Shown here: piece after piece, positions 1-64,000 of the stretch
Layout of the letters: the number at the start of each line of letters is the position of its first letter
Numbering within the stretch: the first letter of the stretch is position 1
Source of the DNA: Bacteroidota bacterium
Lineage (GTDB): Bacteria > Bacteroidota > Bacteroidia > NS11-12g > UBA9320
DNA: 64,000 nt
Assembly (NCBI GenBank): GCA_947468275.1
Contig: CANIKO010000002.1
Coordinates: 105,363 to 169,362, forward strand
Direction of reading: 5' to 3'
Position numbers and translations under genes: made by a program
Notes under the pieces: generated by a model
The model's input: only the letters and a program-made list of their open reading frames with translations
Told to the model about the DNA's origin: nothing
Databases searched by the model: none

Positions 1-492
1 ATTTTTTTTGCCTGCTGAAACACTGTCGGAACAAACAACAACTGCCGCTTTTAAATCACTTCGGTAATGATCTTTAAAATCGGATTTTCCTCCTTTTTTT
101 TCTAATAATTTAATGGAATGAATTTCAATTCCTTTATCAATCGGTTTTAGCATATCATACATTGTAAGGGCTATAACCGATGCTCCGTGCATAGCCTCCA
201 CCTCTACTCCCGTTTTATAAACTGTTTGCACTTCTATTTCGATTTTAATTTCCAACCCATCAATATGGTACCTAACTGCCGTATATTCAATAGGCAAAGG
301 ATGGCAATCCGGAATCATATCACTCGTCCGCTTTACGGCAAAAAGCCCAGCAGTTTTTGCCATTTCAAAAACATCTCCTTTAGGAACAGTTTTATTTACC
401 AAAGCTTCTATAGTTTCACTTTTGCTCAACTTGACAATAGCTTGGGCTATTGCTATGCGATGTGTATTGGATTTAAATGTAATATCTACCAT
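1..492 (-). CDS. moaC: Cyclic pyranopterin monophosphate synthase MoaC fused to a MogA/MoaB-like molybdopterin-binding domain (C-terminal part runs off the window)
   Basis: Reverse-strand translation from ATG at 490-492: MVDITFKSNTHRIAIAQAIV...GVEVEAMHGASVIALTMYDMLKPIDKG...KGGKSDFK (MoaC core). It is followed by AVVVCSDSVSAGKK, which is like the start of a MogA/MoaB domain. It lies downstream of moaE in the same operon. Confidence 0.7.
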   Translation of the reverse strand, partial: MVDITFKSNTHRIAIAQAIVKLSKSETIEALVNKTVPKGDVFEMAKTAGLFAVKRTSDMIPDCHPLPIEYTAVRYHIDGLEIKIEIEVQTVYKTGVEVEAMHGASVIALTMYDMLKPIDKGIEIHSIKLLEKKGGKSDFKDHYRSDLKAAVVVCSDSVSAGKKN

Positions 493-501
493 TTTTTAAA
501 T

Positions 502-945
502 TCATTTATTCTCCTTCCAAACGGAAGATTCATCTTCAAAAATTTCTTTTCCCCAAATTGGTACCTGCAATTTCACTTGTTCAACTATCTCTTGGCAGGC
601 ATCGAAGGCATCCTTGCGATGTGTGGAAGAAACAAAAACAAACAAACATATTTCACCTACTTTCACTATTCCAAGACTATGATAAATGTGCAAACACACT
701 AAATTATACTTAGCAAAAGCAGCTTCACGTATTTCATAAAATTTTTGTTCAGCCATTTCTTGATAAGCCGAATATTCTATAGCCATAACGAATTTATCCT
801 CAATTAAATCACTTCGTACTTGTCCTAAAAAAATATCATGGGCTCCAATATTAGTTTTTCGGCTATGCGCAGCAATACTGTCAGCAATAAAGTTTGCAGT
901 TATCGCACCTACTTTAAAAACCGTTCGTTTCTTTTTATCAATCAT
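502..945 (-). CDS. moaE: Molybdopterin synthase catalytic subunit MoaE
   Basis: 147 aa with MoaE-like motifs (FLGQVRSD..., HRKDAFDACQEIVEQVKLQVPIWGKE); sits in the Moco operon. Confidence 0.8.
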   Translation of the reverse strand: MIDKKKRTVFKVGAITANFIADSIAAHSRKTNIGAHDIFLGQVRSDLIEDKFVMAIEYSAYQEMAEQKFYEIREAAFAKYNLVCLHIYHSLGIVKVGEICLFVFVSSTHRKDAFDACQEIVEQVKLQVPIWGKEIFEDESSVWKENK

Positions 946-947
946 AA

Positions 948-2069
948 TCAGTTAATTTTTCGTGTATTCTTCTTTTTCCATTCTTCAATTCCGCCTTTTA
1001 AACTATATGAAATACAATTTGGCCTTATTTTATTTATTGTATTTAAAGCTTTAAAACTTCGAGCACCAGAGTTACAAAAAACGACAATTTTATTTTCAAA
1101 TGAAATTTGTGAAATGCAGGTTTCAATTTCACTTAGTGGTATATTTATATGTGAAAATTCATCAATGTAAGGCAATTCATCTTTCTCTCGAATATCAATA
1201 ATGGTAACCTTTTCATTGGTTCTTAAGGTATCAAATTCATCTATAGAAATTTGAATACCAATTGAATTACAAAACCAATCATAATTAAAGTTTAAAATTT
1301 CTAATTCAGTTGTTGGAAATAGTTTTGTCGAAATATTCGAAGGCATTACTTCAAAATCATAAAACAAATTATTTAAAGCATTATATGAAATAATTTTATT
1401 GCACAGTGGTTGGCCGATACCGGTTATAATTTTAATCGCCTCTAAGGCTTGCATTGTTCCGATAATACCTGGTAATACCCCAATTACTCCAATTTCATTA
1501 CAAGAAATAGTTAACGAAGAATTCGGTGGTTCGGGAAATAAATCCCTATAATTAGTTTTATATTTAGTTAAATTATCTTCCATATTAAATACCCCCACTT
1601 GACCTTCAAAACGCAACACGGCTCCATATACCAATGGTTTATCAAGTAGGACGCAAGTATCATTTACGAGGTATCGTGTGGCAAAATTATCGGAACCATC
1701 TAATACTAAATCATACCCTGAAATTAATTCCAAAGCATTTTTATTCGTGAGCTGTAAATTGAATGAATGAATTTGAATTTCAGGATTTAAAGCATTTAGT
1801 TTTTGGGCCGCTGCCAAAGCCTTAAATTCACCAATATCCTCCATTGAATAAATAACCTGGCGATGCAGATTTGTTAAATCTACCACATCAAAATCAACAA
1901 TTCCAATATTACCAACCCCTGCTGCTACAAGGTATTGAAGGGCTGGGCACCCCAAACCGCCAGCACCAATTACCAAAACTTTAGCGCTTAACAATTTTTC
2001 TTGGGCAGCTTCACCAAATTCATCTAACAAAATTTGTCTAGCGTATCGTTCCTTATTTCCCATTATCAA
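948..2069 (-). CDS. moeB: Molybdopterin-synthase adenylyltransferase MoeB/MoeZ (ThiF domain plus C-terminal rhodanese)
   Basis: VLVIGAGGLGCPALQYLVAAGVGNIGIVDFDVVDLTNLHRQ is the canonical E1/ThiF nucleotide-binding motif. The C-terminal ~100 aa carry a rhodanese-like Cys (VVFCNSGARS). Confidence 0.8.
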   Translation of the reverse strand: MIMGNKERYARQILLDEFGEAAQEKLLSAKVLVIGAGGLGCPALQYLVAAGVGNIGIVDFDVVDLTNLHRQVIYSMEDIGEFKALAAAQKLNALNPEIQIHSFNLQLTNKNALELISGYDLVLDGSDNFATRYLVNDTCVLLDKPLVYGAVLRFEGQVGVFNMEDNLTKYKTNYRDLFPEPPNSSLTISCNEIGVIGVLPGIIGTMQALEAIKIITGIGQPLCNKIISYNALNNLFYDFEVMPSNISTKLFPTTELEILNFNYDWFCNSIGIQISIDEFDTLRTNEKVTIIDIREKDELPYIDEFSHINIPLSEIETCISQISFENKIVVFCNSGARSFKALNTINKIRPNCISYSLKGGIEEWKKKNTRKIN

Positions 2070-2080
2070 ATCATCTTTTA

Positions 2081-2320
2081 TTATCCGCCAGAAAACGCTG
2101 GCAGTAAAGCCACTATATCCTCATTATTCAAAATTGTATTTCCATGCACAATCTTTTTATTTACTGCCATTGAAAATTTAAATTCACTTAATAGAGGAAA
2201 CCGTTCCATAATTTTTTGAGTTAATTGCTCCGTGTTATCCACTTCATTTATTGTAAACTGAGCTACTTTAGTCATATCATAAAGTTGTCCAAAGACGATT
2301 ATATTAATTTTCATTTTCAA
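2081..2320 (-). CDS. moaD: Molybdopterin synthase sulfur-carrier subunit MoaD (beta-grasp, C-terminal GG)
   Basis: 79 aa ending ...LLPAFSGG; lies between moeB and moeA. Confidence 0.7.
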   Translation of the reverse strand: MKMKINIIVFGQLYDMTKVAQFTINEVDNTEQLTQKIMERFPLLSEFKFSMAVNKKIVHGNTILNNEDIVALLPAFSGG

Positions 2321-2324
2321 ATTT

Positions 2325-3059
2325 TTAAGTAAAAAATAACTTACATGATGCCATAATTAAAACCACTGCTAATATTTTATTTAATAATGTATTTTCAAAT
2401 TTTCTTGCCCCGTAATAAGAGCCAGCGAGACCTCCAATAAAAGCAATCACTACCATTATACCCATTTCGTTTTTATATTCAAATCCTTTGACTAAAAGTC
2501 CGGCAAGACCTGAAACTGAATTAACAAAAATAAACAAAGCTGAAAGAGCAGCGGTTTGTTTCATATTAGCCCAATGTAATATTAAAACCAATGGACTTAG
2601 AATGATTCCACCTCCTATTCCAATCATACCCGAAAACAAGCCAATAATGGCTCCGATTAGCAACGACAACAGGGTATTTTGTTCTTTTAATGATTCTTTA
2701 GTTTTAAATCTCATTCCAAGAAGTTTTACAACCGAAAAAAGCAATAAAATTGCCAATACTTTTTTATAAATACCTGCATCCACGGTTATCAATCCTCCCA
2801 AAAAAGCTGCAGGTATGGAGGTTACGGCAAAAGGCCAAAACATATTCCATTTAAAATAGCCTGAGCGTTGATATTGAAAAAAAGCAATGAATGAAACAAA
2901 AAGATTTAATAATAATGCAGTGGGTCGCATTGTTTCTGCAGCAAATGAAAATAAAGCCATCAATGCCAGATAACCACTTGCACCGCCATGACCAACGGCT
3001 GAATATAAAAAAGCGACCATTAGGAGTAAAAAATAAAATAAAATTAGGGGAGCTTCCAT
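2325..3059 (-). CDS. TauE/SafE (DUF81) family anion-exporter-like permease
   Basis: 244 aa polytopic membrane protein with two similar halves and Gly-rich helices (GGASGYLALMALF...; IGIGGGIILSPLVLIL), typical of TauE/SafE. Confidence 0.65.
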   Translation of the reverse strand: MEAPLILFYFLLLMVAFLYSAVGHGGASGYLALMALFSFAAETMRPTALLLNLFVSFIAFFQYQRSGYFKWNMFWPFAVTSIPAAFLGGLITVDAGIYKKVLAILLLFSVVKLLGMRFKTKESLKEQNTLLSLLIGAIIGLFSGMIGIGGGIILSPLVLILHWANMKQTAALSALFIFVNSVSGLAGLLVKGFEYKNEMGIMVVIAFIGGLAGSYYGARKFENTLLNKILAVVLIMASCKLFFT

Positions 3060-3063
3060 GTTT

Positions 3064-4251
3064 TTATTTTTTTAATAAATGAACCTCGACTAAATCACCT
3101 TGTCTAAAATCCATTCTATCTTCATCCAATTGAATAATACAATCTGCAAAAGCAAAAGAACTCATTTGGTAGGATTCCTGAGCATTTAAAGGTGTTACAC
3201 CGTTTCCCTCTATTTTCCCTTTAATAAAAAAAGTTAAGCCTGCCTTTTTAACAAATGGAGTTTCCAATGGAAGGAAAATTTTTATTGTAGAATCCACATC
3301 AAATCCCATCATTTTCATTATTGAAGGAACAACGTACTCGTAATAACAAGTTAAGGTTGCCGCCGGGTTTCCAGGCAAGCCAAAAATTAAAGTAGAGTTA
3401 ACCTTTCCAAAATAAAGTGGTTTTCCTGGCTTTTGCTTTACTTTGTGAAAAAGACATCGTGCACCGGAATTATTAAGTGCTTTAGCCACAAAATCATAAT
3501 CACCTACCGACACACCTCCTGAAATAAGGAGTATATCACATTTAGAAAGATTGCTTTTAATAGAATCCGTTATTCCTTGTTCGTCATCGTCAATACAGAT
3601 GATGTTTTGTGGCTCAATATTCAATTCACTTAAGGCAGCATTTAAACTGTAGGAGTTACTTTCATATACTTTTCCTGGCACCAATGATTGGCCGGGTTTT
3701 ATTAATTCTTTTCCTGTATTAATAATACAAACTTTTGGAACATTAAATACCTTCACTTTATCAAAACCCAAACCAGCTAAAAATCCGGAGGCTCCAGGTC
3801 TAATTATAGTCCCCGCCTTTAAAGCCAAACCCCCTTTAGCAGTTTGAGAACCTTTTAGTCGAATATTCAAACCCTTTTTTAGATGTTCATCATTTATATA
3901 AAGTTGATTTGAATTCACTGTGACTTTTTCCTGTATTACCACCGTATCGCATCCTTCAGGAATTTGAGAACCAGTAAAAATCCTAATTGCAGAATTTGGT
4001 AAAAGTTGGTGGGGAGGAAAAACACCTGCAGGAATTTCACCAACAATTGAAAGACTTTTATTTTCATTTAAATCTTCAAATCTTAAACCATAACCATCCA
4101 TGGCAGACTGATTAAAGGATGGAACATCTATCGTTGCAAACACATCTTCAGCTATCACCAAACCCGTTGCATCATATAATGGTATTATATGTGTACCTAA
4201 CAAATCTGTATTTTCTAATACTATTTTTTTTGCCTCTGAAACTGAAATCAT
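3064..4251 (-). CDS. moeA: Molybdopterin molybdenumtransferase MoeA
   Basis: 395 aa with the MoeA/gephyrin-E domain pattern (GDYDFV, SGGVSVGDYD, LPGNPAA). Confidence 0.85.
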   Translation of the reverse strand: MISVSEAKKIVLENTDLLGTHIIPLYDATGLVIAEDVFATIDVPSFNQSAMDGYGLRFEDLNENKSLSIVGEIPAGVFPPHQLLPNSAIRIFTGSQIPEGCDTVVIQEKVTVNSNQLYINDEHLKKGLNIRLKGSQTAKGGLALKAGTIIRPGASGFLAGLGFDKVKVFNVPKVCIINTGKELIKPGQSLVPGKVYESNSYSLNAALSELNIEPQNIICIDDDEQGITDSIKSNLSKCDILLISGGVSVGDYDFVAKALNNSGARCLFHKVKQKPGKPLYFGKVNSTLIFGLPGNPAATLTCYYEYVVPSIMKMMGFDVDSTIKIFLPLETPFVKKAGLTFFIKGKIEGNGVTPLNAQESYQMSSFAFADCIIQLDEDRMDFRQGDLVEVHLLKK

Positions 4252-4395
4252 CTAGTTAGTTTAGAAATGATGTATTGCCAAGATATGATAGTCTCTTTGA
4301 GTTGGATAAGTTCATTTTTACGATGCAAAGTACACTATTATTCATGTTCTTTTTTTGTAAAATTGAAAAATATTTTTGAAAAGGATATTAAAATA

Positions 4396-4428
4396 AAAAG
4401 GCCTTTTGCTAATGCAAAAGGCCTTTTT
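4396..4428. terminator. Bidirectional rho-independent terminator
   Basis: ggccttttgc-taat-gcaaaaggcc perfect hairpin flanked by A-run and T-run on both strands; sits just downstream of the minus-strand gene 4446..6149. Confidence 0.6.
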
Positions 4429-4445
4429 AAAATTTGAGAATTAAA

Positions 4446-6149
4446 TTATTTTATTATCAATTTTTCTACAGCAATACCTTGATCTGTTGCAACACTCATA
4501 ATATATAAGCCTTGTTTTAGATTTAAGGATGAAATGGTATAGTTTGAATTATTAACAAGTGATTGAAAAACTACTTTACCGGAAATATCAGTTATTGAAA
4601 CTGAATTTATCATTTCTTTATAGCTAATAGTTACACTATTTGCAGCAGGGTTAGGATAAATACTTACACCAGTTACTTTCGCTGATTTTACAGCTAAGTC
4701 ACTCGCAGAAATAAGTCCCATAGCAAGCGCTATACGTGGAGTCATATAACCATGAATGGTATCCTGATATAATTTTGATTTAGCCTTGCTCATATCTGTA
4801 TTGCTCGTTAATGAATTCTTGTGTGCAGTAAATCCAGCAGGTGCTCCTAATGGTTGGGCAAGTGCTTCTTTAGAATTTGGATCCCACCATTGGTAAGGTG
4901 AAGCTTGGTTATCATATTCTTTAGCGGCAACAGGTAATAAAAATGGGTACATACCTTCTCCATTTCGTATTGTAATCTTATCCGTAGCAAGTGGAATATA
5001 ATCAACTGTTCTGTTATATAAAGAACGCGCTTTTATAGTATAAGGATCTTTACTAGGTATAGCAGCAAAAAGTGCATTATTTCCAAGACGCTGAGCTCTA
5101 GCAATGGCATTATTAGCACCATCCACATCCACCACAGTTTGCAGAGATGAAGGCACAACGACTAATCCGTAACCAAATGGAGCAAATGGATCACGTACAC
5201 ACTGCATGGAAATAACAGGTGCATCACCGGCCTCTAACCATGTGGTATCGGCTAATGCGCCACCTAAAGTACCTACTGCTTTAATTTTTGTACCTTGTGC
5301 TCTTTTGCCCAAGTAGCCATATAAATTAAATTTCCCTCTTGAACCATCTATCCATCCAAAATTAGCAGTATCTATATAACCTTTAAATTTTGGTAAATCC
5401 ATAAACTCAGGATATTTATCGCATGAATTATAGGCCTGTGCAATGTATGAGCCAGTACCTTCACCCACTAGGGCAATATTTGAACTATCCAAATTATAAG
5501 TATTAGCCATACTTTTAACTACTCTTACGGCTTCTTTTACATCATGCATTGAACGGTATACAGCATTAAGCAAAGTGCCTCTTCTTCCATCAAGTGTAGT
5601 AGCAACTGGATTCCAACCTAAGCGATAATCAATTGCTATTGCTACAAACCCACGTCTGGCAAATCCTCTACATAAATCTCTAACTATACTATCCGATTTA
5701 TCACCGCAAGGACTACCGTTATAGGCTCCTGGAGGTAAAAAATTACCAGTATGTAAATAAATTATAACGGGTCTTTTAGGTCCTCCCGTTTCATCAGGCA
5801 TATAGGCATCCATTGTCAAGGTTGTTACCTTTAAATAAGTTGAATCTCCTGACCCAACACCTCTAGGATATCTATATTTCATTGGAATTTCAGATGTTTT
5901 ACCCGTCTTAACTTTAGCAATTAGAAATGGTAATTCAACACCGAACATAATAGGAGCTTTTGCAGGGTCAGTTGCATCCGTTGCAAAAGTTGTCATATAA
6001 AGCCAGTTTAAATTAGTAGCATAAGGAATCCCCTTAGCTTCGACAAGTTTGGTAAATACTTCGTTTTTGTAACGAAGCGGCGTTTGTGCTGAAGCATTAT
6101 ATGCCAAGCATCCTGCCAAGAAAATTAATGTAAGTGTAATTTTTTTCAT
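4446..6149 (-). CDS. Secreted alpha/beta-hydrolase-fold (esterase/lipase-like) protein with T9SS C-terminal sorting domain
   Basis: Signal peptide ...NASAQ; VIIYLHTGNF (HGG-like oxyanion motif); C-terminal ~80 aa beta-sandwich tail (SIYPNPAANSVTISY...GLYIMSV) typical of T9SS cargo. The nucleophile elbow is atypical (VGEGTGSY). Confidence 0.5.
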   Translation of the reverse strand: MKKITLTLIFLAGCLAYNASAQTPLRYKNEVFTKLVEAKGIPYATNLNWLYMTTFATDATDPAKAPIMFGVELPFLIAKVKTGKTSEIPMKYRYPRGVGSGDSTYLKVTTLTMDAYMPDETGGPKRPVIIYLHTGNFLPPGAYNGSPCGDKSDSIVRDLCRGFARRGFVAIAIDYRLGWNPVATTLDGRRGTLLNAVYRSMHDVKEAVRVVKSMANTYNLDSSNIALVGEGTGSYIAQAYNSCDKYPEFMDLPKFKGYIDTANFGWIDGSRGKFNLYGYLGKRAQGTKIKAVGTLGGALADTTWLEAGDAPVISMQCVRDPFAPFGYGLVVVPSSLQTVVDVDGANNAIARAQRLGNNALFAAIPSKDPYTIKARSLYNRTVDYIPLATDKITIRNGEGMYPFLLPVAAKEYDNQASPYQWWDPNSKEALAQPLGAPAGFTAHKNSLTSNTDMSKAKSKLYQDTIHGYMTPRIALAMGLISASDLAVKSAKVTGVSIYPNPAANSVTISYKEMINSVSITDISGKVVFQSLVNNSNYTISSLNLKQGLYIMSVATDQGIAVEKLIIK

Positions 6150-6439
6150 TTTTATTTATTTATTATTTGGACAAAAATAGGTTTTAATTAAACATTTCAT
6201 AATAATTTTTAAATTTTTCATTCTCAATTTTTTTCATAATAATTAACCAATAATCATAACAATCGGAATTTATGGGAAATTCTTTAAAAAAAAAGAATTC
6301 GAATTCAATAAAAACTAAACTCAGAAAGGAGAAATCATTACTTTAATCTTTAATTTATTATCATAAAAATATAGCCAATTCTTATATTTCCGATTAAAAG
6401 ATGGCAATTAAAATAAAAATTCAGAAAGTAATAACTGTA

Positions 6440-9238
6440 TTATTTTTCAGGTATCTCAAAAAGCAAAGAAATATAGGCCAATCTTCCAACATTTGGCCCA
6501 CCGTATACCTGTGAATTTCGATTGTTAAACATCGTTTTTAGCTTATTTTCATCGTTGTTTCTAAATAATGGGGCAAATCCCATTAGGTTAGAACCTCCGA
6601 TTTTAACTGTTAAATATTGTTTAGGAAATACATAATTTACTTGCGCATCCAACATATCATAACTTGGTATAAATCCTGTAAATTGAGGCGATCCAGTAAA
6701 CTGAAAACTTTGAATCCATTTATAACTTATTCCAAAACCTAATCGTTTTTTATCAGTAAATGGCAAACGGCATTCCCTTCCTGAAAACCCTATATTGAAT
6801 TTATGTTTTGGGGTATTAAACGCTGGAACAATGGGGTCGTCAGTACTGCGAAGATTGATGGTATTAAAAGAATAATTACCAGTAAAACTGTATTTTTTAA
6901 AAAAATAACTGTAGCCGATGTTCATACCAGTAGTATTTACCTTATCCTTTGAATTTGCTGCTATTCGATAGGCTTGGATTGGACCACTGGGGAATCCGGT
7001 ACCTAGGTCAAATCTTCCTACTAACCCAACATTGTAGCCAATAAAACTAGTATATATACTATAGTAATATCCAAAATCAATAAATAATGATTTACTTAAT
7101 TCTGCTTTATATCCACAATCAATTGTTAAAACTTTTTCTGGCTCAATGGGTGCCACTTTTTGATAAACCAACAATCGAGGATCTAAGGTATTACGCCATT
7201 TATCAAATGACGCTAGTGTAATAAGTGAATCAAATCCTTGTAAATTTCCAACAAGAATTGCTCTTCCTACATTATAATAAAGATATTGATCCGCTAAAGT
7301 TGGATTTCTAATAGCACGAGATACAGTAACTCTGAATGTATTTTCCTTGTTTGGCAAATACAATACTGAGGCGGCTGGTGATAATAAAAATTTAAAATTC
7401 TGATTTTTATCTAATCGTGCAGTAAAATTAAATTTCCAATGATTATTATCAGATTTTTTATCATACCCTGAATATATTCCAAATTCATAATTTTTTATAA
7501 CAACCCCACCTGTATCTTTAAAAATTGTCCCTCGTGTTTCAGGTCTATAAAGCCGTCCACTGGCTCCTGTTATTATGTCGCCCCATTTATGGGTAAACTT
7601 ATATTGAGCCTGCATATTATAAAGAGCCGACTTATCATAAAAACGGGTTCCTTGGTCTGTAAAATTTCTAGAAGTAATATCCTTTTTCAAAGAGTCAAAC
7701 CGATTGGTGCCCACTTCATAGTTCCCATTTAGATAATTTGTAATACCAAGATTAGCAGCATGCCATCGCGATATAGAGTCATTATGTAAATTGAGGAAAT
7801 AATCTAAACTGTCTTTTACCCAAGTGGTGTCAAACCCACGATAGCCTGGAAGGCTAGCAGCTTTACCCATAAATTTTTGTCTCCAATTTTTTGCATAGGA
7901 TTTATACCAAAAACCTTCATCTTGGGCATTATTATTTAAACGCATGGCCGTAAATACAGCATCATACGAATCACCGGCATCTTCTTTGGTTGAATAAACC
8001 CTTATATAAAATTTATCCTTTTGGCGCCATTCCAATTTGTTTTGCCAAAATCGTATATTTTTCAAACTATACCTATTATCCCCTTGATAAACTGTGGAAC
8101 CTCCTCCCATGTTAAACGCATAAATCAACTCGGTTTTAGGAGTTATTTTATAATGAACCGCTGCATTAAATTTATTATTATTGGTATGGTAATCTACAAT
8201 GTCTTTCTCTTTGTATCCGCCTCTATAAAAATTACCCAATCCCAAGTATTCTGTCTTTAATTTTCCAACTGAATATTGGTCATTTCCTGGGGCCAGAACC
8301 TCATCACCATAAATATTTATGGCATCATACCGTCCTGGGTTGCCCAATCCTTGTTTCGAATCACTGGAAGGGTTATAGTTGGTGGCTTCCCAATCATAAG
8401 CACTCATTGAAAATAAACAAACTTTATAGGCCAAATATTCCTTTCCTTTTTTATTTTTAATTACCTGAGCTAATCTAAAACTAACTTCTCTTAATTGGCG
8501 TTCTCCCATTTTGGTGGATACTGTAAGTCCGCGGCTATCAAAAGGATTTTTAGACTCCATGCTTATTACCCCGTTAAAAGCATTCGGTCCAAAAAAGGCA
8601 GAACTTGCCCCTGAAACTATATCAACCTTGGAAAGGTCAAGTTCATTGGCACCTAAAAAATTCCCTAATGAAAAATTCAATCCCGGCGATTGATTGTCAA
8701 CGCCATCAATCAGTTGTAAACTGCGTACGGGACTGGTACTATTAAATCCTCGGGTATTTACAACTCTAAACCCTAAGCTGGCAGCTGTTATATCTACACC
8801 TTTCATATTTCCCAAGCCCTCATAAAAGGTGCTTTGGGCCGTTTCCTTAATTTGCTTACTGCCCATTGATTCCACCGTTATAGGTGATTCCTTTTCCTTT
8901 TCAGTTATACGGCTCGATTTTACTTCTATTTCGGTAAAATCCATTTCCTTCTCCTTCAATCCAATTTTTAAAGGTTTCTCAGGAACCTTTGTCAAACGAA
9001 CATCCTTTGTTTCATAACCAATATAAAAGAATTGAAGCGTTAACGGAAAAGATTTAACATTTAACGTAAAAGTGCCATCACCTTCAGAGGCAGTGGCTAA
9101 ATTAGTCCCCTTTACTTTTACTGTGGCGCCTGGCAACCCTTCACCACTAATTACATCAGTAATTTTACCAATAACTATCTGCGAAAAACAGAATGAACTA
9201 TAAAAAAATAATATGGAATAGATTAAAAGTCTTTTCAT
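6440..9238 (-). CDS. TonB-dependent outer-membrane receptor with N-terminal carboxypeptidase-regulatory-like domain
   Basis: 932 aa; N-terminal VIGKITDVISGEGLPGATVKVKG (CarbopepD_reg-like), a plug region, a long beta-barrel and a terminal aromatic residue. No SusD partner is adjacent. Confidence 0.8.
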   Translation of the reverse strand: MKRLLIYSILFFYSSFCFSQIVIGKITDVISGEGLPGATVKVKGTNLATASEGDGTFTLNVKSFPLTLQFFYIGYETKDVRLTKVPEKPLKIGLKEKEMDFTEIEVKSSRITEKEKESPITVESMGSKQIKETAQSTFYEGLGNMKGVDITAASLGFRVVNTRGFNSTSPVRSLQLIDGVDNQSPGLNFSLGNFLGANELDLSKVDIVSGASSAFFGPNAFNGVISMESKNPFDSRGLTVSTKMGERQLREVSFRLAQVIKNKKGKEYLAYKVCLFSMSAYDWEATNYNPSSDSKQGLGNPGRYDAINIYGDEVLAPGNDQYSVGKLKTEYLGLGNFYRGGYKEKDIVDYHTNNNKFNAAVHYKITPKTELIYAFNMGGGSTVYQGDNRYSLKNIRFWQNKLEWRQKDKFYIRVYSTKEDAGDSYDAVFTAMRLNNNAQDEGFWYKSYAKNWRQKFMGKAASLPGYRGFDTTWVKDSLDYFLNLHNDSISRWHAANLGITNYLNGNYEVGTNRFDSLKKDITSRNFTDQGTRFYDKSALYNMQAQYKFTHKWGDIITGASGRLYRPETRGTIFKDTGGVVIKNYEFGIYSGYDKKSDNNHWKFNFTARLDKNQNFKFLLSPAASVLYLPNKENTFRVTVSRAIRNPTLADQYLYYNVGRAILVGNLQGFDSLITLASFDKWRNTLDPRLLVYQKVAPIEPEKVLTIDCGYKAELSKSLFIDFGYYYSIYTSFIGYNVGLVGRFDLGTGFPSGPIQAYRIAANSKDKVNTTGMNIGYSYFFKKYSFTGNYSFNTINLRSTDDPIVPAFNTPKHKFNIGFSGRECRLPFTDKKRLGFGISYKWIQSFQFTGSPQFTGFIPSYDMLDAQVNYVFPKQYLTVKIGGSNLMGFAPLFRNNDENKLKTMFNNRNSQVYGGPNVGRLAYISLLFEIPEK

Positions 9239-9456
9239 CGGTTAAAATGAGTTTCCAAACGTAAGCATTAAAAATTATTAGACAATAGAATTGGTTTTTA
9301 TTTTATAAAAAGGTTTACTCAATTAAATTATTTCAAAAAAATAAAATTAAAAATTGAATTTTCAAAAGATGGATAAAGCCTTTTTATTTCAATCAAAATA
9401 GAAATTGAAATATCTTGAATTATCGAGAGGTCTTTTTATTCCAAATTTTTGAAGTT

Positions 9457-11343
9457 ATGTTTGAACCTGTGAAAAATAAAGCAATTCTAATATTCTTAAT
9501 TTTATCGAGTGGGGCTATAGTAAAGGCTCAAAACGATTATACTTATGAAACTAAATTACTTACAATTCCATTATTACAAACTGGAAACTATGGCAAAAAT
9601 GCTTCAGAAATAATTCAGTTTAGTGAAGGATTTGAAGCTCCAGAGCCAGGCAATGATTGTAATTCTACAAAAGCTACCGTTAACAAATTAAGAGAAAATT
9701 ACTCTAAAAATTTATTAAAAACGGAAGGTTACATTAATACACCTTCAGAAATAACCCCGCAAATAGATACTTCTTTCAATGGCCAATCTACAAATACTAG
9801 CGGAATACCTTGTGATAATCATATTGCAATTTCTAACGGTGGCAAAATCATCAGCGTTCAAAATTCTACAATTCGGGTGTTAGATGAAAATGGCAAAACT
9901 TTGCTTTACAAATCCCTTTATGGTTTTGCCAATGGCAAAATAGTTGGGCTCACAAATTATTGCTACGACCCAAAAGTAGTTTATGACCCACTAACAGATC
10001 GGTTTATTTTATTCTTTTTGCACGAAAGTAAAGTGGTCACTAATTTTGGAATTATTGCATTTTCGAAAACCAACGACCCAATTGGTGAATGGAATTTTTA
10101 TAAGATACCGGGCAATGCTCTTAAAAACAATAAGTGGAGTGATTACCCCATTATGGCGATTTCAAAAGAAGATGTTTTTATAACGCTCAATTTATTGACT
10201 GAAAACACCGATTGGCGGGTAGGTTTTAATCAAAGTATTATTTGGCAAATAAATAAATCATCAGGTTATAACGGCGATTCATTAAAGCAAAAGGTATATT
10301 ATGATATTCGCTATAAAACAAAAGCTATTTGGAGTATTTGCCCCGTTCAAGGAAGTTTTGTGCCTACCCATCCTAATATGTATTTCCTGTCTGTAAGACC
10401 TGGTGACCTAAGCAATGACACTCTTTTTGTGCACGAAATTTCGAACACTTTATCAAGTGGAAAGGCTCAATTAACTTTAAAAATCCTCCAAACGGATAAG
10501 CCATACGGAGTGCCACCGGCTGCCCCTCAGCCGATCGGAGGGGATACTTTGCAAACCAATGATACTCGGATATTAGGAGGAATATTTCATAACGGAAAAA
10601 TTCAATATGTTCAAACTTCGGTCATTAAGCCCTACTACCATTCTGGTGTTTTTCATGGCATGTTTACGGCAAACCTAAATCACAAAGTGGCCGTAAACTA
10701 TATTACTGCCGACTCAGTTGATTATGCTTATCCATCGATAGCTTATGTTGGTAAAGGTGCACCAACTGATCAATCGTCTGTTATTACTTTTTCGCATGTT
10801 TCACCTAAATCATTCCCCGGAACTTCAGCTGTGTTTCATACGCAGTTAGCCAATTTACCGTCTTATTTTTCAAACGTTGTAAGAGTAAAAAACGGGTTAA
10901 AGGTTATTGAAATGCTTCAAAAACAGCAACAATCTCAAGAGCGTTGGGGAGACTATACGGGCATTCAACGCAAATTCAACGAATCAGGGATGGTTTGGCT
11001 AGTTGGTTCATTTGGAAATTCAAATAATGTAAATGGCACTTGGATTGGCAAATTAAAAGTAACAGATAAAATAGAAATTATTAATAATAATTCATTGATA
11101 GTATACCCTAATCCGTTACAAACAAATACTACCATTGGTTTTACAATAGATAATACGGAAACACTAAAAGTTGAAATGACCAACACTACGGGGCAAATCA
11201 TTAAAGAAATTTTTACGGGTGAATTACCTGAAGGCTATAATGAACTTTATATGGATAACGATAATTTAGCGCACGGCACTTATTTTATTTATGTTAAAGG
11301 CCAGAATAATAAAATCAAATTTGCCGGCAAAATAATTAAATGA
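9457..11343 (+). CDS. Secreted hypothetical protein with T9SS C-terminal sorting domain
   Basis: Likely start at MFEPVKNKAILIFLILSSGAIVKAQ (signal peptide); C-terminal LIVYPNPLQTNTTIGF...GTYFIYVKG tail. Function unknown. Confidence 0.5.
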   Translation: MFEPVKNKAILIFLILSSGAIVKAQNDYTYETKLLTIPLLQTGNYGKNASEIIQFSEGFEAPEPGNDCNSTKATVNKLRENYSKNLLKTEGYINTPSEITPQIDTSFNGQSTNTSGIPCDNHIAISNGGKIISVQNSTIRVLDENGKTLLYKSLYGFANGKIVGLTNYCYDPKVVYDPLTDRFILFFLHESKVVTNFGIIAFSKTNDPIGEWNFYKIPGNALKNNKWSDYPIMAISKEDVFITLNLLTENTDWRVGFNQSIIWQINKSSGYNGDSLKQKVYYDIRYKTKAIWSICPVQGSFVPTHPNMYFLSVRPGDLSNDTLFVHEISNTLSSGKAQLTLKILQTDKPYGVPPAAPQPIGGDTLQTNDTRILGGIFHNGKIQYVQTSVIKPYYHSGVFHGMFTANLNHKVAVNYITADSVDYAYPSIAYVGKGAPTDQSSVITFSHVSPKSFPGTSAVFHTQLANLPSYFSNVVRVKNGLKVIEMLQKQQQSQERWGDYTGIQRKFNESGMVWLVGSFGNSNNVNGTWIGKLKVTDKIEIINNNSLIVYPNPLQTNTTIGFTIDNTETLKVEMTNTTGQIIKEIFTGELPEGYNELYMDNDNLAHGTYFIYVKGQNNKIKFAGKIIK

Positions 11344-12011
11344 TAGATTACAATGAAGGTCAGTTAATACTGATAGATAAGCCCTATGGCAAAACCTCAT
11401 TTCAGGCCGTAAAACACGTGAAATATGTTGCAAAAGTTAAAAAAGTTGGCCATGCTGGTACGCTTGACCCTTTAGCTACAGGACTATTAATAATTTGCAC
11501 AGGTAAATGGACAAAAAAAATAACTCACCTGCAGCTTCAGGAAAAAGAATATACGGGGACTTTTGTTTTAGGTGCCACACGACCTTCCTTTGATATGGAA
11601 ACTGAAATTGATCAAACATTTGACATTTCAAAAATTAAAGAAACTGAAATTAAGGATGCAACCCTTATATTTACTGGAAATATTACTCAAACCCCTCCTA
11701 TTTACTCAGCTGTAAAAGTTGATGGAAAAAGGGCTTACGAAAGTGCAAGAAAAGGGGAAGAAATTATAATTAAATCAAAACAAGTAGAGGTTACTGTATT
11801 TGAAATTACAGGAATACGATTACCTGAGATTGATTTCAGAATTGTTTGCAGCAAAGGAACCTATATCCGTTCCATAGCTAATGATTTTGGCAAAGAACTT
11901 GGGAACGGAGCCTATCTTTCAGCCCTTCGCCGAACCCGAATCGGTGATTATAAAATTGAAGATGCTTTAGATTTTGAAGGTTTCAAAAATTTTGTTGCTC
12001 AGACTATTTAA
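11340..12011 (+). CDS. truB: tRNA pseudouridine(55) synthase TruB
   Basis: LILIDKPYGKTSFQAV...GHAGTLDPLATGLLIICTG is the TruB catalytic Asp motif. The ATG overlaps the stop of the upstream gene. Confidence 0.9.
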   Translation: MIDYNEGQLILIDKPYGKTSFQAVKHVKYVAKVKKVGHAGTLDPLATGLLIICTGKWTKKITHLQLQEKEYTGTFVLGATRPSFDMETEIDQTFDISKIKETEIKDATLIFTGNITQTPPIYSAVKVDGKRAYESARKGEEIIIKSKQVEVTVFEITGIRLPEIDFRIVCSKGTYIRSIANDFGKELGNGAYLSALRRTRIGDYKIEDALDFEGFKNFVAQTI

Positions 12012-12088
12012 GTTTTATATCTAACAATGAAGTAGGTTATCACCTTGAATTGAAAACTTAATTATCTACCTTTGCACCCCCAAAACCG

Positions 12089-13030
12089 ATGCAGGTAGTT
12101 ACCAATCTTGATTTATTCACAAAGCCCGAAAATGCAATAGTTACCCAAGGAACTTTTGACGGTGTGCATGTTGGTCATAAGCAAATATTAGGAAATATTG
12201 TTCAGTTAGCTAAGGAACAAAATGGCAAATCTATTTTGGTAACGTTTCATCCTCATCCTCGACAGGTCTTATTTCATGATGTAAATAATATAAAATTACT
12301 CACGACATTAAATGAAAAAATTGATTTGTTTACTGAAATTGGTTTAGATTATCTAATCATTTTACCATTTGATGAAATATTGTCTAAAGTGACAGCTGCC
12401 AACTTTGTAAGAGATATATTGGTAGAAAAAATTGGGGTCAAAACTATGGTGGTTGGCTATGATCATCGTTTTGGAAGAAACCGTGAAGGTTCATTTGAAG
12501 ATTTAAAAGAGTTTGCTGAAATATATGGTTTTAAGGTAAAAGAAATTGCCGCTCATGATATTAACCAAGCCGTTGTAAGTTCTACCAAGATCAGAACAAG
12601 CCTTATAAATGGAGATATAACAACGGCCACTTTATTTTTGAATCGGGATTATACAGTAACTGGAAAAGTAATTGACGGGAAGAAGCTTGGAAAAACTATT
12701 GGCTATCCTACAGCGAATATAGTATTAGATGATCACGATAAATTAATTCCTGCCAACGGAATATATGCAGTTAGGGTAATGCATCTTAATACTATTTATA
12801 ATGGTATGTTAAATATTGGAAACAACCCTACCATTGAAAATGCAAAATGGAGCATAGAAGTTAATATTTTTGATTTTGATAAAACTATTTACGGGGATGA
12901 ATTAACCATTTACTTTATCGCCCGAATGAGAGATGAAGTAAAATTTGGTAACTTGGCCGAATTAAAAACCCAACTTAAAGTGGACGAATCCGTAGCCAAA
13001 AGAATTTTAAGTGAAAATGAAATTGTTTAA
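12089..13030 (+). CDS. ribF: Bifunctional riboflavin kinase / FAD synthetase RibF
   Basis: N-terminal nucleotidyltransferase (GTFDGVHVGHK) and C-terminal riboflavin kinase (GYPTANI...) signatures. Confidence 0.9.
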   Translation: MQVVTNLDLFTKPENAIVTQGTFDGVHVGHKQILGNIVQLAKEQNGKSILVTFHPHPRQVLFHDVNNIKLLTTLNEKIDLFTEIGLDYLIILPFDEILSKVTAANFVRDILVEKIGVKTMVVGYDHRFGRNREGSFEDLKEFAEIYGFKVKEIAAHDINQAVVSSTKIRTSLINGDITTATLFLNRDYTVTGKVIDGKKLGKTIGYPTANIVLDDHDKLIPANGIYAVRVMHLNTIYNGMLNIGNNPTIENAKWSIEVNIFDFDKTIYGDELTIYFIARMRDEVKFGNLAELKTQLKVDESVAKRILSENEIV

Positions 13031-14042
13031 AGCCCGCCCCCTTTTTTTATTAAACAGTTTACTACTAATTGCTGTTCTGCTTTGCTCAGCATTTTCAGTT
13101 CAGGCTCAAGTAATAGAGACGGATTCAACCGACTCAGATTCGGCAATCTTCGATGAACTAACATATGATCATTCAATAAGCGAAATAACCAAATTGTGGG
13201 ATACATCTAAAATTGGAATTATAGCATTACCTGGTTCCGAAAGGCAAACATTGTGCTTGTATTTAACCGATGATATTCACTGTTGTTTTGAAGCCCCATG
13301 CAGGGGAAAGATAACGAGTAATTTTGGGTGGCGAGGTGGAAGAATACATGCAGGAATTGATATTGATTTAGAAACAGGAGACCCAGTTTACGCAGCCTTT
13401 GATGGAATTGTGAGGCAAGCTGGGTGGAACCGCGGGTATGGATATTTTGTAATTATTAGCCATTTTAATGGTTTAGAAACTTTGTATGGACATTTATCAT
13501 TATTAAAAATGTCAATTTTTCAACCTGTAAAATCGGGTCAAATTATCGGCTTAGGTGGCAATACAGGGCATAGCCGTGGATCACATTTACACTTCGAGAT
13601 ACGGTATTTTGGGAAAGCTCTTAATCCAAAGGTATTAATAAATTTCGAAGATTTCAGTTTGCACACAGATAGTTTGATGGTGGGTAATTCCTCAACTTTT
13701 TCAAAATCAAATTATTTAAATGAAATATCAAGTATGGTAGAGGTTATAAACGATTCAACATATGCAAAAAAGGAAGCCAATTATGAAGCCAATCGGATTA
13801 AATCTTATAAAGAAAGTGAAAAGAAAAGAAGGGAAATCGAAAGAAAAAAGAAGGAATTAACGGATAAGAAAGAAAAGGAAAGGATAAAAAAAACCAAAAC
13901 ATTATCGTATGTTATTAAACAAGGGGATACATTATATTCATTAGCTAAAAAATATGGAACTACAGTAGATAAGTTATGTAAACTTAATAAAATGCAGCCC
14001 ACCGATATTTTAGATTTGGGGAGAAAACTTAAAGTCAAATAG
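13011..14042 (+). CDS. M23 family metallopeptidase with Lys/Glu-rich linker and C-terminal LysM domain
   Basis: HAGIDIDLETGDPVYAAFDGIV and GHLS...GNTGHSRGSHLHFEI (M23 HxxxD / HxH motifs); KKRREIERKKKELTDKKEKERIKK linker; LysM (YVIKQGDTLYSLAKKYGTTVDKLCKLN). Confidence 0.8.
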   Translation: MKMKLFKARPLFLLNSLLLIAVLLCSAFSVQAQVIETDSTDSDSAIFDELTYDHSISEITKLWDTSKIGIIALPGSERQTLCLYLTDDIHCCFEAPCRGKITSNFGWRGGRIHAGIDIDLETGDPVYAAFDGIVRQAGWNRGYGYFVIISHFNGLETLYGHLSLLKMSIFQPVKSGQIIGLGGNTGHSRGSHLHFEIRYFGKALNPKVLINFEDFSLHTDSLMVGNSSTFSKSNYLNEISSMVEVINDSTYAKKEANYEANRIKSYKESEKKRREIERKKKELTDKKEKERIKKTKTLSYVIKQGDTLYSLAKKYGTTVDKLCKLNKMQPTDILDLGRKLKVK

Positions 14043-14089
14043 TGGTTTTGTATTTTGTAATTAAATAGTATTTTCGCATTCCTTTAAAC

Positions 14090-14166
<77 letters not shown>

Positions 14167-14176
14167 AACAATTAAA

Positions 14177-14210
14177 ACCCTTGAAAAACCCAGTGTTTAC
14201 AAGGGTTTTT
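14177..14210 (+). terminator. Putative rho-independent terminator after tRNA-Ala
   Basis: acccttg...caagggt 7-bp stem followed by TTTTT; the loop is rather long (16 nt). Confidence 0.45.
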
Positions 14211-14325
14211 TAGTTCGAACTTTTTTGAACTTTATTTAATAAAAATACAATCGCTTAAAATACAGCTAGTTAAAGGTTTGACAATTACTAATAGTAAAAA
14301 TAAAATATGGATTATTAAAGTTTGG

Positions 14326-14637
14326 TTAAACTGAAAATTCTAGTGTCAATTTTCCGCCAAGGCCTTCGCGAATAATTCGCATTAAGGTTCTTAATCGAAT
14401 ATCACTGGCATCATTTTCAATTCTTGAAATATAATTCTTTGTTGTACCAATTCGTAAAGCAAGTTCCTCTTGGGTTAAATGCTGCTTTTTTCGCGCCTCT
14501 TGTATGAGCACTCCAATTTTAAATGCTTCAAATTCTTCAGCATATTTTTCACGAGTTGGTGTACCTTTCTTTCCATATTTAATGTCAAGATGATCATCCC
14601 AATTCACTAGTTTATTTTGTTCATTTACCTTAATCAT
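14326..14637 (-). CDS. higA: HigA-like XRE-family HTH antitoxin
   Basis: 103 aa; HTH LTQEELALRIGTTKNYISRIEN; immediately downstream of the toxin-like gene. Confidence 0.7.
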   Translation of the reverse strand: MIKVNEQNKLVNWDDHLDIKYGKKGTPTREKYAEEFEAFKIGVLIQEARKKQHLTQEELALRIGTTKNYISRIENDASDIRLRTLMRIIREGLGGKLTLEFSV

Positions 14638-14648
14638 AATCTTATTAT

Positions 14649-14999
14649 TTATAGTCCTTTTGTTTCAAAATACAGTTGTTTTAATTTTTCAGCTCTATCA
14701 ATTTCTTGTTTGGGAGTTTTGTTTGACTTCTTTTGAAATCCATTAAAAAGTATAACCAAATTTCCCTTATCAAAACAGCAAAAAACTCTAAAGATATCGC
14801 TACCTACTTTTATTCTAATCTCATAAAGTCCATCGGTTCCTTCAATGTGTTTGAAAAATTTTTCAGGAATAATTTGCAATGTTCTTACTAGTCCGATGAC
14901 CCAATCTATTTTCCCCTGAACTTCGCTAGTCTGCTTATGGTAGAATTCCCAAAAATAATTTCCAAAGACAATAGTGCCTCGCAGATAATTTTCATTCAC
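14649..14999 (-). CDS. higB: HigB-like (RelE/ParE superfamily) toxin
   Basis: 116 aa; Gp49/HigB-like pattern (GLYEIRIKVGSDIFRVFCCFDKGNLVILFNGFQKK...); toxin-first order with an 11-bp gap to the antitoxin. Confidence 0.65.
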   Translation of the reverse strand: MNENYLRGTIVFGNYFWEFYHKQTSEVQGKIDWVIGLVRTLQIIPEKFFKHIEGTDGLYEIRIKVGSDIFRVFCCFDKGNLVILFNGFQKKSNKTPKQEIDRAEKLKQLYFETKGL

Positions 15000-15346
15000 A
15001 GTTCAAAGTTATCTAAACAGGCAACAATATGCAAGTTATTTTTTTAAAAAACAATTCAAATTGCATTGGGCTATAATGATGACTAACAAATTATAGACTA
15101 AAACGAAGTTATTTTGATTAGCCTATTATAGGCTTAAACAAAACTCAACAATTCCCTCTAAATCATTGATAAAAAAGTTCGACGTCTGTCGGCTTGAGTC
15201 CACAATTAATCACAAAAAGGGTTTTCATAAATGGAAGCCTTTTTTATTTTAAGATATCTCTGAAAAGGATAAATTAAATTTTTATAAATATGATTTTTGA
15301 AAGTAATACACATAAATCATAATTCGCACATTATATTTGTTTTTGA

Positions 15347-16387
15347 ATGATTCTACGAGCTTATTTAGTAACCTTATGTTTGTTTTTTTGTATTACAGCA
15401 TCACCCCAGGTGGTAAAACTTACACAAAAATTTGATAGTTCAAAAACCCCACCCCGGCCTGATTATAGCAAAAATGCATCTTGGGCCGCACTTCCGTTTA
15501 TAAAAGATGAGGCGGATACTACACCGGGCTTAGGAATTTATAAAGACTTGCAAAGCAACGCAATTGCAGATATTTTTTTTATTCATCCTACAACGTATAC
15601 TTATAAACCTTTATCACCCAACCAATGGAATGGGGATATTAATGATGTACAATTGAACCAAAAAACAAATTCAGGAACGATTCGTTATCAAGCCTCCTTG
15701 TTTAATGGTGCGGGAAAAATCTATGCCCCATATTACAGACAAGCTCATTATTATTCTTATGTAACGAGTGATACACTTAGTGCAAGATTAGCTTTGGATG
15801 TGGCTTATTCCGATGTAAAAAAAGCATTTGAATTTTATTTAAAAAACTATAATAATGGCCGGCCAATAATAATTGCATCTCATAGTCAAGGTACTACACA
15901 TGCCATAAGATTGATGAAAGATTATTTTGATACAACTTACTTAATAAACCAACTTGTTTGCGCATATTTGGTTGGTATGCCAGTATATGATTCTGTTTTC
16001 ATCAAACTTAAACCTTGCCAAAATGATAATCAAACAGGATGTTATTGCAGCTGGAGAACTTATGCAGTGGGCTATTACCCAAAAAAATACATTAAACCTG
16101 GAAAATTTTCTGTGTGTACGAATCCTCTTACTTGGAAAACCAACGAGACTTATGCCTCAGCTGAACTAAATAGTGGTGGAATATTGCGCAATATGAATAC
16201 GGTTATACCTAAATTGTGTGATGCACAAATAGCTGATGGGGTATTAAGGATACATAAACCCAATTTTAAAGGCAATATATTTTTGAATATTAAAAATTAT
16301 CACATAGCCGATTATAATCTTTTCTATTCCAACGTTAGAGAAAATGCTATATTAAGAAAAGACACTTTCATTAAAAATAAAAGTTAA
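15347..16387 (+). CDS. Secreted DUF3089-like alpha/beta-hydrolase (lipase-like) protein
   Basis: Signal peptide; IIIASHSQGTTH resembles the lipase nucleophile elbow (xHSQG). Confidence 0.45.
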   Translation: MILRAYLVTLCLFFCITASPQVVKLTQKFDSSKTPPRPDYSKNASWAALPFIKDEADTTPGLGIYKDLQSNAIADIFFIHPTTYTYKPLSPNQWNGDINDVQLNQKTNSGTIRYQASLFNGAGKIYAPYYRQAHYYSYVTSDTLSARLALDVAYSDVKKAFEFYLKNYNNGRPIIIASHSQGTTHAIRLMKDYFDTTYLINQLVCAYLVGMPVYDSVFIKLKPCQNDNQTGCYCSWRTYAVGYYPKKYIKPGKFSVCTNPLTWKTNETYASAELNSGGILRNMNTVIPKLCDAQIADGVLRIHKPNFKGNIFLNIKNYHIADYNLFYSNVRENAILRKDTFIKNKS

Positions 16388-16396
16388 TCGTAAATC

Positions 16397-16804
16397 CTAC
16401 GGTTTAATAATTCCTTTATCCTTCAAAAGTTGAACCAATTCCGTAATATTTAGTGGTTTTGTCAAAAAAGCTATTACGGAAGGATATTTTAAGACTTTTT
16501 CATTATCACTCATTAGTATACTAGAGGAAAGCATAATAATATTAGTTTTTTCACGATTTTCAATTGGAAGTGTATTATATAGTTCCAAAAACTCAAAACC
16601 ATCCATTATCGGCATATGGATGTCAAGTAATATTAAATTAGGCCAATCTGCAGCACTTGCACTATGAAGATATTGGAATGCTTCATGAGAATCTTCAAAT
16701 TTTGTTGTTTTATTGGCAAGCTTATGAGCCTCAATAAATTTTTTATTAAGAAATAAATCTATAACATTATCATCAATCAACATTATAGAAAGATTATTTA
16801 TCAT
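16397..16804 (-). CDS. Stand-alone response-regulator receiver (REC) protein
   Basis: 135 aa; LMIDDNVID...LLDIHMPIMDG...; no output domain. Confidence 0.8.
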   Translation of the reverse strand: MINNLSIMLIDDNVIDLFLNKKFIEAHKLANKTTKFEDSHEAFQYLHSASAADWPNLILLDIHMPIMDGFEFLELYNTLPIENREKTNIIMLSSSILMSDNEKVLKYPSVIAFLTKPLNITELVQLLKDKGIIKP

Positions 16805-17886
16805 GGATTAATTTTATTTGGAATTATTATTTCAAAAGTAGTACCAACATGAGGAGTTGAGGTCACGGATATCGTACCTCCTATTTTATCTAATGATTCT
16901 TTTACAATATATAAACCGATACCTGACCCTTGCTTATTATTTGAAATTTGTGCACGATAGAACATTTTAAATATATTAGGCAGATGTTCAGGATTAATAC
17001 CTATTCCGCTATCTATAATTTGCAAATTAACCGATTCATTTTCGCTAACTATTTTAACCGTTACGGTATGTTGCTCCGAACTAGGCTTTCGATACTTAAT
17101 GGCATTTGATATAATATTTATCAAGATAACTCTTAATCGAAATGAATCACCAATAAATTCGCCTTTTTGTTTAACATCAGTCACAAACTTTATGGAATGA
17201 TCCTGATTTTTAAGCATATCAATTATTTCATGCAAAAGTTCATTAAAATTTAAATTTTCCAGTGATTCATCTGACCTGGAATTCTGATAATAATCAATAA
17301 TATTCCGAATATATTTATCTAATTTAAGAACACTATTTTCAATAATATCAAAGTATTCCTGATCTAAACTATCATCCATTTTGGCAAGTTGTACTACACC
17401 TAATATTGACATAAGTGGAGAACGGAGGTCATGCGAAGCACTATAAATAAAACGATTTAGTTCATCGTTAGTTTTCAGTAATTCTGTATTTTTCAATTTC
17501 AATTCTACACGACTTTTATAAATGTCGCTGCAGTTTTCCATTATCAAATTCAACTTTTCCCAATCCCAAGGTTTTTGAACATATTTGTTTACTTGCCCTC
17601 TATTTATAGCATCTATAACAGAATCTAAGTCGGCATGACCAGTAATTAATAATCGAACCGCGTCAGGATATATATCAATTGTTTTTTCTAAAAACTCAAT
17701 ACCAGTCATTACCGGCATTTTCTGATCGGTAATAATTATATTAATTTCAATATCCTTAAGCAAGCCAAAGGCTTCTAGAGCACCTTTGGCTGTATAAATC
17801 TGATACTGTCTTTTAAAATAAGCCTGAAATGATATCAGATTATTTTCTTCATCATCTACGTATAATACTTTTAGTTTTTCTAACAT
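16801..17886 (-). CDS. Hybrid REC-histidine kinase (N-terminal receiver, then HisKA and HATPase_c)
   Basis: VLYVDDEENNLISF...ITDQKMPVMTG (REC); H-box SHDLRSPL; N/G boxes ...NAIKY..., DSGIGI, GSGIGL. Confidence 0.8.
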   Translation of the reverse strand: MLEKLKVLYVDDEENNLISFQAYFKRQYQIYTAKGALEAFGLLKDIEINIIITDQKMPVMTGIEFLEKTIDIYPDAVRLLITGHADLDSVIDAINRGQVNKYVQKPWDWEKLNLIMENCSDIYKSRVELKLKNTELLKTNDELNRFIYSASHDLRSPLMSILGVVQLAKMDDSLDQEYFDIIENSVLKLDKYIRNIIDYYQNSRSDESLENLNFNELLHEIIDMLKNQDHSIKFVTDVKQKGEFIGDSFRLRVILINIISNAIKYRKPSSEQHTVTVKIVSENESVNLQIIDSGIGINPEHLPNIFKMFYRAQISNNKQGSGIGLYIVKESLDKIGGTISVTSTPHVGTTFEIIIPNKINP

Positions 17887-17897
17887 CTATTTTAATT

Positions 17898-20063
17898 TTA
17901 AGACAGAATAATATGAAGATTCATTGGCAATATTATTGTGATTTTAGTGCCAATTCCTGGTTCACTCATTATATCAATTTTTCCATGATGACTTTCCATT
18001 ATTCCAAATACAATCGACATTCCTAATCCTGTTCCTTCTCCAACATCTTTTGTAGTAAAAAATGGTTCAAATATCTTAGCCTGCACTTCTAGTGTCATCC
18101 CAGGTCCAGTATCTTCTACCGACACGCAAATAGTTTCATCTTTTACAAAACTAGAGATCGTAAGCCTGTGTTTTTCTTTTGTAGTGTCTTTATCCATGGC
18201 TTGAATTGCATTATTTATGATATTCATAAATACCTGATTTAACTTACCAGGATAGCATTCAATTTTAGGAATTTCTCCAAAGTGTTTAACAATCTCAATA
18301 TTAGGAGGTGTTATGCTTTTTAATAACACCATAGTAGACTCAATTCCTTGGTTTATATCAGCGAGTTTAATATCACTTGCATCCAAATGTGCAAAATTCT
18401 TTAGTCCTTTTACTATTTCGGCTGTTCTTTTAGCCCCATCTTCAATACCTGCGAGTAATGAATTAATTTCTTTTTTAACATAATCGATATCGATCTCTTT
18501 TTTGAATGATTCAATAGAAGTTAATTTTTCAGCTAAATTATCTTCAATGTTGATAGCTTCATATTTAGATAGAACTTCAAAAATATCAGCGATATCTAAT
18601 TGAAGTGGCTTAACATTGGCACTAACAAAGTTAATAGGATTATTAATTTCGTGCGCAATACCAGCCGTTAGCTGACCAAGAGATGCCATTTTCTCAACAG
18701 ACACTAATTGAGACTGTGCTTCCTTTAAATCAGTGATAGCTACTCCTAATTCATTGTTTTTAACTTCTAATTCCTCGGTTCGAACTAATACTTTTTGTTC
18801 TAATACAATATTTTGTTCTTTAATTAGTTTTTCATTTTCTTCTAAAGCCATTACTACCTCTGCCTGAGATAACTCTTTATCTTTTTTCAAGATATTAATA
18901 CGATCAGCAAGGGCAAATGACAGCAAAATAACCTCAATACCAGAACCAAACTGCATGGTATAGCGTGTTATATTATTATATGGCAAAATATGAAGATCTT
19001 TTAAAACAAATATTATAACTCCCGCCAAAAAAACAGACCATCCAATTAAAAAGAATCGTGCTTCTTGATTTCCTTGCCTGTATATTACTATACCAACAAT
19101 TAACATGAAGATGGAAACAGAAGAAGCTGTTATTGACATCAGTTTATAACTTAAACCATATTGCCCAGTGAAACTCATAAATATGGCAATTAGATATAAA
19201 ATTGTAAACAGAAAGGAGGAGTTGTAAACTTTTAAATTTCGGTTTTTTAGTTTTAAAAAATCTTTAAAAAACTCTAAACCGGCAATGCCTGCCAAAGAAG
19301 GAAAAAGAAATTGACTATGTATTTGTAACCAAGGTAAATTGGGCCAAATAAACTGAAATGGCAGCCCCATATTACTCGTTTGGGCTAACAATACGAATAC
19401 AATGTAAAATGAGTATACCAAATAGCTTTTTTCTCTAACGGCCCCGAAAATGAATAGGTTATACAGCAACATCACAATCATGATACCTATATAAATCCCC
19501 ACCGCAATATTTTTATATCCTGAAAATTCAAAAGTTGACTTGCTAGAGCCCATAAAAATTGGGAGCTGTAATATTTCCTTGGAAGTAATTTTTAAATAAT
19601 ATGTTTTCTCAGAACCATTTTCAATATTTATATCAAATAAATAATCAGGGGTAGAATATTGCCGCAATTTGAAAGACTGATATTCTCCCATTGAACTTGC
19701 GCAGTATTTATTAGTTTTTAAATCATTAAAATAAAATGTAACCTTATCTAAAATTGGCTGATTAACTTGTATAATAAGGTTATTTTCAGTCGAAATATTC
19801 TTAATTGTAATTCGAACCCAAAACGTAGAGGTTGACATTCCTAAATCTGGTACATCCTTTTCACTTCTCTTGAAATTTTTTGATTTTAAAATTTCGTCTA
19901 TGGTTAAATTATTGGTTTTATCTTCTAACAGATAAATATTTTTACCAATTTGTAAATTTCGAGTTGCATCGGAATAAATAACTTGTGCAAATAAGTTATT
20001 TGAAAGTCCAACTAATATCAATAAAACGACTAAAATACTTGAATATTTATTTTTTTCAATCAT
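17898..20063 (-). CDS. 7TMR-DISM sensor histidine kinase (periplasmic DISMED2-like domain, 7TM, HisKA, HATPase_c)
   Basis: Signal peptide, ~170-aa extracytoplasmic domain, seven predicted TM helices, coiled coil, H-box AHEINNPINF, ATPase motifs NAIQAM, DTGPGM, GTGLGM. Confidence 0.85.
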   Translation of the reverse strand: MIEKNKYSSILVVLLILVGLSNNLFAQVIYSDATRNLQIGKNIYLLEDKTNNLTIDEILKSKNFKRSEKDVPDLGMSTSTFWVRITIKNISTENNLIIQVNQPILDKVTFYFNDLKTNKYCASSMGEYQSFKLRQYSTPDYLFDINIENGSEKTYYLKITSKEILQLPIFMGSSKSTFEFSGYKNIAVGIYIGIMIVMLLYNLFIFGAVREKSYLVYSFYIVFVLLAQTSNMGLPFQFIWPNLPWLQIHSQFLFPSLAGIAGLEFFKDFLKLKNRNLKVYNSSFLFTILYLIAIFMSFTGQYGLSYKLMSITASSVSIFMLIVGIVIYRQGNQEARFFLIGWSVFLAGVIIFVLKDLHILPYNNITRYTMQFGSGIEVILLSFALADRINILKKDKELSQAEVVMALEENEKLIKEQNIVLEQKVLVRTEELEVKNNELGVAITDLKEAQSQLVSVEKMASLGQLTAGIAHEINNPINFVSANVKPLQLDIADIFEVLSKYEAINIEDNLAEKLTSIESFKKEIDIDYVKKEINSLLAGIEDGAKRTAEIVKGLKNFAHLDASDIKLADINQGIESTMVLLKSITPPNIEIVKHFGEIPKIECYPGKLNQVFMNIINNAIQAMDKDTTKEKHRLTISSFVKDETICVSVEDTGPGMTLEVQAKIFEPFFTTKDVGEGTGLGMSIVFGIMESHHGKIDIMSEPGIGTKITIILPMNLHIILS

Positions 20064-20766
20064 TCGATTTTATTTTATAAATCAAGTCATATTCAACCTC
20101 TACCTCGGTTTCTAAATAGATTTCAGTGGTTGTCTGAACTGGAATATCCCTCAATGACAACATCCGATTTTTATCATATTCATTTGCACTGGCAAGCGTT
20201 TCTGCATTCATTATACCTAATACTCTGGTAATATAATTATCATTAGGATAAGGGTATTCCCCCTTTAGCCCAAGATTAGGATTGACAATAAAACCTACCC
20301 GTTTAAACATCTCCATGGTGTATTCGGCACAAATGCCCATAAGGGTTTCAAACTTTAATTGATTGGTAGTTGATATCCCAGCCCTTGTCAACAATACACT
20401 TATTCCTATACCCGCTACTTTCTTAGAATTCCATAATCCACAAAGTTCGCCAATGCCACCATTTACTCTAAAATTTTTCACAATATCAAAAATAATGGGA
20501 TCCATCTTACCAATAGCTTTCTCTATTGGTAGATAGTTGTTTTCATCAGATATTTGAGCTCTAATGCCACCCACTATTTCACCAGTAGATTTAACTTCAG
20601 CTACAACACCATAGATGTTAGGATTTATCATCCATTCATTGTTATTGGTAGAGATATTAGTAACATTATAATCTTTCAAAACAGACACATGTCCTTCGAT
20701 ATACCTCATACAGGTATCTGGCTCATCCACAGCCCTAAAGGCCCTAAAAATTAATTTTTCATTCAT
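20056..20766 (-). CDS. Hypothetical protein with GNAT-acyltransferase-like motifs
   Basis: 236 aa; KKVAGIGISVLLTRAGI (motif-A-like) and YTMEMFKRVGFIV (motif-B-like Y..F.K.GF). Translationally coupled to both neighbours. Fold assignment is by eye only. Confidence 0.35.
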   Translation of the reverse strand: MNEKLIFRAFRAVDEPDTCMRYIEGHVSVLKDYNVTNISTNNNEWMINPNIYGVVAEVKSTGEIVGGIRAQISDENNYLPIEKAIGKMDPIIFDIVKNFRVNGGIGELCGLWNSKKVAGIGISVLLTRAGISTTNQLKFETLMGICAEYTMEMFKRVGFIVNPNLGLKGEYPYPNDNYITRVLGIMNAETLASANEYDKNRMLSLRDIPVQTTTEIYLETEVEVEYDLIYKIKSND

Positions 20767-23068
20767 TATTCCACTTGTAAAATGCCGCCTCCAATGGTCT
20801 TCTTACCGACTTTATTTTGGGAGTATCAGCCTTAGTTAATCTAAAAATCATTATATCACCGTTTCCAGGTGTTAATTTTAATATTTCTTCAAATTTAGGC
20901 CTTATGGCCCATAATTTTTTTTGCCCTTTCTCACTTATATTTTCTCCTTTTCCAAGCATTAATCGATTGTAAACAAACAACGATGCCGTAATCGGTTGAA
21001 ATGCCAAATCAATTAAATTTGCTTTTAACCAAACGCGTTCAATAATCCGACCTCCATTAAAATAATCGGTAAGACTTTGACCTGACATAGAAAGGATACC
21101 TACAGCGCCAGCAGAATCAACTAACTTTTTCGTTAATTTATTAAACGCTGCCCCGCCATTCCATTCATTTAATAATTCTATGACTCCAGCATTTTGAGCT
21201 ATTTTCAATCCCGCTTTTTCTGGATTGGTTAATTCCACAGTCCGAATATCCACACCATCTCGTCGCTGGTCATTTTCCTCTTTCGTCCATCTCATTTCAT
21301 CTGAAAAATCTGCTTGCCCTGCTTTTTCCAAAAGTCTAATAATTTCAAGTTCTCCAAGAATTTCACCAATATTAAATAAGTCTTCATCACTCGTAAAAAA
21401 ACGAAGATTGGCACCTTCCATCTCGTTGGCCACACTTATTAATTCTTGTAATTTTTCACTTTCTATATTTGGCCGCTTTACTATATTTCTATTTGTATGT
21501 CGAATCTCAATGGCCTCGGCTAAATTAAGAAGTTTAGGATCGGTTGCTTTTTCGGGAAAAAACTTCACTTGGGCAACCAATTGTTTAATATTTTTATCTG
21601 GAAATACTTCGATTTTTGAATCCAAATGCAATTGTTTGGCCTTAAGTACAGCATTTTCAATAGCCGAACCAAGTGCAAGGCAAGCTGAAACATTTCCGTA
21701 ACCTAAAAACACCTCACTTCCTTCTAGAGCATAATAAGCCAATAATGTATTATTCTTCAATGCAAATTTCCAAGGCTGATAATTGCCTCCTGAAGGCGCA
21801 AGAATTGCGGCCTTAACAATTTGACTAACTTCTGAATCACTCAATGAGGCCTGTCCACTTTCTAATTCAATATTAATATTGTTTGTAATGCCTACAACAT
21901 CGGTATACTCATAAGGATCAACCCAAACATAAGGTTCCATTTCAGGCTTTTTATCCCCAATTAGCTCTTCTATATCAATATGGTAACGTCCTGATTCAGA
22001 GAATTGTTTCAATAAAATTCGCCGACTAACATCGGCTGTAATGCCCCCTCCCATTGCTACTGAACTGGCTAATTGTGGCCATGTATTAATGGATTGCTCA
22101 ATTTCCAACATCGATGCCTTAATTCGCAGCGAAGAGGTTTCTAAACCTAAGATATCTAAAATATATGGAAACTTTTCTTCATTAGTTTTTAAATTTTTAA
22201 GGGTATCCAAATCAAGATGATCAACCAATCCGTGCAATACACTGCGATTAGGCTCTAAATCAAATCGTTCAACATCTACCATACAACGATCACTGGTCTC
22301 CATAATTACAGCTATTCCAAGCTCTCTTGCCTTATAACGACTTAATATTTTTATTTCAAAACCATCCGATTCCTCAATCAGTAAATCAAGCTTTCCTCCA
22401 TCGAGAAAAAAGGATTCCATATTTGACTCTTGAAGTCCTTCTAAAAAACAACTCACCTTTATAAAAGGATCAATTTCGGCAATTTCTCTTGCCACAACAT
22501 TTACCTTATAGGTACCTAGGTTATGAATGCCTGTTCGTATTCTATTATAATTAGTGAGCTCTAAAATATCAAAATCGGCTAATCTAATTTCGCTGCAACT
22601 TCTTTCCATTGCAATGGTTATCGCTACCGATTGGCCAACAGAAAGGCCCACGACCCCTATTATTTTTTTTCTTAGTATTTCGCGTTCTTCTTTGGTTATT
22701 TTATATTGGTTTCTGTTGGTTCTAATCTCAATAAATTCCTCTTCATCTGGTATATGAACCAATCTGTTGGACCAAGGATAATACACCCACACCCCGTATT
22801 CTTCTATTGATAATGGTTCAATATGTTTATAGGTTGCTTCAATTAATTCGTCATCAGTGAATTTTTTAGATGGATATTTTATTTTAATTAATTGCTTAAC
22901 TTGATCAAATAAAAAATCACAAACAATTATTCCAGGAGTCAATAATAATTGCTCAAGGTTTTCCTTTTGTTTTAAATCTCCAATTCGGTAAAACAAAGGT
23001 TTTACCAATAAATCGTTTTTAATCTGTTCTTGTCTGTTCTTTAATAGTATATCGCTCAATCGTGTCAT
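20759..23068 (-). CDS. E1-like (ThiF/MoeB-family) domain fused to tandem nitroreductase-family domains
   Basis: 769 aa; IIGVVGLSVGQSVAITIA...IRLADFDILELTNYNRI aligns to the MoeB motif in this same window (GAGGLGCP...VDFDVVDLTNLHRQ). Downstream is ILAPSGGNYQPWKF, a nitroreductase FMN motif, plus a second nitroreductase-like half. Confidence 0.7.
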   Translation of the reverse strand: MTRLSDILLKNRQEQIKNDLLVKPLFYRIGDLKQKENLEQLLLTPGIIVCDFLFDQVKQLIKIKYPSKKFTDDELIEATYKHIEPLSIEEYGVWVYYPWSNRLVHIPDEEEFIEIRTNRNQYKITKEEREILRKKIIGVVGLSVGQSVAITIAMERSCSEIRLADFDILELTNYNRIRTGIHNLGTYKVNVVAREIAEIDPFIKVSCFLEGLQESNMESFFLDGGKLDLLIEESDGFEIKILSRYKARELGIAVIMETSDRCMVDVERFDLEPNRSVLHGLVDHLDLDTLKNLKTNEEKFPYILDILGLETSSLRIKASMLEIEQSINTWPQLASSVAMGGGITADVSRRILLKQFSESGRYHIDIEELIGDKKPEMEPYVWVDPYEYTDVVGITNNINIELESGQASLSDSEVSQIVKAAILAPSGGNYQPWKFALKNNTLLAYYALEGSEVFLGYGNVSACLALGSAIENAVLKAKQLHLDSKIEVFPDKNIKQLVAQVKFFPEKATDPKLLNLAEAIEIRHTNRNIVKRPNIESEKLQELISVANEMEGANLRFFTSDEDLFNIGEILGELEIIRLLEKAGQADFSDEMRWTKEENDQRRDGVDIRTVELTNPEKAGLKIAQNAGVIELLNEWNGGAAFNKLTKKLVDSAGAVGILSMSGQSLTDYFNGGRIIERVWLKANLIDLAFQPITASLFVYNRLMLGKGENISEKGQKKLWAIRPKFEEILKLTPGNGDIMIFRLTKADTPKIKSVRRPLEAAFYKWNNE

Positions 23069-23322
23069 AAACCTAATTAATTATAGTAGAATTTCGGGCA
23101 AATAAAATACCTATAATCCACATTTAATCAACCATTAATATGAGTGTGACCAATAAAATTGAAAATAACTTTTTAATACATTTTTGTAACATTTTTTTGT
23201 TGCAAAACATTTTTTATAATTATATTTGAATTATGATATTTGTTTTTAAATAGAAATATCAATATAAACATTATATAAAATGATACTATTGGTAAAATTT
23301 TATATAAATAAAAAAAGAAAAA

Positions 23323-23790
23323 TTGGAAGAAAATCAGAAAATTCACGTCTTATATGTAGATGACGAAGAAAACAATTTAATTGCTTTCAAGGCATCATTT
23401 AGACGTGATTTTACAATATTTACTGCTATTTCTGCATTGGAAGCTAAAGAAATATTGGCCAAAAATGAGATCCATATTCTTATTACCGATCAAAGAATGC
23501 CTGTAACCACTGGTTCGGAACTTTTGGCGCAAGCCGTTAAAGATTACCCTGATCAGATAAGAATACTTCTTACCGGTTTTTCAGACATGGAAGCATTAAA
23601 GGATGCCATTAACTTAGGACAAATTTATTGCTATTTACAAAAACCATGGAATGACGAGGAGCTTAAAACTACAATAAACAAAGCCTTTGAAATTTACCGC
23701 ACAAAACGCGAAAAAGATGAATTAACAGGGACATTAAAAACTTCGAATGAACAACTTGAATTTTATTTAAGGCAAAAACTTTTGTCTTAA
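23323..23790 (+). CDS. Stand-alone REC protein, paralog of the REC domain in the hybrid kinase
   Basis: 155 aa; HVLYVDDEENNLIAF...ITDQRMPVTTG...YLQKPW, about half identical to the N-terminus of 16801..17886. Confidence 0.8.
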   Translation: MEENQKIHVLYVDDEENNLIAFKASFRRDFTIFTAISALEAKEILAKNEIHILITDQRMPVTTGSELLAQAVKDYPDQIRILLTGFSDMEALKDAINLGQIYCYLQKPWNDEELKTTINKAFEIYRTKREKDELTGTLKTSNEQLEFYLRQKLLS

Positions 23791-23791
23791 T

Positions 23792-25087
23792 TTATCTCGA
23801 ATTTCGATAAAATTCATTAATCAATATAACCGACTCATTTAGCTCTTCTTTATTAGTATCAGGCAAAGATTGCATCTTGGTATAGTTGAATAATATCTTA
23901 TCTATTTTTTCTAATGAAACCTTGCTTAAGTAAGCTAATTTCGTTTTATCTTCGGTATTATTATTCTTTAAATTAATACCAAATTTTGTTCTTATAAAAT
24001 TGAAAAAATAACGAAATTTTTGCTCTGCTATGTTTTTGTGATTACCATCGGCCAAGTATAACTTTGTGATGGTTTGAGCAAATTCAATTGAAGTATTCTT
24101 GTTTTTTCCAATAACCAAAATTGACCTTTGTTTTCGTTTAAAACTAAATATACTGAACAAAATAATAGCTCCTAAAAAACTATACCATGCATACTGGAAT
24201 GAACGAAACGAAAGCAAAACCTCAAATGGACTTTCATTAGTTTTTGCTTCATTATCTATTACCCCTTCACTTGCAAAAGTATTGACATGCCAGTAGATAT
24301 TTCCAGGTTCAAGATGTAAAAACACCTTTTGAGCATATATAAAAACATCTTTTTTGCGAAGATAATAATTAGTAAAAACTAATGGTGAGGCATATAAATG
24401 CAACCACCCTTCGCCCACCTTTATTTTGATATAATTGGTATATTTTTCATGATCTGATAATTCAAGATTGCCAATTTTATAATAATCATAGTCTAAATTA
24501 TTCAATGATTGGTTTTCAAAAAATTCTTCAGAAAAATAACCCGCTTGCATTGGAATATAAGTTTGAAGATACTTAAGTTTAATAATAGGCGTGTCATTAA
24601 GTTTAAGTCCAGGATGCAACAATTGCAATTTGTATTGCATGCATTGAATTTGTGATAAAGCATTAGCCGAACTATTTACCGATTTTAATTCAGGCCGAAG
24701 CATACTATCCAAAAAATACTCAGATACTTCGTTTGATGCGATAAAAACCTGATTACCTTTTCTAATGAAATCATATAATGACGAAACGGTTGATTGATCA
24801 GGGACAAAACTGTATCCACTATAAAAATAGATATTATTCTTGCTCTTAAGAGTATTAAAATCGCTATTGTATCTTAGGGGTTCTTCTATTTTTATAAAGT
24901 CCTTTTCAGGATATAGACTCTTTGTAAGTTTAAATAACAACTCATTTCCATAGGGTGAACCACTGGATTGATTATAATTTTGACTCCAATTATAAGTAGG
25001 ACTTTTACTGTACAGATAATAAAAAAAAGCAGCTAAGCAAATCAATACAGAGAAAGCAATAAGAATGGGCCATTTTTTTTTAAACAT
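23792..25087 (-). CDS. Hypothetical membrane-anchored protein (DUF4350-like architecture)
   Basis: N-terminal TM, large soluble region, C-terminal TM (WYSFLGAIILFSIFSF); family call is from memory of architecture only. Confidence 0.3.
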   Translation of the reverse strand: MFKKKWPILIAFSVLICLAAFFYYLYSKSPTYNWSQNYNQSSGSPYGNELLFKLTKSLYPEKDFIKIEEPLRYNSDFNTLKSKNNIYFYSGYSFVPDQSTVSSLYDFIRKGNQVFIASNEVSEYFLDSMLRPELKSVNSSANALSQIQCMQYKLQLLHPGLKLNDTPIIKLKYLQTYIPMQAGYFSEEFFENQSLNNLDYDYYKIGNLELSDHEKYTNYIKIKVGEGWLHLYASPLVFTNYYLRKKDVFIYAQKVFLHLEPGNIYWHVNTFASEGVIDNEAKTNESPFEVLLSFRSFQYAWYSFLGAIILFSIFSFKRKQRSILVIGKNKNTSIEFAQTITKLYLADGNHKNIAEQKFRYFFNFIRTKFGINLKNNNTEDKTKLAYLSKVSLEKIDKILFNYTKMQSLPDTNKEELNESVILINEFYRNSR

Positions 25088-25790
25088 ACTGATTGGTATC
25101 TAATACTAAAAAAGCTTGTTTAAAAAGTTTATCAATCGACTGATAATGAAACTCATCTATCAAACTATCGCCATACCATACTGATTCATAAATTAGTGCT
25201 AACTGCCTAAAATACCAGTGTATTTCACTCCCCAAAATCTGCTGAGTATAGTCCCTATTCGTACTTTCTCGCTTCCATTTTATATATTTTTTTTGGTTTA
25301 ATAATTGAAGGAACGTTAAAAAATTTAATCGTGTGGCCAATCTATAATCTCCATTTTTTAAAGCTCCAATTAATAATTGGTCAATTTCAAGGTCGTTTAT
25401 ATCTTCAGGTTCATTTAGGATATCAAAGTTTACCGATTTTTTTTGAAGAGACTTATTGCCCAAAAAACCATTGCGAACTAATAAGTAAACAACTAAAGCT
25501 ATTAATAAAAAAATCAGGAGGTATGCCACTAAACTCAAAAATGCAGAACTGCCTGAGAAAAAAGGTTTTCCAAGATTTGGAGTCCTACTTTTTGTTTTAT
25601 TTAATTTTGGCGTTTTATATTTATAATCCTCTTTTAGTTTTTCCCAACGCTTGTTATCCAAGCTATTTCCACCTGGTTTACTTTGCAAATAATCGTTAGT
25701 AACATCGGCTGAATAACCTTGATTGAATGATAAGATAAATATTAAAACAAGGTTCCACCTTAAATTTAAAAGATTATTTAATGCCTGCAT
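25080..25790 (-). CDS. Hypothetical single-pass membrane protein (DUF4129-like architecture)
   Basis: Signal/TM, central TM (LVAYLLIFLLIALVVYLLV), C-terminal soluble domain. Confidence 0.3.
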   Translation of the reverse strand: MQALNNLLNLRWNLVLIFILSFNQGYSADVTNDYLQSKPGGNSLDNKRWEKLKEDYKYKTPKLNKTKSRTPNLGKPFFSGSSAFLSLVAYLLIFLLIALVVYLLVRNGFLGNKSLQKKSVNFDILNEPEDINDLEIDQLLIGALKNGDYRLATRLNFLTFLQLLNQKKYIKWKRESTNRDYTQQILGSEIHWYFRQLALIYESVWYGDSLIDEFHYQSIDKLFKQAFLVLDTNQYV

Positions 25791-25811
25791 TCAGTAATTA
25801 TAATTTAATCC

Positions 25812-27635
25812 TTATTTTGACCATACTTTTTCTAAGCGGGCTTTTAAGCCACTGCCGGTTATTTTTTCTTTTGCACTAAAATAATGCAATGTATTACCAA
25901 ATAAATACAAGGGCAACATTACAAAAAGCAGCGCCATACCAACAATTAAAACAGCCAATTTCTCTAATTCATTTATCATCGGACCTGACAATTTCAATCC
26001 GTTACTTATGGCTTCGATAATAAAATTAAGAATGGGAGATGAAACAGAAAGATAAAAAATAAACAATAGAATGAGTAGGGTTAAATTGAGAACGGCATTT
26101 GCTAAAATTGTTTTAAAGAAATTTTTTATTCCAGGAATAATACCAAATAATCCAGCATTAAATATTCCCGAATTCATAGAAATACAAAGCGGGAAGATTA
26201 CAAAAAAATATAAGATAAAGTAAAAAATTCCATCACAATAAAAATAAGAGCCCAGTGTTAAAAACATGAAATACCAGGAACCTATAAATCGAATTAATTT
26301 ACTCCTGGAGGATAAATAATTCTTACTCTGTTTGAAAAAAAAATAACCTTGAAACAAAACCGGAAACATTGAAAACAGAACCACAAAAACTGGCCAGATC
26401 TTGTAATATCCATCTCTAAACCATACGTTTATTTTTAAAAGTTTTATTATTTCAAAAATATTATCGGGCACCCCAAAAAACTGATATTCCAAATGCCGCG
26501 ATTGAGAAAAATAAAGTGCAATAATCATTACAGTGCTTAGTAATAAAGAGGATTTAATTATTACTCCAATATACCTCTTCCACACTCTAAATGTATCCGC
26601 AACCACTTCCCCGGCAGTTTTAATATCATCCAATACAATTTCATAAGGGGGATTAGGGGGCAACTCATTTTCTTCAATCAGATGCCCGGCTTTGCTAAAC
26701 TTATACCATGGCAGCCAAACAAAATAAAACAATATAAAAAAAAGTGAGCTTATAATTAATAAAGCTTTTAGATAAAGCGGGGCGTTGGATTGACCTGTAA
26801 TAAATGCTTCGATAAATGCGGCAGTAAGGGTTAGCGGGATTACTGTAAAAAGAATTTTGATACCCTTGATGGCTGAAATACGGAAAGCTTGGCCTCGCGA
26901 ATAAGTGCCGGGAAAAAGTAAACCTTTGCCAAATATCAAACCTGCTGTGGCCGATAATATCATGGTAAATATTTCTAATGTGCCATGCAGCCATATCGTT
27001 AATACTGTAAATGTGAAATAACCTGTTCCATAAAAAAAATACTGAAACACTCCTACCATCACTCCGTTGTAGGCCAAAACAAACAAGGTGCCTATGGCAA
27101 AAAACAAACCAGTTACAAAAGTTAGCATATCCACCCGCAGGTTATTGTAGGCAATTCGAAAGAATGAGGAAAGTTTATCCCCTTCGGCATACACATTCAT
27201 AGGTTTTCCTTCTTTAATATTTTGGTTGGTCATTTCTACATATTGGTCGCCCAATATTTGGCGGGCAAACCCCGGCTGATGCCTGCTACTAAACACTCCT
27301 ACTATAAATGTGAGAACAAATACAAAAAAACAAACTAGCAACTCCTTGCGGGCCGAATACATAATGGCGGGAAATTCTTCTTTAAAAAATTTGCTTAAAA
27401 ACGATTGTTTTCGTTTTCTATTGGTATAAAGCTTTAAAAAAACCTGTTGTGCCAATCCGTTTAAATACACCCTTACCGAGCGGTTGGGATAAAAAGACCG
27501 TGAATAAGAAAGGTCATCGGTTACTTGAATAAATAAATCATTGAGTTCATCAGGCTGTGTTGATTTACCTTTCAACACCGTTTCATAATGTTTCCAATTT
27601 TCTTTGTTTTGGTTTATGAAGGATGATTCTTTCAA
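25812..27635 (-). CDS. Stage II sporulation protein M-like (DUF95) polytopic membrane protein with extended C-terminal membrane domain
   Basis: 607 aa; N-terminal half resembles SpoIIM/DUF95 (VLAYNGVMVGVF..., IFTMILSATAGL, AAFIEAF); the C-terminal half adds ~6 more TM helices. Confidence 0.4.
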   Translation of the reverse strand: MKESSFINQNKENWKHYETVLKGKSTQPDELNDLFIQVTDDLSYSRSFYPNRSVRVYLNGLAQQVFLKLYTNRKRKQSFLSKFFKEEFPAIMYSARKELLVCFFVFVLTFIVGVFSSRHQPGFARQILGDQYVEMTNQNIKEGKPMNVYAEGDKLSSFFRIAYNNLRVDMLTFVTGLFFAIGTLFVLAYNGVMVGVFQYFFYGTGYFTFTVLTIWLHGTLEIFTMILSATAGLIFGKGLLFPGTYSRGQAFRISAIKGIKILFTVIPLTLTAAFIEAFITGQSNAPLYLKALLIISSLFFILFYFVWLPWYKFSKAGHLIEENELPPNPPYEIVLDDIKTAGEVVADTFRVWKRYIGVIIKSSLLLSTVMIIALYFSQSRHLEYQFFGVPDNIFEIIKLLKINVWFRDGYYKIWPVFVVLFSMFPVLFQGYFFFKQSKNYLSSRSKLIRFIGSWYFMFLTLGSYFYCDGIFYFILYFFVIFPLCISMNSGIFNAGLFGIIPGIKNFFKTILANAVLNLTLLILLFIFYLSVSSPILNFIIEAISNGLKLSGPMINELEKLAVLIVGMALLFVMLPLYLFGNTLHYFSAKEKITGSGLKARLEKVWSK

Positions 27636-27725
27636 GTTTCGCTTTGCAAAATGCGCTGCAATTTATTAAATTAAAGGTACAATAATTGGTGGAGATTCAA
27701 ATTAAACCTGTTATAGTTAATAAAA

Positions 27726-28880
27726 TTATTTAAGCAAATTTTTCTTGTTTAAAAATAAACGTAATAACGAGAGATTTGGTTCAGAATATCCTATTATCTC
27801 TTTTACAATTTTAAAATTAGTATCTAAAATTAAAACAGTAGGATTACTATTAATTGAAAACTGATGAAAATTAAACTTATTAAGGTCTATTTCAGGAATT
27901 TTTAAGCCTTTCAATTTTGTAAAATTATAAATATCTTCCTTTGAATCCACATTATCAAAACCAAAAAACCTGACTTGGTTAGTATCAATGTCATCATACA
28001 TAGCTTCTAATTTTGGCCTTAATAAATGGCAGGGTTTACAACCTAAATACCAGAAGTCAACTATAAAATATTTTATTTTGGAAGTATCTATTTGCAGAAC
28101 AGTATCATTTACTAATGGCATTTGAAGTTTTTCGTTTTTATATACCACTGGAATTGTATCCATAAACTTCCACTTTTTCTGTGGTTCCCTTGGCTTATAA
28201 GGGCCAAAGTTTAAAGAATCACCTATAGAATTTAAAGTTGTGTTTGGATATATTTTTAACAATACAGTCAATTTTTCCAATAAAAATTCCTTATCAAGGT
28301 AACTAAACTCTATTTTATAAATATGAAAATTACTGTCCAAGAATAACTTTCTTAAACCATTATGTTTTTTTATGTATTGCTCAACTATTGTTGTATCCTT
28401 ATTTTGCGACTGATAAATTAATTTATAATCACTATACTTTTTTTTAGAAAAAAAATTTGTTGAAGCGATTGGCAAATAGTTAAGGAAATACATGTTATTA
28501 GGAATTTGGCCTTTTTTTAGGTTAAACTTCTCGTGTATAGGTTTCCCATTAATATATTTTTTTACAAATTGTATTTTTTTATAGTTTACACTATCTCTTT
28601 GTTTGAAGTAATAATATTTTTTATCTGCTTTTAAGGAGGCTGAAAAGAAGTAATCAAAAAATGTGAGATATTGGTAACTATAATAATTGCCAATATCTAT
28701 TAAATATTTTGCTTCAAATACAGTTGTTTTATATCTTGTCTTAGATATATAATTTATTTGGGTTATTTGACTCCTTTTACTAAAAAACTCATTATTAATA
28801 GTTTCAATTTTATTTATTTGACAAGTGCTACTTAAAGAAAAAGATATAATAAAAAATGATAATATAAATCTTAGTAACAT
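27726..28880 (-). CDS. Secreted protein with C-terminal thioredoxin-fold (TlpA/AhpC-like) domain
   Basis: FIVDFWYLGCKPCHL carries a CxxC redox motif in a thioredoxin-like context. Confidence 0.45.
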   Translation of the reverse strand: MLLRFILSFFIISFSLSSTCQINKIETINNEFFSKRSQITQINYISKTRYKTTVFEAKYLIDIGNYYSYQYLTFFDYFFSASLKADKKYYYFKQRDSVNYKKIQFVKKYINGKPIHEKFNLKKGQIPNNMYFLNYLPIASTNFFSKKKYSDYKLIYQSQNKDTTIVEQYIKKHNGLRKLFLDSNFHIYKIEFSYLDKEFLLEKLTVLLKIYPNTTLNSIGDSLNFGPYKPREPQKKWKFMDTIPVVYKNEKLQMPLVNDTVLQIDTSKIKYFIVDFWYLGCKPCHLLRPKLEAMYDDIDTNQVRFFGFDNVDSKEDIYNFTKLKGLKIPEIDLNKFNFHQFSINSNPTVLILDTNFKIVKEIIGYSEPNLSLLRLFLNKKNLLK

Positions 28881-28897
28881 TAAATCTTAGTAAATCA

Positions 28898-30292
28898 TTA
28901 CCCCAACTTCTTTGATTTTCCGCTCAATCCGGCTTGTTTATCTTTGCGTCTGAAAGTAAAATTAATTCCGGTTCTGAAATCTACAGTATTAGCATTTTTA
29001 TATTTAATCATTCCTAATACATTATCGGCTACCAGATAATATTGAAACGGGCCTCCATTTAAAGTAAGCCCTACTCCCCCATTTACAAACGATTTGTTAA
29101 TCATTGAATAACTTACCGATATTCCTAAAACTTTGGTTAATTTTCCATTATAAGACAGTGTGATAGCTGGGTTTAGCTTCTTTTGAAAATAATTTCCATA
29201 AAACAATACCCCAAAATTATGGCGTTTAGTTATCCAAAAATTACCTCCAAGATAAATTGAGGTTGGCAAGGTGGTGCGGTAACTATTGTGAGTACTTTTT
29301 AATTTTAACTTACTAGTTAATGTATCAACTATAGCTTTAAAAGAAGAATCAGTATTTGGGTTATCATTAAATAAATCTTGCATTTTTAAGCCATAAAATT
29401 CAGCCTTTCTACTAGGATTTTCTGTTTCATAATTCTGAACATTATCCTTCCAGTCAATATATCCTAAATCAACGATACTTGCCGAAAGCACTATTTTAGG
29501 AATTAATTGATAAGTGGCCCCAAAACTCATAGCCATTCCTCTATTTTTATTCTTCAAAACATTAAAATCAATATTTCCGCCAGGTTTAAAACCCGTATTT
29601 AAGGTATCTAAAATACTAGATGTATTTACTTTTATGTTTGACTGCACCGTATAATGAAAATCATCAGGATGTGTATTAAAGATAAGATCGCTCTTTTCAG
29701 TATTTACATTTAAAATTCCATTTAGGTAGGAACCCTTCACTCCTAATCTTAGTTTGTCTTTTAAAAATGATCTTGAATAGGTGGCACTCAAATCATTGTA
29801 GGCCATCATATCAAAACCAAAATTAAAATTCATATCCTTTCCTAAATTTTGACCACCATTGCCTATAATAAACAAACCCATAAAATCTTTTGGAAAACTG
29901 AACTGACTTTTAATTTTTTCGCCAAGACACACAGTAAAATAACTTTTACGCATTTTGAATCCAAAATTCAGGATATCATAACTCACATCCATACCAAGTC
30001 TGTTATCTTTTTTCAAAGCATTATAAAAGGATAGCGGATGAACTACCAATCGGTTTGAATCATCAACAGATACCAAATTCTTGAGTTTAAATCCATCATT
30101 GTTATAAAGCATGTGTATTGAAGCAAACCCTGGCATGCTTATAAAAAACCGGGAATCGGGCACGGATGCTGGATTCACCTGTATACGTTGAGGTAAAGTA
30201 TGCATATTATACATAGTAAGATTATGTTGCGCATTTACGGATAACACAAAACCCAATGCTATTATCTGAAGTGTAAATATTCTTTTTAGCAT
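28898..30292 (-). CDS. Putative outer-membrane beta-barrel protein (PorP/SprF-like N-terminal motif)
   Basis: Signal peptide ...SVNAQ; MYNMHTLPQRIQVNPASV resembles the PorP/SprF N-terminal motif; alternating amphipathic strands. It is longer than typical PorP. Confidence 0.3.
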   Translation of the reverse strand: MLKRIFTLQIIALGFVLSVNAQHNLTMYNMHTLPQRIQVNPASVPDSRFFISMPGFASIHMLYNNDGFKLKNLVSVDDSNRLVVHPLSFYNALKKDNRLGMDVSYDILNFGFKMRKSYFTVCLGEKIKSQFSFPKDFMGLFIIGNGGQNLGKDMNFNFGFDMMAYNDLSATYSRSFLKDKLRLGVKGSYLNGILNVNTEKSDLIFNTHPDDFHYTVQSNIKVNTSSILDTLNTGFKPGGNIDFNVLKNKNRGMAMSFGATYQLIPKIVLSASIVDLGYIDWKDNVQNYETENPSRKAEFYGLKMQDLFNDNPNTDSSFKAIVDTLTSKLKLKSTHNSYRTTLPTSIYLGGNFWITKRHNFGVLFYGNYFQKKLNPAITLSYNGKLTKVLGISVSYSMINKSFVNGGVGLTLNGGPFQYYLVADNVLGMIKYKNANTVDFRTGINFTFRRKDKQAGLSGKSKKLG

Positions 30293-30296
30293 GATG

Positions 30297-31940
30297 TTAT
30301 TTTTTACCTAAACTATCCAATAATTCATTATTCACCTTAAACTTGGCCTTGATACCAATATTAATACCTAACTTATAATTGCTGTAGAGTTTTACACTCG
30401 GGTAGGTGCCTCCTCCGGCAGTGGTCGCTAACTCTGCTCTCAATTTCACTTTCTTAAGATGGTTGAGGCGCTTGGCTCTTTGACTATCAAAAACTATATC
30501 TGTCGTTTTTTTAGTGGCCGATACCACCTTACCATCAGTACCAATGGCCGCAGCCTCCAGAAACTTATAGGATTTATCAGCAAAAATCGAATCAAAGGCA
30601 ACACCGGCCTCATCCAATAAATATACTTGAGTACTCAAATCAATTGGATACCCATTTTCGCCTGTGAAGCGCAAAAGCACATTGTCTATAAAATCCACAT
30701 TGGGTAACGCCACACCTGCAGATTGCTCTCTTTCCAAAACAAAATTTTTGGCACTACCATATAAAGGAAATTCCACATCTACCACAAAATTAATTTGACT
30801 GTTATCGGTTATAAAATTTCGCTGTAGCTTTCCATTAGGGTTCAGGTCCACATAAGTTTGAAATATGACTTGCTTAGGCTTTTGGTTGATTACCGTTTTT
30901 ATATTACTCACCGATTTATCAATCATTACCGAATCATAAAGTATTTGGCCGATTTGAGCTATTGTGGGCAAATTCACAGGCAATGGATTAGGTAATCCTG
31001 TAATATTAGTTTGAAACCCTCCAGGGCCTGAGGTGAACCCTGCGAGCTTTGTAAAACCAGCTTTTATAGGCACACCAAACGAATTGCCGATGATAATTTT
31101 AACTTTTGGATCTTCTACAGTAAAAGTCCCCATAGAAGAATTATCAAAAATTGAAAGGTCAATGGTATCGCCGCCGTTCATCAAATTAACCTGACCTACA
31201 TAGCCATAAAATCTACTAAATTTCATTTCTTTAAAACCGAAATTAATATTCATTTGATTGCCAGCAGATACAGGCTCGACAGTAGCATTAAGGCTTAAAT
31301 CAAATTTAATATTTACCATATTAAATCCAGCCCCGCCTTTGCTCATATTCCATTTATATCCAGCTAGCGTGGTATTACCATTAGCCATTACTGGAGTAGA
31401 GCCTCCATAGCCAAATGGTATATTTACGCTTAAAACAGTTCCCAAATTTTTAGCATCTTCAAATGAAATTTTCAAACTTCCTCCCGTTCGTATTTCACTG
31501 CTAATAGAAGCCACCAATGCACCTGCTTTAAGCCACAGAGAATCAATTTCTTTACTACCCAGTGAAAAGCTTTTATTGGTTTGTAAACTTACAACTATCG
31601 ATTGTCCGTTACTCAAGGCAATGGCTTGAGTTGAATTTAACACGATGGTTTGGTTAAAATCCTGATCGGGAATTGGTATTACCTCACCAGCGGTGGATGA
31701 ATATATTTGCCCTCGATACACTAATGAGATAAAACCATCGTCATATTTTTTAACAAATGAACCTCCTTTTTTCACCAAATCGTCCAAAGTGAGGTCTGAA
31801 CTTATTAAGGGAATAGCATATTCAGGATTTATTTCATCTATCCTCACTTTTCCGTTTGTATTAAATTCTTCGGGCATGCAGCTATGCAAGGCCAAAACAC
31901 TGGCAGTGCCGTATAGCAAAGTTTTAATTTTCTTTAACAT
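30297..31940 (-). CDS. Hypothetical lipoprotein
   Basis: Likely start MLKKIKTLLYGTASVLALHSC (lipobox LHSC); ~547 aa, no recognisable domain. Confidence 0.35.
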   Translation of the reverse strand: MLKKIKTLLYGTASVLALHSCMPEEFNTNGKVRIDEINPEYAIPLISSDLTLDDLVKKGGSFVKKYDDGFISLVYRGQIYSSTAGEVIPIPDQDFNQTIVLNSTQAIALSNGQSIVVSLQTNKSFSLGSKEIDSLWLKAGALVASISSEIRTGGSLKISFEDAKNLGTVLSVNIPFGYGGSTPVMANGNTTLAGYKWNMSKGGAGFNMVNIKFDLSLNATVEPVSAGNQMNINFGFKEMKFSRFYGYVGQVNLMNGGDTIDLSIFDNSSMGTFTVEDPKVKIIIGNSFGVPIKAGFTKLAGFTSGPGGFQTNITGLPNPLPVNLPTIAQIGQILYDSVMIDKSVSNIKTVINQKPKQVIFQTYVDLNPNGKLQRNFITDNSQINFVVDVEFPLYGSAKNFVLEREQSAGVALPNVDFIDNVLLRFTGENGYPIDLSTQVYLLDEAGVAFDSIFADKSYKFLEAAAIGTDGKVVSATKKTTDIVFDSQRAKRLNHLKKVKLRAELATTAGGGTYPSVKLYSNYKLGINIGIKAKFKVNNELLDSLGKK

Positions 31941-31999
31941 AATCGTTTTAAAAAATACCTTTGCAATTTCGTAAATCATTCGCAAAATATCATAACAAA

Positions 32000-32401
32000 A
32001 TGAATAAAATTTCTTCACAAACCATTTACCGCGGAGCCTTTGGGTTAGCGGTAGCCATTATGTTAGGCGCATTTGGTGCTCATTATCTTAAAGAAAAATT
32101 ACCGATTGAAAACCTTCAAATTTTTGAAACTGCCGTTAAGTACCAGTTTTACGGCTGTTTGGGATTATTGGCACTCGGACTTATAAGCCATACCACGGAG
32201 GTAAAACTAAATACTCCAATTTTGCTGATTCGTTTGGGTATTCTTATTTTTTGCGGCACTGTTTATTTTTTAGCCTTGCGGCCGGTATTTGGTATTGATG
32301 GATTTAAATGGGTTGGTGCAATTACCCCTATTGGCGGCTTGTGTATGATGGCTTGCTGGATTTGGGTTGGGGTTTTATTTTTAAAAGCTTCAAAAAAATA
32401 A
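32000..32401 (+). CDS. DUF423 family small membrane protein
   Basis: MNKISSQTIYRGAFGLAVAIMLGAFGAH...; four TM helices. Confidence 0.55.
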   Translation: MNKISSQTIYRGAFGLAVAIMLGAFGAHYLKEKLPIENLQIFETAVKYQFYGCLGLLALGLISHTTEVKLNTPILLIRLGILIFCGTVYFLALRPVFGIDGFKWVGAITPIGGLCMMACWIWVGVLFLKASKK

Positions 32402-32410
32402 AAGCAACAA

Positions 32411-32446
32411 AAAAGCCCAAACCTTTGAATGGATGGGCTTTTTTAG
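32411..32446. terminator. Bidirectional rho-independent terminator between convergent genes
   Basis: agccca...tgggct stem with TTTTTT 3' on the plus strand and a T-run on the minus strand. Confidence 0.5.
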
Positions 32447-32466
32447 AAAGGCTAATATTTTTTTGG

Positions 32467-32817
32467 TTATTTTTTAGTGAAAATTAAATAGGAACCTTGC
32501 TTTCCAGGTTTTGCACTCATTTCATTATCGGTACAGTATTTCACATACCAAATATCTGTCCCTGTACCGTCAACAATTTCCAAGCTATCTGAATTATTTA
32601 ACCATTTCCATGTGCCGAATTCCATTATACCATCAGGCGCACAATATTTACCATCCGAACGGAAATAATGGTCAGTTAAACTGCTTACCCAATATTTATT
32701 GACCATCAAACTTTTATTTAAAGTTTTGGCAGGTTCAGGGTCAGCGGTGCTGTTGTCTTTACAGTTTACTAATGCTAAGGTTAAAGCCAGTAAGGCGATT
32801 GCTAATACTTTTTTCAT
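32467..32817 (-). CDS. Small hypothetical lipoprotein
   Basis: Lipobox LALVNC; 116 aa. Confidence 0.4.
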   Translation of the reverse strand: MKKVLAIALLALTLALVNCKDNSTADPEPAKTLNKSLMVNKYWVSSLTDHYFRSDGKYCAPDGIMEFGTWKWLNNSDSLEIVDGTGTDIWYVKYCTDNEMSAKPGKQGSYLIFTKK

Positions 32818-32965
32818 GATTTATATATTTGTTGGCGAATCACGTTTAAAAAAAGAGTCCATTTTACCCCCCCATTTCGTGACTTAAATATGACATAACA
32901 AAAAATTGAATTATTAAAGAAATTTTAAAGTCACTTTCTGTCAAAGCCTTTAATTTTGCGGTATT

Positions 32966-33454
32966 ATGAAATACCTTCTCCTCATTCGCCATGCCAAAAC
33001 CGAGCAACACGGATTTGACAATGATTTTGAACGAAAACTAACCAACCGGGGCGAAGAGGATTGTGAACTAATGAGCAACCAATTAAAAAAATTAAAGTTT
33101 AAACCTGAACTTATAAAAATTAGCGCAGCCAAGCGAACTCGTCAAACTGCCAAGCAATTAGGCAAACATTTGGATTGGAAAAAAGACTCCATCGTAAAAA
33201 TTGAAAAACTCTATTTGGCTTCGCACAAAGTTATTCTTTATGAAATAGCCAACACCGATTCTAATATTGATTCATTAGTAATTATTGGTCACAACCCGGG
33301 AATGACCGAACTTTTTAATCATATAGGAAACGCTACCATCGATAATTTACCAACTTGCGGCATGGGCCTTTTTAAATTAGATATTAAAAATTGGAATGAA
33401 ATTGCAGCCCATCAAGGTAAATTGGAATGGTATAGTTGGCCTAAGAAAGTTTAA
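32966..33454 (+). CDS. sixA: SixA-type phosphohistidine phosphatase (histidine phosphatase superfamily)
   Basis: LLLIRHAKTE (RH[AG] catalytic motif) and VIIGHNPGM (SixA GHNP motif); 162 aa. Confidence 0.7.
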   Translation: MKYLLLIRHAKTEQHGFDNDFERKLTNRGEEDCELMSNQLKKLKFKPELIKISAAKRTRQTAKQLGKHLDWKKDSIVKIEKLYLASHKVILYEIANTDSNIDSLVIIGHNPGMTELFNHIGNATIDNLPTCGMGLFKLDIKNWNEIAAHQGKLEWYSWPKKV

Positions 33455-33542
33455 TTAATTGTTCGTGGTTAATTGTTAATGATAAACTTTTAAGTAGTTA
33501 TTGAAAATCAATAATTAACCATTTATCATTAACCATTATTTT

Positions 33543-33929
33543 TCATCTGTCTTCATCATTCATCAACTCTTCTTTTTTGTTTTCAAATTCTTCTTTGGTT
33601 AAAAGTCCTTTTTTATACAATTCGCCTAGGCGTTCCAAATCTTTTAGCTCTTCGTGATTTTCTTTATTGATTCGTCCTTTGCCTAATATTACCAAGGCTA
33701 TTAATACTACAAAAACATAGGCAATTGCCAATAAAAAAAGGTTAAAAATATCGCTGCGATAGTTCCAAATATTTTGATACACAGCATTGTTACTAGCTCC
33801 AGTTTCAATTATGGCACCTTTAGACGTTATTAAACCTAAATAAAATCCAGTAGCTAAACTTACCAATATAAAAAAAGTAACTACTGCAAAATTGAGGTTG
33901 CCTCTGTATTTTTCTTTTGGCGTTAACAT
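33543..33929 (-). CDS. Membrane protein with C-terminal SHOCT domain
   Basis: Two TM helices; LGELYKKGLLTKEEFENKKEEL is a SHOCT-like motif. Confidence 0.5.
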   Translation of the reverse strand: MLTPKEKYRGNLNFAVVTFFILVSLATGFYLGLITSKGAIIETGASNNAVYQNIWNYRSDIFNLFLLAIAYVFVVLIALVILGKGRINKENHEELKDLERLGELYKKGLLTKEEFENKKEELMNDEDR

Positions 33930-33984
33930 TGGATAATGGTTATTGGGTTAATGATTTAATTGTTATTCCAGATTCCTAATTGCT

Positions 33985-34731
33985 TTAAATTTCTTCGCAA
34001 TAATTTTGCAATACATAAAACCGCTGTCCGTAGCTGTACTTAAAATAATCACCTCCAGGATAACCAGCAAACCAATCCATATTAAGCCACCAGTTTCCAG
34101 ACTTATCGCGTTTACCGTTCACGGTTTTTAATTTATAGCGTTTTACTAAATAATCAGTAACTATTTCCTGTGGTGTATTTCCTAAATTTATCTCGGTAAA
34201 GGCATGCCCTTTTTTCCCTTTATAGGCATAGCTAATGCGGGCCTCCCCTCCTATTGACATTACCGATGAGCAAACAATAACCGCAAAATCATCACAATCT
34301 CCTGAAAAATTATTTGCTATTGTTTCACTTGCTTTTGCCACATAGTTTTCGCCTTTGGGATCGTTCACATATTTCCAATTCGTAAAACAATTATCAAACA
34401 TATCGCATACCTGTCCCAAATTAAAAGTTCCAGGCGAATTGCCTGCCATGCGTATAGCAAAATCTCTTACTTCAGGACTACTAAAATTACAAGCTTCTAC
34501 CAATTTTTTTTTGTCTCCACTCAGATTACAGTCTTTAAAAAGATCTTTTATAAATGTTTGGCGCTGCCGAGAAACATTATAACTAATTCGTGGCGGAACT
34601 GGCAAATCACTATCCTTTATTAAAATGCTTGTGGAGGGCAGATAATTGCTTTGATTATTATTTATATAAAAACTTCCACCCAATAATATCAATACAAGAA
34701 TCGATGTAAATACAATTTTGAAGCGGTTCAT
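33985..34731 (-). CDS. Secreted transglutaminase-like cysteine-peptidase-fold protein
   Basis: GDCDDFAVIVCS (G.C..FA catalytic Cys motif), GHAFTEI (His), later Asp. Confidence 0.5.
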   Translation of the reverse strand: MNRFKIVFTSILVLILLGGSFYINNNQSNYLPSTSILIKDSDLPVPPRISYNVSRQRQTFIKDLFKDCNLSGDKKKLVEACNFSSPEVRDFAIRMAGNSPGTFNLGQVCDMFDNCFTNWKYVNDPKGENYVAKASETIANNFSGDCDDFAVIVCSSVMSIGGEARISYAYKGKKGHAFTEINLGNTPQEIVTDYLVKRYKLKTVNGKRDKSGNWWLNMDWFAGYPGGDYFKYSYGQRFYVLQNYCEEI

Positions 34732-34822
34732 TTATGCAAAGGTAATCTAATGTTAGAAAATTATTTTTTTGATATTTGTAACGTATTTTTTTAATCTTTG
34801 TCAAATATTTAAATAAAAAATA

Positions 34823-35740
34823 ATGTATACGAAGCAACTCAATAAAATATTTTTAATACTCCTACTAACTTCTACTGCGGGATTATTAAACAGTTGTAAA
34901 AAAAAGGATGACTCAGTTAGCCTAACCGATAGGGAAACTGCAATTGCCGATTATAAAAATAATTACTTAGGATCAGCGGTTTTAAATGTTGGATGGACTG
35001 GCAATACAACTGGTTGCAATGCGGGTATTGCTCCCCAAGCCACCAATGACATGGTAATAAAAAGGATTAATTATTTCCGAAAACTGGTTGGATTAAATGA
35101 TAACATCACTTTGGATGCTTCCAAATTTCCAATGTATCAGGAAGCTGCATTAATGATGAAAGCCAATAATCAGTTAAGTCATACTCCTCCTAATACTTGG
35201 ACCTGTTGGACTCAGAGTGGTTCAGATGGTGCAAAAACCAGCAATCTTAGTTTAGGTAGTCACTCGGTTAACGCGATAACGACATTTATGATGGATTTTG
35301 GCACTGGAAATAACGCATGCGGTCACCGGCGCTGGATTTTACATTCAGCCAAAACCCAATTTAGTTACGGCACAACAGATGTTAGCATGTCGCTAGGTTG
35401 TATTGGTACAGCGGGAGGAAACATCAAAATCCCTCCATTCATTGCCTATCCTCCAAGTGGATATATTCCATCTGCTCTCACTTTTGCCCGATGGACATTT
35501 GGTATTCCCGGAGCGGACTTTTCAAATGCTACAGTAATTATGACAGGACCTTTAGGGGCCATAACATTAGCTGTAATTTCAAAAACAGATAATGGTTATG
35601 GAGACAATACAATAGTTTGGGAACCGACAGGAATTGTAACCAATAGCTCCGCCGATATGGTGTATACAGTTACAGTTAGCGGAATTGTAAATGCTCCAAA
35701 AACTACTTATACATACACAACTACACTCATTAAAGCCTAA
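34823..35740 (+). CDS. Lipoprotein with probable CAP/SCP/PR-1-like domain
   Basis: Lipobox LLNSC; CGHRRWILH resembles the CAP GHYTQ.VW motif; NYFRKLVGL start. Confidence 0.4.
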   Translation: MYTKQLNKIFLILLLTSTAGLLNSCKKKDDSVSLTDRETAIADYKNNYLGSAVLNVGWTGNTTGCNAGIAPQATNDMVIKRINYFRKLVGLNDNITLDASKFPMYQEAALMMKANNQLSHTPPNTWTCWTQSGSDGAKTSNLSLGSHSVNAITTFMMDFGTGNNACGHRRWILHSAKTQFSYGTTDVSMSLGCIGTAGGNIKIPPFIAYPPSGYIPSALTFARWTFGIPGADFSNATVIMTGPLGAITLAVISKTDNGYGDNTIVWEPTGIVTNSSADMVYTVTVSGIVNAPKTTYTYTTTLIKA

Positions 35741-35745
35741 ATAAG

Positions 35746-36240
35746 ATGAACGCCAAGAATCTCATTAAAGACCTATCCGCCTATAATTCATGGGCTAATT
35801 TGCAGGTAATTATTTGGCTACAAAATTCAACTCCAGAAATTTTAACACAAAAAATCCCTTCAAGTTTTTCAACCATTAAATCCACCTTTTTGCATATTTG
35901 GAATGCTGAAAGATTTTGGCTTTCATTTTTACAAAAGAAAGATTTTGAGCCTTTCAGAAAAGATTTTGAAGAAAATTATAAATCCTTTTTTGATGGTATT
36001 CATAAGCAATCCTTCGATTTAGAAATGTTTGTAAATTCATTATCTGAAGTCGAACTAGAAGAAGAATACACCATTAATACCCCATGGCTAAAAGGAACAA
36101 AACCTTGCAATATTTTTATCCAACACGCTATTAATCATAGCACTTATCATCGGGGACAACTAATTACTCTTGGACGAATTGCAGGATTAGAAAATCCGCC
36201 TAATACTGATTTTCTAAAATTCGAAATAAAAGATTTGTAA
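35746..36240 (+). CDS. DinB/YfiT-like (DinB_2) four-helix-bundle metalloprotein
   Basis: HSTYHRGQLITL C-terminal motif; 164 aa. Confidence 0.65.
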   Translation: MNAKNLIKDLSAYNSWANLQVIIWLQNSTPEILTQKIPSSFSTIKSTFLHIWNAERFWLSFLQKKDFEPFRKDFEENYKSFFDGIHKQSFDLEMFVNSLSEVELEEEYTINTPWLKGTKPCNIFIQHAINHSTYHRGQLITLGRIAGLENPPNTDFLKFEIKDL

Positions 36241-36250
36241 TGGAAAATTT

Positions 36251-36272
36251 CTGCAAGCCTCTTGCAGTTTTT
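36251..36272 (+). terminator. Rho-independent terminator
   Basis: ctgcaag-cct-cttgcag hairpin followed by TTTTT. Confidence 0.55.
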
Positions 36273-36346
36273 AACCAATATCCTAATCAAACTAGTTTTA
36301 CATTTATTTTTTATTCAAAAAGTACTATGTTTGACCAAATTATTTT

Positions 36347-37798
36347 ATGACTAAAACTACACATTTCAAAAAAGAATTAGGATTATTTGACAGCAGTATG
36401 CTGGTGGCTGGCTCCATGATTGGGTCGGGTATTTTTATTGTTACCGCAAGTATGTCGCAACAATTGGGTTCACCTGGTTGGATATTAATTGTTTGGCTTA
36501 TAACTGGAGGATTGACTTTAATGGCAGCATTGGGTTATGGCGAATTAGCAGGTATGTTTCCAAAAGCTGGTGGTCAATATGTCTACTTATCAGAAGCCTA
36601 TGGCAAAGGCACCGGATTTGTTTTTGGATTAATTACTTTTTTTGTAGTTCAAACTGGCGTTATTGCGGCAGTTGCTATAGCTTTTGCAAAGTTTTCAGGG
36701 GTTTTATTTCCGTGGATTAGTCCAGATAATGTATTGTTAAATTTAGGCTTTATTAAAATAAACTCACAGCAGATTATTGGAGTTGCATTAATTTGGTTGC
36801 TCTCTGGCAATAATTTATTAGGGGTTAAAAATGCAAAAATTGTTCAGGGAATATTTACTGTTGCCAAAATAGGTTCATTATTATTTTTAATTATTGCAGG
36901 AATTTATGTAGGAATAAATAGCGATGCCTTTGCTCATAATTGGTCGCAATTTTGGGATGCACGCACTACAACTAATTCAGGAACAGGTATTATTAAAGAA
37001 TCATTACAAGGTGGCCAATTGGCTATAGTTTTAGGTATAGCAATGGTAGGTTCATTATTTAGCTGCGATGCTTGGAATAATATAACTTATACAGCAGGTG
37101 AAGTTAAAAATCCTCAGCGAAATATTCCTTATAGTCTGATGATAGGTACTGGAATTGTGGTGTTGCTTTATTTCATGGCTAACGTTGCCTATTTCATGTT
37201 GCTTCCAGTAGATGGCAATCCCGAAGGTGCAAATATTTTAGCTAAAGGAATTATGTGGGCCGATAATGAGCGAGTTGGAGTGGCGGCGGCTGGAGTAATT
37301 TTTGGGAGTGCAGCGGTCATAATGATGGCGGTAATGATAATGGTATCCACCTTTGGTTGCAATAATGGATTGATCATGGCGGGTGCCCGATTGTATTATG
37401 CAATGGCTAAGGATAAGCTTTTTTTCAAACAAGCAGGAAACTTAAATAAACGCAGCGTACCTGGAAATGCAATAGTTATGCAAGCGGTTTGGGCAAGTGT
37501 CCTTTGCATGAGCGGAACCTACGGCAAATTATTAGATTATACCACCTTTGCCTCTTTGCTTTTTTATGTTGTAACCATTGCAGGAATAATTGTATTAAGA
37601 CGCAAACGCCCTGATGCTGAAAGACCTTACAGAACATTATTTTACCCAATATTGCCAATATTATATATTGTGTTAGCTGGACTTATTTCCATTGACTTAT
37701 TAATTTACAAATGGGAAACTAGCCGAATTGCAATTAGCATTATTGGGATAGGAATTCTTTCCTACTTGTTTATTAATAGACGTAAAAATATAGTGTAA
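36347..37798 (+). CDS. APC-superfamily amino acid permease
   Basis: 483 aa, 12 TM; GSGIFIV and other signature amino-acid-permease segments. Confidence 0.8.
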   Translation: MTKTTHFKKELGLFDSSMLVAGSMIGSGIFIVTASMSQQLGSPGWILIVWLITGGLTLMAALGYGELAGMFPKAGGQYVYLSEAYGKGTGFVFGLITFFVVQTGVIAAVAIAFAKFSGVLFPWISPDNVLLNLGFIKINSQQIIGVALIWLLSGNNLLGVKNAKIVQGIFTVAKIGSLLFLIIAGIYVGINSDAFAHNWSQFWDARTTTNSGTGIIKESLQGGQLAIVLGIAMVGSLFSCDAWNNITYTAGEVKNPQRNIPYSLMIGTGIVVLLYFMANVAYFMLLPVDGNPEGANILAKGIMWADNERVGVAAAGVIFGSAAVIMMAVMIMVSTFGCNNGLIMAGARLYYAMAKDKLFFKQAGNLNKRSVPGNAIVMQAVWASVLCMSGTYGKLLDYTTFASLLFYVVTIAGIIVLRRKRPDAERPYRTLFYPILPILYIVLAGLISIDLLIYKWETSRIAISIIGIGILSYLFINRRKNIV

Positions 37799-37808
37799 CT
37801 CAAAATTC

Positions 37809-39281
37809 GTGTTTGCAAATCCATTTATTAAAATTAACCGTCGCAATACTTCCAGATTCTTAATTACATTACTGTTTATTTTTACTGTTTCTGAATGTTT
37901 TGCACAAACTTTGGAATGGAGTAATACTCAAAAACTAAGAGGACATTCCATTTATTCAACCATTGTTGGTGAAGATCAATCAGGAATTTATTTAATTCGT
38001 CACCGCAACAAATTTTTATCAAAATTCATCGTTCTTGAACGCTACCGACCTAATCTTGGGCTAGAAAACAGTAAAAGTTTTATGCTCAAAAATTCGAGGA
38101 TTATCTATTCAGATCTGAATGAAGAAGGTCTTTTGCTATTTAAGCAGGTTTATGACAAAAAAAACAAGACCTATAAAATAATAGCAAGTCTTTTGAATAA
38201 TAGTTTTGAAAATATCCAACCTGAAACGTTTGTAACCTGGCTTGCTCATCCCGCAAGCGGAGATGATCCTTTGGTGATTATTAAACCATCCTATAATCAT
38301 AAACATTATTTTATTCTGAATTACGGATCAACAAAAACCAAACAAAATTTCAATACATATACCATCATCGATCAAAAAATTAATAGTATAGCCTCAGGTG
38401 AATTTAGTTTAGACCAAAATCTGGTGATAGATAAACTTGAAGATGTTGTTTGGGACAAAAGCCTGGTTTTTTCGGCACTATTCAGCCTAAAAAATAGCAA
38501 GGATGGGTTAAGTTATTTAGCTATTTATGAACAAGGTATTGTTAATCAAATCGATGATTCGAACTATACTTACGAAAAACCAATACTCTTTTTTAATACA
38601 ACTACGGGTAACAAAGGAGTCACAGGATTTTATACATCCGATGTTGAAAGTGGGTATGAAGGTAATTTTTCTTTCGATTGGGGAAATTTAAAAACAGATT
38701 CCATCCGAATAAAAAAACAACCCTTTTCTAATTCTATACTTAAAGAAATATCGGGAGAAATAAAGGTTCAAAATGGATTTTTACCACGTTCATATGTGCC
38801 AATAAAATTAATTTGTCGCTCAGATGGAGGGTTTATAAAAGTTACCGAAAACACCTTTATTCAAAAAGAACAAGAAATAACAATGATAAATGGGACCACC
38901 ACATCACACGGAAAAGCTATCTATACTTTTGAAAATATTTTAATTCAAAATTTTGATAGTTCAGGAAAACTTGAATGGGAAAACTGTGTTACCAAAAATC
39001 AGAATACAGTAAACGATGGGGGAATTTTGAGTTCAGCATTGGTATCAGTTACCGAATCAGCAATAAATTTATTATATAACGACCCCATTGCATCAGGTGG
39101 TGACATTTCATTAGCAACATTTTTGCCGAATGGGCAACGAAATATTAAATTAGTTGTGAAAGGCGAAGAAATGAATGCTTTTATAATTCCAGCTGAAGGA
39201 AAGCAGATTTCGAATGACAAAATTATTGTTCCTGTTCTAAAAGACCGTAAGTTTGCCTTATTAAAAATAACCTTTAAATAA
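37809..39281 (+). CDS. Secreted hypothetical protein (GTG start)
   Basis: Signal peptide ...SECFAQ; 490 aa; no recognised domain. Confidence 0.4.
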   Translation: MFANPFIKINRRNTSRFLITLLFIFTVSECFAQTLEWSNTQKLRGHSIYSTIVGEDQSGIYLIRHRNKFLSKFIVLERYRPNLGLENSKSFMLKNSRIIYSDLNEEGLLLFKQVYDKKNKTYKIIASLLNNSFENIQPETFVTWLAHPASGDDPLVIIKPSYNHKHYFILNYGSTKTKQNFNTYTIIDQKINSIASGEFSLDQNLVIDKLEDVVWDKSLVFSALFSLKNSKDGLSYLAIYEQGIVNQIDDSNYTYEKPILFFNTTTGNKGVTGFYTSDVESGYEGNFSFDWGNLKTDSIRIKKQPFSNSILKEISGEIKVQNGFLPRSYVPIKLICRSDGGFIKVTENTFIQKEQEITMINGTTTSHGKAIYTFENILIQNFDSSGKLEWENCVTKNQNTVNDGGILSSALVSVTESAINLLYNDPIASGGDISLATFLPNGQRNIKLVVKGEEMNAFIIPAEGKQISNDKIIVPVLKDRKFALLKITFK

Positions 39282-40258
39282 TGATACAAATCATAAGAAA
39301 CAGAGGCATAGGGGGCATCATTTTAGGATTAATTGTTATCATTATTTCGAAAATTTTCTTTGCCCCGGTTCCCGATTTTCCTCAAGTAACTTATACACCA
39401 CTATTTACCGCATTAAAATCAGCAACTTCATACATTCCTAACCTAGATTTGATTCTTGGTGTTGCGTTTTTAATTTTACAAGCCACCTTACTTACCTATA
39501 TTTTAAACTATCATAATGTAACCAACGAGCGATCTTTTTTTCCGTTTATACTCTATGTATTGTTAGCTTGTATTTATAATGAACAATTTTATTTAAACCC
39601 TGCCTCATTTCTTAATTTTTTCCTTCTAATTATTATAGAAAGACTGCTGCGACTTCAAGATGTTGGCAAAAACCCAGGATCATTATTTCTTGATATTGGA
39701 ACTCTGATAGGAGTTTCTCTATTATTTAGTAAAGAAGCGATATTTTATATTCCCTTTATAATAATTGGAATTATTATAATTTACACCTATAGCATGAATA
39801 ATATTTCAATTTTACTTCTTTCAACATTTATAGTAATATTTATCACAGCGTGCGTTTACTTTATTTTGGGGAAATTTCAAATTTTTGGTTCATTTTTCAG
39901 TTTCACCCCAATTTACATGGGAATAAACTTTAGCCATTGGCAAGATCGTTTTTTCATATTATTCATCTTAATTCTTGTAATTTCGGCAGTTTCCTATTTT
40001 CATTATCAATTTAGCAATAACAAAATCAGCAATAAATCACGACGTTTTGCTATTGTATTTGCCCTAATTTGGACCGCCGGCATATTAGTTATTCTTTTCC
40101 AGGAGCTCAATCTGTGGTGCAATACGGCGTTAAGTGTAATTCCCATAACGGTATTTGCCACTAACTTTTTCCAGGACAGAAAAGGAAGTGATTGGTTTAA
40201 AAACCTCGTATTTATAGTTATTATTTTAGGAGTGATAAGTATTCAACTCAATTACTAA
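39281..40258 (+). CDS. Polytopic hypothetical membrane protein
   Basis: 325 aa, ~8 TM; translationally coupled to the upstream gene. Confidence 0.4.
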   Translation: MIQIIRNRGIGGIILGLIVIIISKIFFAPVPDFPQVTYTPLFTALKSATSYIPNLDLILGVAFLILQATLLTYILNYHNVTNERSFFPFILYVLLACIYNEQFYLNPASFLNFFLLIIIERLLRLQDVGKNPGSLFLDIGTLIGVSLLFSKEAIFYIPFIIIGIIIIYTYSMNNISILLLSTFIVIFITACVYFILGKFQIFGSFFSFTPIYMGINFSHWQDRFFILFILILVISAVSYFHYQFSNNKISNKSRRFAIVFALIWTAGILVILFQELNLWCNTALSVIPITVFATNFFQDRKGSDWFKNLVFIVIILGVISIQLNY

Positions 40259-40375
40259 ATTCTTTTTCACCATTTAAAATTAAAATTTTTACATTAGTAA
40301 TTTATTTGATATTTGGATCTTGAAATTTGAAATTCTTGGCCTGTTTGTCTTTATTTTTGCCAAAAGTTTTTATTT

Positions 40376-40936
40376 ATGAGTTCAATTAAAGAAATCACTA
40401 GCTACACTCGCGAACATATGGAGAAATCCATCGAACATACCCGTATTGAATTTTCAAGATTGAGGGCAGGAAAGGCTATGCCATCTGTACTCGACGGTGT
40501 CATGGTGGAGTATTATGGCTCCCATGTTCCATTAAATCAAATAGCCAACGTAAATACCCCCGATGCCCGTACTATTGTGGTTCAGCCTTGGGAAAAACCA
40601 ATGATACCCATCATTGAAAAAGCTATCATGGCTGCCAATTTAGGTCTAAATCCACAAAATGACGGAGTTATAATAATGATTGCTGTTCCTCCACTTACAG
40701 AAGAAAGAAGATTAGGTTTGGTAAAACAAGTGAAACATGAAGCCGAATTATCAAAAATTGCTATTCGCAACATACGTAAGGATAGTATCGAAAAAATCAA
40801 GAAACTACAAAAAGATGGACTAAGCGAAGATTTGGTAAAAGATGGTGAGGCCGATATTCAAAAATTAGTGGACGGATTTATTAAAAAAGTGGATGAATTG
40901 GTAGTTGAAAAAGAAAAGGATATTATGACTGTATAA
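40376..40936 (+). CDS. frr: Ribosome recycling factor
   Basis: 186 aa; classic RRF sequence (…RAGKAMPSVLDGVMVEYYGSHVPLNQIANV…). Confidence 0.9.
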   Translation: MSSIKEITSYTREHMEKSIEHTRIEFSRLRAGKAMPSVLDGVMVEYYGSHVPLNQIANVNTPDARTIVVQPWEKPMIPIIEKAIMAANLGLNPQNDGVIIMIAVPPLTEERRLGLVKQVKHEAELSKIAIRNIRKDSIEKIKKLQKDGLSEDLVKDGEADIQKLVDGFIKKVDELVVEKEKDIMTV

Positions 40937-40944
40937 TTCGATGA

Positions 40945-41010
40945 TTTGGAAATTTGGAGATTTGGAAATTATTTTTTTGCTCTCATTTCCAAATCTCCAA
41001 ATTTCCAAAT
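40945..41010. repeat. Perfect 25-bp inverted repeat (hairpin with 16-nt loop) between frr and uvrC
   Basis: tttggaaatttggagatttggaaat ...loop tatttttttgctctc... atttccaaatctccaaatttccaaa; the arms themselves contain the tandem unit tttggaaat/ttggagat. Confidence 0.6.
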
Positions 41011-41020
41011 TTCTCAATAA

Positions 41021-42817
41021 TTGAAACCCGAATCCCTTAAAGAAATTATTACCAACTTGCCTGACAAACCAGGCATTTATAAATATTTTGACACCACTGA
41101 TACTCTACTTTATATTGGCAAAGCCAAAAATCTAAAAAAACGAGTTAGCAGTTACTTTACCAAACAACATTTTGAAAACCGCAAAACAGAAGTATTGGTT
41201 TCCAAAATTCATCGCATTGAATTTACAGTTGTAAAAACTGAAATAGATGCACTGTTACTTGAAAGTAGTCTTATTAAGGAATTCAGGCCAAGGTATAATA
41301 TTAGTCTTAAAGACGATAAATCGTTTCCTGTAATTAGGGTAACCAATGAACGGTTTCCAAAAATATACGCCATGCGAAACCCTATAAAGGATGGTTCTGA
41401 ATATTTTGGCCCATACTCCTCACCTTATGTGATGCGAATCGTTTTGGATTTGGTAAAACAACTTTACCCCATTCGAAACTGCAATTATGTGCTAAGCGAA
41501 AAAAACATTGAAGCCAATAAATTTAAAGTGTGTTTGGAATACCAAATTGGCAATTGTCGCGGGGCTTGCGAAGGTTTGGAAACCGAAAATGAATATCTGG
41601 AATCCATACGAAGTATTAAAAATGTGCTTCGCGGAAATCTAACCGAAGTAAAAAATCATTTAAAAGAGCAGATGCTCAAGGCCTCTAACGAAATGCGATT
41701 TGAGCAAGCCGCATTATTCAAAAACAAGCTCGAACGACTTAATAATTACCAAGGTAAATCGACTGTCGTTAGCATTACGATTACCAACGTAGATGTTTTC
41801 AATATCAGTACCTCTCAGCAATTTGCATTCGTAAATTACCTGAAAATTGTGAATGGGATGATTATCCAAACTCAAACCATTGAATACCGTAAAGTACTGG
41901 ATGAAACTGATGCCGAAATTTTGGAATTGGCTATTATTGAAATGCGCGAAAGACATGGCAGTAATGCCAAAGAAATCATTATCCCGATTCCGGTAGATAT
42001 TACTGATGATACTTTAAAATTTACCATTCCTAAAGCGGGAGATAAACTGAGACTTTTGGAAATAAGTATGGCAAATTTGATCCACTTCAAAAAAGAAAAG
42101 TTGGAACAGTATGACAAACTAGACCCCGAACTGAAAGTAAACCGTCTGATGACTCAAATGCAGGAGGATTTAAAACTAAAGGTTCAACCTAAATACATTG
42201 AATGTTTTGACAATTCTAATATCCAGGGAAATTACCCGGTGTCGGCCTGTGTGGTTTTTAGGGATGGAAAACCTTCAAAAAAAGATTACCGTATTTTTAA
42301 CGTAAAAACGGTGATTGGTCCTGATGATTTTGCCACCATGCACGAGGTAATAACTCGCCGTTACAAGCGCCTTGTGGAAGAAAATGAGCCCCTGCCCGAT
42401 TTAGTTATTATTGACGGAGGCAAAGGACAACTGAGCCATGCAGTGCAGGCCATGAAAGAAGTGGGTGTGTATGGCCAATTTGCATTAATAGGCATCGCAA
42501 AACGCTTAGAAGAATTGTATTACCCCGAAGACCCATTGCCACTGTATATCGATAAAAAATCGGAAACTTTAAAAATAATACAACAACTGCGCGATGAAGC
42601 CCATCGTTTTGGAATTACCCAACACCGCAACCGCCGCAGCAAAGGCAGCTTGGGGACTGAACTTACTCAAATAAAAGGAATAGGTGAAGAAACCGCTCGA
42701 CTTTTATTATCGCATTTTAAAAGCATAAAAAATTTAAAATCTCAATCGTTTGAAGCAATTGAAAAAGTGGTAGGAAAAGTGAGAGCCAAAATTTTGATGG
42801 AGTATTTAAAGGACTAA
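41021..42817 (+). CDS. uvrC: Excinuclease ABC subunit C UvrC (TTG start)
   Basis: GIY-YIG N-terminus (PGIYKYFD...LYIGKAKNLKKRVSSYF), UvrBC-interaction region, C-terminal RNase H-like and HhH domains. Confidence 0.9.
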   Translation: MKPESLKEIITNLPDKPGIYKYFDTTDTLLYIGKAKNLKKRVSSYFTKQHFENRKTEVLVSKIHRIEFTVVKTEIDALLLESSLIKEFRPRYNISLKDDKSFPVIRVTNERFPKIYAMRNPIKDGSEYFGPYSSPYVMRIVLDLVKQLYPIRNCNYVLSEKNIEANKFKVCLEYQIGNCRGACEGLETENEYLESIRSIKNVLRGNLTEVKNHLKEQMLKASNEMRFEQAALFKNKLERLNNYQGKSTVVSITITNVDVFNISTSQQFAFVNYLKIVNGMIIQTQTIEYRKVLDETDAEILELAIIEMRERHGSNAKEIIIPIPVDITDDTLKFTIPKAGDKLRLLEISMANLIHFKKEKLEQYDKLDPELKVNRLMTQMQEDLKLKVQPKYIECFDNSNIQGNYPVSACVVFRDGKPSKKDYRIFNVKTVIGPDDFATMHEVITRRYKRLVEENEPLPDLVIIDGGKGQLSHAVQAMKEVGVYGQFALIGIAKRLEELYYPEDPLPLYIDKKSETLKIIQQLRDEAHRFGITQHRNRRSKGSLGTELTQIKGIGEETARLLLSHFKSIKNLKSQSFEAIEKVVGKVRAKILMEYLKD

Positions 42818-43297
42818 ATTGAATTTCCCTCATCATCTAAATTATTACTTTTTTAAATATTTTTATTACCAACTCTGATTTACTTTCCTCTTAGGGTGGT
42901 AATTAAATGAAATTAATTGGTGCGTTTAGGGAAATAGGAGGGCCAATGCCAATTATTGTAGTTGCTGAAATTGTTGGGGGAATACTTATCATTCATAATT
43001 TAATTGCGCCATAAGGACTGCTCCTACCAATTGTAATGGTAAGAATAGAACTTTGGGTAATTATTGAGAACTGCGAAAACTAATTACCGATGATTAAATT
43101 GAGCTAAAAATGGTTACTTCTTATAAAAAAAATCTCCCGACAGTTTTTCATAAAACCACTTTTTCTCGCTGGCAGATTCACAGATGGGCAGTTTACAATT
43201 AAGCAATTAAGCACCTTGAGTTATTTTAGAGGATAATCAGTTGTGATTTTAATCATTGGAGTAATCCTAATACGCCACTGCGCAAATCTGCACCCCT

Positions 43298-44626
43298 TTA
43301 AAACGTATGGGCAAAATTAAAGAAGAACTGATGGTCTTCTTTTGAGATGGCATAATCAAAACGCATCACTGTGTTCACATTCCAGACAATTCTAAATCCC
43401 AAACCTTCGGAAATTCGGTAATTATTGAAGTTTAGGTTTCGCGGCATTTTATCCCAAATTCCTCCAGCATCGAAAAACGGAACGGCACCAAACGCTAAAT
43501 GTTGATTTAATATATTGGTTTGTGCAAATCGGTAGCGCAATTCTAAATTATTAAACGTCATAACACGGCTCATAAACCGCGATTGCTTATACCCCCGCAA
43601 GGTGTGAGCCCCGCCGAGTCCCTCAATACTGCCTTCCGAACTCCATTGGTCTTGATATTCAAAAAATGGGGCATTGCCTGCGGTATATCCCCCCGCTGTT
43701 CTAAATGCTAATACTAATTTTTTGGAGTATTTGGGAAATAGATTTTGGTAAATATTAAAGTGGGCAAACGTTTTATTACAGTTATAGGCCGAGCCAAGTT
43801 TTTTAAGAGAAAGTTCATTGGTTAGCTCTGCAAAAACCCCTTGACCGGGGTCAGTTTCCAAATCGCGGGTATCGTATATCAAACCTAGCTGAAGAAAACT
43901 CACTAAACCTTTCCCCACTCCTAATATTTTCTTTTGAGAAAAATCATTGACTAATAATGAATTTCCAGCAAAAGTTTTGATATTAACCTGAGCCATTTCA
44001 AATCCAACCAAGGCTCTAACTTTTCCTTCCATAAACGACCGTTCGCCACTTACATTTAAAATATATTCCTGTTTTATATAGGTATTAAAAAAAATGTTGG
44101 CTCCTTTAAGAGAGTTTTCGTAGTCTGAATATTTAGCATTATTTACTAAGGCTTTTGAACTGTCGCCATTGGGATAGTAGCTCAATCCTCCTAAGGTTTT
44201 TTCGGTATTTCCAAAATACAATAAATTGGGATTACTTTCATAACCCGCTTCCACTCTTAGGCGCCACTTTGTATTTAAAATATATGGCACGTCCAACCTT
44301 AGCATCATTTCACGCTGGCTTCGAGTGGTATTAAATAATGTAAGATCTATTTTGGCCCTATAGGCGGAATAAGCAAAAAACGGGTCGCTGCGTTTGCCGT
44401 TAAAATACACCGACCCTTCAGCCCCATAACCAAAACCATTTACCGGATCAGAACTTAAGTCGGGGATACCTGTAAAATAAGCGCCTTCCTTTTTATTTTT
44501 CAAATCGTCCTCCGACATTTTTTTTTCATTGGCAATGGCAAATGGCAGTTTAGTAGAATCCCCTATTTGAGCATTAGCCGAAACAAAAGTTATTAATACA
44601 GTCAATAAAAGTAAAGAAAATTTCAT
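43298..44626 (-). CDS. Omp85-family (surface antigen D15-type) outer-membrane beta-barrel protein without POTRA repeats
   Basis: Start at MKFSLLLLTVLITFVSANAQ; GGAHTLRGY, VPFFDAGGIW, GLGFRIVWNVNTVMRFDYAI, C-terminal ...NFAHTF. Confidence 0.55.
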   Translation of the reverse strand: MKFSLLLLTVLITFVSANAQIGDSTKLPFAIANEKKMSEDDLKNKKEGAYFTGIPDLSSDPVNGFGYGAEGSVYFNGKRSDPFFAYSAYRAKIDLTLFNTTRSQREMMLRLDVPYILNTKWRLRVEAGYESNPNLLYFGNTEKTLGGLSYYPNGDSSKALVNNAKYSDYENSLKGANIFFNTYIKQEYILNVSGERSFMEGKVRALVGFEMAQVNIKTFAGNSLLVNDFSQKKILGVGKGLVSFLQLGLIYDTRDLETDPGQGVFAELTNELSLKKLGSAYNCNKTFAHFNIYQNLFPKYSKKLVLAFRTAGGYTAGNAPFFEYQDQWSSEGSIEGLGGAHTLRGYKQSRFMSRVMTFNNLELRYRFAQTNILNQHLAFGAVPFFDAGGIWDKMPRNLNFNNYRISEGLGFRIVWNVNTVMRFDYAISKEDHQFFFNFAHTF

Positions 44627-44778
44627 TTGGGCCAGTGGTGCAGAATTTAAAAAACTATTCAAATTATTAGATTTGCAAAAGTAAGCATAAGCCAACGTCC
44701 TCAATTCATGGAATATTTATTTAATATTGAATTCTAATTTCTGTAATATTGAAACTCAAACAAATTTTAAACCCAATT

Positions 44779-44784
44779 GTTAAC
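44779..44784 (+). promoter_or_regulatory. GTTAAC element 38 nt upstream of the ECF sigma-1 start (candidate -35 of an autoregulated ECF promoter)
   Basis: GTTAAC, then ~5 nt, then TTATT appears 38 and 39 nt upstream of the two paralogous sigma genes. Confidence 0.3.
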
Positions 44785-44816
44785 AACATTATTATCTAAA
44801 CTATAAATACCCGGGT

Positions 44817-45341
44817 TTGAATTTTGAAACACTTTATCACGAGCACAAAAAGCTTGTTTATAACCTAGCCTTGCAGTATGTGCAAAACAGTGAAGATGCT
44901 GAAGAAATAACGCAGGATGTATTTGTGGCAATTCATAAGTCTTTGGATTCCTTCAAGGAACAATCCAAACTTAGTACCTGGATTCACAGAATAACCATCA
45001 ATAAATCACTGGATTTTATAAAAAGCAAACAACGCAAAAAAAGGTATGGTAACTTCATTTCTATATTTACCGAAAACACCAATGAGATAAAATATGAGAA
45101 GCCAGAATTTAATCATCCGGGGGTACAACTTGAGAATAAGGAGGCATTGAAACAACTTTTTAAACGCATCAACGAATTATCCGACAATCAAAAAACCGCG
45201 CTTATTTTAAGTAAAATAGAATACAAACCTCAGGCAGAAATTGCGGAAATAATGAACCTGAGCATAAAGGCAGTCGAATCCTTAATTCAAAGAGCCAAAA
45301 CAAGTTTACAGAAAAAAATAAACATCAACGAAGGAAATTGA
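44817..45341 (+). CDS. ECF-type RNA polymerase sigma-70 factor (module 1)
   Basis: Region 2 (...DAEEITQDVFVAIHKSLDSF...KLSTWIHRITINKSLDFIK) and region 4 HTH (LSDNQKTALILSKIEYKPQAEIAEIMNLSIKAVESL). Confidence 0.8.
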   Translation: MNFETLYHEHKKLVYNLALQYVQNSEDAEEITQDVFVAIHKSLDSFKEQSKLSTWIHRITINKSLDFIKSKQRKKRYGNFISIFTENTNEIKYEKPEFNHPGVQLENKEALKQLFKRINELSDNQKTALILSKIEYKPQAEIAEIMNLSIKAVESLIQRAKTSLQKKININEGN

Positions 45342-45373
45342 AAAAATTAGCGTCAAACTAAGAATAACAAACA

Positions 45374-45649
45374 ATGAACAGCAATAACAAAAAATTATCA
45401 TTGGACCTGTTAGGGCAAATACACAAAGTAGATGCACCGCCATTTTTATTTACCCGCATTAAACAAAGGATTGAGAATACTTGCACCTCAAGGTTTTCAT
45501 TAAAGTTAACCTGGTCAATTGGTCTTTCATTTATTTTAGTTTTGGCATTAAATTTTATGGTGATAAACAAACGTATACATCAAATTAGAAGTGATAATAC
45601 TTTGGTTAATACATTCAATTTAATGCCTGATAATTCATTATATAAATGA
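45374..45649 (+). CDS. Small single-pass membrane protein (candidate anti-sigma factor)
   Basis: 91 aa, one TM (WSIGLSFILVLALNFMVI); position directly after the ECF sigma gene. Confidence 0.35.
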   Translation: MNSNNKKLSLDLLGQIHKVDAPPFLFTRIKQRIENTCTSRFSLKLTWSIGLSFILVLALNFMVINKRIHQIRSDNTLVNTFNLMPDNSLYK

Positions 45650-46104
45650 GCAAAGTAAAAATTTTAAGCCTTCTATCTATTGGATTACTCCTTTCCAATT
45701 TACTCTTAATCGGTTTTATTGTTTTACAAAAACCAATGTATGGAGGTCCTAATGGACCAAGAAGTCTAATTCTGGAAAGGCTGAAGTTTGATAAAGGTCA
45801 GATTGAAAAATATGACGTATTAATAGACGGTCATAGAAAGGAAATACAACACACTGAATTGGAAATCAAAGGTTTAAAAAATACACTTTATGAAAGCCTT
45901 GCCCGGGACTCAAATAATCTTTATAAAGACTCCATCATTAATGCCATTGGACAATGTCAGATAAAAATAGAGTCCATTCATTACAAACATTTCCAGGATG
46001 TTAAGAAACTTTGCAATGAAAATCAGCTACCTGCATTCAACGCACTGACAGAGGAGTTGGCCTCTTTGTTTTCAAGACGGCCTCGAACTATAAACCCAAG
46101 ATGA
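45646..46104 (+). CDS. Membrane-anchored periplasmic helical protein (Spy/CpxP-like?)
   Basis: N-terminal TM then helical region (LERLKFDKGQIEKYDVLIDGHRKEI...); parallels the LTXXQ protein of module 2. Confidence 0.3.
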   Translation: MSKVKILSLLSIGLLLSNLLLIGFIVLQKPMYGGPNGPRSLILERLKFDKGQIEKYDVLIDGHRKEIQHTELEIKGLKNTLYESLARDSNNLYKDSIINAIGQCQIKIESIHYKHFQDVKKLCNENQLPAFNALTEELASLFSRRPRTINPR

Positions 46105-46799
46105 AGAAGCGCTTAGCCTTCTTTCCAATAGTTTTATCATTTTACAGTAATCAACTTCTTGCTCAAAACTTCCGAATACTATCCTTGAATTTTAAACCGA
46201 TGTTCGGCAATTCCGTTCTGCAATTGAATGACTCCGTTTATAAACTGAATAAGAACGACAGCATTCAATTTGAAACCTTGAAATTTTATGTTTCCGCAAT
46301 AGAGTTTTGGAATAATTCAGCACCGGTTTGGATAGAACCAAACAGCTTTCATTTAATGGATGCATCGGACAGCAACACCTTAAAATTGGCCTTTAAAGTT
46401 CCTTCCGATATGATATACGCTGAGATAAAATTTAAACTCGGTATCGACAGTTTAACCAATGTTTCAGGTGCCATAGGGGGCGATTTAGACCCCACAAAAG
46501 GCATGTATTGGACATGGCAAAGTGGGTACGTAAATTTTAAACTGGAAGGGAAAAGCAATCTTTGTCGATCGAGAAAACATGAGTTTCAATTTCATTTGGG
46601 AGGTTATACTCATCCTTACAACGCATTACAAACCATCTCGCTGTTGACTTCCAACCTCCAAGATGTGAGCATTAAATTTGACCTAAAAACGTTTTTAAGC
46701 GATGTGGACTTAGAGAATAAGCCTTCTGTTATGTCACCCAATAAGGATGCATTAATATTATCTAATCAGCTGGGTAAACTCTTTAAAATTAAAGAATGA
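46101..46799 (+). CDS. Periplasmic MbnP-like protein (partner of a di-haem peroxidase)
   Basis: 232 aa, signal peptide; Trp-rich segment GMYWTWQSGYVNFKLEG; 4-nt overlap with the downstream di-haem peroxidase (MbnP/MbnH-type arrangement). Confidence 0.4.
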   Translation: MKKRLAFFPIVLSFYSNQLLAQNFRILSLNFKPMFGNSVLQLNDSVYKLNKNDSIQFETLKFYVSAIEFWNNSAPVWIEPNSFHLMDASDSNTLKLAFKVPSDMIYAEIKFKLGIDSLTNVSGAIGGDLDPTKGMYWTWQSGYVNFKLEGKSNLCRSRKHEFQFHLGGYTHPYNALQTISLLTSNLQDVSIKFDLKTFLSDVDLENKPSVMSPNKDALILSNQLGKLFKIKE

Positions 46800-47833
46800 A
46801 TTGGAGGAGGAATGTTTCGGTTTGCTTATTATTTATATGCGTCTCAGCATTTGTTGCCAGCAAAGATGGACTTTTTAATATTCCTCTAAATTGGCCGAAG
46901 CCGAACTACAATTTTTCAAAAAACCCTTTAACAAAAGACAAAATAGATTTAGGAAGAGCCCTGTTTTATGACCCGATTTTATCCCAAAACAATACCATTT
47001 CTTGTTCAAGTTGCCATTCCCAATTTACCTCATTTGCTCATGTCGATCATGCTTTAAGCCATGGAATTTATGACCGAATTGGAACACGAAATGCACCGGT
47101 GCTGATTAATTTGGCATGGAACAAAACCTTTATGTGGGATGGCGCCATAAACCATTTGGATATGCAAGCACTCGCGCCGATAAGCCATCCCGATGAGATG
47201 GGCGAAAGCATTGAACACGTAATTTATAAACTCAATCAATCTAAAATATATCATCATCTTTTTTTTAAAGCATTTGGCGACAGCATTGCATCAGGTGAAC
47301 ACCTGTTAAAAGCAATTTCTCAATTTATGCTAACTCTGGTGAGTGCCAATTCAAAATACGACAGTATTAAACAAAAGAAATCTGTCCTTACTTTGAAAGA
47401 AAATAATGGTTACCAGTTATTTAAAAAAAACTGTTCGTCCTGCCATACTGAACCTTTGTTTACCAATCAGAAATTTGAAAATAACGGGTTGCCTGTTGAT
47501 TTGGAATTAAAAGATTTTGGAAGAATGAAAGTTACCCAAAACCCAATTGACTCTTTAAAATTCAAGGTACCTACCCTTCGCAATATTGAATTCTCATATC
47601 CCTACATGCACGACGGCCGATTTAAAAATTTAAATGCGGTATTGGATCATTACGTCAGGGGCATTGTAAAAAGTAAAACTTTGGCTTTGCAATTGGAACA
47701 ACCCATTGTATTATCGGCCAATGAAAAGGTAGATTTGATAAGCTTTTTGCTCACCTTAAGTGATAAAAAGTTCTTATTTAATCCCGAATTCGGCTATCCA
47801 AAAAATCTTCTTATATCTTTACCGAAGGATTGA
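46796..47833 (+). CDS. Di-haem cytochrome c peroxidase (MauG/MbnH-like)
   Basis: Two CxxCH haem motifs (CSSCHSQF, CSSCHTEP) with CCP-family spacing; 345 aa. Confidence 0.8.
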   Translation: MNWRRNVSVCLLFICVSAFVASKDGLFNIPLNWPKPNYNFSKNPLTKDKIDLGRALFYDPILSQNNTISCSSCHSQFTSFAHVDHALSHGIYDRIGTRNAPVLINLAWNKTFMWDGAINHLDMQALAPISHPDEMGESIEHVIYKLNQSKIYHHLFFKAFGDSIASGEHLLKAISQFMLTLVSANSKYDSIKQKKSVLTLKENNGYQLFKKNCSSCHTEPLFTNQKFENNGLPVDLELKDFGRMKVTQNPIDSLKFKVPTLRNIEFSYPYMHDGRFKNLNAVLDHYVRGIVKSKTLALQLEQPIVLSANEKVDLISFLLTLSDKKFLFNPEFGYPKNLLISLPKD

Positions 47834-47873
47834 AATTTTAAAATCGTCAAACCATAAGATCAAAAAAAAATAT

Positions 47874-49619
47874 ATGCATAAAACAAAGCACCCGATTTTT
47901 CTTCTGTTTTTTTCTAGTCTTCTTATTTTATTATCAAGCAGTCAAAGCAAGGCACAATACAACACCCTATGGATACCCGACACGCTTTCGGGGACCAATT
48001 TTAACCTGAATATCAAAGATACCTTCGCGCAAATTGTGAGCAAGGGAAACCAAACTATTACCGGAGGTATAAACGGTAAATTCTGGGGTCCGACCTTGTT
48101 CATTAAAAAAGGAGATGTGGTGCATATGAATGTTAAAAATAATCTGAATGATTCCACAACACTTCACTGGCATGGTATGCACCTGCCTGCAGTAATGGAT
48201 GGAGGTCCGCACCAGATCATTCCACCCGGCACTCTTTGGCAACCTTACTGGAAAGTGACGAACAACGCTGCAACCTATTGGTACCATCCCCATTTACACG
48301 AAATGACCATGGATCAGATCACCAAGGGATTAGGAGGATTGATTATTGTGAGAGACAGCATAGAATCTGCTTTGGCCCTGCCAAGAAAGTACGGTGTGGA
48401 CGATATTCCATTGGTATTAACGGATCGTGACTTTAACACTTCCAATCAATTTGTGGCGGTGCCTTATGGCGACAGTATGATGGTAAACGGAACGCTTCGT
48501 CCTGAGTTCTCTATTCCCGCACAGGTGGTGAGATTCAGAATTCTGAATGCCGCTATTGAACGTTCCTATAATCTTGGTTTCAGCGATAACAGGGCCTTTC
48601 TTATCATAACTTCCGACGGTGGACTATTAAATGCTCCGGTTTCTGTGACTAGATATTTATTGCATGCAGGCGAACGCATTGAAATTCTGGTCAATTGCGT
48701 TTCACAATCGGGCACTTCACTGGATTTAAAAGCCTACAATTCCACCTTGGGCAATTTTGTTGCCGGAGGCGAAGCCTTTGTCAATGGCCCCTTTGCCAAT
48801 GCATTAGGCAAAAAAGATTTTAATATTCTGCATTTAAAAATAGGTGCGATAACCGGTTCGCCAATTACAAACATACCAAGCACCCTGACCAATAATAAAA
48901 CCCTTAATGCGGCTGATGCAGTTGTTACAAGAAAAGTGACCATCAGTGACAGCGCAGGTGTTAAAGTCCCTACGATTCTCGGTCCTAATGCATTTATAAT
49001 TAACCATAAACTATTTAAGTTGGATAGAAACGAATATAATGTCCCATTGAACAATACCGAAATTTGGGAAATTACAAGTACATCCGTTTTCGGGCATCCT
49101 TTTCACATTCACGATGTGGAGTTTAATATTTTAACTGTGAACGGTGTAGCTCCGGCAGCAGCCCAAGCAGGATGGAAAGACGTGGTTTTTGTTCCTGGGA
49201 AAACAGGAACAACCCCTTCCGTTGTGAAATTCATCGCAAAATTTGATGACTATGCGGATGCCTCTCACCCGTTTATGTTCCATTGTCATATTTCATTGCA
49301 TGAAGACGAAGGTATGATGGGTCAGTTTTTAGTTACTAATTCCTCCACAGGAGTAAAAGCGCTTCAAAAATCAGAACATGCATTTATTGTTTACCCAAAT
49401 CCGGCGAACAATAAATTATATTTCCAGTTTAATAATCAAGAAATGAAAGCATATTATGTCAGGATTATTAATGAATTAGGTAAAACTATTATAATGCTCC
49501 CAAGTCCTGAGTTGGAAAAAGGAATTGATGTCAGCAGCATTGCGGCAGGTATTTATTTGATTCAGTTAACCGAATTTGGAACCAAAATATTAATAACACA
49601 AAAGTTTATTAAAGAATGA
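47874..49619 (+). CDS. Multicopper oxidase with T9SS C-terminal sorting domain
   Basis: HWHGMHLP, WYHPHLHEMT, HPFHIHDVEF, HCHISLHEDEGMMGQF give the four Cu-binding His motifs; CTD tail IVYPNPANNKLYFQF...GIYLIQL. Confidence 0.8.
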   Translation: MHKTKHPIFLLFFSSLLILLSSSQSKAQYNTLWIPDTLSGTNFNLNIKDTFAQIVSKGNQTITGGINGKFWGPTLFIKKGDVVHMNVKNNLNDSTTLHWHGMHLPAVMDGGPHQIIPPGTLWQPYWKVTNNAATYWYHPHLHEMTMDQITKGLGGLIIVRDSIESALALPRKYGVDDIPLVLTDRDFNTSNQFVAVPYGDSMMVNGTLRPEFSIPAQVVRFRILNAAIERSYNLGFSDNRAFLIITSDGGLLNAPVSVTRYLLHAGERIEILVNCVSQSGTSLDLKAYNSTLGNFVAGGEAFVNGPFANALGKKDFNILHLKIGAITGSPITNIPSTLTNNKTLNAADAVVTRKVTISDSAGVKVPTILGPNAFIINHKLFKLDRNEYNVPLNNTEIWEITSTSVFGHPFHIHDVEFNILTVNGVAPAAAQAGWKDVVFVPGKTGTTPSVVKFIAKFDDYADASHPFMFHCHISLHEDEGMMGQFLVTNSSTGVKALQKSEHAFIVYPNPANNKLYFQFNNQEMKAYYVRIINELGKTIIMLPSPELEKGIDVSSIAAGIYLIQLTEFGTKILITQKFIKE

Positions 49620-51199
49620 GAAAATTCCTAATAGGTTTTGCTTCAGTAATATGTTCCTTAAATTCCTATTCGCAGAGAAATATAGTCCTTATTATCGCTG
49701 ATGATTTAGGTACAGATTATTGTGGTTTTTATGAAGACCACCAAGACACTGTCGACATACCTAATATTAGGGCTTTGCTCAGAAAGGGTGTGCGCTTCAG
49801 CAATGCAATGTCCAATCCGGTTTGTTCTGCCACCCGTGCCGGCATTTTAACAGGGCGATATAGTTTCAGGACTGGAGTTGGTGGAATTGTTGGAGGAGCC
49901 GGCGGTTCCAATCAGTTGGATACTTCCGAAATTACAATACCGCGATTATTAAAAAAGTTTAATCCAATTATTGCAAAGGCTGATATTGGGAAATGGCATC
50001 TTCATCAGGCAATGCCAATTTCCAACCTTTTAAATCCCAATAGATTGGGATACGACCATTACGAAGGTCCTTTTATTGGTCAGTTGCCAAGCTATACCAA
50101 CTGGACAAAATATACTAATGGGGTGGCAAGCACAATAACAACCTATGCCACCACAGAAAATGTGAACAATGCAGTTACCTGGATTAAAATGCAAAATTCA
50201 AAACAATTTTTTCTTTGGTTGGCTTTTAATGCGCCTCATGCCCCTTATCATTTGCCACCTGCAGGTTTACATACCTACACTAATTTGAGTGGTACACCAT
50301 TAGATATTTCTAAAAATCCAAAATCCTATTTTAAAGCCATGCTTCAGGCGCTTGACCATGAGATTGGTCGTTTTTATGATTCATTAAAAAAAATGAATCG
50401 CTTTGACAGCACCGATTTTATTTTTATCGGTGATAATGGAAATACTACCCAAACTGCGCAAATTGCAAATACTGACAAAGCCAAAGGCACAGTTTACCAA
50501 TATGGAGTGCATGTTCCTTTTATTATTTCTGGGCCTTCAGTAGTTAATGGAGGCAGAAAAAGTGATGCTCTAGTTAATACTGCTGATATTTTCGCAACCG
50601 TACTTGATTTATTTGGAGACAAGTCATGGCCGACGCTAATACCATCAAACAAGCCGGTGGACAGCAAAAGTATTTTTCCCATTTTAAAAAACACGAGCAC
50701 AGAAATACGTCCTTGGCAATTTTGTGAAAATTTTAAATTAACACCGGATTCAACAGATGGAAAAGCCATGCGAAACAAGGAATTTAAACTCATCAAATTG
50801 GATTATGGTAAAGAAGAATTCTATAACTTAAATACTGACCCCGATGAATTAAATGATTTGTTAAAAGGAAATTTATCTTCAATAGAACAGACCAATTTCA
50901 ATTATTTGTGCAGTGAAATGACAAAATTGATTGGCAAGGGATCCTTCTGTAACAGTTCATCCGACATAAAAAATATTGTAGATCAGAAATCAGATATTTA
51001 TCCTAATCCTTTCCATGCCTATATTCACAGTGAATCCTTTACGGATCAGGACATTTATGAACTTACCGATTGTATGGGACAAATCAGATTCACCGGAAAA
51101 AACATAGAACTTCAAAATTTCTCAAACCTTCCAACAGGTGTTTATTTCCTTAAAATTTCAAACAATAAAAATCAAACCATAAAATTATTAAAAGAATAA
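49616..51199 (+). CDS. Sulfatase-family (alkaline phosphatase superfamily) enzyme with T9SS CTD; variant CSATR active-site motif
   Basis: IIADDLGTDYCGF...SNPVCSATRAGILTGRY...GKWHL...; C-terminal DIYPNPFHAYIHS...GVYFLKISN. Confidence 0.75.
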   Translation: MRKFLIGFASVICSLNSYSQRNIVLIIADDLGTDYCGFYEDHQDTVDIPNIRALLRKGVRFSNAMSNPVCSATRAGILTGRYSFRTGVGGIVGGAGGSNQLDTSEITIPRLLKKFNPIIAKADIGKWHLHQAMPISNLLNPNRLGYDHYEGPFIGQLPSYTNWTKYTNGVASTITTYATTENVNNAVTWIKMQNSKQFFLWLAFNAPHAPYHLPPAGLHTYTNLSGTPLDISKNPKSYFKAMLQALDHEIGRFYDSLKKMNRFDSTDFIFIGDNGNTTQTAQIANTDKAKGTVYQYGVHVPFIISGPSVVNGGRKSDALVNTADIFATVLDLFGDKSWPTLIPSNKPVDSKSIFPILKNTSTEIRPWQFCENFKLTPDSTDGKAMRNKEFKLIKLDYGKEEFYNLNTDPDELNDLLKGNLSSIEQTNFNYLCSEMTKLIGKGSFCNSSSDIKNIVDQKSDIYPNPFHAYIHSESFTDQDIYELTDCMGQIRFTGKNIELQNFSNLPTGVYFLKISNNKNQTIKLLKE

Positions 51200-51200
51200 C

Positions 51201-52562
51201 ATGTACAATTTAAAGAGAAAATTAATGGTGCTCAGCTTGCTTTTTACAAGCATTGCCTCAAATGCACAAACCAATCCTGCCATTCTGAATTGGCTTCAAA
51301 ACACTACAAACATAACAGGTAGACATTATGTAAAAGGCAATTCCACCGCCATTACCGATGCAACTTTAGCCAATGTTCAAAATGTTAAATACTCTGCAGA
51401 TTGGGTTTACATAAGCACCCAGGGGATTCCTGCCTATGTTACGGGACCATTTTTGGACAATAACCCATCATTGGCAACCGCCCAAAATGCAATTTTTAAA
51501 ATCTCCTTAAAACCTGTTAAAAACCCGGGAGCATTTACTGCCACCACAGGAGGAAATATTGGTATTTTTATCAATGGTGTAGCCTTGTTTGATTACCGCG
51601 ACGGAGTTTCCTGGCAAAACAGTTCAAGTTCTTTAAAAGGCGGTCCTTCAGGCGGAATTGGGGATGGTGTTTGGAACCGCGATGCCGTGGTTGGTGAAAA
51701 GTTAGGTTTTGATTGTTCCAAAGGACACCCAGCCATGGGCAATTATCATCACCACCAAAATCCAAGTGCCTTTAAGCTGGACCTTACTGTGATATCCACT
51801 GTGTGTAATTTATACGATGCTGACGGATTGTATGTCATCGATAGTACAAAACATTCTCCATTATTGGGTTTTGCTTATGATGGATTTCCGATTTATGGAG
51901 CCTATGCCTACAAAAATGCAGATGGTACCGGTGGAATTACCCGCATGAAATCGAGTTATACTTTGAGAAATATTACCAAACGCATTACGTACTATACCGG
52001 AACCAATGTAACTGCAGGTCCTGATGTTGATGCCACTTATAAATTGGGTTATTTCAGAGAGGATTACCAATACAATACCACCTCTGCTGCCACTCCCGAT
52101 TATTTGGATGAACATAACGGACGTTTTTGCAAAACCCCGGAATATCCGGATGGTATTTATTGTTATTACGCCACCGTAGATAAAAATTGGAACTCTGCTT
52201 ACCCATATATAGTTGGTCCTACTTTTTATGGAACAAAAACTGCCGCTAAAGTAACAAGCATTGCCGAAACGGTTCAAACCTTCGCTCCACCGGTGGCTAT
52301 TCAGAAACTTGAGAACAATCAAATCTCTGTTTTTCCAAATCCGAGCAGCGATTTAATTGCCGTGCAACTGAACGGTTTATCGAGAGAAAATACAACCGTT
52401 TCCCTGTATGATTTAAACGGGCGAATGATTCAAAATACTGTCATAAATCAGGGAAGTACCATTGTTTATTTCGATACCAAAACTATATATGCTGGAGAAT
52501 ATATAGTTAAAATTTCTAACGATAAGGGTTCAATTACCAAAAAGGTTGAAGTTTATAAATAA
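51201..52562 (+). CDS. YHYH-family secreted protein with T9SS CTD (paralog of 58704..60326)
   Basis: NGVALFDY, NYHHHQNP, shared motifs with the downstream YHYH protein; CTD ISVFPNPSSDLIAVQL... Confidence 0.5.
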   Translation: MYNLKRKLMVLSLLFTSIASNAQTNPAILNWLQNTTNITGRHYVKGNSTAITDATLANVQNVKYSADWVYISTQGIPAYVTGPFLDNNPSLATAQNAIFKISLKPVKNPGAFTATTGGNIGIFINGVALFDYRDGVSWQNSSSSLKGGPSGGIGDGVWNRDAVVGEKLGFDCSKGHPAMGNYHHHQNPSAFKLDLTVISTVCNLYDADGLYVIDSTKHSPLLGFAYDGFPIYGAYAYKNADGTGGITRMKSSYTLRNITKRITYYTGTNVTAGPDVDATYKLGYFREDYQYNTTSAATPDYLDEHNGRFCKTPEYPDGIYCYYATVDKNWNSAYPYIVGPTFYGTKTAAKVTSIAETVQTFAPPVAIQKLENNQISVFPNPSSDLIAVQLNGLSRENTTVSLYDLNGRMIQNTVINQGSTIVYFDTKTIYAGEYIVKISNDKGSITKKVEVYK

Positions 52563-52587
52563 TTGAATGTAATATTGATAATCAACG

Positions 52588-53070
52588 ATGAATAAAACGG
52601 CTATTAGGATAATGGTTTTTGCTATAAGCCTTTTATTTAACAATGTTGCTTTTTCTCAAAATATTTCTACAATTAGATTTGAGACTCTCCAGCAGCGGAT
52701 TACCTCAAATCCTGATACCGTTTATGTCGTTAATTTCTTTGCATCGTGGTGTGCACCCTGCATTCAAGAAATTCCTGATTTTTTGAAGTATGCTGAAGAT
52801 AATAAGAATGAGAAAGTAAGGGTGATTTTTGTGAGTCTGGATTTTAAAAAAAACATGTATGAGAGTTTGTTACCTCTGATTCAGAAATTAAATATCAATC
52901 AAACGGTTTATTTATTGGATGAACCGGACGCCAATCAATGGATAGACAAAATTGACAATACCTGGAGTGGTGTAATTCCGGCCACCCTGATACTTCATAA
53001 ATCTTCTGATTATAGAAAGTTTATACCGGCCCCCCTTACTTATAGTTTATTAAAGAAGTTTACAAAATGA
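52588..53070 (+). CDS. TlpA/ResA-like thiol-disulfide oxidoreductase
   Basis: FFASWCAPCIQEIP (WCxPC) in a thioredoxin fold; signal peptide. Confidence 0.7.
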   Translation: MNKTAIRIMVFAISLLFNNVAFSQNISTIRFETLQQRITSNPDTVYVVNFFASWCAPCIQEIPDFLKYAEDNKNEKVRVIFVSLDFKKNMYESLLPLIQKLNINQTVYLLDEPDANQWIDKIDNTWSGVIPATLILHKSSDYRKFIPAPLTYSLLKKFTK

Positions 53071-53678
53071 AACGCACCATTTTTAAAATTCAAAGCGGAC
53101 TGATTATGGTCATCTTTGGTTTCACCCTTATTAATTTTACCATCTTGGAACATGATAATGTCAAAGATTTTAAATTAAAAAATGTGGATGGAAGCTATGT
53201 TTCATTAAGCGATTATCCCGATGCCAAAGGGTTCATTATTGTTTTTACCTGCAATCACTGCCCTTTCGCTAAGCTATATCCTGCCAGATTAAACGAGTTA
53301 AATTTAAAATATAAAAAACTGGGGATACCGCTTCTGGCAATCAGCTCTACAGACACCATCGCCTATGAAGAAGATACCTATGTCAAAATGGTTGAAAAAT
53401 CAAAGAACGAATCTTTTAACTTCCCTTATTTATATGATGGGCAGCAAACGGTTGCTAAAAATTTCAAGGCACAAAAAACACCCCATGCCTATGTGATCTG
53501 GAAAGAAAAAGGGCAATGGACAATCAAATACCAGGGGGCTATTGACGATAATGGTGCTGAACCAGAAAAAGTTGAGAACAATTATATCGCACTAGCTATC
53601 GATCAACTCCTAAATAATAAGGAAGTTAAAAGAAAAGAAACTAAATCCATTGGCTGCCAGATACGCTTTAGAAAATAA
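53067..53678 (+). CDS. Thioredoxin-fold (AhpC/TSA/redoxin-like) protein
   Basis: FTCNHCPFAKLY (CxxC); translationally coupled to the preceding gene. Confidence 0.55.
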   Translation: MKRTIFKIQSGLIMVIFGFTLINFTILEHDNVKDFKLKNVDGSYVSLSDYPDAKGFIIVFTCNHCPFAKLYPARLNELNLKYKKLGIPLLAISSTDTIAYEEDTYVKMVEKSKNESFNFPYLYDGQQTVAKNFKAQKTPHAYVIWKEKGQWTIKYQGAIDDNGAEPEKVENNYIALAIDQLLNNKEVKRKETKSIGCQIRFRK

Positions 53679-53749
53679 AAATCGCTTAATTCAGGAATAA
53701 TTAAGAAATTTGTTTTGTCTATGCTTTAAAACAATTCTATTGATATGCA

Positions 53750-53755
53750 GTTAAC
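53750..53755 (+). promoter_or_regulatory. GTTAAC element 39 nt upstream of the ECF sigma-2 start (paired with 44779..44784)
   Basis: Same motif and spacing as upstream of sigma-1. Confidence 0.3.
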
Positions 53756-53788
53756 GGTTTATTCTTATACATTTGGGTTCACTTTCTG

Positions 53789-54361
53789 ATGGAAGAAAAA
53801 GAGTTGTTAAAACTTCTGATTTTAGGTGATAAACATGCATTCAACCAATTGTTAAAACTATATGGAAAAAAGGTATTAAACACTTGTTACCGTTTTCTAT
53901 TAAATGAACACGATGCTGAGGATATTTCACAGGAAGTTTTTATTGAAGTTTTTCAATCCATCCAAGCATTCAGGGGGAATTCAAAACTTTCTACCTGGAT
54001 ATACCGGATTGCCATTGCCAAATGTCTAGATGAAATAAAAAGGAAAAACAGGAAAAAGCGCATCACCTCCATCGGGAAAACATTTCATCTGGACGAAGTG
54101 GTTCACTGGATTGCAGGAGGCTCTTCTCCTGATAAATCTATCAAAGAAAAGGAAAAATTACAGGAAGTAATGCAGGCTTTAAATGCCCTTCCGGATAATC
54201 AAAGAATAGCCTTTACACTGAGTAAGATAGAAGGTTATACAAATTTAGAAATTTCTGAAATTATGAATACCACAACAGTTGCCGTGGAATCTCTGATTTA
54301 CCGCGCAAAAAAGAAAGTCAGCAAAGAATTGGAATTAATTTTAAAAAATACCCATGAATAG
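53789..54361 (+). CDS. ECF-type sigma-70 factor (module 2), paralog of 44817..45341
   Basis: ...DAEDISQEVFIEVFQSIQAF...KLSTWIYRIAIAKCLDEIK...LPDNQRIAFTLSKIEGYTNLEISEIMNTTTVAVESL. Confidence 0.8.
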   Translation: MEEKELLKLLILGDKHAFNQLLKLYGKKVLNTCYRFLLNEHDAEDISQEVFIEVFQSIQAFRGNSKLSTWIYRIAIAKCLDEIKRKNRKKRITSIGKTFHLDEVVHWIAGGSSPDKSIKEKEKLQEVMQALNALPDNQRIAFTLSKIEGYTNLEISEIMNTTTVAVESLIYRAKKKVSKELELILKNTHE

Positions 54362-54701
54362 TGCCAGAAATAAAAATAAGAATCGTCAAATGAAAAGAAC
54401 AAGCATGAATGAATCAGAAATTTTAAAGATTGTTTCTCAAAAACTTGAGGAGTTTGAAGGCTTTAAAGAAATTCAACCTTCTTCTGCCTGGAATAGCTCG
54501 ATGATACAAAAATTGAGTACTTCAAAACAAAAGCCCAAAACTACTTATAAAACAGTCTCCATTGCAGCAGCTTTTGTATTTTTAGTTTTGCTCAACTTTG
54601 GATATCTAAGCAAATTAATGAATCAAAAAGAAGAAAGGGATTTGTCGAGGAATAATGAATTAAGTATTATTTCAAAAGAGTTACTCATTATCAAGCACTA
54701 A
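54354..54701 (+). CDS. Small single-pass membrane protein (candidate anti-sigma factor)
   Basis: 115 aa, one TM (VSIAAAFVFLVLLNFGYL); overlaps the sigma gene stop. Confidence 0.35.
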   Translation: MNSARNKNKNRQMKRTSMNESEILKIVSQKLEEFEGFKEIQPSSAWNSSMIQKLSTSKQKPKTTYKTVSIAAAFVFLVLLNFGYLSKLMNQKEERDLSRNNELSIISKELLIIKH

Positions 54702-54704
54702 ATC

Positions 54705-55202
54705 ATGGACATATTCACCCAAAAAAAAGTATTAACCCGGGTCGTGATTTTTTTGGCTGCGTTAAACATTATTTCTATTGGTTTTTTATGGTATAGTTCC
54801 GGTGGTAAGAAACATGAACCACCCTTGTTTCGTGGAGGTGATTACCGCGATGTTTCGGGTATTCTGAAAAAGGAGTTGGGTTTAACAAAAAGCCAGGAAC
54901 AACAAATCAAGGATTTGCGTGCTGTCTATTTTGAAAAAGAATCGGAATTGGAAAGAACCATTCGAAGTGAAAGAGACTCCATGAATGAAGAGATGTTTAA
55001 CAAGAACACAAATGAGCCATTAATAAAATCTTTAGCCCGCAGGGTTTCTGACAATGAATATAAAATGGAGCTGATGCGATATGAACAGGCAGAAAAATTT
55101 AAATCCATTTGCACGCCTCAACAACTTGAAAAATTTGAAAATCTCGTGAAAGAAATAAGGGATTATTTTAGGCCGGATAATCAACCAAAAAGAAAAAAAT
55201 AA
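54705..55202 (+). CDS. Spy/CpxP-family (LTXXQ-motif) periplasmic protein
   Basis: N-terminal TM; LGLTKSQEQQIKDL (LTXXQ); helical, Lys/Glu-rich. Confidence 0.5.
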   Translation: MDIFTQKKVLTRVVIFLAALNIISIGFLWYSSGGKKHEPPLFRGGDYRDVSGILKKELGLTKSQEQQIKDLRAVYFEKESELERTIRSERDSMNEEMFNKNTNEPLIKSLARRVSDNEYKMELMRYEQAEKFKSICTPQQLEKFENLVKEIRDYFRPDNQPKRKK

Positions 55203-55282
55203 TATTATTAAACAGTGCCAGAAACTAAATTTTTTATCGTCTTTAACATTAAATCATACATTATCAGAATTTTTTAAAAAAT

Positions 55283-56950
55283 ATGATGCCTAAAAACAAA
55301 GCAGCCAAACCATTAATTCTTAGACTGTTCGCAATTTCACTTTTTGTCTTCACCCATGCGTTTCTTTTTGCGCAAACCAAATCCATTATTTTGGGCAGGC
55401 CTACAGATACATCTATTACGGCAAGTATTCTGTTTGATCAAAATGTAAATTATTATCTTGAATATGGCACCCAATCCGGAACTTTTTTAAAAACCACGGC
55501 AGTCTTTGCAAATAAAGCAAACACGCCCGATGAAATAGTCCTGCAAAATCTTTCACCAAATACAAAATATTTTTATAGGATTCAGTATCATCTTTTACCT
55601 ATAAGTTTTTATACTCCAACCCCTGAATACTCTTTCAATACCCAGCGGGCTAAAGGTTCTTCATTTACCTTCACCATTGAGGCTGATGAGCATTTATATG
55701 ACAAGAAAGGGGTAAAAAGCATTTATCAGTTATGTTTAAATAACCAGGCCAAGGACAAACCTGATTTTATGTTGTCTTTGGGGGATATTTTTGGAGATGA
55801 CCACTATCCATTCACCATTACTTCCGCTCAGTTGGATGCCTTGCATAAAGATTACCGGCCATTTTTGGGAAGCATCTGCCACTCTGTTCCGTTTTATGTT
55901 TGTCTCGGAAACCATGAAGGAGAAAATGATTATTACCTTGCGAAAACACCCCCTAACAATTTAGCGGTATGGGGCACGCAGTGGAGAAAGTTCTATTACC
56001 CCAATCCCTACCCAAACGGCTTTTACAGCGGAAATACAGATAATGAACCCTTCGGTATAGGCAATCCTGAAAATTACTATGCCTGGACCTGGGGCGATGC
56101 GTTGTTTGTTGTTCTGGATGTTTACCGGGACGAATGTGACACTTCCGATAAACCCTTAAATTGGGATTGGTCTTTGGGTAAACCACAATATGACTGGCTT
56201 AAAGCAACGCTGGAAGGCAGCACTTCTAAATACAAATTTGTTTTTGCCCATCATATTCGCGGACAGGGCAGAGGCGGTATTACCAATGCCAAATTATATG
56301 AATGGGGAGGTTACGACGGGAAAAACGGAACAACATATAATTTTCCAAACAAACGTCCGGGCTGGGCCAAGCCGATTCACCAGTTGTTTAAAGACAATGG
56401 TGTAAACATATTTTTCCAGGGCCATGACCATTTATTTGCTCATGAAACGATGGACGGTATTACCTACCAGGAAGTCCCCATGCCCAGTGACTCAACTTAC
56501 ATGATTGGCAAATTGGCCAATGCCAATGCTTATGTGTCGGACACTTTAGAGGGGACAGGCCATATCAGGGTGACCGTAAACCCATCTTGTATTAAGGTGG
56601 ATTTTGTTCGGGCCTATTTACCCAAGGATACACTGTCGGGCGTGCATAAAAATGGAGAAGTTGCTTTTTCATACACCATTGGAAACTGCGGTTCATCCGG
56701 AGTTATGCAGCAAACCATAGATGATTTCGTAAAAGTATTTCCAAATCCGGCCAGCAATAAAATTAGCGTTCGGTTTAAAGAAGACCCCAAAAATTATACA
56801 TTAAAACTCACCAATATCCTTGGTGAAACAGTGTTGGAAACCCGAACAAATGAACTTGATGTCAGTGGTTTACAAACCGGGGTTTACTACCTCAATATTG
56901 AGACAGGCAACAATCATTTTGTTAAAAAAGTAATCGTAAATCAAAACTAA
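55283..56950 (+). CDS. Calcineurin-like metallophosphoesterase (purple-acid-phosphatase-like) with T9SS CTD
   Basis: GDIFGDD, CLGNHEG, GHDH metal-binding motifs; CTD KVFPNPASNKISVRF...GVYYLNIE. Confidence 0.7.
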   Translation: MMPKNKAAKPLILRLFAISLFVFTHAFLFAQTKSIILGRPTDTSITASILFDQNVNYYLEYGTQSGTFLKTTAVFANKANTPDEIVLQNLSPNTKYFYRIQYHLLPISFYTPTPEYSFNTQRAKGSSFTFTIEADEHLYDKKGVKSIYQLCLNNQAKDKPDFMLSLGDIFGDDHYPFTITSAQLDALHKDYRPFLGSICHSVPFYVCLGNHEGENDYYLAKTPPNNLAVWGTQWRKFYYPNPYPNGFYSGNTDNEPFGIGNPENYYAWTWGDALFVVLDVYRDECDTSDKPLNWDWSLGKPQYDWLKATLEGSTSKYKFVFAHHIRGQGRGGITNAKLYEWGGYDGKNGTTYNFPNKRPGWAKPIHQLFKDNGVNIFFQGHDHLFAHETMDGITYQEVPMPSDSTYMIGKLANANAYVSDTLEGTGHIRVTVNPSCIKVDFVRAYLPKDTLSGVHKNGEVAFSYTIGNCGSSGVMQQTIDDFVKVFPNPASNKISVRFKEDPKNYTLKLTNILGETVLETRTNELDVSGLQTGVYYLNIETGNNHFVKKVIVNQN

Positions 56951-56959
56951 ATCTCATCG

Positions 56960-58675
56960 ATGAAACAAACGATCATATTTGTCATATTTCTTTTTATCCT
57001 GATGAATGCATCCAATGCCCAAACCCTGAGGCACAAAGAGATTTTAGGAAGACCCACGGATAATAGCATCACAATTCAGGCATTTTTTGATAATCCGGCA
57101 GAAGTATGTGTCCAATATGGCACAACATCCGGAAACTATCCCAATCAAACAGCCTGGCAAACCTTTGCAGCAGGAGAACCTTCTGAAATTTTAATAAGCG
57201 GCCTGCAGCAGGATATGAAATATTATTACAGAATGTGTTACCGTCAGCCGGGAACCATCCCATTTGCCTCAAGACCTGAATACACGTTTCATACGGCCCG
57301 TCCTCAAGGTAAGAGTTTTTCATTTGTGGTGCAGGCTGATCCTCATTTGGATGAGCAAAGTGATACGGCTGTTTATCGCCGTTGCCTGAGAAATCAATTA
57401 GAAGATGCTCCCGATTTTATGATAGATCTGGGTGATTTTTTAATGACTGATAAACTGAGAACCCCTGCCAAAGTAGTTCCCAGAGATACCGTGACTTACC
57501 GCTGTCACTTGTTGCGTTCCTATTACGAAACATCCTGTCATTCGGTGCCTTTGTTCATCGCCTTGGGAAATCACGAGGGAGAATCGGGTTGGAATCTGAA
57601 CGGAACACCCAACAATATTGCAGTTTGGGGCACCAATGATCGCAAAAAATATTTTACCAATCCCATTACCAACAAATTTTATTCAGGGGATACCACCAAT
57701 TATGCTTTTGTCGGTCAACGTGAAGCCTATTATTCCTGGCAATGGGGTGATGCTTTGTTTATCGTTATTGACCCATATTGGTACACCAAACCCAAACCTG
57801 ATTCTTTAAACGGATGGCGATGGACCTTAGGTAAAACACAATACGATTGGTTAAGAAAGACCCTTGAGGGAAGCAACGCGAAGTTCAAATTTGTATTCTC
57901 TCATCAAATTGTTGGAGGTGATCCTGACGGACGCGGTGGGGTGGAATATGCCAACCGCTATGAGTGGGGAGGTGATAACCTGGATGGAACCAAAGGATTT
58001 TCAAGCAATCGCCCGGGTTGGTACAAACCCATCAAAGATTTATTGGAAGAAAACCGGGTGACCATATTCTTTCACGGGCATGATCATTTTTTTGGCAAAC
58101 AGGAAAAAAACTGCCTCGTTTATCAGGAAACCCCTCAACCCAGTCATCCTAATTTTACCAGTGTGACCTATGCAAAAGATTATGGATATTTTGAGGGGCA
58201 AATACTGCCAAATTCGGGTTATATAAGAGTTACCGTCGGTCCTGATGGCGTAAAAACAGAATATGTCAGGGTTTATTTACCTGCCAATGAGACGGCCAAC
58301 CGACACAACAAGGATGTTTCAGCGACTTATTTTATAGGGGCTAAAAATTGTTATGATTCTATAACAGGCGGTATTCCCATGATCTGGAATAGCAGTTATG
58401 CCGATGAGCTCATTTACCCAAATCCATTCAATCAGGAAACAAAAATTGAATTTTCGCTCAACAATCCGGAACGCATTAACCTTTATGTAATGGATAATCA
58501 GGGCAGGAAAGTGAAACAACTTATTGCCGGCAACGAAGTTCAAAATGGGAAATTTCAAATCATTTGGGACGGAAAAGATTCATCCGGAAATTTATTGCCC
58601 AACGGCACTTATTATTATGCCTTAAAAGGCCAGAACAGTGAAGAAAAAACCGGGAAAATTATTCTGCAGCGCTAA
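56960..58675 (+). CDS. Calcineurin-like metallophosphoesterase paralog with T9SS CTD
   Basis: LGDFLMTD, ALGNHEG, HGHDH; CTD LIYPNPFNQETKIEF...GTYYYALKG. Confidence 0.7.
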   Translation: MKQTIIFVIFLFILMNASNAQTLRHKEILGRPTDNSITIQAFFDNPAEVCVQYGTTSGNYPNQTAWQTFAAGEPSEILISGLQQDMKYYYRMCYRQPGTIPFASRPEYTFHTARPQGKSFSFVVQADPHLDEQSDTAVYRRCLRNQLEDAPDFMIDLGDFLMTDKLRTPAKVVPRDTVTYRCHLLRSYYETSCHSVPLFIALGNHEGESGWNLNGTPNNIAVWGTNDRKKYFTNPITNKFYSGDTTNYAFVGQREAYYSWQWGDALFIVIDPYWYTKPKPDSLNGWRWTLGKTQYDWLRKTLEGSNAKFKFVFSHQIVGGDPDGRGGVEYANRYEWGGDNLDGTKGFSSNRPGWYKPIKDLLEENRVTIFFHGHDHFFGKQEKNCLVYQETPQPSHPNFTSVTYAKDYGYFEGQILPNSGYIRVTVGPDGVKTEYVRVYLPANETANRHNKDVSATYFIGAKNCYDSITGGIPMIWNSSYADELIYPNPFNQETKIEFSLNNPERINLYVMDNQGRKVKQLIAGNEVQNGKFQIIWDGKDSSGNLLPNGTYYYALKGQNSEEKTGKIILQR

Positions 58676-58703
58676 ATAATTATTGATAAAATTTGAAATG
58701 CCC

Positions 58704-60326
58704 ATGAAAAAAATAAATAGATACAGTTACCTACTCATGATTTGCCTGATGGGCAATTTATTGTTTGCCCATGACAGCCATTATGACCATTCCAGTCAAA
58801 AACACTGGACGCTTGCGAGGGAGTCAAAGACTTTCGAAGGTTCTTTTTTTATGTATAAAAATGGGAATGTTTACATTGAAACCGATCATGACAAAATCAT
58901 TAACTATCCTTTAACAGCTTTCACAAAAGAAGATCAGGCGTTTGTTTTGGCTAAATATGCCCGGATTGAAAAATTAAACCATCAAATAGCAGAACGGGCA
59001 AAACCAAAGGTTTCTGTTCTAAGCATATTTGATATTAAGTTCTTCGTATTTTTAGCTCTCCTGATATTATCCGGATTTTATATTTTTAAGATTGCACAGA
59101 AACAAAAGATTCAATATTTAGCTCCGGTTTTTTTGATTGCGATTGTACTGTCACTTTACAGTTTCACCACCAAAGTTATTGGTGTTTTAGGAACAACCAC
59201 TGACCCTGCATTTGTTAATTCAGCATTTGCACCCTTCAAACCCAATGTCAATACCCGTTGGGACAATACCTATTTTTATGTTGAGTCCCTTGGCATTCCC
59301 GAACATTTAATGATGTCAGGAATAACAGGATGGCAGCAACAGTTCCCCATTCCTCAGTGTTATATTGGTTCCAATGCCTGGAGTATTCCCTTAAATCCCG
59401 TGAAAGCCGCCACGCCGGTCCCCGTAAATGCCCAGCATTTTTTGCGCGGTGCGGTTGCAATTGCTGCCAATGGGGTAGCCATCTTCAATCCTTACACCAA
59501 TACCGGTGTAGATGCTCTGTTGGATGGTCAGCTTGATAATTACGGAGGCCACTGTGGCCGTGCAGATGATTACCATTATCACATTGCGCCTTTATTTTTA
59601 GATGATAAAACTGCTGATATTTTGCCCATTGCCTTTGCTCTGGATGGATACGCCATTTACGGCAGTCTTGAGCCGGATGGTTCAGCCATGAAAACACTCG
59701 ACGCCAATCACGGGCACGATGGCAGTAACGGGGTTTACCATTATCACGGAACTCCGACTGCCCCTTATATGATTGGTAACATGGTGGGTCAGGTTACCGA
59801 AGATGCTACCCTTCAAATAATTCCGCAGGCTGCAGCCAAAGGGGTTCGCCCTGCCGGAACACCCTTGAAAGGTGCCGTAATTACAAGTTGTATCCCAAAC
59901 AAAGCCGGAAATGGCTACAAACTGACCTACACGCTTTCAGGTGTAACAGATTCAGTGGTTTACAGCTGGACACCTGCCGGATTGTTTACCTTTAATTATT
60001 ATGTTTCAGGGGTAAAAACAACGACCAATTATACGGGTACTGCCATTTGTAAGGTTCCGACGGCGTCAATCAATTCGATATTTCAGGAAAATGAAATTTC
60101 AGTATATCCGAATCCGGTTAAGGAAGTTTTAAATTTAAAGTTGTCCAAACAGATTAAGGAAAATGATGTACAGGAAATTTCTGTATATAACCTAAATGGC
60201 GAATTGGTTTATCATGCCGATAAATATATCTCTGGCATTGATGTCAGGAATTTTTCGAGGGGCATTTATCTGGTTAAAATTCAGGTATCTAACCGGCAGT
60301 TTATTAAAAAAATAAGCATTCAATAA
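58704..60326 (+). CDS. YHYH-family secreted protein with T9SS CTD
   Basis: Start at MKKINRYSYLLMICLMG...; DYHYHIAPLFL and VYHYHGTPTAPY; CTD ISVYPNPVKEVLNLKL...GIYLVKIQV. Confidence 0.5.
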   Translation: MKKINRYSYLLMICLMGNLLFAHDSHYDHSSQKHWTLARESKTFEGSFFMYKNGNVYIETDHDKIINYPLTAFTKEDQAFVLAKYARIEKLNHQIAERAKPKVSVLSIFDIKFFVFLALLILSGFYIFKIAQKQKIQYLAPVFLIAIVLSLYSFTTKVIGVLGTTTDPAFVNSAFAPFKPNVNTRWDNTYFYVESLGIPEHLMMSGITGWQQQFPIPQCYIGSNAWSIPLNPVKAATPVPVNAQHFLRGAVAIAANGVAIFNPYTNTGVDALLDGQLDNYGGHCGRADDYHYHIAPLFLDDKTADILPIAFALDGYAIYGSLEPDGSAMKTLDANHGHDGSNGVYHYHGTPTAPYMIGNMVGQVTEDATLQIIPQAAAKGVRPAGTPLKGAVITSCIPNKAGNGYKLTYTLSGVTDSVVYSWTPAGLFTFNYYVSGVKTTTNYTGTAICKVPTASINSIFQENEISVYPNPVKEVLNLKLSKQIKENDVQEISVYNLNGELVYHADKYISGIDVRNFSRGIYLVKIQVSNRQFIKKISIQ

Positions 60327-60335
60327 TCAAACAAA

Positions 60336-61568
60336 ATGCAAAAAATCGTTTACCTGATAGCGCTGTTTATTTCAATGAATTCTTTTGCTCAGTACAAAGG
60401 AACATGCTCGGTTACCCAGGGACCTGCAAGTACAACAGTTACAAATCTGTATTCATGCAGCGGAGGCCGGGTTTCAGGTGTTGGGACCATAAAAGCAACA
60501 GACAATTTAAACTGGACTGTTCCGGCACTTGTTAATTTTACAAACACTGCTTTCCCGTTTTCATCCGACCTGAACAACGCGTGTAATGGAAACAATTATG
60601 CCAATGTTGCAGCCGCTCTGGCAGCCTTAAACGGGACCGATATTGTTACAGTTGACGCCGACGGAGAACTGATAACAGCTTATATTTTCGCCGATAATTA
60701 TTTTGAAATGTACATCAACGGGACCGCAGTTGGAAAAGACAAGGTTCCTTTCACCCAGTTCAACTCGAGTATTATTCGTTTTAAAGTAAAAAGACCATTT
60801 ACCATCGCCATGCTTCTGGTGGATTGGGAAGAAAATCTGGGACTCGGTTCGGAATTAAACGGCGGTTTTGCTTACCATCCAGGCGACGGGGGTATGGTAG
60901 CTGTTTTTAAAGATGCCTCCAATAAAATAATTGCAACCACTGGCAATGAATGGAAAGCCCAGACTTTTTACACGTCGCCCATAACCGATTTGACCTGTCC
61001 ATCCGAATCCGGTACTTTGCGATTGTCTACCAATTGCAGCACCCAAAATTCGAACGATGGCAGCAAATATTACGGACTTCACTGGAGTCGGCCTGCAAAC
61101 TGGATGAATGCCGCTTTTGACGATTCATCCTGGCCATCGGCTTCCACCTTTACCAATGCTACCATCGGGGTTGACAACAAACCGGCTTATACCAATTTCA
61201 CAGCCATCTTTGATGAAGCTTCTGATGATGCCGAATTTATATGGAGCTCCAATGTCATTTTAGATAATGAGGTGATTGTGAGGCACACAGTGGCAGGTAT
61301 CGCTTCTATTTTTAACAATAACTTACCGGATTTGAAAATTCGGATTTATCCTAACCCGGCAAAAAATAGTTTCCAAATTCAAGGAATAGAAGGTTTGTTA
61401 AAGGATAACAACTTCAAAATCAGAATTTTTAATGCATTAGGTGAAAGAGTTTATGAAGCGGATGATTATAATGAAAAAATAGAACTTCCTTTGATACCCT
61501 CCGGAGTTTACTTTATTAAAATCATGAGCGGCAGTGATCAGGTAATACAGAAATTAATTATCGAATAA
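60336..61568 (+). CDS. Secreted hypothetical protein with T9SS CTD
   Basis: Signal peptide ...SFAQ; CTD IRIYPNPAKNSFQIQG...GVYFIKIMSG. Confidence 0.45.
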   Translation: MQKIVYLIALFISMNSFAQYKGTCSVTQGPASTTVTNLYSCSGGRVSGVGTIKATDNLNWTVPALVNFTNTAFPFSSDLNNACNGNNYANVAAALAALNGTDIVTVDADGELITAYIFADNYFEMYINGTAVGKDKVPFTQFNSSIIRFKVKRPFTIAMLLVDWEENLGLGSELNGGFAYHPGDGGMVAVFKDASNKIIATTGNEWKAQTFYTSPITDLTCPSESGTLRLSTNCSTQNSNDGSKYYGLHWSRPANWMNAAFDDSSWPSASTFTNATIGVDNKPAYTNFTAIFDEASDDAEFIWSSNVILDNEVIVRHTVAGIASIFNNNLPDLKIRIYPNPAKNSFQIQGIEGLLKDNNFKIRIFNALGERVYEADDYNEKIELPLIPSGVYFIKIMSGSDQVIQKLIIE

Positions 61569-61581
61569 TCGGAATGAAATC

Positions 61582-62802
61582 ATGAAGAACACAATTTTAA
61601 CGCTTATTTTCTTAATTTCGGTTTATCTATCACATAGTCAAAGTGCTACCAAAACCATGAAGCGTCTTCCCGATACCGGTCAAAACATAAGTTATACAAC
61701 AACTTTTGGCGAAGACAATGACTACACCATCAATGCACCTTTTTTTAAAAACAATGGCAACGGAACCGTAACGGACACCATAACAGGATTGATGTGGCAA
61801 AAGACCGACGGTGGGGAAATGACAATTGAAAACGCTGTTATTTATTGCGATTCACTCACTTTGGGTGGTTATACAAACTGGCGATTGCCCGATGCACATG
61901 AGTCATTCAGTATATTAAATCACCAAAATAATGGCCCGGCCCTCAATACAACAGTTTTTACCAAAACCCTGGCTGAATACTGGTGGACGGGTGATAAGCA
62001 ATACAATGATGCCACCAGAATTTGGGTAACCAATGCTGGTGGTGGTATAGGAAATCATCCCAAATCTGAAACGGTGAGTGCAGGCGGAACAAAAAAAATC
62101 CATGTCAGGGCGGTGAGGGATATTACCACTCCGACTGTCATTCAAAACAGATTAACCAAAAATGGCGATGGCACTGTTACCGATAATCTTACAGGATTAA
62201 TTTGGGAGCAGATACCCAATCCAAATTCAAATACCTGGGAACAGGCATTAATTTATGCTGAGAATCTTTCACTTGCCGGAAAAACCGACTGGCGATTGCC
62301 TAACATCAAAGAATTACAATCTCTGAGTGATTACAAATTAGGCAGTCCTTCTATTGATCAATTGATTTTTACCGGCATTCTAACAAATAAGTACTGGTCA
62401 TCTACTTCCTTGCCTAATCTAACATCAAAGGCTTGGTATTTATCAACCCAATTTGGAATCACCACCTATGATGATAAAACAAACACCAACTATTTTATAT
62501 GTGTAAGAGGGGGCAATCAGGTAAGCAGCGGTATTGGTAGAACTCCTGATAAAGTTAAATCTGCATATATTTTTCCGAATCCTGCAACTACGGACTTTTA
62601 CCTTACATCAGAGGTTGTTAATGTTTGTCGGTTGCAGTTTAGACTATTTAATAATTTAGGACAAACAGTTTGTATTCAGGAACCTGAATTAACCGATAAT
62701 TATTTTCATTTTAATACAGAAACGCTTACCAATGGATTGTATTTTTTGACGGTAAAAGATAACAAAGCATCATTCACCTATAAATTATCAATTCAAAAAT
62801 GA
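61582..62802 (+). CDS. DUF1566 (Lcl C-terminal-like) repeat protein with T9SS CTD
   Basis: Two YTNWRLP / TDWRLPNIKELQSL repeats typical of DUF1566; CTD YIFPNPATTDFYLTS...GLYFLTVKD. Confidence 0.5.
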   Translation: MKNTILTLIFLISVYLSHSQSATKTMKRLPDTGQNISYTTTFGEDNDYTINAPFFKNNGNGTVTDTITGLMWQKTDGGEMTIENAVIYCDSLTLGGYTNWRLPDAHESFSILNHQNNGPALNTTVFTKTLAEYWWTGDKQYNDATRIWVTNAGGGIGNHPKSETVSAGGTKKIHVRAVRDITTPTVIQNRLTKNGDGTVTDNLTGLIWEQIPNPNSNTWEQALIYAENLSLAGKTDWRLPNIKELQSLSDYKLGSPSIDQLIFTGILTNKYWSSTSLPNLTSKAWYLSTQFGITTYDDKTNTNYFICVRGGNQVSSGIGRTPDKVKSAYIFPNPATTDFYLTSEVVNVCRLQFRLFNNLGQTVCIQEPELTDNYFHFNTETLTNGLYFLTVKDNKASFTYKLSIQK

Positions 62803-64000
62803 TTTTTAAAAAAATCCTGATTTTAGTTCTTTTTTCTGCCACTTCCTATTTGACCCTGGCTCAAAGAAATGTCATTCTGATCATAGCCGATGATTTAGGC
62901 ACTGATTATTGCGGATTTTATGAGAACCATCTAGATACTATAGCCATGCCGAATATCAGAAGGTTATTAAACCGTGGCGTTAGGTTTAATAAAGCCTGGT
63001 CTAATCCGCTGTGCTCCCCAACCCGTGCAGGAATACTCACAGGGCGTTACAGCTTTAGAACAGGTGTGGGAAATGCTGTAGGAGGTGCAACATCGGCCGT
63101 TTTGGATACTGCTGAAATAACCATTCCCAGGATGTTGAATAAGTTTAAACCCGGAGGCTACGACAAAGCCAATATCGGTAAATGGCACCTTCAATTGCCG
63201 ACGCCTATATCCAATTACATTTTTCCAAACAAAATGGGTTATGACCATTATGAAGGAAACTTTACCGGTGTTGTCAGCAGTTATTATAATTGGACAAAAG
63301 TCACAAACGGAGTGGCATCCACCAATACCAACTATGCTACCACCGAAACAGCAGACAATGCAGTTAGCTGGATAAAAAAACAAAACAAACCTTTCTTTTT
63401 GTGGCTTGCCTTTAATGCCCCTCATGTCCCTTTTCATTTGCCACCTAAATGGCTACATTCGGATACAACACTGAGCGGACTGGATGCCGATATAGCCGCA
63501 AATCCAAAACCTTATTTCAAAGCTGCTCTTGAAGCCTTGGACCACGAAATTGGAAGAGTGTTTGATTCATTGAAACGATTTAACAAATGGGATAGTACGG
63601 ATATTATCTTTATCGGTGATAATGGAGATGATGCACAAGTTGCCCAAAATACCGGAGGTGCTAAAGGAAGTGTTTATCAGGAAGGGGTAAGTGTGCCCTT
63701 TATTATTTCAGGACCTTCGGTGTCTGCGCCGGGAAGAACCAGCGATGCCCTTGTCAATACCCATGATTTATTTGCAACCATTTTGGATTTGTTTGGATAC
63801 ACAAATTGGCAAACCCAAATACCGGGCAATAAACCAGTAGACAGTAAAAGCATTTTACCCATACTAAAAAATAAGGCATCTGAAATAAGACCCTGGGTTT
63901 TTACAGAAGTTTTTAAAATTCCTACCGTAGCCGGTGATGGTAAGGCCATGCGAAACAAAGATTACAAATTAATCGACTTTGATAACGGAACTCAAAAGTT
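62799..64000 (+). CDS. Sulfatase-family enzyme, paralog of 49616..51199, canonical CSPTR motif (3' end runs off the window)
   Basis: VILIIADDLGTDYCGF...SNPLCSPTRAGILTGRY...GKWHL...; ATG overlaps the previous stop. Confidence 0.8.
   Translation, partial: MIFKKILILVLFSATSYLTLAQRNVILIIADDLGTDYCGFYENHLDTIAMPNIRRLLNRGVRFNKAWSNPLCSPTRAGILTGRYSFRTGVGNAVGGATSAVLDTAEITIPRMLNKFKPGGYDKANIGKWHLQLPTPISNYIFPNKMGYDHYEGNFTGVVSSYYNWTKVTNGVASTNTNYATTETADNAVSWIKKQNKPFFLWLAFNAPHVPFHLPPKWLHSDTTLSGLDADIAANPKPYFKAALEALDHEIGRVFDSLKRFNKWDSTDIIFIGDNGDDAQVAQNTGGAKGSVYQEGVSVPFIISGPSVSAPGRTSDALVNTHDLFATILDLFGYTNWQTQIPGNKPVDSKSILPILKNKASEIRPWVFTEVFKIPTVAGDGKAMRNKDYKLIDFDNGTQK

Follow-up and report, generated by a model that had tools for sequence, protein, structure and literature searches.

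A ThiF–flavin-oxidase/acyltransferase pair linked to a 7TMR-DISM kinase cascade in Bacteroidota: a candidate lipid-signal circuit

Introduction

The products of enzyme pairs consisting of a ThiF–flavin-dependent oxidase (FDO) and an acyltransferase are N-acyl oxazolones or N-acyl dehydro-amino acids, as described in a series of papers from 2021–2025. Production of N-acyl oxazolones has been demonstrated experimentally for OxzAB (de Rond, bioRxiv 10.1101/2020.06.11.147165) and TyzACB (PMC10404671), and Rv1355c has been identified as TrzS, which acts with TrzA in an N-acyl tryptazolone pathway of demonstrated activity (PMC12856293). The hosts of TrzAS (Rv1356c/Rv1355c) include Mycobacterium tuberculosis, M. 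smegmatis and Rhodococcus jostii RHA1 (PMC12856293). The physiological role of the N-acyl oxazolone pairs has been called a major unresolved question in the same 2021–2025 literature, and a signalling role for oxazolones has already been suspected by published authors.

Here we describe a related enzyme pair in a window of 64,000 nucleotides from a Bacteroidota bacterium (contig CANIKO010000002.1), where it heads a set of two-component genes. A sequence-only reading of this DNA had stated that no enzyme of this fusion type has an assigned product, which the systems above make outdated, and had known of no description of the kinase-coupled arrangement; our search of the literature for a published account of a kinase-coupled ThiF-FDO/acyltransferase arrangement likewise found none. 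What appears to be new is the coupling of the enzyme pair to a kinase cascade, the type of enzyme pair itself being known.

Results

Gene organization

The five tightly packed minus-strand ORFs and the divergent receiver gene proposed by the sequence-only reading were recovered with exactly the same coordinates, strands and lengths (Table 1). The minus-strand genes are joined by overlaps of 8 nt (ATGAATGA), 8 nt (ATGATTGA) and 4 nt (ATGA) and by one gap of 11 nt, and the overlapping start and stop codons indicate that these genes are probably translationally coupled. The 254-bp divergent intergenic region presumably holds the promoters of both transcription units. A Bacteroidota-type -7 motif (TAnnTTTG) occurs once on its plus strand, at 23221, and none was found on its minus strand; a sigma-70 scan of the region returned sites no more numerous than in shuffled sequence. 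No ORF for a precursor peptide was found in its six frames, because stop codons crowd all of them.

Table 1. Features of the locus, with positions in the window.
Feature	Coordinates	Strand	Remarks
ThiF-flavin-oxidase fusion, 769 aa	20759-23068	-	First of the five packed ORFs
ThiF/E1-like adenylating (cyclase) domain, residues ~123-380	21929-22702	-	PF00899
Acg-type FDO, tandem nitroreductase fold, residues ~405-769	20762-21856	-	NF047509
Acyltransferase-like ORF, 236 aa	20056-20766	-	TrzA/TyzA/OxzA counterpart; N-acyl amino acid synthase-like
7TMR-DISM sensor histidine kinase, 721 aa	17898-20063	-	Signal/TM1, periplasmic DISMED2, 7TM block, DHp and catalytic domains
REC-HisKA-HATPase hybrid (REC-HK), 361 aa	16801-17886	-	Further kinase, controlled by the receiver that it carries (PF00072, PF00512, PF02518)
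Stand-alone receiver, 135 aa	16397-16804	-	Terminal gene of the operon; PF00072, E 9e-15
Putative specificity cassette (FDO, acyltransferase, DISMED2/7TM sensor)	18900-21856	-	Projected via domain boundaries
AT-rich intergenic region, 254 bp	23069-23322		Between the divergent units; presumed promoters of both
Stand-alone REC, 155 aa, helical C-terminal tail	23323-23790	+	Divergent; PF00072, E 9e-15

The enzyme pair

The 769-aa protein is a full-length ThiF-flavin-oxidase fusion of the Rv1355c/TrzS/OxzB type. It scored 757 bits over residues 18-762 against the NCBIfam equivalog NF005901 ('Rv1355c family'; cutoff, 476 bits) and aligned with actinobacterial Rv1355c-family proteins at 31-34% identity over 85-94% of the length. 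The ThiF domain that had been predicted for it was located by a Pfam profile search at residues 123-270 (PF00899), and the corresponding part of its AF2 model matched the folds of ThiF, PaaA, MoeB, Uba4 and MccB. The predicted tandem of nitroreductase domains is borne out at the level of fold, the best PDB match of the model being 2YMV, in the FDO part (E 2.5e-13, TM 0.80, 377 columns), but not as two Pfam domains, as Pfam finds one short PF00881 stretch and no second copy. For the C-terminal half there is a match to NF047509, the model of Acg-type FMN oxidoreductases (residues 417-697, E 9e-33). Residues of the ThiF ATP site (G141, G145, D165, D167, R176, K188 and D235) and of the FDO (P425, N429, Q431, W433, R523, R527, R578 and R593) are invariant between the Bacteroidota and Actinobacteria, and D235, judging from the motif, would be the ThiF D127-type position and so match Asp217, the residue mutated in M. 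smegmatis TrzS.

The 236-aa protein is a remote homolog of TrzA with a FeeM/AHL-synthase fold. It had zero matches to Pfam and NCBIfam profiles, and one member of its family matches Pfam FeeM weakly. Its earlier description as GNAT-like stands for the fold only, and the expected Pfam GNAT-clan match was not found. The best PDB folds for its AF2 model (pLDDT 88) were FeeM (2G0B, E 6e-9) and the CoA-dependent AHL synthases BjaI and MesI; top structural matches to FeeM and BjaI/MesI-type enzymes have also been reported for TyzA (PMC10404671). Profile alignment by hhalign with the TrzA family, whose identity is backed by rv1357c-rv1356c-rv1355c-type synteny in M. haemophilum, gave a probability of 94.8% (E 5e-8, 165 columns). 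An E1-acyltransferase fusion protein (L090) also exists.

The kinases and receivers

Pfam domains agree with the initial assignment of the remaining minus-strand genes as a 7TMR-DISM kinase, a REC-HK hybrid and a stand-alone REC. The 721-aa kinase matches PF07696 (7TMR-DISMED2, E 8e-30), PF07695 (7TMR-DISM_7TM, E 1e-53) and PF02518 (HATPase, E 3e-24) and carries a HisKA-like domain, with an H-box (AHEINNP) at residue 470 and the N, G1 and G2 boxes. Across homologs its sensor region has 33 near-invariant positions in the 7TM block versus 6 in DISMED2. The REC-HK hybrid has DD at residues 11-12, the aspartate of ITDQKMP at 52 and an H-box (SHDLRSP) at 151, and phospho-acceptor motifs are also present in the 135-aa REC. 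The divergent 155-aa REC has DD at residues 13-14, ITDQRMP at 54, LLTGF at 82 and LQKPW at 105. It is a paralog of the receiver in the REC-HK, with 47% identity to residues 3-160 of the hybrid (E 1e-44); its BLASTP similarity to the 135-aa REC was not significant.

Conservation of the module

The module is conserved in ~200 Bacteroidota species. In all 76 testable loci the next gene after the acyltransferase encodes a 7TMR-DISM kinase. These loci are distributed among the Sphingobacteriales, Cytophagales, Chitinophagales and Flavobacteriales and have unrelated flanking genes, and the linkage of the acyltransferase and kinase genes holds down to ~30% acyltransferase identity. A full E1-FDO gene is directly upstream of the acyltransferase in 63 of 73 loci; the exceptions are four loci with E1 only, two with truncated or frameshifted genes, two in which only a second acyltransferase copy intervenes, one with the gene at a distance of 3.6 kb and one from which it is absent. 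The divergent REC is upstream in 62/69 testable loci. The REC-HK gene is downstream in 47/68, has moved upstream in a few and is missing in ~19, and the terminal REC (45/65) always occurs alongside it; the cascade is therefore only partly core. Since the arrangement recurs in dozens of genomes with differing flanking genes, it is far beyond chance, and the enzyme pair and two-component genes that had been proposed to form a dedicated unit do form one.

In the neighbourhoods of 83 loci, the six gene families of the module were the only ones to recur, and no conserved transporter, DNA-binding regulator, YcaO, protease or small gene was found. One variant (L015) has lost the E1-FDO and kept two acyltransferase genes, the kinase and the receivers, and the E1-acyltransferase fusion and a TIR fusion (L091) occur without a kinase.

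Co-diversification of the enzymes and the sensor

Homologous loci were compared by protein identities, nucleotide sliding windows, partial Mantel tests, nearest-neighbour congruence and type counts. In syntenic pairs whose flanks, 155-aa REC, E1 domain, kinase core and REC-HK are 75-98% identical, the FDO, acyltransferase and sensor have only 26-57% protein identity (~50-58% at the nucleotide level), and the FDO is 33-52% identical between loci with kinase cores that are 89-93% identical. In one pair (L057/L080) there are separate dips in identity at the FDO and the sensor, the acyltransferase between them being less divergent. We infer that the FDO, the acyltransferase and the kinase sensor form a hypervariable specificity cassette inside a conserved frame.

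With the kinase core and E1 controlled for, the partial Mantel correlation of the acyltransferase was r=0.60 with the 7TM block and r=0.47 with DISMED2 (p<=0.0005), compared to 0.05-0.10 for the controls (155-aa REC, REC-HK and 135-aa REC). The acyltransferase and FDO correlated at r 0.16, and the FDO and sensor at 0.15-0.25, which is no larger than one control (REC-HK with FDO, 0.19). The 7TM block shared its nearest neighbour with the FDO in 37/56 loci and with the acyltransferase in 35/56, versus 27/56 with its own kinase core; among incongruent loci the acyltransferase and FDO tracked the sensor in nine of nine, and four of ten kinase-core lineages, with cultured Pedobacter isolates among them, had more than one sensor type. 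Part of this co-variation could be produced by co-replacement through recombination, because the co-varying parts are contiguous DNA. Linkage as the sole cause is disfavoured, however, because the acyltransferase correlates more strongly with the 7TM block than with DISMED2 or the FDO, though the 7TM block is farther from the acyltransferase gene than either of these. Extra divergence of the sensor was not seen in loci whose enzyme set is altered (all |z| <1.6).

Discussion

A candidate signal circuit

The joint diversification of enzymes and sensor, which is pherotype-like, suggests that the module supplies both a chemical signal and the receptor for it, and lends support to the earlier proposal that the locus makes and senses a small molecule. 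We consider the best reading, with moderate confidence, to be a circuit of the quorum-sensing type in which a lipid signal would be produced by the module and sensed by the co-encoded kinase. By homology to enzymes of demonstrated activity, the FeeM/TrzA-like synthase would N-acylate an amino acid with acyl-CoA, or possibly acyl-ACP, as the donor, the ThiF-like domain would adenylate the carboxylate and a 5(4H)-oxazolone would form by ring closure through the amide oxygen, and the fused FMN oxidase would desaturate the C-alpha/C-beta bond with O2. The product would be a labile, lipid-like N-acyl oxazolone whose hydrolysis would give an N-acyl dehydro-amino acid. Gene linkage and co-diversification point to detection of the product, its precursor or its hydrolysis product by the 7TMR-DISM kinase, probably in or at the 7TM block. 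From their domain content, the kinase would then phosphorylate the two paralogous receivers (the divergent REC and that of the REC-HK hybrid), and the hybrid would in turn phosphorylate the terminal REC. As the module is without a DNA-binding domain, output would be via protein-protein contacts of the single-domain receivers. If the signal reading is true, the cassette types would set signal 'dialects' between related strains. Two published observations weigh against it: tryptazolones are mainly cell-associated in the systems studied (PMC12856293), and oxazolones added to producer bacteria gave no obvious phenotype (bioRxiv 10.1101/2020.06.11.147165). So do several features of the module and its relatives: neither a conserved transporter nor a DNA-binding output is present to define a route of export or a response, the FDO-sensor correlations are no larger than that of one control, loci with other enzyme sets lack extra sensor divergence, ~19 of 68 loci are without the REC-HK and terminal REC, and proteobacterial oxzAB operons, the E1-acyltransferase fusion and the TIR fusion have no kinase.

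Alternative explanations

A less probable explanation, although one to be taken seriously, is that the product is the output of the cascade. The kinase would sense an external or envelope cue (e.g., via DISMED2), and the receivers would switch the acyltransferase or E1-FDO by binding, with the N-acyl oxazolone or dehydro-amino acid being produced when needed as a surfactant, an antimicrobial or a lipid that protects against stress. As the module lacks a DNA-binding regulator, the receivers must on this explanation work through proteins, the nearest candidates being the enzymes encoded alongside them. Oxazolone production in Proteobacteria is antibiotic-induced, oxidative stress has been linked to the tyz locus, stieleriacine-type N-acyl tyrosines are antimicrobial or shape biofilms, and the mainly intracellular location of tryptazolones and the lack of a conserved transporter around the 83 loci fit as well. 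Production on demand does not, however, predict a sensor that diversifies specifically together with the acyltransferase and FDO when the kinase core and the receivers, through which the enzymes would be contacted, are conserved. It would also leave the conserved E1 domain as the sole regulatory contact, yet the variant without E1-FDO keeps the kinase and receivers.

Rather unlikely, in our estimation, is an indirect coupling in which the lipid alters a property of the membrane or envelope that the 7TM kinase monitors, giving homeostatic feedback rather than cell-cell communication. This would suit the stronger conservation of the 7TM block relative to DISMED2, the amphiphilic and cell-associated nature of the products, and the production of other N-acyl amino acid membrane lipids by Bacteroidota, but a generic sensor of membrane state should not need many highly divergent alleles that track those of the acyltransferase.

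The modification of a peptide or protein, which had been offered as one possible product of the locus, is very improbable. On this explanation a ribosomal peptide or ubiquitin-like protein would have its C-terminus activated by the E1-like domain, with the nitroreductase as a dehydrogenase, in the manner of MccB, PaaA, TOMM or ThiS-type systems; MccB- and PaaA-related E1-like folds are indeed among the structural neighbours, and the nitroreductase fold is common to McbC-type dehydrogenases. Against this, the intergenic region has no precursor ORF, neither a small gene nor a YcaO, protease or transporter gene is conserved in the 83 loci, the 769-aa protein matches the small-molecule enzyme family TrzS/OxzB over its full length, and its partner is a homolog of N-acyl amino acid synthases. 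An incidental placement of the biosynthetic pair beside an unrelated two-component system, the least credible explanation, would accord with the lack of kinases in the oxzAB operons of Proteobacteria and in some distant family members but is rejected, being already refuted by the invariable acyltransferase-kinase adjacency in four orders with unrelated flanks, and is opposed by the overlapping start and stop codons and the retention of linkage at 30% acyltransferase identity.

Comparison with known systems

Of the described enzyme systems, TrzAS resembles the module in that the ThiF-FDO fusion here passes the Rv1355c equivalog cutoff over its full length with ATP-site and FDO residues conserved, the partner acyltransferases are homologous at the profile level, and signalling genes adjoin both (c-di-GMP enzymes in Actinobacteria). 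It differs in the low identity (31-34%), in the gene order, which is reversed here such that the synthetase precedes the acyltransferase, in its GGDEF/EAL neighbours in place of a dedicated 7TMR-DISM phosphorelay, and in that the FDO and acyltransferase of the module are hypervariable between close relatives. OxzAB of Pseudoalteromonas rubra and TyzACB likewise combine an N-acyltransferase, a ThiF-like cyclase and a nitroreductase-fold desaturase, and FeeM and BjaI are the nearest structures of both TyzA and the 236-aa acyltransferase. However, in Tyz the ThiF and FDO are separate proteins, and oxzAB is a stand-alone two-gene operon for which no kinases were reported, in a survey that covered only Proteobacteria (56 proteins; bioRxiv 10.1101/2020.06.11.147165). 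The enzyme-triad systems reported from three other phyla have the same set of enzymes. They show that an N-acyl dehydro-amino acid with an opened ring can be the end product that is isolated, and that other bacteria can be affected by such molecules, but they have extra tailoring genes (e.g., methyltransferases) and no linked sensor kinase has been described for them.

As to the sensor, its DISMED2, 7TM and kinase architecture is common to RetS and LadS of Pseudomonas, 7TMR-DISM kinases for which DISMED2 is the site of action of the known or proposed cues, calcium and carbohydrates. To our knowledge neither has a linked synthase, and we know of no ligand identified for the 7TM block of any 7TMR-DISM kinase. 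A synthase gene adjoining a multi-pass membrane histidine kinase that feeds a phosphorelay is found in LuxM/LuxN, CqsA/CqsS and LqsA/LqsS/LqsR, kinases of the LuxN/CqsS/LqsS type detect their acyl-chain signals in the transmembrane region, and LqsR, as the receivers of the module, is without a DNA-binding domain. The enzymes and chemistry of those systems are unrelated, and the putative receptor here is a 7TMR-DISM protein with an added periplasmic DISMED2. In comQXP of Bacillus and agrBDC of Staphylococcus, the signal-processing enzyme and the N-terminal sensor are hypervariable and co-vary, whereas the kinase C-terminus and response regulator are conserved. Their signals are ribosomal peptides, in place of which the module would use a small lipid, and here polymorphism is seen between species and MAGs, but the mosaic anatomy of the module is the same.

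Organization of the locus

The six open reading frames that the sequence-only reading had placed here, five on the minus strand and one divergent, are all present with exactly the ends it gave them (see the table of features). The minus-strand genes encode a protein combining a ThiF-like (E1) domain with an Acg-type flavin-dependent oxidase (FDO) domain, an acyltransferase-like protein, a 7TMR-DISM kinase, a REC-HK hybrid and a terminal receiver (REC135). The junctions are, in order, ATGAATGA, ATGATTGA, an 11-nt gap and ATGA, with an 8-nt overlap between the 236-residue gene and the synthetase gene, and these stop/start overlaps are typical of translationally coupled operons. The operon is bounded upstream by the divergent receiver gene (REC155) and at its other end by a convergent gene for a DUF3089 (alpha/beta-hydrolase-like) protein, whose stop codon is separated from that of the operon by 9 nt. 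DUF3089 was considered as a possible signal hydrolase, but we place it outside the module, since other module copies show no conserved DUF3089 neighbour.

Features of the module and its surroundings in the window
Feature	Length (aa)	Position	Strand
tRNA gene		14090-14163	+
Toxin-antitoxin-like gene pair	116, 103	14326-14999	-
DUF3089 gene		15347-16387	+
Terminal receiver gene	135	16397-16804	-
REC-HK hybrid gene	361	16801-17886	-
7TMR-DISM kinase gene	721	17898-20063	-
Acyltransferase-like gene	236	20056-20766	-
ThiF-FDO gene	769	20759-23068	-
Shadow ORF within the ThiF-FDO gene, rejected	158	21225-21701	+
Divergent receiver gene	155	23323-23790	+
Three membrane-protein genes	431, 236, 607	23792-27635	-

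The ORF antisense to the ThiF-FDO gene was rejected as a shadow ORF; such antisense ORFs cluster between loci because the underlying ThiF-FDO gene is conserved. A scan for sigma-70 promoters and terminators, which is ill-suited to Bacteroidota, found no more sites than in shuffled sequence. The Rfam search matched the tRNA gene and nothing within the locus. Adjoining that tRNA gene is a toxin-antitoxin-like pair, consisting of a Gp49/HigB-type protein (PF05973) followed by an HTH protein (HTH_3/HTH_19). Just past the divergent receiver lie three genes for membrane proteins, overlapping or adjoining one another (DUF4350-like, DUF4129 and SpoIIM-like, of 431, 236 and 607 residues, respectively), which are not kept beside the module in other genomes. 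Toward the end of the window (48001-64000) the G+C content climbs from ~0.30-0.35 to 0.39-0.43, and the Rfam search detected neither rRNA nor any other family there.

The ThiF-FDO synthetase

The 769-residue protein carries a ThiF domain by Pfam search and scores 757.5 bits with the NCBIfam equivalog NF005901 ("Rv1355c family"), whose cutoff is 476, in a match spanning residues 18-762 and model positions 7-717 of 722. For the C-terminal half, the matching model is NF047509, that of the Acg-type FMN oxidoreductases (E 9e-33). An AlphaFold2 model (pLDDT 79.5; 85-97 in the C-terminal half) had as its best fold match in the PDB, by Foldseek, the tandem nitroreductase fold of the Mycobacterium smegmatis Acg homolog 2YMV (E 2.5e-13, TM 0.80, 377 columns), followed by ThiF-type E1 enzymes. 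The fusion of a ThiF domain with nitroreductase-type domains proposed from sequence alone is thus borne out. Ranked second among the structural matches to the ThiF domain was PDB 9EGB ("AclA from Tenacibaculum discolor in complex with substrate"), a ThiF-type protein of Bacteroidota from 2025; AclA may be a related small-molecule E1-like enzyme, and a literature search on it returned no relevant paper.

The adenylation-site elements (Gly loop, ribose Asp, Arg/Lys and Mg/alpha-phosphate Asp) were found, and when the window protein was compared with other Bacteroidota and with actinobacterial Rv1355c-family proteins, the ThiF ATP-site residues G141, G145, D165, R176, K188 and D235 were invariant, as were FDO residues P425, N429, Q431, W433, R523, R527, R578 and R593. 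D235 appears to match Asp217 of the mycobacterial synthetase TrzS, an equivalence at the level of the motif only (Asp217, like TrzS residues Arg540 and Gln651, follows M. smegmatis numbering; PMC12856293). We also considered anti-phage defence of the CBASS Cap2 type and rejected it. PADLOC returned generic E1-core similarity of 16-30 bits to E1-E2 models and, among the remaining module proteins, only a generic HATPase match for REC-HK, and because these similarities are merely generic the module does not correspond to a known defence system.

The acyltransferase family

The 236-residue protein belongs to a well-conserved family annotated throughout as "hypothetical." The Pfam match to the GNAT clan or FeeM that had been predicted for it did not materialize even at E<=10, and neither NCBIfam nor a PDB sequence search gave a match. 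Sequence searches having yielded nothing useful, its identity came from structure and profile-profile comparison alone. An AF2 model (pLDDT 88, pTM 0.88) with a three-layer alpha/beta/alpha fold was nearest to the N-acyl amino acid synthase FeeM (2G0B, E 6e-9, target TM 0.75), with two acyl-homoserine-lactone synthases that use CoA substrates, BjaI and MesI, coming next; FeeM and BjaI are also the closest structures reported for TyzA (PMC10404671). Alignment of the Bacteroidota family profile with that of the actinobacterial TrzA family by hhalign gave 94.8% probability (E 4.9e-8, 165 columns), with the invariant GGxRxQ, two-Glu and YP..Y motifs common to both families aligned together. That the actinobacterial family is TrzA (Rv1356c) was confirmed by the EAL/242-aa/715-aa-ThiF synteny in M. 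haemophilum.

An exhaustive profile search extended the acyltransferase family to 598 clusters, of which only distant members match PF21926 (FeeM) or PF00583, and these weakly. One member of 632 residues (P0479, L090:6409-8307) fuses the N-terminal and ThiF-like parts of the synthetase, without an FDO, to an acyltransferase domain and is, on its domain architecture, a Rosetta-stone link between the two enzymes. Its neighbourhood has no kinase, and the kinase association is therefore not universal. Other members include a 570-residue protein with an N-terminal TIR domain (P0456, L091:269-1981), which has no kinase nearby on its short contig, a 662-residue fusion to leucine-rich repeats (P0445) and a tandem acyltransferase-acyltransferase fusion (P0366). 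These architectures hint that N-acyl amino acid synthesis may be wired into other signalling or conflict systems as well.

Both enzymes are thus predicted to be of a known kind, an OxzB/TrzS-type synthetase with a TrzA/TyzA/OxzA-type N-acyl amino acid synthase. The earlier statement that none of these fusions has been assigned a product is outdated, because products have been assigned in studies of OxzAB, the "oxazolone synthetase" of Pseudoalteromonas rubra (bioRxiv 10.1101/2020.06.11.147165), of TyzACB in M. tuberculosis (PMC10404671), of TrzAS, and of clusters from three other phyla that combine the same enzyme triad and produce N-acyl-2,3-dehydrotyrosines (PMC12479983). TrzA (Rv1356c) N-acylates tryptophan, and in TrzS (Rv1355c) the ThiF domain performs an ATP-dependent cyclisation and the flavin oxidase domain an O2-dependent desaturation, producing an N-acyl tryptazolone (PMC12856293, December 2025). 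Published surveys of such enzymes cover Proteobacteria, Actinomycetota and Planctomycetota (bioRxiv 10.1101/2020.06.11.147165; PMC12856293; PMC12479983), and the pair described here is a new member of this known kind, from a fourth phylum.

The kinase and its receivers

The 721-residue kinase matches the Pfam models PF07696 (DISMED2, E 8e-30), PF07695 (7TMR-DISM_7TM, E 1e-53) and PF02518 (E 3e-24), and its DHp/CA core is intact, with H, N, G1 and G2 boxes. The other signalling proteins are a REC-HisKA-HATPase hybrid of 361 residues and two receivers of 135 and 155 residues; phospho-acceptor and kinase motifs are intact in all four signalling proteins. REC155, the divergent receiver, is paralogous to the REC-HK receiver (47% identity, E 1e-44), and sequence comparison did not identify it as a paralog of REC135. 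Within the sensor, comparison of homologous loci identified 33 near-invariant positions in the 7TM block versus six in DISMED2.

Conservation of the module

With each species represented by a single genome, the acyltransferase family was detected in 199 species. Gene neighbourhoods were scored in the 80 best loci, which derive from Pedobacter, Cytophagaceae, Chitinophagaceae, Cryomorphaceae, Vicingaceae, Sporocytophaga and many Bacteroidia MAGs, with the window copies left out and each count taken over the loci with enough flanking sequence. A 7TMR-DISM kinase gene lies immediately downstream of the acyltransferase gene, on the same strand, in 76/76 loci (one scored by hand, where the two genes overlap by 2 nt), upholding across Bacteroidota the linkage of enzymes and kinase suggested by the window. 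A complete ThiF-FDO gene is immediately upstream in 63 of 73 loci, and a divergent receiver (62/69), a downstream REC-HK hybrid (47/68) and a terminal receiver (45/65) are also frequent. The kinase still adjoins the acyltransferase in members with only ~30% acyltransferase identity, and the genes flanking the module vary from taxon to taxon. When all ORFs of 83 loci were clustered, the six module families alone recurred, with no conserved transporter or DNA-binding regulator among them.

Variants of the module also occur. In L015 two acyltransferase genes lie in tandem (9288-10693) and E1-FDO is missing altogether, yet the kinase and receivers are kept. Four loci (L021, L045, L063 and L076) have an E1 domain but lack an FDO anywhere within 10 kb, and two (L024 and L043) combine ThiF-FDO with two acyltransferase genes. 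From these variants it follows that the constant pair is acyltransferase plus kinase. The variant loci should differ in their end products, which could be an N-acyl amino acid as such, an oxazolone left saturated, or mixtures. That the enzymes and the kinase are functionally coupled in one way or another is, in our judgement, very likely.

A hypervariable cassette

Every module part was compared pairwise between loci by protein identity, and nucleotide identity was followed in sliding windows. In some pairs the outer parts of the module are near-identical and the centre is highly divergent.

Protein identity (%) of module parts in two pairs of loci
Module part	L010/L082	L057/L080
REC155	96	95
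E1	77	94
FDO	33	52
Acyltransferase	57	84
DISMED2	35	45
7TM	47	64
Kinase core	90	93
REC-HK	98	93

For L010/L082, nucleotide identity is 72-90% in the syntenic flanks and outer parts and drops to ~48-58% from the middle of the ThiF-FDO gene to the end of the 7TM block, with the acyltransferase gene at 58-66%. For L057/L080, from two Pedobacter species, the FDO and sensor dips are separate, and the acyltransferase gene between them is near background. The dip lies mainly in the FDO for L004/L018 and mainly in the sensor for L001/L034.

The divergent parts, which we refer to as the cassette (FDO, acyltransferase and the DISMED2 and 7TM sensor), appear to co-vary. In partial Mantel tests controlled for kinase-core and E1 identity, the acyltransferase correlated with the 7TM block (partial r 0.60) and with DISMED2 (partial r 0.47; both p<=0.0005), compared with 0.05-0.10 for the control correlations of REC155, REC-HK or REC135 with 7TM. 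The partial r was 0.25 for FDO with 7TM and 0.16 for acyltransferase with FDO; the FDO-sensor correlations are on a level with one control, REC-HK with FDO (0.19). Since the cassette is contiguous DNA, joint replacement by recombination adds to the co-variation signal. The nearest relative of the 7TM block was the same as that of the FDO in 37 of 56 loci and of the acyltransferase in 35, compared with only 27 for the kinase core of its own polypeptide, and in all nine clearly incongruent loci acyltransferase and FDO went with the sensor. More than one sensor type occurs in four of ten kinase-core lineages, and in one Pedobacter lineage of 11 loci, cultured isolates among them, four 7TM types nest within two types of acyltransferase. 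Loci with altered enzymes (E1-only, acyltransferase-only or duplicated acyltransferase) showed no extra sensor divergence (all |z| below 1.6).

Discussion

The homology of the module's enzymes to enzymes with demonstrated activity suggests that the acyltransferase would make an N-acyl amino acid, that the ThiF domain would cyclise it and the FDO desaturate it to an oxazolone, and that the oxazolone would hydrolyse to an N-acyl dehydro-amino acid. We consider this chemistry probable and place considerable confidence in it; the substrates and product are beyond precise derivation from sequence. The co-encoded 7TMR-DISM kinase, we infer, detects one of these lipid-like molecules, probably at the 7TM block, because that block is better conserved overall than DISMED2 and has the strongest co-variation with the acyltransferase. 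From the kinase the signal would reach both of the paralogous receivers, and the REC-HK hybrid would relay it to the terminal receiver, with output presumably by protein contacts because the module has no DNA-binding domain. The whole chain from lipid synthesis through kinase sensing to receiver output is the best-supported reading, and we would give it about an even chance of being correct.

The main rival reverses the direction of the circuit, with the cascade governing the enzymes and the lipid as its output. We think this unlikely, though a serious contender, and even with the kinase controlling the enzymes the module would give this class of lipids its first defined regulatory circuit. 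Next is a feedback loop on membrane state, which we regard as improbable. A peptide-modification system, in which the synthetase would act as a RiPP-type E1-like enzyme (MccB, PaaA, TOMM), is very doubtful: the intergenic region has no precursor ORF, and the 83 loci share no YcaO, protease, exporter or other further conserved gene family, observations that also weigh against the peptide option in the sequence-only reading of a locus making and sensing a signal. Incidental linkage of enzymes and kinase is hardly credible, being contradicted by the invariable adjacency of the kinase.

Returning to the chain in which the lipid is sensed, a further and more tentative step, to which we give somewhat less than an even chance, is that the module represents a widespread, polymorphic small-molecule communication system of Bacteroidota. 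Its autoinducer would be the N-acyl amino acid-derived oxazolone, or the dehydro-amino acid form, produced by the TrzAS-like enzymes, with the 7TM block as receptor and the exchangeable cassettes creating mutually private dialects. We know of no ligand for the 7TM block of 7TMR-DISM receptors and, to our knowledge, no cognate synthase/receptor communication system has been described for Bacteroidota. If true, the proposal would provide the first physiological function for oxazolones, the first ligand class for 7TMR-DISM 7TM domains and the first dedicated synthase/receptor quorum-sensing system of this phylum. Signalling cassettes of a synthase and a sensor kinase are already known; new here are the chemistry and the type of receptor. 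We found no published description of the dedicated kinase coupling, in agreement with the sequence-only reading, nor of the hypervariable cassette, in a search that was thin on subscription journals, and an earlier mention is possible.

The biological role of N-acyl oxazolones has been called "a major unresolved question" (PMC12856293) and was termed "unclear" by de Rond et al. (bioRxiv 10.1101/2020.06.11.147165), the discoverers' lead on function being a loose adjacency to c-di-GMP genes only (PMC12856293; bioRxiv 10.1101/2020.06.11.147165). Synthase genes tied to a specific membrane sensor kinase offer a sharper handle, and the question becomes open to direct experiment in cultured, genetically tractable Pedobacter. 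In our own survey an Rv1355c-family gene lies beside a GGDEF protein gene on a Rhodococcus qingshengii plasmid (L088:2910-7058), with its TrzA-like partner transcribed divergently instead of preceding it on the same strand, and another lies beside an EAL protein gene in M. haemophilum (L089:4711-9911). The recurrent tie of the actinobacterial enzyme pair to second-messenger (c-di-GMP) genes parallels the kinase link of the Bacteroidota module.

In the comQXP and agrBDC pherotype loci a conserved frame surrounds a hypervariable centre of enzyme and sensor, and the mosaic anatomy of the present module is the same. The module would bear on whether pherotype-like diversification extends to non-peptide signals, and the cassette dialects, if real, would be the lipid counterpart of peptide pherotypes.

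What the first reader, a model, noticed from the sequence alone, without database searches (positions are those of the whole stretch)
20056..20766. Orphan 236-aa protein with GNAT-like motifs A and B, sandwiched between the E1-NR enzyme and the sensor kinase
Segments KKVAGIGISVLLTRAGI and YTMEMFKRVGFIV resemble the acyl-CoA-binding motif A and the Y..F.K.GF motif B of GNAT acyltransferases. Small GNAT-fold enzymes make N-acyl signals (LuxI-type or N-acyl amino acid synthases). They also give self-immunity in E1-dependent peptide antibiotic systems, as MccE does in microcin C. Either role would fit a produce-and-sense locus.
Basis: inference. Interest (0 to 1): 0.5.

Follow-up and report, generated by a model that had tools for sequence, protein, structure and literature searches.

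The report
Lipid-amino-acid synthase wired to a sensor kinase
This 236-residue protein is very probably an enzyme that joins a fatty acid to an amino acid, feeding the neighbouring enzyme that makes oxazolone lipids. In Bacteroidota its gene almost always sits beside the same membrane sensor kinase, which offers a testable candidate receptor for molecules whose role is still unknown.

Summary
The ORF at 20056-20766 (minus strand) is real. It matches no Pfam or NCBIfam model, but it is not an orphan: relatives occur in 408 species genomes, almost all Bacteroidota.

The upstream E1-nitroreductase gene belongs to the Rv1355c family. Rv1355c is TrzS, shown in 2025 to turn N-acyl-tryptophan into an oxazolone, and its partner acyltransferase is TrzA. 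A profile comparison links the 236-aa family to TrzA-like proteins (95% probability) but not to the FeeM Pfam family (0.6%).

So this is most likely the N-acyl amino acid synthase of a Bacteroidota oxazolone pathway. The MccE-like immunity reading is rejected.

The new observation is the kinase link. A 7TMR-DISM histidine kinase follows the gene in 68 of 68 close loci and 36 of 38 divergent loci, despite gene-order changes and swaps of the tailoring enzyme. A synthase-receptor signalling pair is plausible but untested.

The parts
20056..20766 (-). 236-aa GNAT-fold protein, the predicted N-acyl amino acid synthase (TrzA/OxzA analogue)
20374..20424 (-). GNAT motif A region, residues 115-131 (KKVAGIGISVLLTRAGI). 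K116-x-x-G119-x-G121 is the predicted CoA pyrophosphate-binding loop between beta4 and alpha3.
   Evidence: Translation. Secondary structure of the model. G119, G121, S123 and R128 are invariant in 48 homologues.
20284..20322 (-). GNAT motif B region, residues 149-161 (YTMEMFKRVGFIV), on alpha4 after beta5. Y149 is a candidate general acid.
   Evidence: Translation. Model. Y149, M153, F154, V157, G158 and F159 are invariant.
20428..20457 (-). Strand beta4, GIGELCGLWN (residues 104-113). E107 is a candidate catalytic base.
   Evidence: Translation. E107 is one of only four residues invariant across the 53-member divergent alignment, where it is E102 in P0165 numbering. It aligns with the invariant Glu of TrzA-like proteins.
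20759..23068 (-). [quoted passage not shown]
   Evidence: NCBIfam NF005901 'Rv1355c family' equivalog, 757 bits against a cut-off of 476. Pfam ThiF and Nitroreductase. The ThiF-core Asp residues and the APSGGN.QPW flavin motif are conserved with actinobacterial homologues. The function of Rv1355c was shown in PMC12856293.
17898..20063 (-). 721-aa 7TMR-DISM sensor histidine kinase (DISMED2 + 7TM + HisKA + HATPase), the candidate receptor
   Evidence: Pfam. It lies immediately downstream of the 236-aa gene in 68/68 close loci and 36/38 divergent loci.
16801..17886 (-). 361-aa hybrid receiver-histidine kinase, the next step of the phosphorelay
   Evidence: Pfam Response_reg + HisKA + HATPase_c. 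A match covering more than half its length is present in 54/80 close and 41/80 divergent loci.
16397..16804 (-). 135-aa stand-alone receiver protein, the last gene of the run; it overlaps the previous gene by 4 nt
   Evidence: Pfam Response_reg. Present in 45/80 close loci.
23323..23790 (+). 155-aa stand-alone receiver protein, divergently transcribed from the E1-NR gene
   Evidence: Pfam Response_reg. A homologue is present in 70/80 close loci and 56/80 divergent loci.

Best explanation
The 236-aa protein is a GNAT-fold N-acyl amino acid synthase. It probably takes an acyl group from acyl-CoA and puts it on the alpha-amino group of a free amino acid, most likely an aromatic one as in the known systems. 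E107 is the candidate base, Y149 the candidate acid, and K116-x-x-G119-x-G121 the candidate CoA-binding loop.

The N-acyl amino acid would then pass to the co-translated upstream enzyme. Its ThiF-like half would adenylate the free carboxylate and close the 5(4H)-oxazolone ring. Its flavin (nitroreductase-family) half would desaturate the C-alpha/C-beta bond with O2, giving an N-acyl oxazolone of the tyrazolone/tryptazolone type.

What is shown here: the fold, the profile homology to TrzA-like proteins, the family assignment of the E1-NR enzyme, and the conserved operon. What is shown elsewhere for homologues: the chemistry of OxzAB, TyzACB and TrzAS. What is inferred: that this protein does the same chemistry, the identity of the amino acid and acyl chain, and the catalytic residues.

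A further, weaker inference concerns the kinase. The lipid product, or its N-acyl amino acid precursor, may be the ligand of the co-transcribed 7TMR-DISM histidine kinase. The locus would then be a signal-synthase/receptor-kinase module.
For: Fold:
- The AF2 model has pLDDT 89.6.
- Foldseek puts FeeM first (TM 0.78 normalised to the target), then BjaI and MesI.
- These are the same structural neighbours that Grigg et al. reported for TyzA (PMC10404671, read).

Neighbouring enzyme:
- It scores 757 bits on the NCBIfam Rv1355c-family equivalog model.
- Rv1355c is TrzS and Rv1356c is TrzA, an acyl-CoA:tryptophan N-acyltransferase (PMC12856293).

Homology:
- The hypothetical protein next to Rv1355c-family genes in Rhodococcus and Mycolicibacterium defines an actinobacterial family.
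- That family aligns to the 236-aa family with hhalign probability 95%, E 3.6e-8, over 165 columns. GG(I/V)R.Q, the two Glu residues, W112, R128 and YP..Y are shared.

Linkage:
- E1 is adjacent in 67/69 close loci and E1-NR in 62/69. In divergent loci the figures are 32/38 and 28/38, in both gene orders.
- A natural E1-X fusion exists (P0235).
- A FeeM-ThiF-nitroreductase triple fusion exists in Nitratidesulfovibrio vulgaris.

Sub-threshold GNAT sequence signal appears in 16/48 members.

Evidence for a free-carboxylate product and for the kinase link:
- Where E1 is absent, the gene between X and the kinase is an ICMT-family methyltransferase, a class I SAM methyltransferase or an FAD_binding_4 oxidase.
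- The kinase stays constant: 68/68 and 36/38.
Against: - No biochemical data exist for any member of this family.
- No Pfam or NCBIfam GNAT, FeeM or autoinducer-synthase model reaches its threshold.
- Profile comparison with the bona fide FeeM family is negative at 0.6%, so the NAS assignment rests on the fold plus the more distant TrzA link.
- The TrzA link has 95% probability at about 19% identity. It was made to TrzA-like proteins of Rhodococcus and Mycolicibacterium, not to the assayed M. tuberculosis protein itself.
- The gene order here (E1-NR then acyltransferase) is the reverse of oxzAB and trzAS.
- Some lineages keep X and the kinase but lack the nitroreductase half (L017, L042, L061, L076) or lack E1 altogether (L011, L091, L101 and others). 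The final product is therefore not always an unsaturated oxazolone, and X's product may have a role of its own.
- For the sensing step there is no ligand-binding evidence.
- Distances of X correlate equally with the sensor and catalytic halves of the kinase (r 0.51 and 0.50). Co-evolution gives no specific support for a ligand-receptor relationship.
Confidence: 0.72

Rival explanations
1. The enzymology is the same (N-acyl amino acid synthase plus oxazolone synthetase), but the product is not sensed by the kinase. Instead the phosphorelay responds to some other envelope or environmental cue. The lipid is an output, for example a membrane or stress-protective metabolite, or an antimicrobial. 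Alternatively the genes are simply co-regulated.
For: - The published work links oxazolones to stress: antibiotic induction in proteobacteria, and oxidative-stress and macrophage phenotypes of tyz mutants.
- Tryptazolones accumulate inside cells rather than in the supernatant.
- 7TMR-DISM kinases have an extracytoplasmic DISMED2 domain. From general knowledge, this domain is associated with carbohydrate or Ca2+ sensing (RetS, LadS).
- The co-evolution test was non-specific.
Against: - The cluster has no DNA-binding response regulator that could make the enzymes a transcriptional output.
- The enzymes are co-transcribed with, and upstream of, the kinase, rather than forming a separately regulated operon.
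- The kinase stays constant while the tailoring enzyme is swapped. That pattern is typical of synthase-receptor pairs.
- N-acyl-tryptophan intermediates are exported to the supernatant in the characterised system.
Confidence: 0.3
2. The protein is a LuxI-type acyl-homoserine-lactone synthase. It would use S-adenosylmethionine plus acyl-ACP or acyl-CoA to make an AHL that the kinase senses, by analogy with LuxM/LuxN.
For: LasI, TofI, RpaI, MesI, BjaI and EsaI are among the best structural matches. The gene lies next to a multi-pass membrane histidine kinase.
Against: - None of 48 family members matches Pfam Autoind_synth even at E <= 1.
- The best structural match is FeeM, an amino acid N-acyltransferase.
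- The sequence relatives are TrzA-like amino acid acyltransferases.
- The obligate partner, a ThiF-like enzyme, needs a free carboxylate next to the amide. An AHL lacks one.
- No LuxR-type gene is present in the locus.
Confidence: 0.05
3. The protein is an MccE/RimL-like self-immunity acetyltransferase. It would detoxify an E1-made peptide-nucleotide antibiotic of the microcin C type.
For: An E1-family enzyme is adjacent and the protein has a GNAT fold.
Against: - The E1 is an equivalog-level member of the Rv1355c/TrzS family. That family acts on small N-acyl amino acids and carries a flavin oxidase domain (PMC12856293). It is not an MccB-type enzyme.
- No precursor-peptide, exporter or peptidase genes appear in the conserved neighbourhood.
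Confidence: 0.03
4. The protein acylates a protein or another non-amino-acid amine, for example a lysine or the N-terminus of the kinase or receiver proteins, or a polyamine. It would act as a post-translational regulator of the phosphorelay.
Against: - The best matches are small-molecule long-chain acyltransferases with the extended FeeM/LuxI topology. They align 167-183 residues, against about 135-165 for most of the protein and other short-chain acetyltransferases ranked below them.
- The family is homologous to TrzA-like enzymes.
- The alternative neighbours are small-molecule tailoring enzymes: methyltransferases and an FAD oxidase.
Confidence: 0.05

Closest known systems
TrzA/TrzS (Rv1356c/Rv1355c) N-acyl tryptazolone pathway of Mycobacterium tuberculosis, M. 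smegmatis and Rhodococcus jostii (Kleetz et al., J Biol Chem 2025, PMC12856293)
   Same: - The neighbouring enzyme has the same two-domain ThiF-cyclase/flavin-oxidase build and is an NCBIfam Rv1355c-family equivalog.
- The partner is a roughly 250-aa acyltransferase with no Pfam model (0 families at E <= 1) that is profile-homologous to the 236-aa family (95%).
- Both loci are tight operons adjacent to signal-transduction genes. A GAF-GGDEF-EAL gene overlaps the trzS homologue in Mycolicibacterium, and a GGDEF gene lies next to it in Rhodococcus.
   Different: - Different phylum: Bacteroidota against Actinomycetota.
- About 19% identity over the aligned acyltransferase region, and about 32% for the E1-NR.
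- The gene order is reversed in this window.
- The signalling partner is a 7TMR-DISM histidine kinase phosphorelay, not c-di-GMP turnover enzymes.
- Substrates are unknown.
OxzA/OxzB oxazolone synthetase system of Pseudoalteromonas rubra and other Proteobacteria (de Rond et al., bioRxiv 10.1101/2020.06.11.147165); TyzACB of M. tuberculosis (Grigg et al. 2023, PMC10404671)
   Same: [quoted passage not shown]
- TyzA's nearest structures (FeeM, BjaI) are the same as those found here.
   Different: - oxzAB is described as a stand-alone two-gene operon in alpha-, beta- and gammaproteobacteria, with no kinase reported.
FeeM-type N-acyl amino acid synthases (Pfam PF21926; PDB 2G0B)
   Different: - There is no sequence-level membership. 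Only 1 of 48 members touches PF21926, at E 0.057, and profile-profile probability is 0.6%.
- FeeM is described as acyl-carrier-protein dependent. The motif A loop here suggests a CoA donor.
Autoinducer synthase / membrane receptor-kinase gene pairs: LuxM-LuxN, CqsA-CqsS, RpfF-RpfC (from general knowledge)
   Same: A small-molecule lipid-like signal synthase gene lies directly next to a multi-pass membrane histidine kinase that feeds a multi-step phosphorelay. There is no DNA-binding regulator in the cluster. The pairing is conserved while details of the chemistry vary.
   Different: The protein families are unrelated: a different synthase fold or family, and a 7TMR-DISM kinase rather than a LuxN/CqsS-type sensor. 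No evidence of ligand binding or density dependence exists here.

Membership tests
GNAT (GCN5-related N-acyltransferase) fold superfamily | Mixed alpha/beta core in the order beta1-alpha1-alpha2-beta2-beta3-beta4-alpha3-beta5-alpha4-beta6 | tested here: met
GNAT (GCN5-related N-acyltransferase) fold superfamily | Motif A pyrophosphate-binding loop (Q/R)-x-x-G-x-(G/A) between beta4 and alpha3 | tested here: met
   K116-V-A-G119-I-G121 follows strand 105-113 and precedes helix 122-136. G119 and G121 are invariant. Lys replaces the usual Gln/Arg.
GNAT (GCN5-related N-acyltransferase) fold superfamily | Match to a Pfam GNAT model above its gathering score | tested here: not met
   Only sub-threshold hits: Acetyltransf_1 in 16/48 members, best E 4e-4. 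The window protein itself has none.
N-acyl amino acid synthases of oxazolone pathways (TrzA / TyzA / OxzA) | Sequence homology to a characterised member's family | tested here: met
   hhalign of the 236-aa family (A1) against actinobacterial TrzA-like proteins (A2) gives probability 95%, E 3.6e-8, over 165 columns. A2 members sit directly upstream of Rv1355c-family genes, followed by GGDEF-EAL, as in M. tuberculosis. The comparison was not made against TyzA or OxzA themselves.
N-acyl amino acid synthases of oxazolone pathways (TrzA / TyzA / OxzA) | Gene adjacent to, or fused with, a ThiF-like cyclase and a nitroreductase-family flavin oxidase | tested here: met
   The window gene overlaps the E1-NR gene by 8 nt. 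E1 is adjacent in 67/69 close loci and E1-NR in 62/69. In divergent loci the figures are 32/38 and 28/38. An E1-X fusion exists (P0235).
N-acyl amino acid synthases of oxazolone pathways (TrzA / TyzA / OxzA) | FeeM / AHL-synthase-like three-layer fold | tested here: met
   The same neighbours are reported for TyzA.
N-acyl amino acid synthases of oxazolone pathways (TrzA / TyzA / OxzA) | Acyl-CoA-dependent N-acylation of a free L-amino acid | not testable with these tools
   This needs an enzyme assay. Only the CoA-type motif A loop speaks for the donor.
N-acyl amino acid synthases of oxazolone pathways (TrzA / TyzA / OxzA) | Acyltransferase gene upstream of the cyclase/oxidase gene (the oxzAB and trzAS order) | tested here: not met
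   The window order is E1-NR then X. The canonical order X then E1-NR occurs in 9 of 38 divergent loci, so the order is variable within the family.
FeeM family (Pfam PF21926) | Match to the family HMM or profile | tested here: not met
   1/48 members at E 0.057. hhalign against 27 bona fide FeeM-domain proteins gives probability 0.6%.
LuxI-type AHL synthases (Pfam PF00765 Autoind_synth) | Match to the family HMM | tested here: not met
   0/48 members at E <= 1.
LuxI-type AHL synthases (Pfam PF00765 Autoind_synth) | Conserved SAM-binding N-terminal residues; lactone product | not tested
   No residue-level structural alignment was available. The product needs an assay.
MccE / RimL-type immunity acetyltransferase of microcin C-like systems | Partner E1 of MccB type acting on a ribosomal heptapeptide, with a precursor gene in the cluster | tested here: not met
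   The partner is an Rv1355c-family equivalog with a flavin oxidase domain. No conserved extra genes lie between the divergent receiver gene and the E1 gene.
Rv1355c / TrzS oxazolone synthetase (for the upstream neighbour) | NCBIfam NF005901 equivalog score above its cut-off; ThiF + FDO didomain | tested here: met
   757.5 bits against a cut-off of 476, covering positions 7-717 of the 722-position model. The conserved ThiF Asp residues and the flavin motif are retained.
Signal synthase / receptor histidine kinase pair | Conserved adjacency of synthase and membrane kinase across lineages | tested here: met
   68/68 close loci and 36/38 divergent loci, through gene-order changes and tailoring-enzyme swaps.
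Signal synthase / receptor histidine kinase pair | The product binds and modulates the kinase; extracellular accumulation | not testable with these tools
   The distance-matrix test showed no sensor-specific co-evolution, which is inconclusive.

The most novel reading that the evidence does not exclude
The 236-aa family and its co-transcribed 7TMR-DISM kinase form a widespread cell-to-cell or self-signalling system in Bacteroidota. The synthase would make an N-acyl amino acid. A swappable tailoring enzyme (ThiF-nitroreductase, ThiF alone, a methyltransferase or an FAD oxidase) would give it a lineage-specific head group. The seven-helix membrane domain of the kinase would be its cognate receptor. 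This would identify the first receptor for N-acyl oxazolones or N-acyl amino acids in bacteria, and a native autoinducer chemistry for a phylum with no established one.
Probability: 0.35. Interest if true: 0.85.

Novelty: new variant of a known kind. Interest (0 to 1): 0.6.

Why it matters
The papers that established oxazolone biosynthesis (2020-2025) state that the physiological role of these lipids is unresolved, and they only speculate that the lipids are signals. The published systems come from Pseudomonadota, Actinomycetota and Planctomycetota.

Here a previously unannotated acyltransferase family extends the pathway to Bacteroidota. More importantly, it is nearly always paired with one specific type of membrane sensor kinase, even when gene order and tailoring enzyme change. 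That provides a concrete receptor candidate.

The system also occurs in culturable hosts: Pedobacter steynii DSM 19110, P. duraquae DSM 19034, P. panaciterrae LMG 23400 and P. psychroterrae. The signalling hypothesis can therefore be tested by genetics and ligand-response assays.

The finding also gives a functional prediction for a family of at least 595 sequence clusters, whose members are labelled 'hypothetical protein' in every source annotation seen.

Tried and rejected
- Sequence searches of the protein and its profile against Pfam, NCBIfam and PDB sequences gave only chance-level hits: Bromo_TP, an FKBP isomerase and STAGA subunit gamma. The TrzA-like profile also found nothing in PDB sequences.
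- The afdb50 fold library was not available.
- The MccE-type immunity and LuxI-type AHL synthase readings were considered and rejected, as set out under the rival explanations.
- A direct relationship to the FeeM Pfam family was tested with a 27-sequence profile and was negative at 0.6%. The same was true for TrzA-like against FeeM, at 0.04%. These also serve as negative controls for the 95% TrzA match.
- The N-terminal domain of the N. vulgaris 989-aa fusion showed no similarity to the 236-aa family.
- The sigma-70 promoter and terminator scan of 16200-23900 found no more sites than in shuffled sequence. The scan is not suited to Bacteroidota promoters.
- DUF3089, next to the operon here and in L091, is not a conserved neighbour: 0 of 160 loci.
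- A mirror-tree / partial Mantel test on 113 loci asked whether X co-evolves specifically with the sensor half of the kinase. It correlates equally with the sensor and catalytic halves (r 0.51 and 0.50; partial r 0.40 and 0.39), so the test does not discriminate.
- The 53-sequence divergent alignment was too variable to seed a metagenome scan, so a narrower one was used.


Full report
**1. The observation**

The ORF at 20056..20766 on the minus strand encodes 236 residues. Its ATG overlaps the stop codon of the upstream 769-aa gene (20759..23068) in the sequence ATGAATGA. Its stop overlaps the ATG of the downstream 721-aa gene (17898..20063) in ATGATTGA. The three genes are therefore packed as tightly as genes can be.

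Downstream on the same strand come a 361-aa receiver-kinase hybrid and a 135-aa receiver. A 155-aa receiver gene is transcribed divergently upstream.

The protein has no significant match in Pfam, NCBIfam or PDB sequences. It is far from orphan, though:
- 374 homologous clusters at 90% identity.
- 595 clusters at 50% identity with E <= 0.001.
- Relatives in 408 species-representative genomes. Almost all are Bacteroidota (Pedobacter, Cytophagaceae, Chitinophagaceae, Cryomorphaceae and many MAGs), and all are labelled 'hypothetical protein'.

An alignment of 48 homologues is strongly conserved, with 64% mean column identity and 45 invariant positions.

**2. The fold**

An AlphaFold2 model built on that alignment is confident: pLDDT 89.6, pTM 0.88.

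- The acyl-homoserine-lactone synthases LasI (15.7), TofI (15.2) and RpaI (15.2).

Foldseek independently puts FeeM first (TM 0.78, normalised to the target), then the CoA-dependent AHL synthases BjaI and MesI.

It contains K116-x-x-G119-x-G121, with both glycines invariant. E107, on strand beta4, is one of only four residues invariant across a 53-member alignment of the most divergent relatives.

**3. The neighbour and the literature**

The upstream protein scores 757 bits on NCBIfam NF005901, 'Rv1355c family protein', an equivalog model with a cut-off of 476. A literature search for Rv1355c led to two papers from the Eltis laboratory and one from the Moore laboratory.

- OxzA/OxzB of Pseudoalteromonas rubra. 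An N-acyltransferase makes N-acyl-tyrosine from acyl-CoA. The ThiF-nitroreductase di-domain enzyme OxzB then converts it, with ATP, to an oxazolone.
- TrzA/TrzS. Rv1356c N-acylates tryptophan with short acyl-CoAs. Rv1355c cyclises the product (ATP, ThiF domain) and then desaturates it (O2, flavin domain) to an N-acyl tryptazolone.

[quoted passage not shown] Bacteroidota are not among them.

**4. Is the 236-aa protein related to TrzA?**

A tblastn search of the window's E1-NR protein against plasmids found Rv1355c-family genes in Rhodococcus and mycobacterial plasmids. In Rhodococcus qingshengii the adjacent gene encodes a 252-aa hypothetical protein.

That protein has 408 homologues in mycolic-acid bacteria, some named N-acetyltransferase by UniRef. 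In Mycolicibacterium thermoresistibile a member lies directly upstream of a 738-aa ThiF-nitroreductase gene, which is overlapped by a GAF-GGDEF-EAL gene. This is the Rv1356c-Rv1355c-Rv1354c arrangement described for M. tuberculosis.

Profile-profile comparison of the 236-aa family with this TrzA-like family gives 95% probability, E 3.6e-8, over 165 columns. The GG(I/V)R.Q strand, both conserved glutamates, W112, R128 and the YP..Y segment all align.

As controls, I compared both families with 27 true FeeM-domain proteins. These gave 0.6% and 0.04%. The family is therefore a distant sequence relative of TrzA specifically, and a fold relative of FeeM and LuxI.

The E1-NR enzyme keeps every Asp of the ThiF core that is invariant in the actinobacterial homologues, and also the APSGGN.QPW flavin motif.

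**5. Gene neighbourhoods**

*Close relatives.* These are 80 genome loci with 49-71% identity. Where the flank is long enough to judge:
- A ThiF domain lies just upstream in 67 of 69 loci.
- The full ThiF-nitroreductase lies upstream in 62 of 69.
- A 7TMR-DISM histidine kinase begins within 300 nt downstream in 68 of 68.

*Divergent relatives.* These are 80 metagenome loci with 30-44% identity. The 38 with ample flanks fall into these arrangements:

| Arrangement | Loci |
|---|---|
| E1NR > X > HK | 17 |
| X > E1NR > HK | 9 |
| X > other > HK | 6 |
| X > E1 > HK | 3 |
| E1 > X > HK | 1 |
| E1NR > X, no kinase | 2 |

The 'other' gene is a class I SAM methyltransferase or an FAD_binding_4 oxidase. 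A further locus has an ICMT-family carboxyl methyltransferase in that position. One genome has two tandem copies of X and no E1.

*Fusions.* There are natural fusions of ThiF with X (P0235). In Nitratidesulfovibrio vulgaris a single 989-aa protein combines FeeM, ThiF and nitroreductase domains.

Two conclusions follow:
- X and the ThiF enzyme work on the same molecule. The fusions and the conserved adjacency in both orders show this.
- The most constant partner of X is the kinase, while the enzyme acting after X is interchangeable.

Because E1 activates a carboxylate and ICMT-type enzymes methylate one, the variants fit a product of X with a free carboxylate, that is, an N-acyl amino acid. This last step is inference.

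**6. Mechanism proposed**

- Shown here: the fold, the conserved motifs, the homology, the family of the partner enzyme and the operon structure.
- Shown elsewhere for homologues: the acyl-CoA plus amino acid reaction, the ATP-dependent cyclisation and the O2-dependent desaturation.
- Inferred: that this protein N-acylates an amino acid from acyl-CoA, with the motif A loop, E107 as base and Y149 as acid. Also inferred: that the E1-NR turns the product into an unsaturated N-acyl oxazolone, and which amino acid and chain length are used.
- More weakly inferred: that the lipid is the ligand of the co-transcribed seven-helix kinase.

Several points favour the sensing step:
- The cluster has no DNA-binding regulator.
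- Synthase next to membrane kinase is, from general knowledge, the layout of LuxM-LuxN, CqsA-CqsS and RpfF-RpfC.
- N-acyl-tryptophans are exported in the characterised system.
- Actinobacteria show a parallel association of the same pathway with c-di-GMP signalling genes.

Two points count against it. There is no binding evidence. My co-evolution test was also non-specific: X correlates equally with the sensor and catalytic halves of the kinase.

**7. Rivals**

- LuxI-type AHL synthase. No member matches the Autoind_synth model, and an AHL offers no carboxylate for the E1.
- MccE-like immunity enzyme. The E1 is of the small-molecule TrzS family, and RimL/MccE-type structures are not among the best matches.
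- Protein acetyltransferase acting on the phosphorelay. This cannot be excluded, but it fits neither the closest folds nor the small-molecule tailoring enzymes.
- The serious rival concerns only the last step. The lipid may be an output or a stress metabolite rather than the kinase's ligand.

**8. Novelty and verdict**

The enzyme pair is a known kind that was recently characterised. Four things appear to be undescribed in the searchable literature:
- A Pfam-less acyltransferase family filling the N-acyl amino acid synthase role.
- Its presence across Bacteroidota.
- The variable gene order and interchangeable tailoring enzyme.
- The near-invariant coupling to a 7TMR-DISM phosphorelay.

I rate this a new variant of a known kind, with moderate to good interest. 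It turns the open question of what oxazolones and N-acyl amino acids are for into an experiment with a named receptor candidate in culturable bacteria.

Noticed in passing
L172:3228-6197 (Nitratidesulfovibrio vulgaris Hildenborough plasmid pDV, WP_011176612.1): A 989-aa protein annotated only as 'ThiF family adenylyltransferase' is a triple fusion of a FeeM N-acyl amino acid synthase domain (150 bits), ThiF and nitroreductase. It would be a whole oxazolone pathway in one polypeptide. It lies next to three PEP-CTERM proteins.
   Followed up: partly
L091:5001-9660; L101, L110, L149, L152, L167 (about 6800-7570); L156:1205-2833; L164:6629-8335: In some lineages the gene between the acyltransferase and the 7TMR-DISM kinase is not a ThiF enzyme. 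It is an ICMT/PEMT-family membrane methyltransferase, a class I SAM methyltransferase or an FAD_binding_4 oxidase. This suggests different head-group modifications of the same lipid scaffold.
   Followed up: partly
L011:7282-8699: Two tandem paralogues of the 236-aa gene (230 and 232 aa) precede the kinase, and no E1-nitroreductase gene is in the locus.
   Followed up: partly
L017:6880-7989 (complete genome CP012155.1); also L042, L061, L076: The ThiF-like enzyme lacks the nitroreductase half (369 aa), yet it keeps its position between the divergent receiver gene and the acyltransferase. The expected product would be a saturated, chemically reactive 5(4H)-oxazolone, unless an unlinked oxidase exists.
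   Followed up: partly
P0216 (L088:269-1981) and P0203: Members of the family are fused behind a TIR domain (570 aa) or leucine-rich repeats (662 aa). These architectures are reminiscent of conflict or immunity proteins. The contigs are too short to show context.
   Followed up: partly
L085:5001-9869 (Mycolicibacterium thermoresistibile) and L084:1910-6058 (Rhodococcus qingshengii plasmid): The actinobacterial trzA/trzS homologues are followed by an overlapping GAF-GGDEF-EAL gene, or are flanked by a GGDEF gene. The same pathway is thus tied to a different signalling system in another phylum. On the Rhodococcus plasmid the trzA-like gene is divergent from trzS rather than upstream of it.
   Followed up: partly
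window 14326-14999 (minus strand): An adjacent pair of small genes (116 aa with Pfam Gp49; 103 aa with HTH_19/HTH_3) looks like a HigB/HigA-type toxin-antitoxin module. It lies about 1.4 kb beyond the end of the phosphorelay operon.
   Followed up: no
window 23792-27635 (minus strand): A run of three membrane-protein genes lies beside the divergent receiver gene. They are a 431-aa protein with no Pfam hit, a 236-aa protein with a faint DUF4129 hit, and a 607-aa protein with SpoIIM-like and DUF8413 hits. The 431-aa gene is not conserved next to the module in other genomes: 1 of 80 loci.
   Followed up: no
L104, L116, L120 (downstream of X, about 6810-9050): In the few loci where E1NR > X is not followed by the kinase, the next gene encodes a DUF1800 protein of about 710 aa. 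After that comes a gene whose product has a twin-arginine-like signal sequence.
   Followed up: no

Follow-up and report, generated by a model that had tools for sequence, protein, structure and literature searches.

The question raised by this locus is that of the function of a single-chain protein in which an E1-like domain with an unusual glycine-rich loop is followed by a nitroreductase-like region, in a window (i.e., the whole stretch of 64,000 nucleotides analysed here, from a Bacteroidota bacterium) that also encodes a bona fide MoeB. Judging from its sequence, the gene quite probably represents, in Bacteroidota, the Rv1355c/TrzS family of bifunctional acyl-oxazolone synthases, which has already received a name and a biochemical characterisation. 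The annotation TrzS-type acyl-oxazolone synthase should take the place of the names that such proteins bear in public sources (“MoeB-like”, “tRNA t6A dehydratase”, “molybdopterin/thiamine adenylyltransferase”).

The fusion gene and its family

The open reading frame described in the earlier note (20759..23068) is real and lies on the minus strand, as do all parts of the protein located below; it starts with ATG and encodes 769 aa. A plus-strand reading of the same interval was ruled out because it contains only stop-filled frames. The AF2 model (pLDDT 87.2) displays two domains, E1-like then Acg-like, preceded by an N-terminal alpha/beta domain that is part of the family architecture (residues 1–108; 22745..23068). 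The ThiF/E1-like adenylating (cyclase) domain spans residues 109–375 (21944..22744), as delineated by Pfam ThiF (123–270), Foldseek and hhalign, and is separated from the C-terminal domain by a poorly conserved linker (residues 376–405; 21854..21943) modelled with low confidence (pLDDT 62–66, and below 50 at residues 379–383). The C-terminal domain (residues 406–765; 20774..21853) is a flavin-dependent oxidase (FDO) of the Acg-like nitroreductase fold, for which the best structural evidence is the match of Foldseek to MsAcg (2ymv; E = 1.3e-14, TMt 0.81), also recovered by phmmer, along with a partial match to NF047509 (Acg-family) and a Pfam Nitroreductase match at residues 409–437. The “two nitroreductase-like halves” noticed earlier hence correspond to one single-chain pseudo-dimeric fold, and the FMN motif PSGGNYQPWKF is found as quoted (residues 425–435; 21764–21796).

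Regarding family membership, the protein matches the NCBIfam equivalog NF005901 (“Rv1355c family protein”) end-to-end (query residues 18–762 on model positions 7–717 of 722), with 757.5 bits for a cut-off of 476 (E = 1.4e-227). It is 32% identical over 681 aa (E = 5e-111) to a Mycobacterium haemophilum family protein, the locus of which has the Rv1357c(EAL)–Rv1356c–Rv1355c-type arrangement. In Mycobacterium and Rhodococcus, Rv1355c (formerly “MoeY”) is now TrzS and Rv1356c is TrzA, which together make up the N-acyl tryptazolone synthase (Kleetz et al., J Biol Chem 2025, PMC12856293). TrzS, a yellow (FMN) protein, converts N-acyl-tryptophan into an oxazolone by an ATP-dependent cyclisation, the ATP dependence of which was demonstrated in vitro, followed by an FMN/O2 desaturation (PMC12856293). 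According to the same study, the mutation D217A abolishes cyclisation and all downstream products are lost, R540A leads to the accumulation of the cyclised saturated intermediate and Q651A to less product, while the FMN content is much lower in both R540A and Q651A (PMC12856293). These residues were located in the window protein with the help of the peptides that the primers encode (VEECDSLD, TDRIRYLTP and VSVQPVSP) and of an alignment of actinobacterial homologues; for instance, the D217 context given by a primer of the paper supplement, VEEC[D>A]SLD, aligns with IEESDGFE in the window protein. All three are conserved, D217, R540 and Q651 of M. smegmatis TrzS being D235 (22364..22366), R578 (21335–21337) and Q691 (20996–20998), respectively.

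The window protein thus shares with TrzS its three parts (N-terminal region, ThiF-like cyclase, Acg-like FDO), the same equivalog, the GLS[VA]G loop described below, the mutated residues, a small acyltransferase-like neighbour without Pfam family and the proximity of signalling genes. It differs from TrzS by an identity of about 32%, by an N-terminal domain longer by about 16 residues (including helix 72–83), by the position of the acyltransferase gene, upstream in Mycobacterium and downstream in the window, and by its neighbours, which belong to a 7TMR-DISM kinase phosphorelay instead of being EAL/GGDEF proteins. With so limited an identity, substrate and product may differ between the Bacteroidota branch and the characterised actinobacterial one. 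Bacteroidota members are not mentioned in the supplementary text of the two JBC papers.

That the protein is not a housekeeping sulfur-carrier activator, as the earlier note had proposed, fits both the equivalog match and the low scores obtained with MoeB/ThiF models. The opposite reading, in which a MoeB/ThiF paralogue would serve the synthesis of molybdopterin, thiamin or a thio-cofactor by activating a ubiquitin-like sulfur carrier, draws on the name MoeY formerly given to Rv1355c and on weak matches to ThiF/MoeB models (17–54 bits, all far below the cut-offs of 152–647), and we regard it as effectively refuted. Indeed, a genuine MoeB is already encoded in the window (948..2069, minus strand), with the GAGGLGCP and DFDVVDLTNLHRQ segments that had been reported for it, a score of 281 bits for a MoeB subfamily cut-off of 266 and an adjoining MoaE, whereas no small GG-ended ORF (MoaD/ThiS-like carrier) occurs in or beside the operon of the fusion gene and the fusion protein has no CxxC motif. 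Moreover, both the fusion to the FDO and the coupling to an acyltransferase are conserved, and oxazolone synthesis is the activity determined for the TrzS family. ThiF and MoeB have in common with the window protein the E1 Rossmann fold and the ATP, Mg and Arg-finger residues, but the latter has GLSVGQ instead of GxGGxG, additional N-terminal and FDO domains and, by analogy with TrzS, a predicted small-molecule substrate instead of a protein C-terminus.

The N-terminal extension announced earlier does exist, but it is shorter than the proposed length of about 130 aa: it covers about 108–115 aa, Pfam ThiF beginning at residue 123, which corresponds to profile position 9, and the Arg-finger motif RTNRNQ occupying residues 116–121. 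It is modelled with a pLDDT of about 84–96 as a succession of helices (H) and strands (E), H2–19, E25–27, H32–41, E48–51, H53–64, H72–83, E93–97 and E102–106, and has no match in sequence searches of Pfam and the PDB. Its WVYYPW..H hairpin is kept in actinobacterial members, the alignment of which lacks about 16 residues around helix 72–83. In the model, the helix–strand–helix–helix–hairpin order of residues ~32–106 might recall, by topology only, the winged-helix elements of peptide recognition; together with MccB and PaaA among the structural matches, this would suit a RiPP-type enzyme, i.e., an MccB/PaaA-like E1 with a recognition domain and a SagB-like dehydrogenase acting on a ribosomal peptide. 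Such an enzyme is nevertheless very unlikely: no conserved precursor ORF was found (the small ORFs of the 254-nt upstream gap are AT-rich noise), there is no YcaO gene, the conserved neighbour is instead an N-acyl amino acid synthase-like GNAT, and the N-terminal domain is incomplete in actinobacterial members.

A family-specific nucleotide-binding loop

The two segments of the E1-like domain singled out in the earlier note, GVVGLSVGQS (residues 138–147; 22628..22657) and DFDILELTNYNRI (165–177), are present as quoted, and both alignment and AF2 model place the former on the nucleotide-binding loop. The E1/Rossmann fold itself, for which a comparison with MoeB/ThiF and MccB had been suggested, is recovered when Foldseek is run on the AF2 model, with matches to ThiF (1zud/1zfn), MoeB (1jw9), UBA5, TcdA, MccB and AclA (9egb), all with a probability of 1.0, while hhalign aligns the family profile with the window MoeB at 96.7%. 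The register implied earlier, in which G138 was the first glycine, is three residues off. In the ungapped alignments (HMMER against UBA5; family-profile hmmsearch and hhalign against the window MoeB), kvgvvG141-L-S143-V144-G145-Q146 faces KVLVIG-A-G-G-L-G, and the secondary structure of the AF2 model has strand beta-1 at 136–140 and a helix starting at 142. The canonical GxGGxG loop is therefore absent, G141-L-S-V-G-Q being aligned with G-A-G-G-L-G of the window MoeB: of its glycines, only the first is kept (G141), S143, V144 and Q146 replacing the second, third and fourth, and an extra invariant glycine, G145, stands at an “x” position.

Conservation was assessed on 151 sequences (the representatives of 150 clusters at 50% identity and the window protein). 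G141, S143 and G145 are each found in 150/151, L142 in 147 and V144 in 144 of them; the same GLS[VA]G loop is shared, across phyla, by the syntenic M. haemophilum TrzS orthologue and by three actinobacterial proteins of the Rv1355c family encoded on plasmids. Hence, the loop is not “degenerate”, as had been claimed, but near-invariant, and at the sequence level it is a conserved trademark of the family and not the result of decay. It also constitutes a usable signature of the TrzS cyclase subfamily, the pattern G[VI][IV]GLSVGQS combined with a second family motif retrieving at least 597 confirmed relatives in a single genome scan.

The residues that contact ATP and Mg in ThiF (as given in PMC12596934) are all retained, namely R119, T/S172, R176, K188 and D235, in 146–151 of the 151 sequences, D235 (ThiF D127) being an Asp in every one of them. 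By analogy, the GLS[VA]G loop suggests that an E1 fold may still bind ATP when a single one of the four canonical glycines is left. Since every ThiF ATP/Mg-contacting residue is kept and near-invariant across the family, the alternative left by the earlier note between an adenylating and a scaffolding E1 can be narrowed down: the idea of a divergent E1-like enzyme that adenylates a specific substrate and is fused to a flavoenzyme stands, whereas a scaffolding role is unlikely. In the latter case, the domain would be a dead scaffold or docking module, like the “C protein” of azoline cyclodehydratases, and the flavin domain alone would yield N-acyl dehydro-amino acids, without ring. The replacement of three of the four GxGGxG glycines would be in line with this, as would the N-acyl dehydrotyrosine producers that have ThiF and nitroreductase genes and in which the oxazolone was not detected (PMC12479983). 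However, we give it little credence in view of the invariance of the phosphate, Mg and Arg-finger residues (R119, R176, K188 and D235 in 146–151/151), the occurrence of a GLSVG-type loop in the syntenic orthologue of the ATP-dependent TrzS and the loss of all downstream products in TrzS D217A.

The acyltransferase partner and the predicted pathway

Immediately downstream of the fusion gene, a gene on the minus strand (20056..20766), the start of which overlaps the trzS-like stop by 8 nt, encodes an unnamed protein of 236 aa (p236). Its searches against Pfam (E <= 10) and NCBIfam returned noise only, without any acyltransferase family model, and so did a profile search of the PDB. In contrast, its fold is GNAT-derived and closest to FeeM and AHL synthases, nearly as AHL-synthase-like as FeeM-like, even though the identity to FeeM and LuxI-type AHL synthases amounts to 10–12% and p236 differs from them by a C-terminal beta-hairpin extension (residues 196–227). 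A comparison with the actinobacterial TrzA-like family by hhalign (93.3%) indicates remote homology, and the gene of a TrzA-like member (P0476) immediately precedes that of the TrzS orthologue in M. haemophilum. Among 80 Bacteroidota loci, in which neighbours were identified by tblastn, a p236-type gene adjoins the fusion gene in 79, being located upstream of it in 27. Moreover, independent fusions exist, of GNAT, ThiF and FDO in two proteins (P0296 and P0297) and of GNAT and ThiF on a Streptomyces plasmid, all with the GLSVG loop. Fold, profile comparison and synteny thus make p236 a TrzA/OxzA-like partner, although no family HMM recognises it, and “N-acyl amino acid synthase-like” is a suitable annotation for this partner.

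Family membership, fold, conservation of the catalytic residues, partner gene and operon structure are established here, whereas the chemistry of the pathway would follow that of the homologous TrzAS, TyzACB and OxzAB. First, p236 would N-acylate an amino acid, probably aromatic, from an acyl-CoA or acyl-ACP donor. The ThiF-like domain would then bind ATP-Mg through R119, T172, R176, K188, D235 and the family-specific G141-L-S143-V-G145 loop and adenylate the carboxylate of the N-acyl amino acid, after which the attack of the amide oxygen on the acyl-adenylate would close the oxazolone ring. Finally, the Acg-like FMN domain would use O2 to desaturate the C-alpha/C-beta bond, so as to release an N-acyl (dehydro)oxazolone. 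The same pair of enzymes might instead make a different N-acyl compound, such as a non-aromatic oxazolone or a lactone-like signal, since p236 resembles AHL synthases no less than amino-acid N-acyltransferases; yet, R578 and Q691, which line the predicted FMN/substrate pocket, are conserved and the NF005901 score is well above its cut-off, so that we consider this outcome improbable.

The same chemistry, i.e., N-acylation, ThiF-type ATP-dependent cyclisation and desaturation by a nitroreductase-family enzyme to an acyl-oxazolone, is known from OxzB/OxzA of Pseudoalteromonas rubra (de Rond et al. 2021; bioRxiv 10.1101/2020.06.11.147165) and TyzB/TyzC/TyzA of M. tuberculosis (PMC10404671). OxzB is also a ThiF–nitroreductase fusion, while TyzB and TyzC are separate proteins. 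In published sequence-similarity networks, the ThiF subcluster of OxzB and TyzB differs from that of TrzS, and OxzB, TyzC and Rv1355c fall into separate FDO subclusters (A8, A23 and A4, respectively); homologues of OxzB are reported from Proteobacteria only. The solved structure closest to the ThiF-like domain is AclA of Tenacibaculum discolor (PDB 9egb, released in 2025; Foldseek E = 1.3e-7, TMt 0.72), likewise from Bacteroidota and solved with substrate, but consisting of a single domain of about 250–265 aa with 16% identity; a literature search for AclA (9egb) found no function paper. Reports of N-acyl tyrosine-type compounds concern Pseudomonadota, Actinomycetota and Planctomycetota. As the complete gene pair is apparently present in hundreds of Bacteroidota genomes, an unexplored pool of such lipids is predicted in this phylum.

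The operon and its signalling neighbours

Three further genes follow the pair on the minus strand. The first (17898..20063) encodes a 7TMR-DISM sensor histidine kinase of 721 aa (Pfam 7TMR-DISMED2, 7TMR-DISM_7TM, HisKA, HATPase_c), the start of which overlaps the p236 stop by 8 nt. The second (16801..17886) is a hybrid receiver–histidine kinase of 361 aa (Response_reg, HisKA, HATPase_c) and the third (16397..16804), with a 4-nt overlap with the hybrid kinase gene, a single-domain response regulator of 135 aa (Response_reg). With overlaps of 8, 8 and 4 nt, the genes of the synthase, the acyltransferase and the three proteins of the 7TMR-DISM kinase phosphorelay, down to the 135-aa receiver, constitute a single five-gene operon with translational coupling; therefore, the product of the synthase is probably made under, or feeds into, this signalling pathway. 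A scan for sigma-70 promoters and terminators yielded counts equal to the shuffle expectation, Bacteroidota promoters lying outside the sigma-70 model.

This association extends to the other Bacteroidota loci. The 7TMR-DISM kinase is found downstream of the synthase/acyltransferase pair in 78–79 of the 80, and the 135-aa response regulator is detected in 53. The hybrid kinase has a tblastn match in 74 loci, only 56 of which are strong (>200 bits), on the same strand and consistent with a full-length gene, many weaker matches overlapping that of another receiver, RR155. The latter, a single-domain response regulator of 155 aa, divergently transcribed from the plus strand (23323..23790; Response_reg), has a match in 74/80 loci and, as in the window, lies upstream of the fusion gene and on the opposite strand in 62. 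On that side, the next genes (DUF4350, DUF4129 and SpoIIM-like; 23792–27635) are kept with the module in only two loci.

While the TrzS-like gene itself is of modest interest, its signalling-operon context is more interesting, the almost constant association, within an operon, with a sensor-kinase relay offering a genetically tractable entry to a possible signalling role of oxazolones. We tentatively envisage, as a rather speculative reading, that the pair, the 7TMR-DISM kinase, the hybrid kinase and the receivers compose a self-contained small-molecule circuit, in which an N-acyl oxazolone or related N-acyl compound would diffuse and act as a signal in the manner of an autoinducer, the kinase sensing it either directly or indirectly. 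If so, it would represent a quorum-sensing-type system in Bacteroidota, a phylum without LuxI/LuxR, and the association of the TrzS family with c-di-GMP enzymes in Actinobacteria would reflect the same role.

Family assignment of the fusion protein

A single minus-strand ORF with an ATG start fills 20759–23068 and encodes the 769-aa fusion protein (N-terminal domain, ThiF-like cyclase and flavin-dependent oxidase, FDO); the plus-strand frame over the same interval holds stops throughout. On translation, every motif quoted in the earlier note was found, i.e., the loop motif GVVGLSVGQS (residues 138–147), DFDILELTNYNRI (residues 165–177) and the FMN motif PSGGNYQPWKF (residues 425–435). Pfam recognizes ThiF (residues 123–270) and a short Nitroreductase match (residues 409–437), and the NCBIfam equivalog model NF005901 (“Rv1355c family protein”, cut-off 476 bits) reaches 757.5 bits (E = 1.4e-227), with residues 18–762 aligned to positions 7–717 of its 722. 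Since this match runs end to end, a single defined family takes in both catalytic domains as well as the N-terminal extension. The fusion protein is a phylogenetically distant member of the Rv1355c/TrzS family, of which the architecture and chemistry are already known (2021–2025). This family numbers 4176 proteins in a word-indexed search and 1160 cluster representatives at E ≤ 1e-30, and at least 597 genomic relatives were confirmed from a single scan that combined the loop pattern with a second family motif.

A housekeeping MoeB paralogue is contradicted by the family scores, the MoeB, ThiF and TcdA models of NCBIfam giving just 17–54 bits, far under their cut-offs, as well as by the missing carrier protein and by the true MoeB already present in the window. 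The latter (948–2069, minus strand), rightly taken as bona fide in the earlier note, has GAGGLGCP and DFDVVDLTNLHRQ, passes the MoeB subfamily model NF004281 (281 bits vs. a cut-off of 266) and carries a C-terminal rhodanese region. A MoaE-like gene (502–945, minus strand) lies directly downstream, and the two (502–2069) are an ordinary molybdopterin synthase pair, with no relation to the fusion gene.

Rv1355c, long annotated as “MoeY”, was renamed TrzS and reconstituted by Kleetz et al. (J Biol Chem 2025, PMC12856293). Briefly, TrzA (Rv1356c) uses short acyl-CoAs to N-acylate L-tryptophan, after which TrzS performs an ATP-dependent cyclization and then an O2-dependent desaturation, yielding an N-acyl tryptazolone; purified TrzS of M. 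smegmatis is yellow, with FMN absorbance peaks (PMC12856293). Related systems are OxzAB (Pseudoalteromonas rubra) and TyzACB (M. tuberculosis). As listed in PMC12479983, producers of the N-acyl tyrosine type occur only in Pseudomonadota, Actinomycetota and Planctomycetota, and the OxzB survey features Proteobacteria only; for the TrzS network, the accessible portion of PMC12856293 gives more than 50% Actinomycetota and does not name the other members. No description of the Bacteroidota clade and its unannotated acyltransferase family was found in the searchable literature.

Nucleotide-binding loop, fold and ATP site

Three independent alignments, i.e., phmmer with human UBA5 as the counterpart, hmmsearch of a profile of 151 family ThiF domains against the window MoeB, and hhalign of that profile with the window MoeB (96.7% probability), pair k-v-g-v-v-G141-L-S143-V144-G145-Q146 with K-V-L-V-I-G-A-G-G-L-G without gaps. 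The quoted segment therefore does lie on the nucleotide-binding loop, as the earlier note had it, but its register was three residues off and the loop sits further to the right. Direct reading of the sequences gives 24 residues from G141 to D165, and likewise 24 from the first glycine to the Asp of DFD in both MoeB and UBA5. In the AlphaFold2 model of the fusion protein (mean pLDDT 87.2, pTM 0.73), beta-1 spans residues 136–140 and a helix runs from 142 onward, which puts G138 within beta-1 and makes G141 the glycine of the turn; G138 as the first glycine is ruled out by this position and the three alignments.

Of the four glycines of GxGGxG, the family loop keeps the first alone; Ser and Val replace the next two, the last is Gln or else His, and an extra invariant glycine stands at an “x” position. 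Among the 151 sequences (the query and 150 representatives of 50%-identity clusters, 35–53% identical to it), G141, S143 and G145 are each found in 150, L142 in 147 and V144 in 144. The Rv1355c-family proteins of M. dioxanotrophicus (IGVAGLSVGH), R. qingshengii (VGIVGLSVGS) and Mycolicibacterium sp. TY66 (IGVGGLSVGH) have the same type of loop, as does a 715-aa M. haemophilum protein (VGVVGLSAGH), whose gene shows the arrangement EAL/242-aa protein/ThiF-fusion, as in Rv1357c–Rv1356c–Rv1355c. What had been called a degenerate loop is thus not decayed, being near-invariant in the family and kept in actinobacterial relatives: the GLSVG-type loop is a family signature. Explicit mention of a GLS[VA]G-for-GxGGxG substitution was not found in the searchable literature.

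When the E1-like domain is searched against the PDB with Foldseek, AclA (9egb) comes first, followed by UBA5, ThiF (1zud, 1zfn), TcdA, MccB, MoeB (1jw9) and PaaA, each with a probability of 1.0. Two findings that the earlier note had set against its own reading, a segment off the loop and a missing Rossmann fold, were looked for in the alignments and Foldseek matches, and neither holds. No solved structure comes closer to the ThiF-like domain than AclA of Tenacibaculum discolor (PDB 9egb/9egc/9egd, released August 2025, substrate complex), a protein of one domain with a ThiF fold, also from Bacteroidota; our literature search found no paper on its function. The C-terminal domain best matches M. 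smegmatis Acg (2ymv; E = 1.3e-14, TM-score on target 0.81). FDOs of this type are monomers that imitate a nitroreductase homodimer and have one active site, which accounts for the two nitroreductase-like halves noticed earlier. Finally, residues 1–108 (22745–23068) form a confidently modelled alpha/beta domain without match in Pfam and PDB sequence searches; the predicted order of residues 32–106 (helix-strand-helix-helix-hairpin) is reminiscent of a winged helix, and about 16 residues of the domain, around helix 72–83, are missing in the actinobacterial proteins.

The ATP contacts of ThiF are Arg11 (from the partner subunit), Ser66, Arg70, Gln71, Lys83 and Asp127 (PMC12596934). Their counterparts in the fusion protein are R119 (146/151), T172 (S or T in 141/151), R176, K188 and D235 (each 151/151), and I177, where the Gln is lost. 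In TrzS, D217A abolishes all products, R540A lets the cyclized saturated intermediate build up and Q651A gives less product, the FMN content of the last two preparations being much lower (PMC12856293). The peptides encoded by the mutagenic primers in the supplement (VEEC[D>A]SLD, TDRI[R>A]YLTP and VSV[Q>A]PVSP; PMC12856293), aligned via actinobacterial homologues, place the mutated residues at D235, R578 and Q691, all conserved. Given these and the kept ATP-site residues, the non-catalytic, scaffolding E1 that the earlier note had allowed for is unlikely, and a dead scaffold is contradicted by the intact ATP site.

The putative partner acyltransferase and the proposed pathway

The adjacent gene (20056–20766, minus strand), whose ATG overlaps the fusion-gene stop by 8 nt, encodes a 236-aa protein (p236) that has no match in Pfam and NCBIfam and 374 homologues, every one named “hypothetical”. 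Its AlphaFold2 model (pLDDT 87.5) has a GNAT-type fold, with fold scores mostly around 12–14 against ordinary GNATs and up to 15.6 against the acyl-CoA N-acyltransferase PA0115. By tblastn, p236 detects an unnamed 252-aa gene beside the R. qingshengii Rv1355c-family gene (E = 7e-8). The family of this 252-aa protein occurs in Mycobacterium, Rhodococcus, Williamsia and Nocardia, bears in part the UniRef names GNAT or N-acetyltransferase, and includes P0476, the gene of which immediately precedes that of the M. haemophilum TrzS orthologue. Profile-profile comparison relates the two families (93.3% probability, E = 2.7e-7, 164 columns), which have the motifs VGGIRxQ and YP..Y in common. From these profiles and the predicted fold, we conclude that p236 is a putative TrzA/OxzA-type acyltransferase of the TrzS-like system, the homology being remote.

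The system of the window is quite probably a TrzAS-type pathway (N-acylation, cyclization, desaturation). An identity of 32% does not reveal the amino acid and acyl chain. In such a pathway, p236 would make an N-acyl amino acid, the E1-like domain would adenylate its carboxylate so that the amide oxygen closes an oxazolone ring, and the FMN domain would desaturate the product with O2. That the same system makes a different N-acyl product appears improbable. As for a RiPP enzyme, neither a precursor peptide nor a YcaO was found, and the conserved GNAT neighbour also speaks against it.

GNAT-cyclase fusions have arisen independently: P0296 and P0297 (metagenomic, 1111–1112 aa) combine GNAT-like, ThiF and FDO regions, and a Streptomyces sp. 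NBC_01431 plasmid gene (L085:4128–5996) encodes GNAT and ThiF without FDO, followed by a beta-ketoacyl-ACP synthase III (KAS III) gene. In all three, the GNAT-like N-terminal region is about 360 aa long and the GLSVG loop is present, so both GNAT-ThiF and GNAT-ThiF-FDO proteins share it. These fusions may serve a different lipid pathway using the same cyclase.

Gene neighbourhood in Bacteroidota and Actinobacteria

On the minus strand, the synthase gene is followed by those of p236, a 7TMR-DISM histidine kinase, a receiver-histidine kinase hybrid and a 135-aa receiver, the successive junctions being overlaps of 8 nt and 8 nt, a gap of 11 nt and an overlap of 4 nt, while a divergent 155-aa receiver gene (RR155) lies upstream of the synthase. 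The context was compared in 80 related loci, each taken from the representative genome of a GTDB species. Almost all carry a Bacteroidota label (Sphingobacteriaceae, Chitinophagaceae, Flavobacteriales, Cytophagales), and the few MAGs assigned to other phyla we attribute to errors in binning or labelling. The culturable Pedobacter steynii DSM 19110 and Daejeonella lutea DSM 22385 are among the carriers, and Mucilaginibacter also has orthologues. A p236 homologue is directly adjacent on the same strand in 79 loci (downstream in 52, upstream in 27), and in 78 the 7TMR-DISM kinase is encoded downstream of this pair. The hybrid kinase and the RR155-type receiver each have a tblastn match in 74 loci (strong and on the same strand in 56 for the former; upstream and divergent in 62 for the latter), and the terminal 135-aa receiver is found in 53. 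This six-gene module (16397–23790) is conserved across Bacteroidota. In the searchable literature, no description was found of the nearly obligatory operon that joins the Bacteroidota synthase genes to a 7TMR-DISM phosphorelay.

On the other side, a series of genes for a DUF4350-like (431 aa), a DUF4129 (236 aa) and a 607-aa SpoIIM-domain protein borders the module (23792–27635, minus strand); the DUF4350/DUF4129 genes recur in 2/80 loci, and a SpoIIM-like match in none.

Pfam recognizes no output domain in the signalling proteins of the module. Kleetz et al. likened N-acyl oxazolones to acyl-homoserine lactones, leaving their role open (PMC12856293); an autoinducer-synthase/receptor-kinase circuit in Bacteroidota is conceivable, if rather doubtful.

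In contrast to these two-component genes, the neighbours in Actinobacteria are c-di-GMP enzymes: Rv1354c/Rv1357c in M. tuberculosis (PMC12856293), EAL in M. haemophilum and GGDEF in R. qingshengii (plasmid pdjl-6-4). The two neighbourhoods parallel each other. Several family members in Rhodococcus and Mycolicibacterium are plasmid-borne. No TrzA/p236 homologue was found by annotation or tblastn within 4 kb of the plasmid copies of Mycobacterium dioxanotrophicus and Mycolicibacterium sp. TY66, near which an unlisted gene may lie, PLSDB annotation being incomplete. Upstream of both copies are a divergent cytochrome P450 gene and a TetR regulator.
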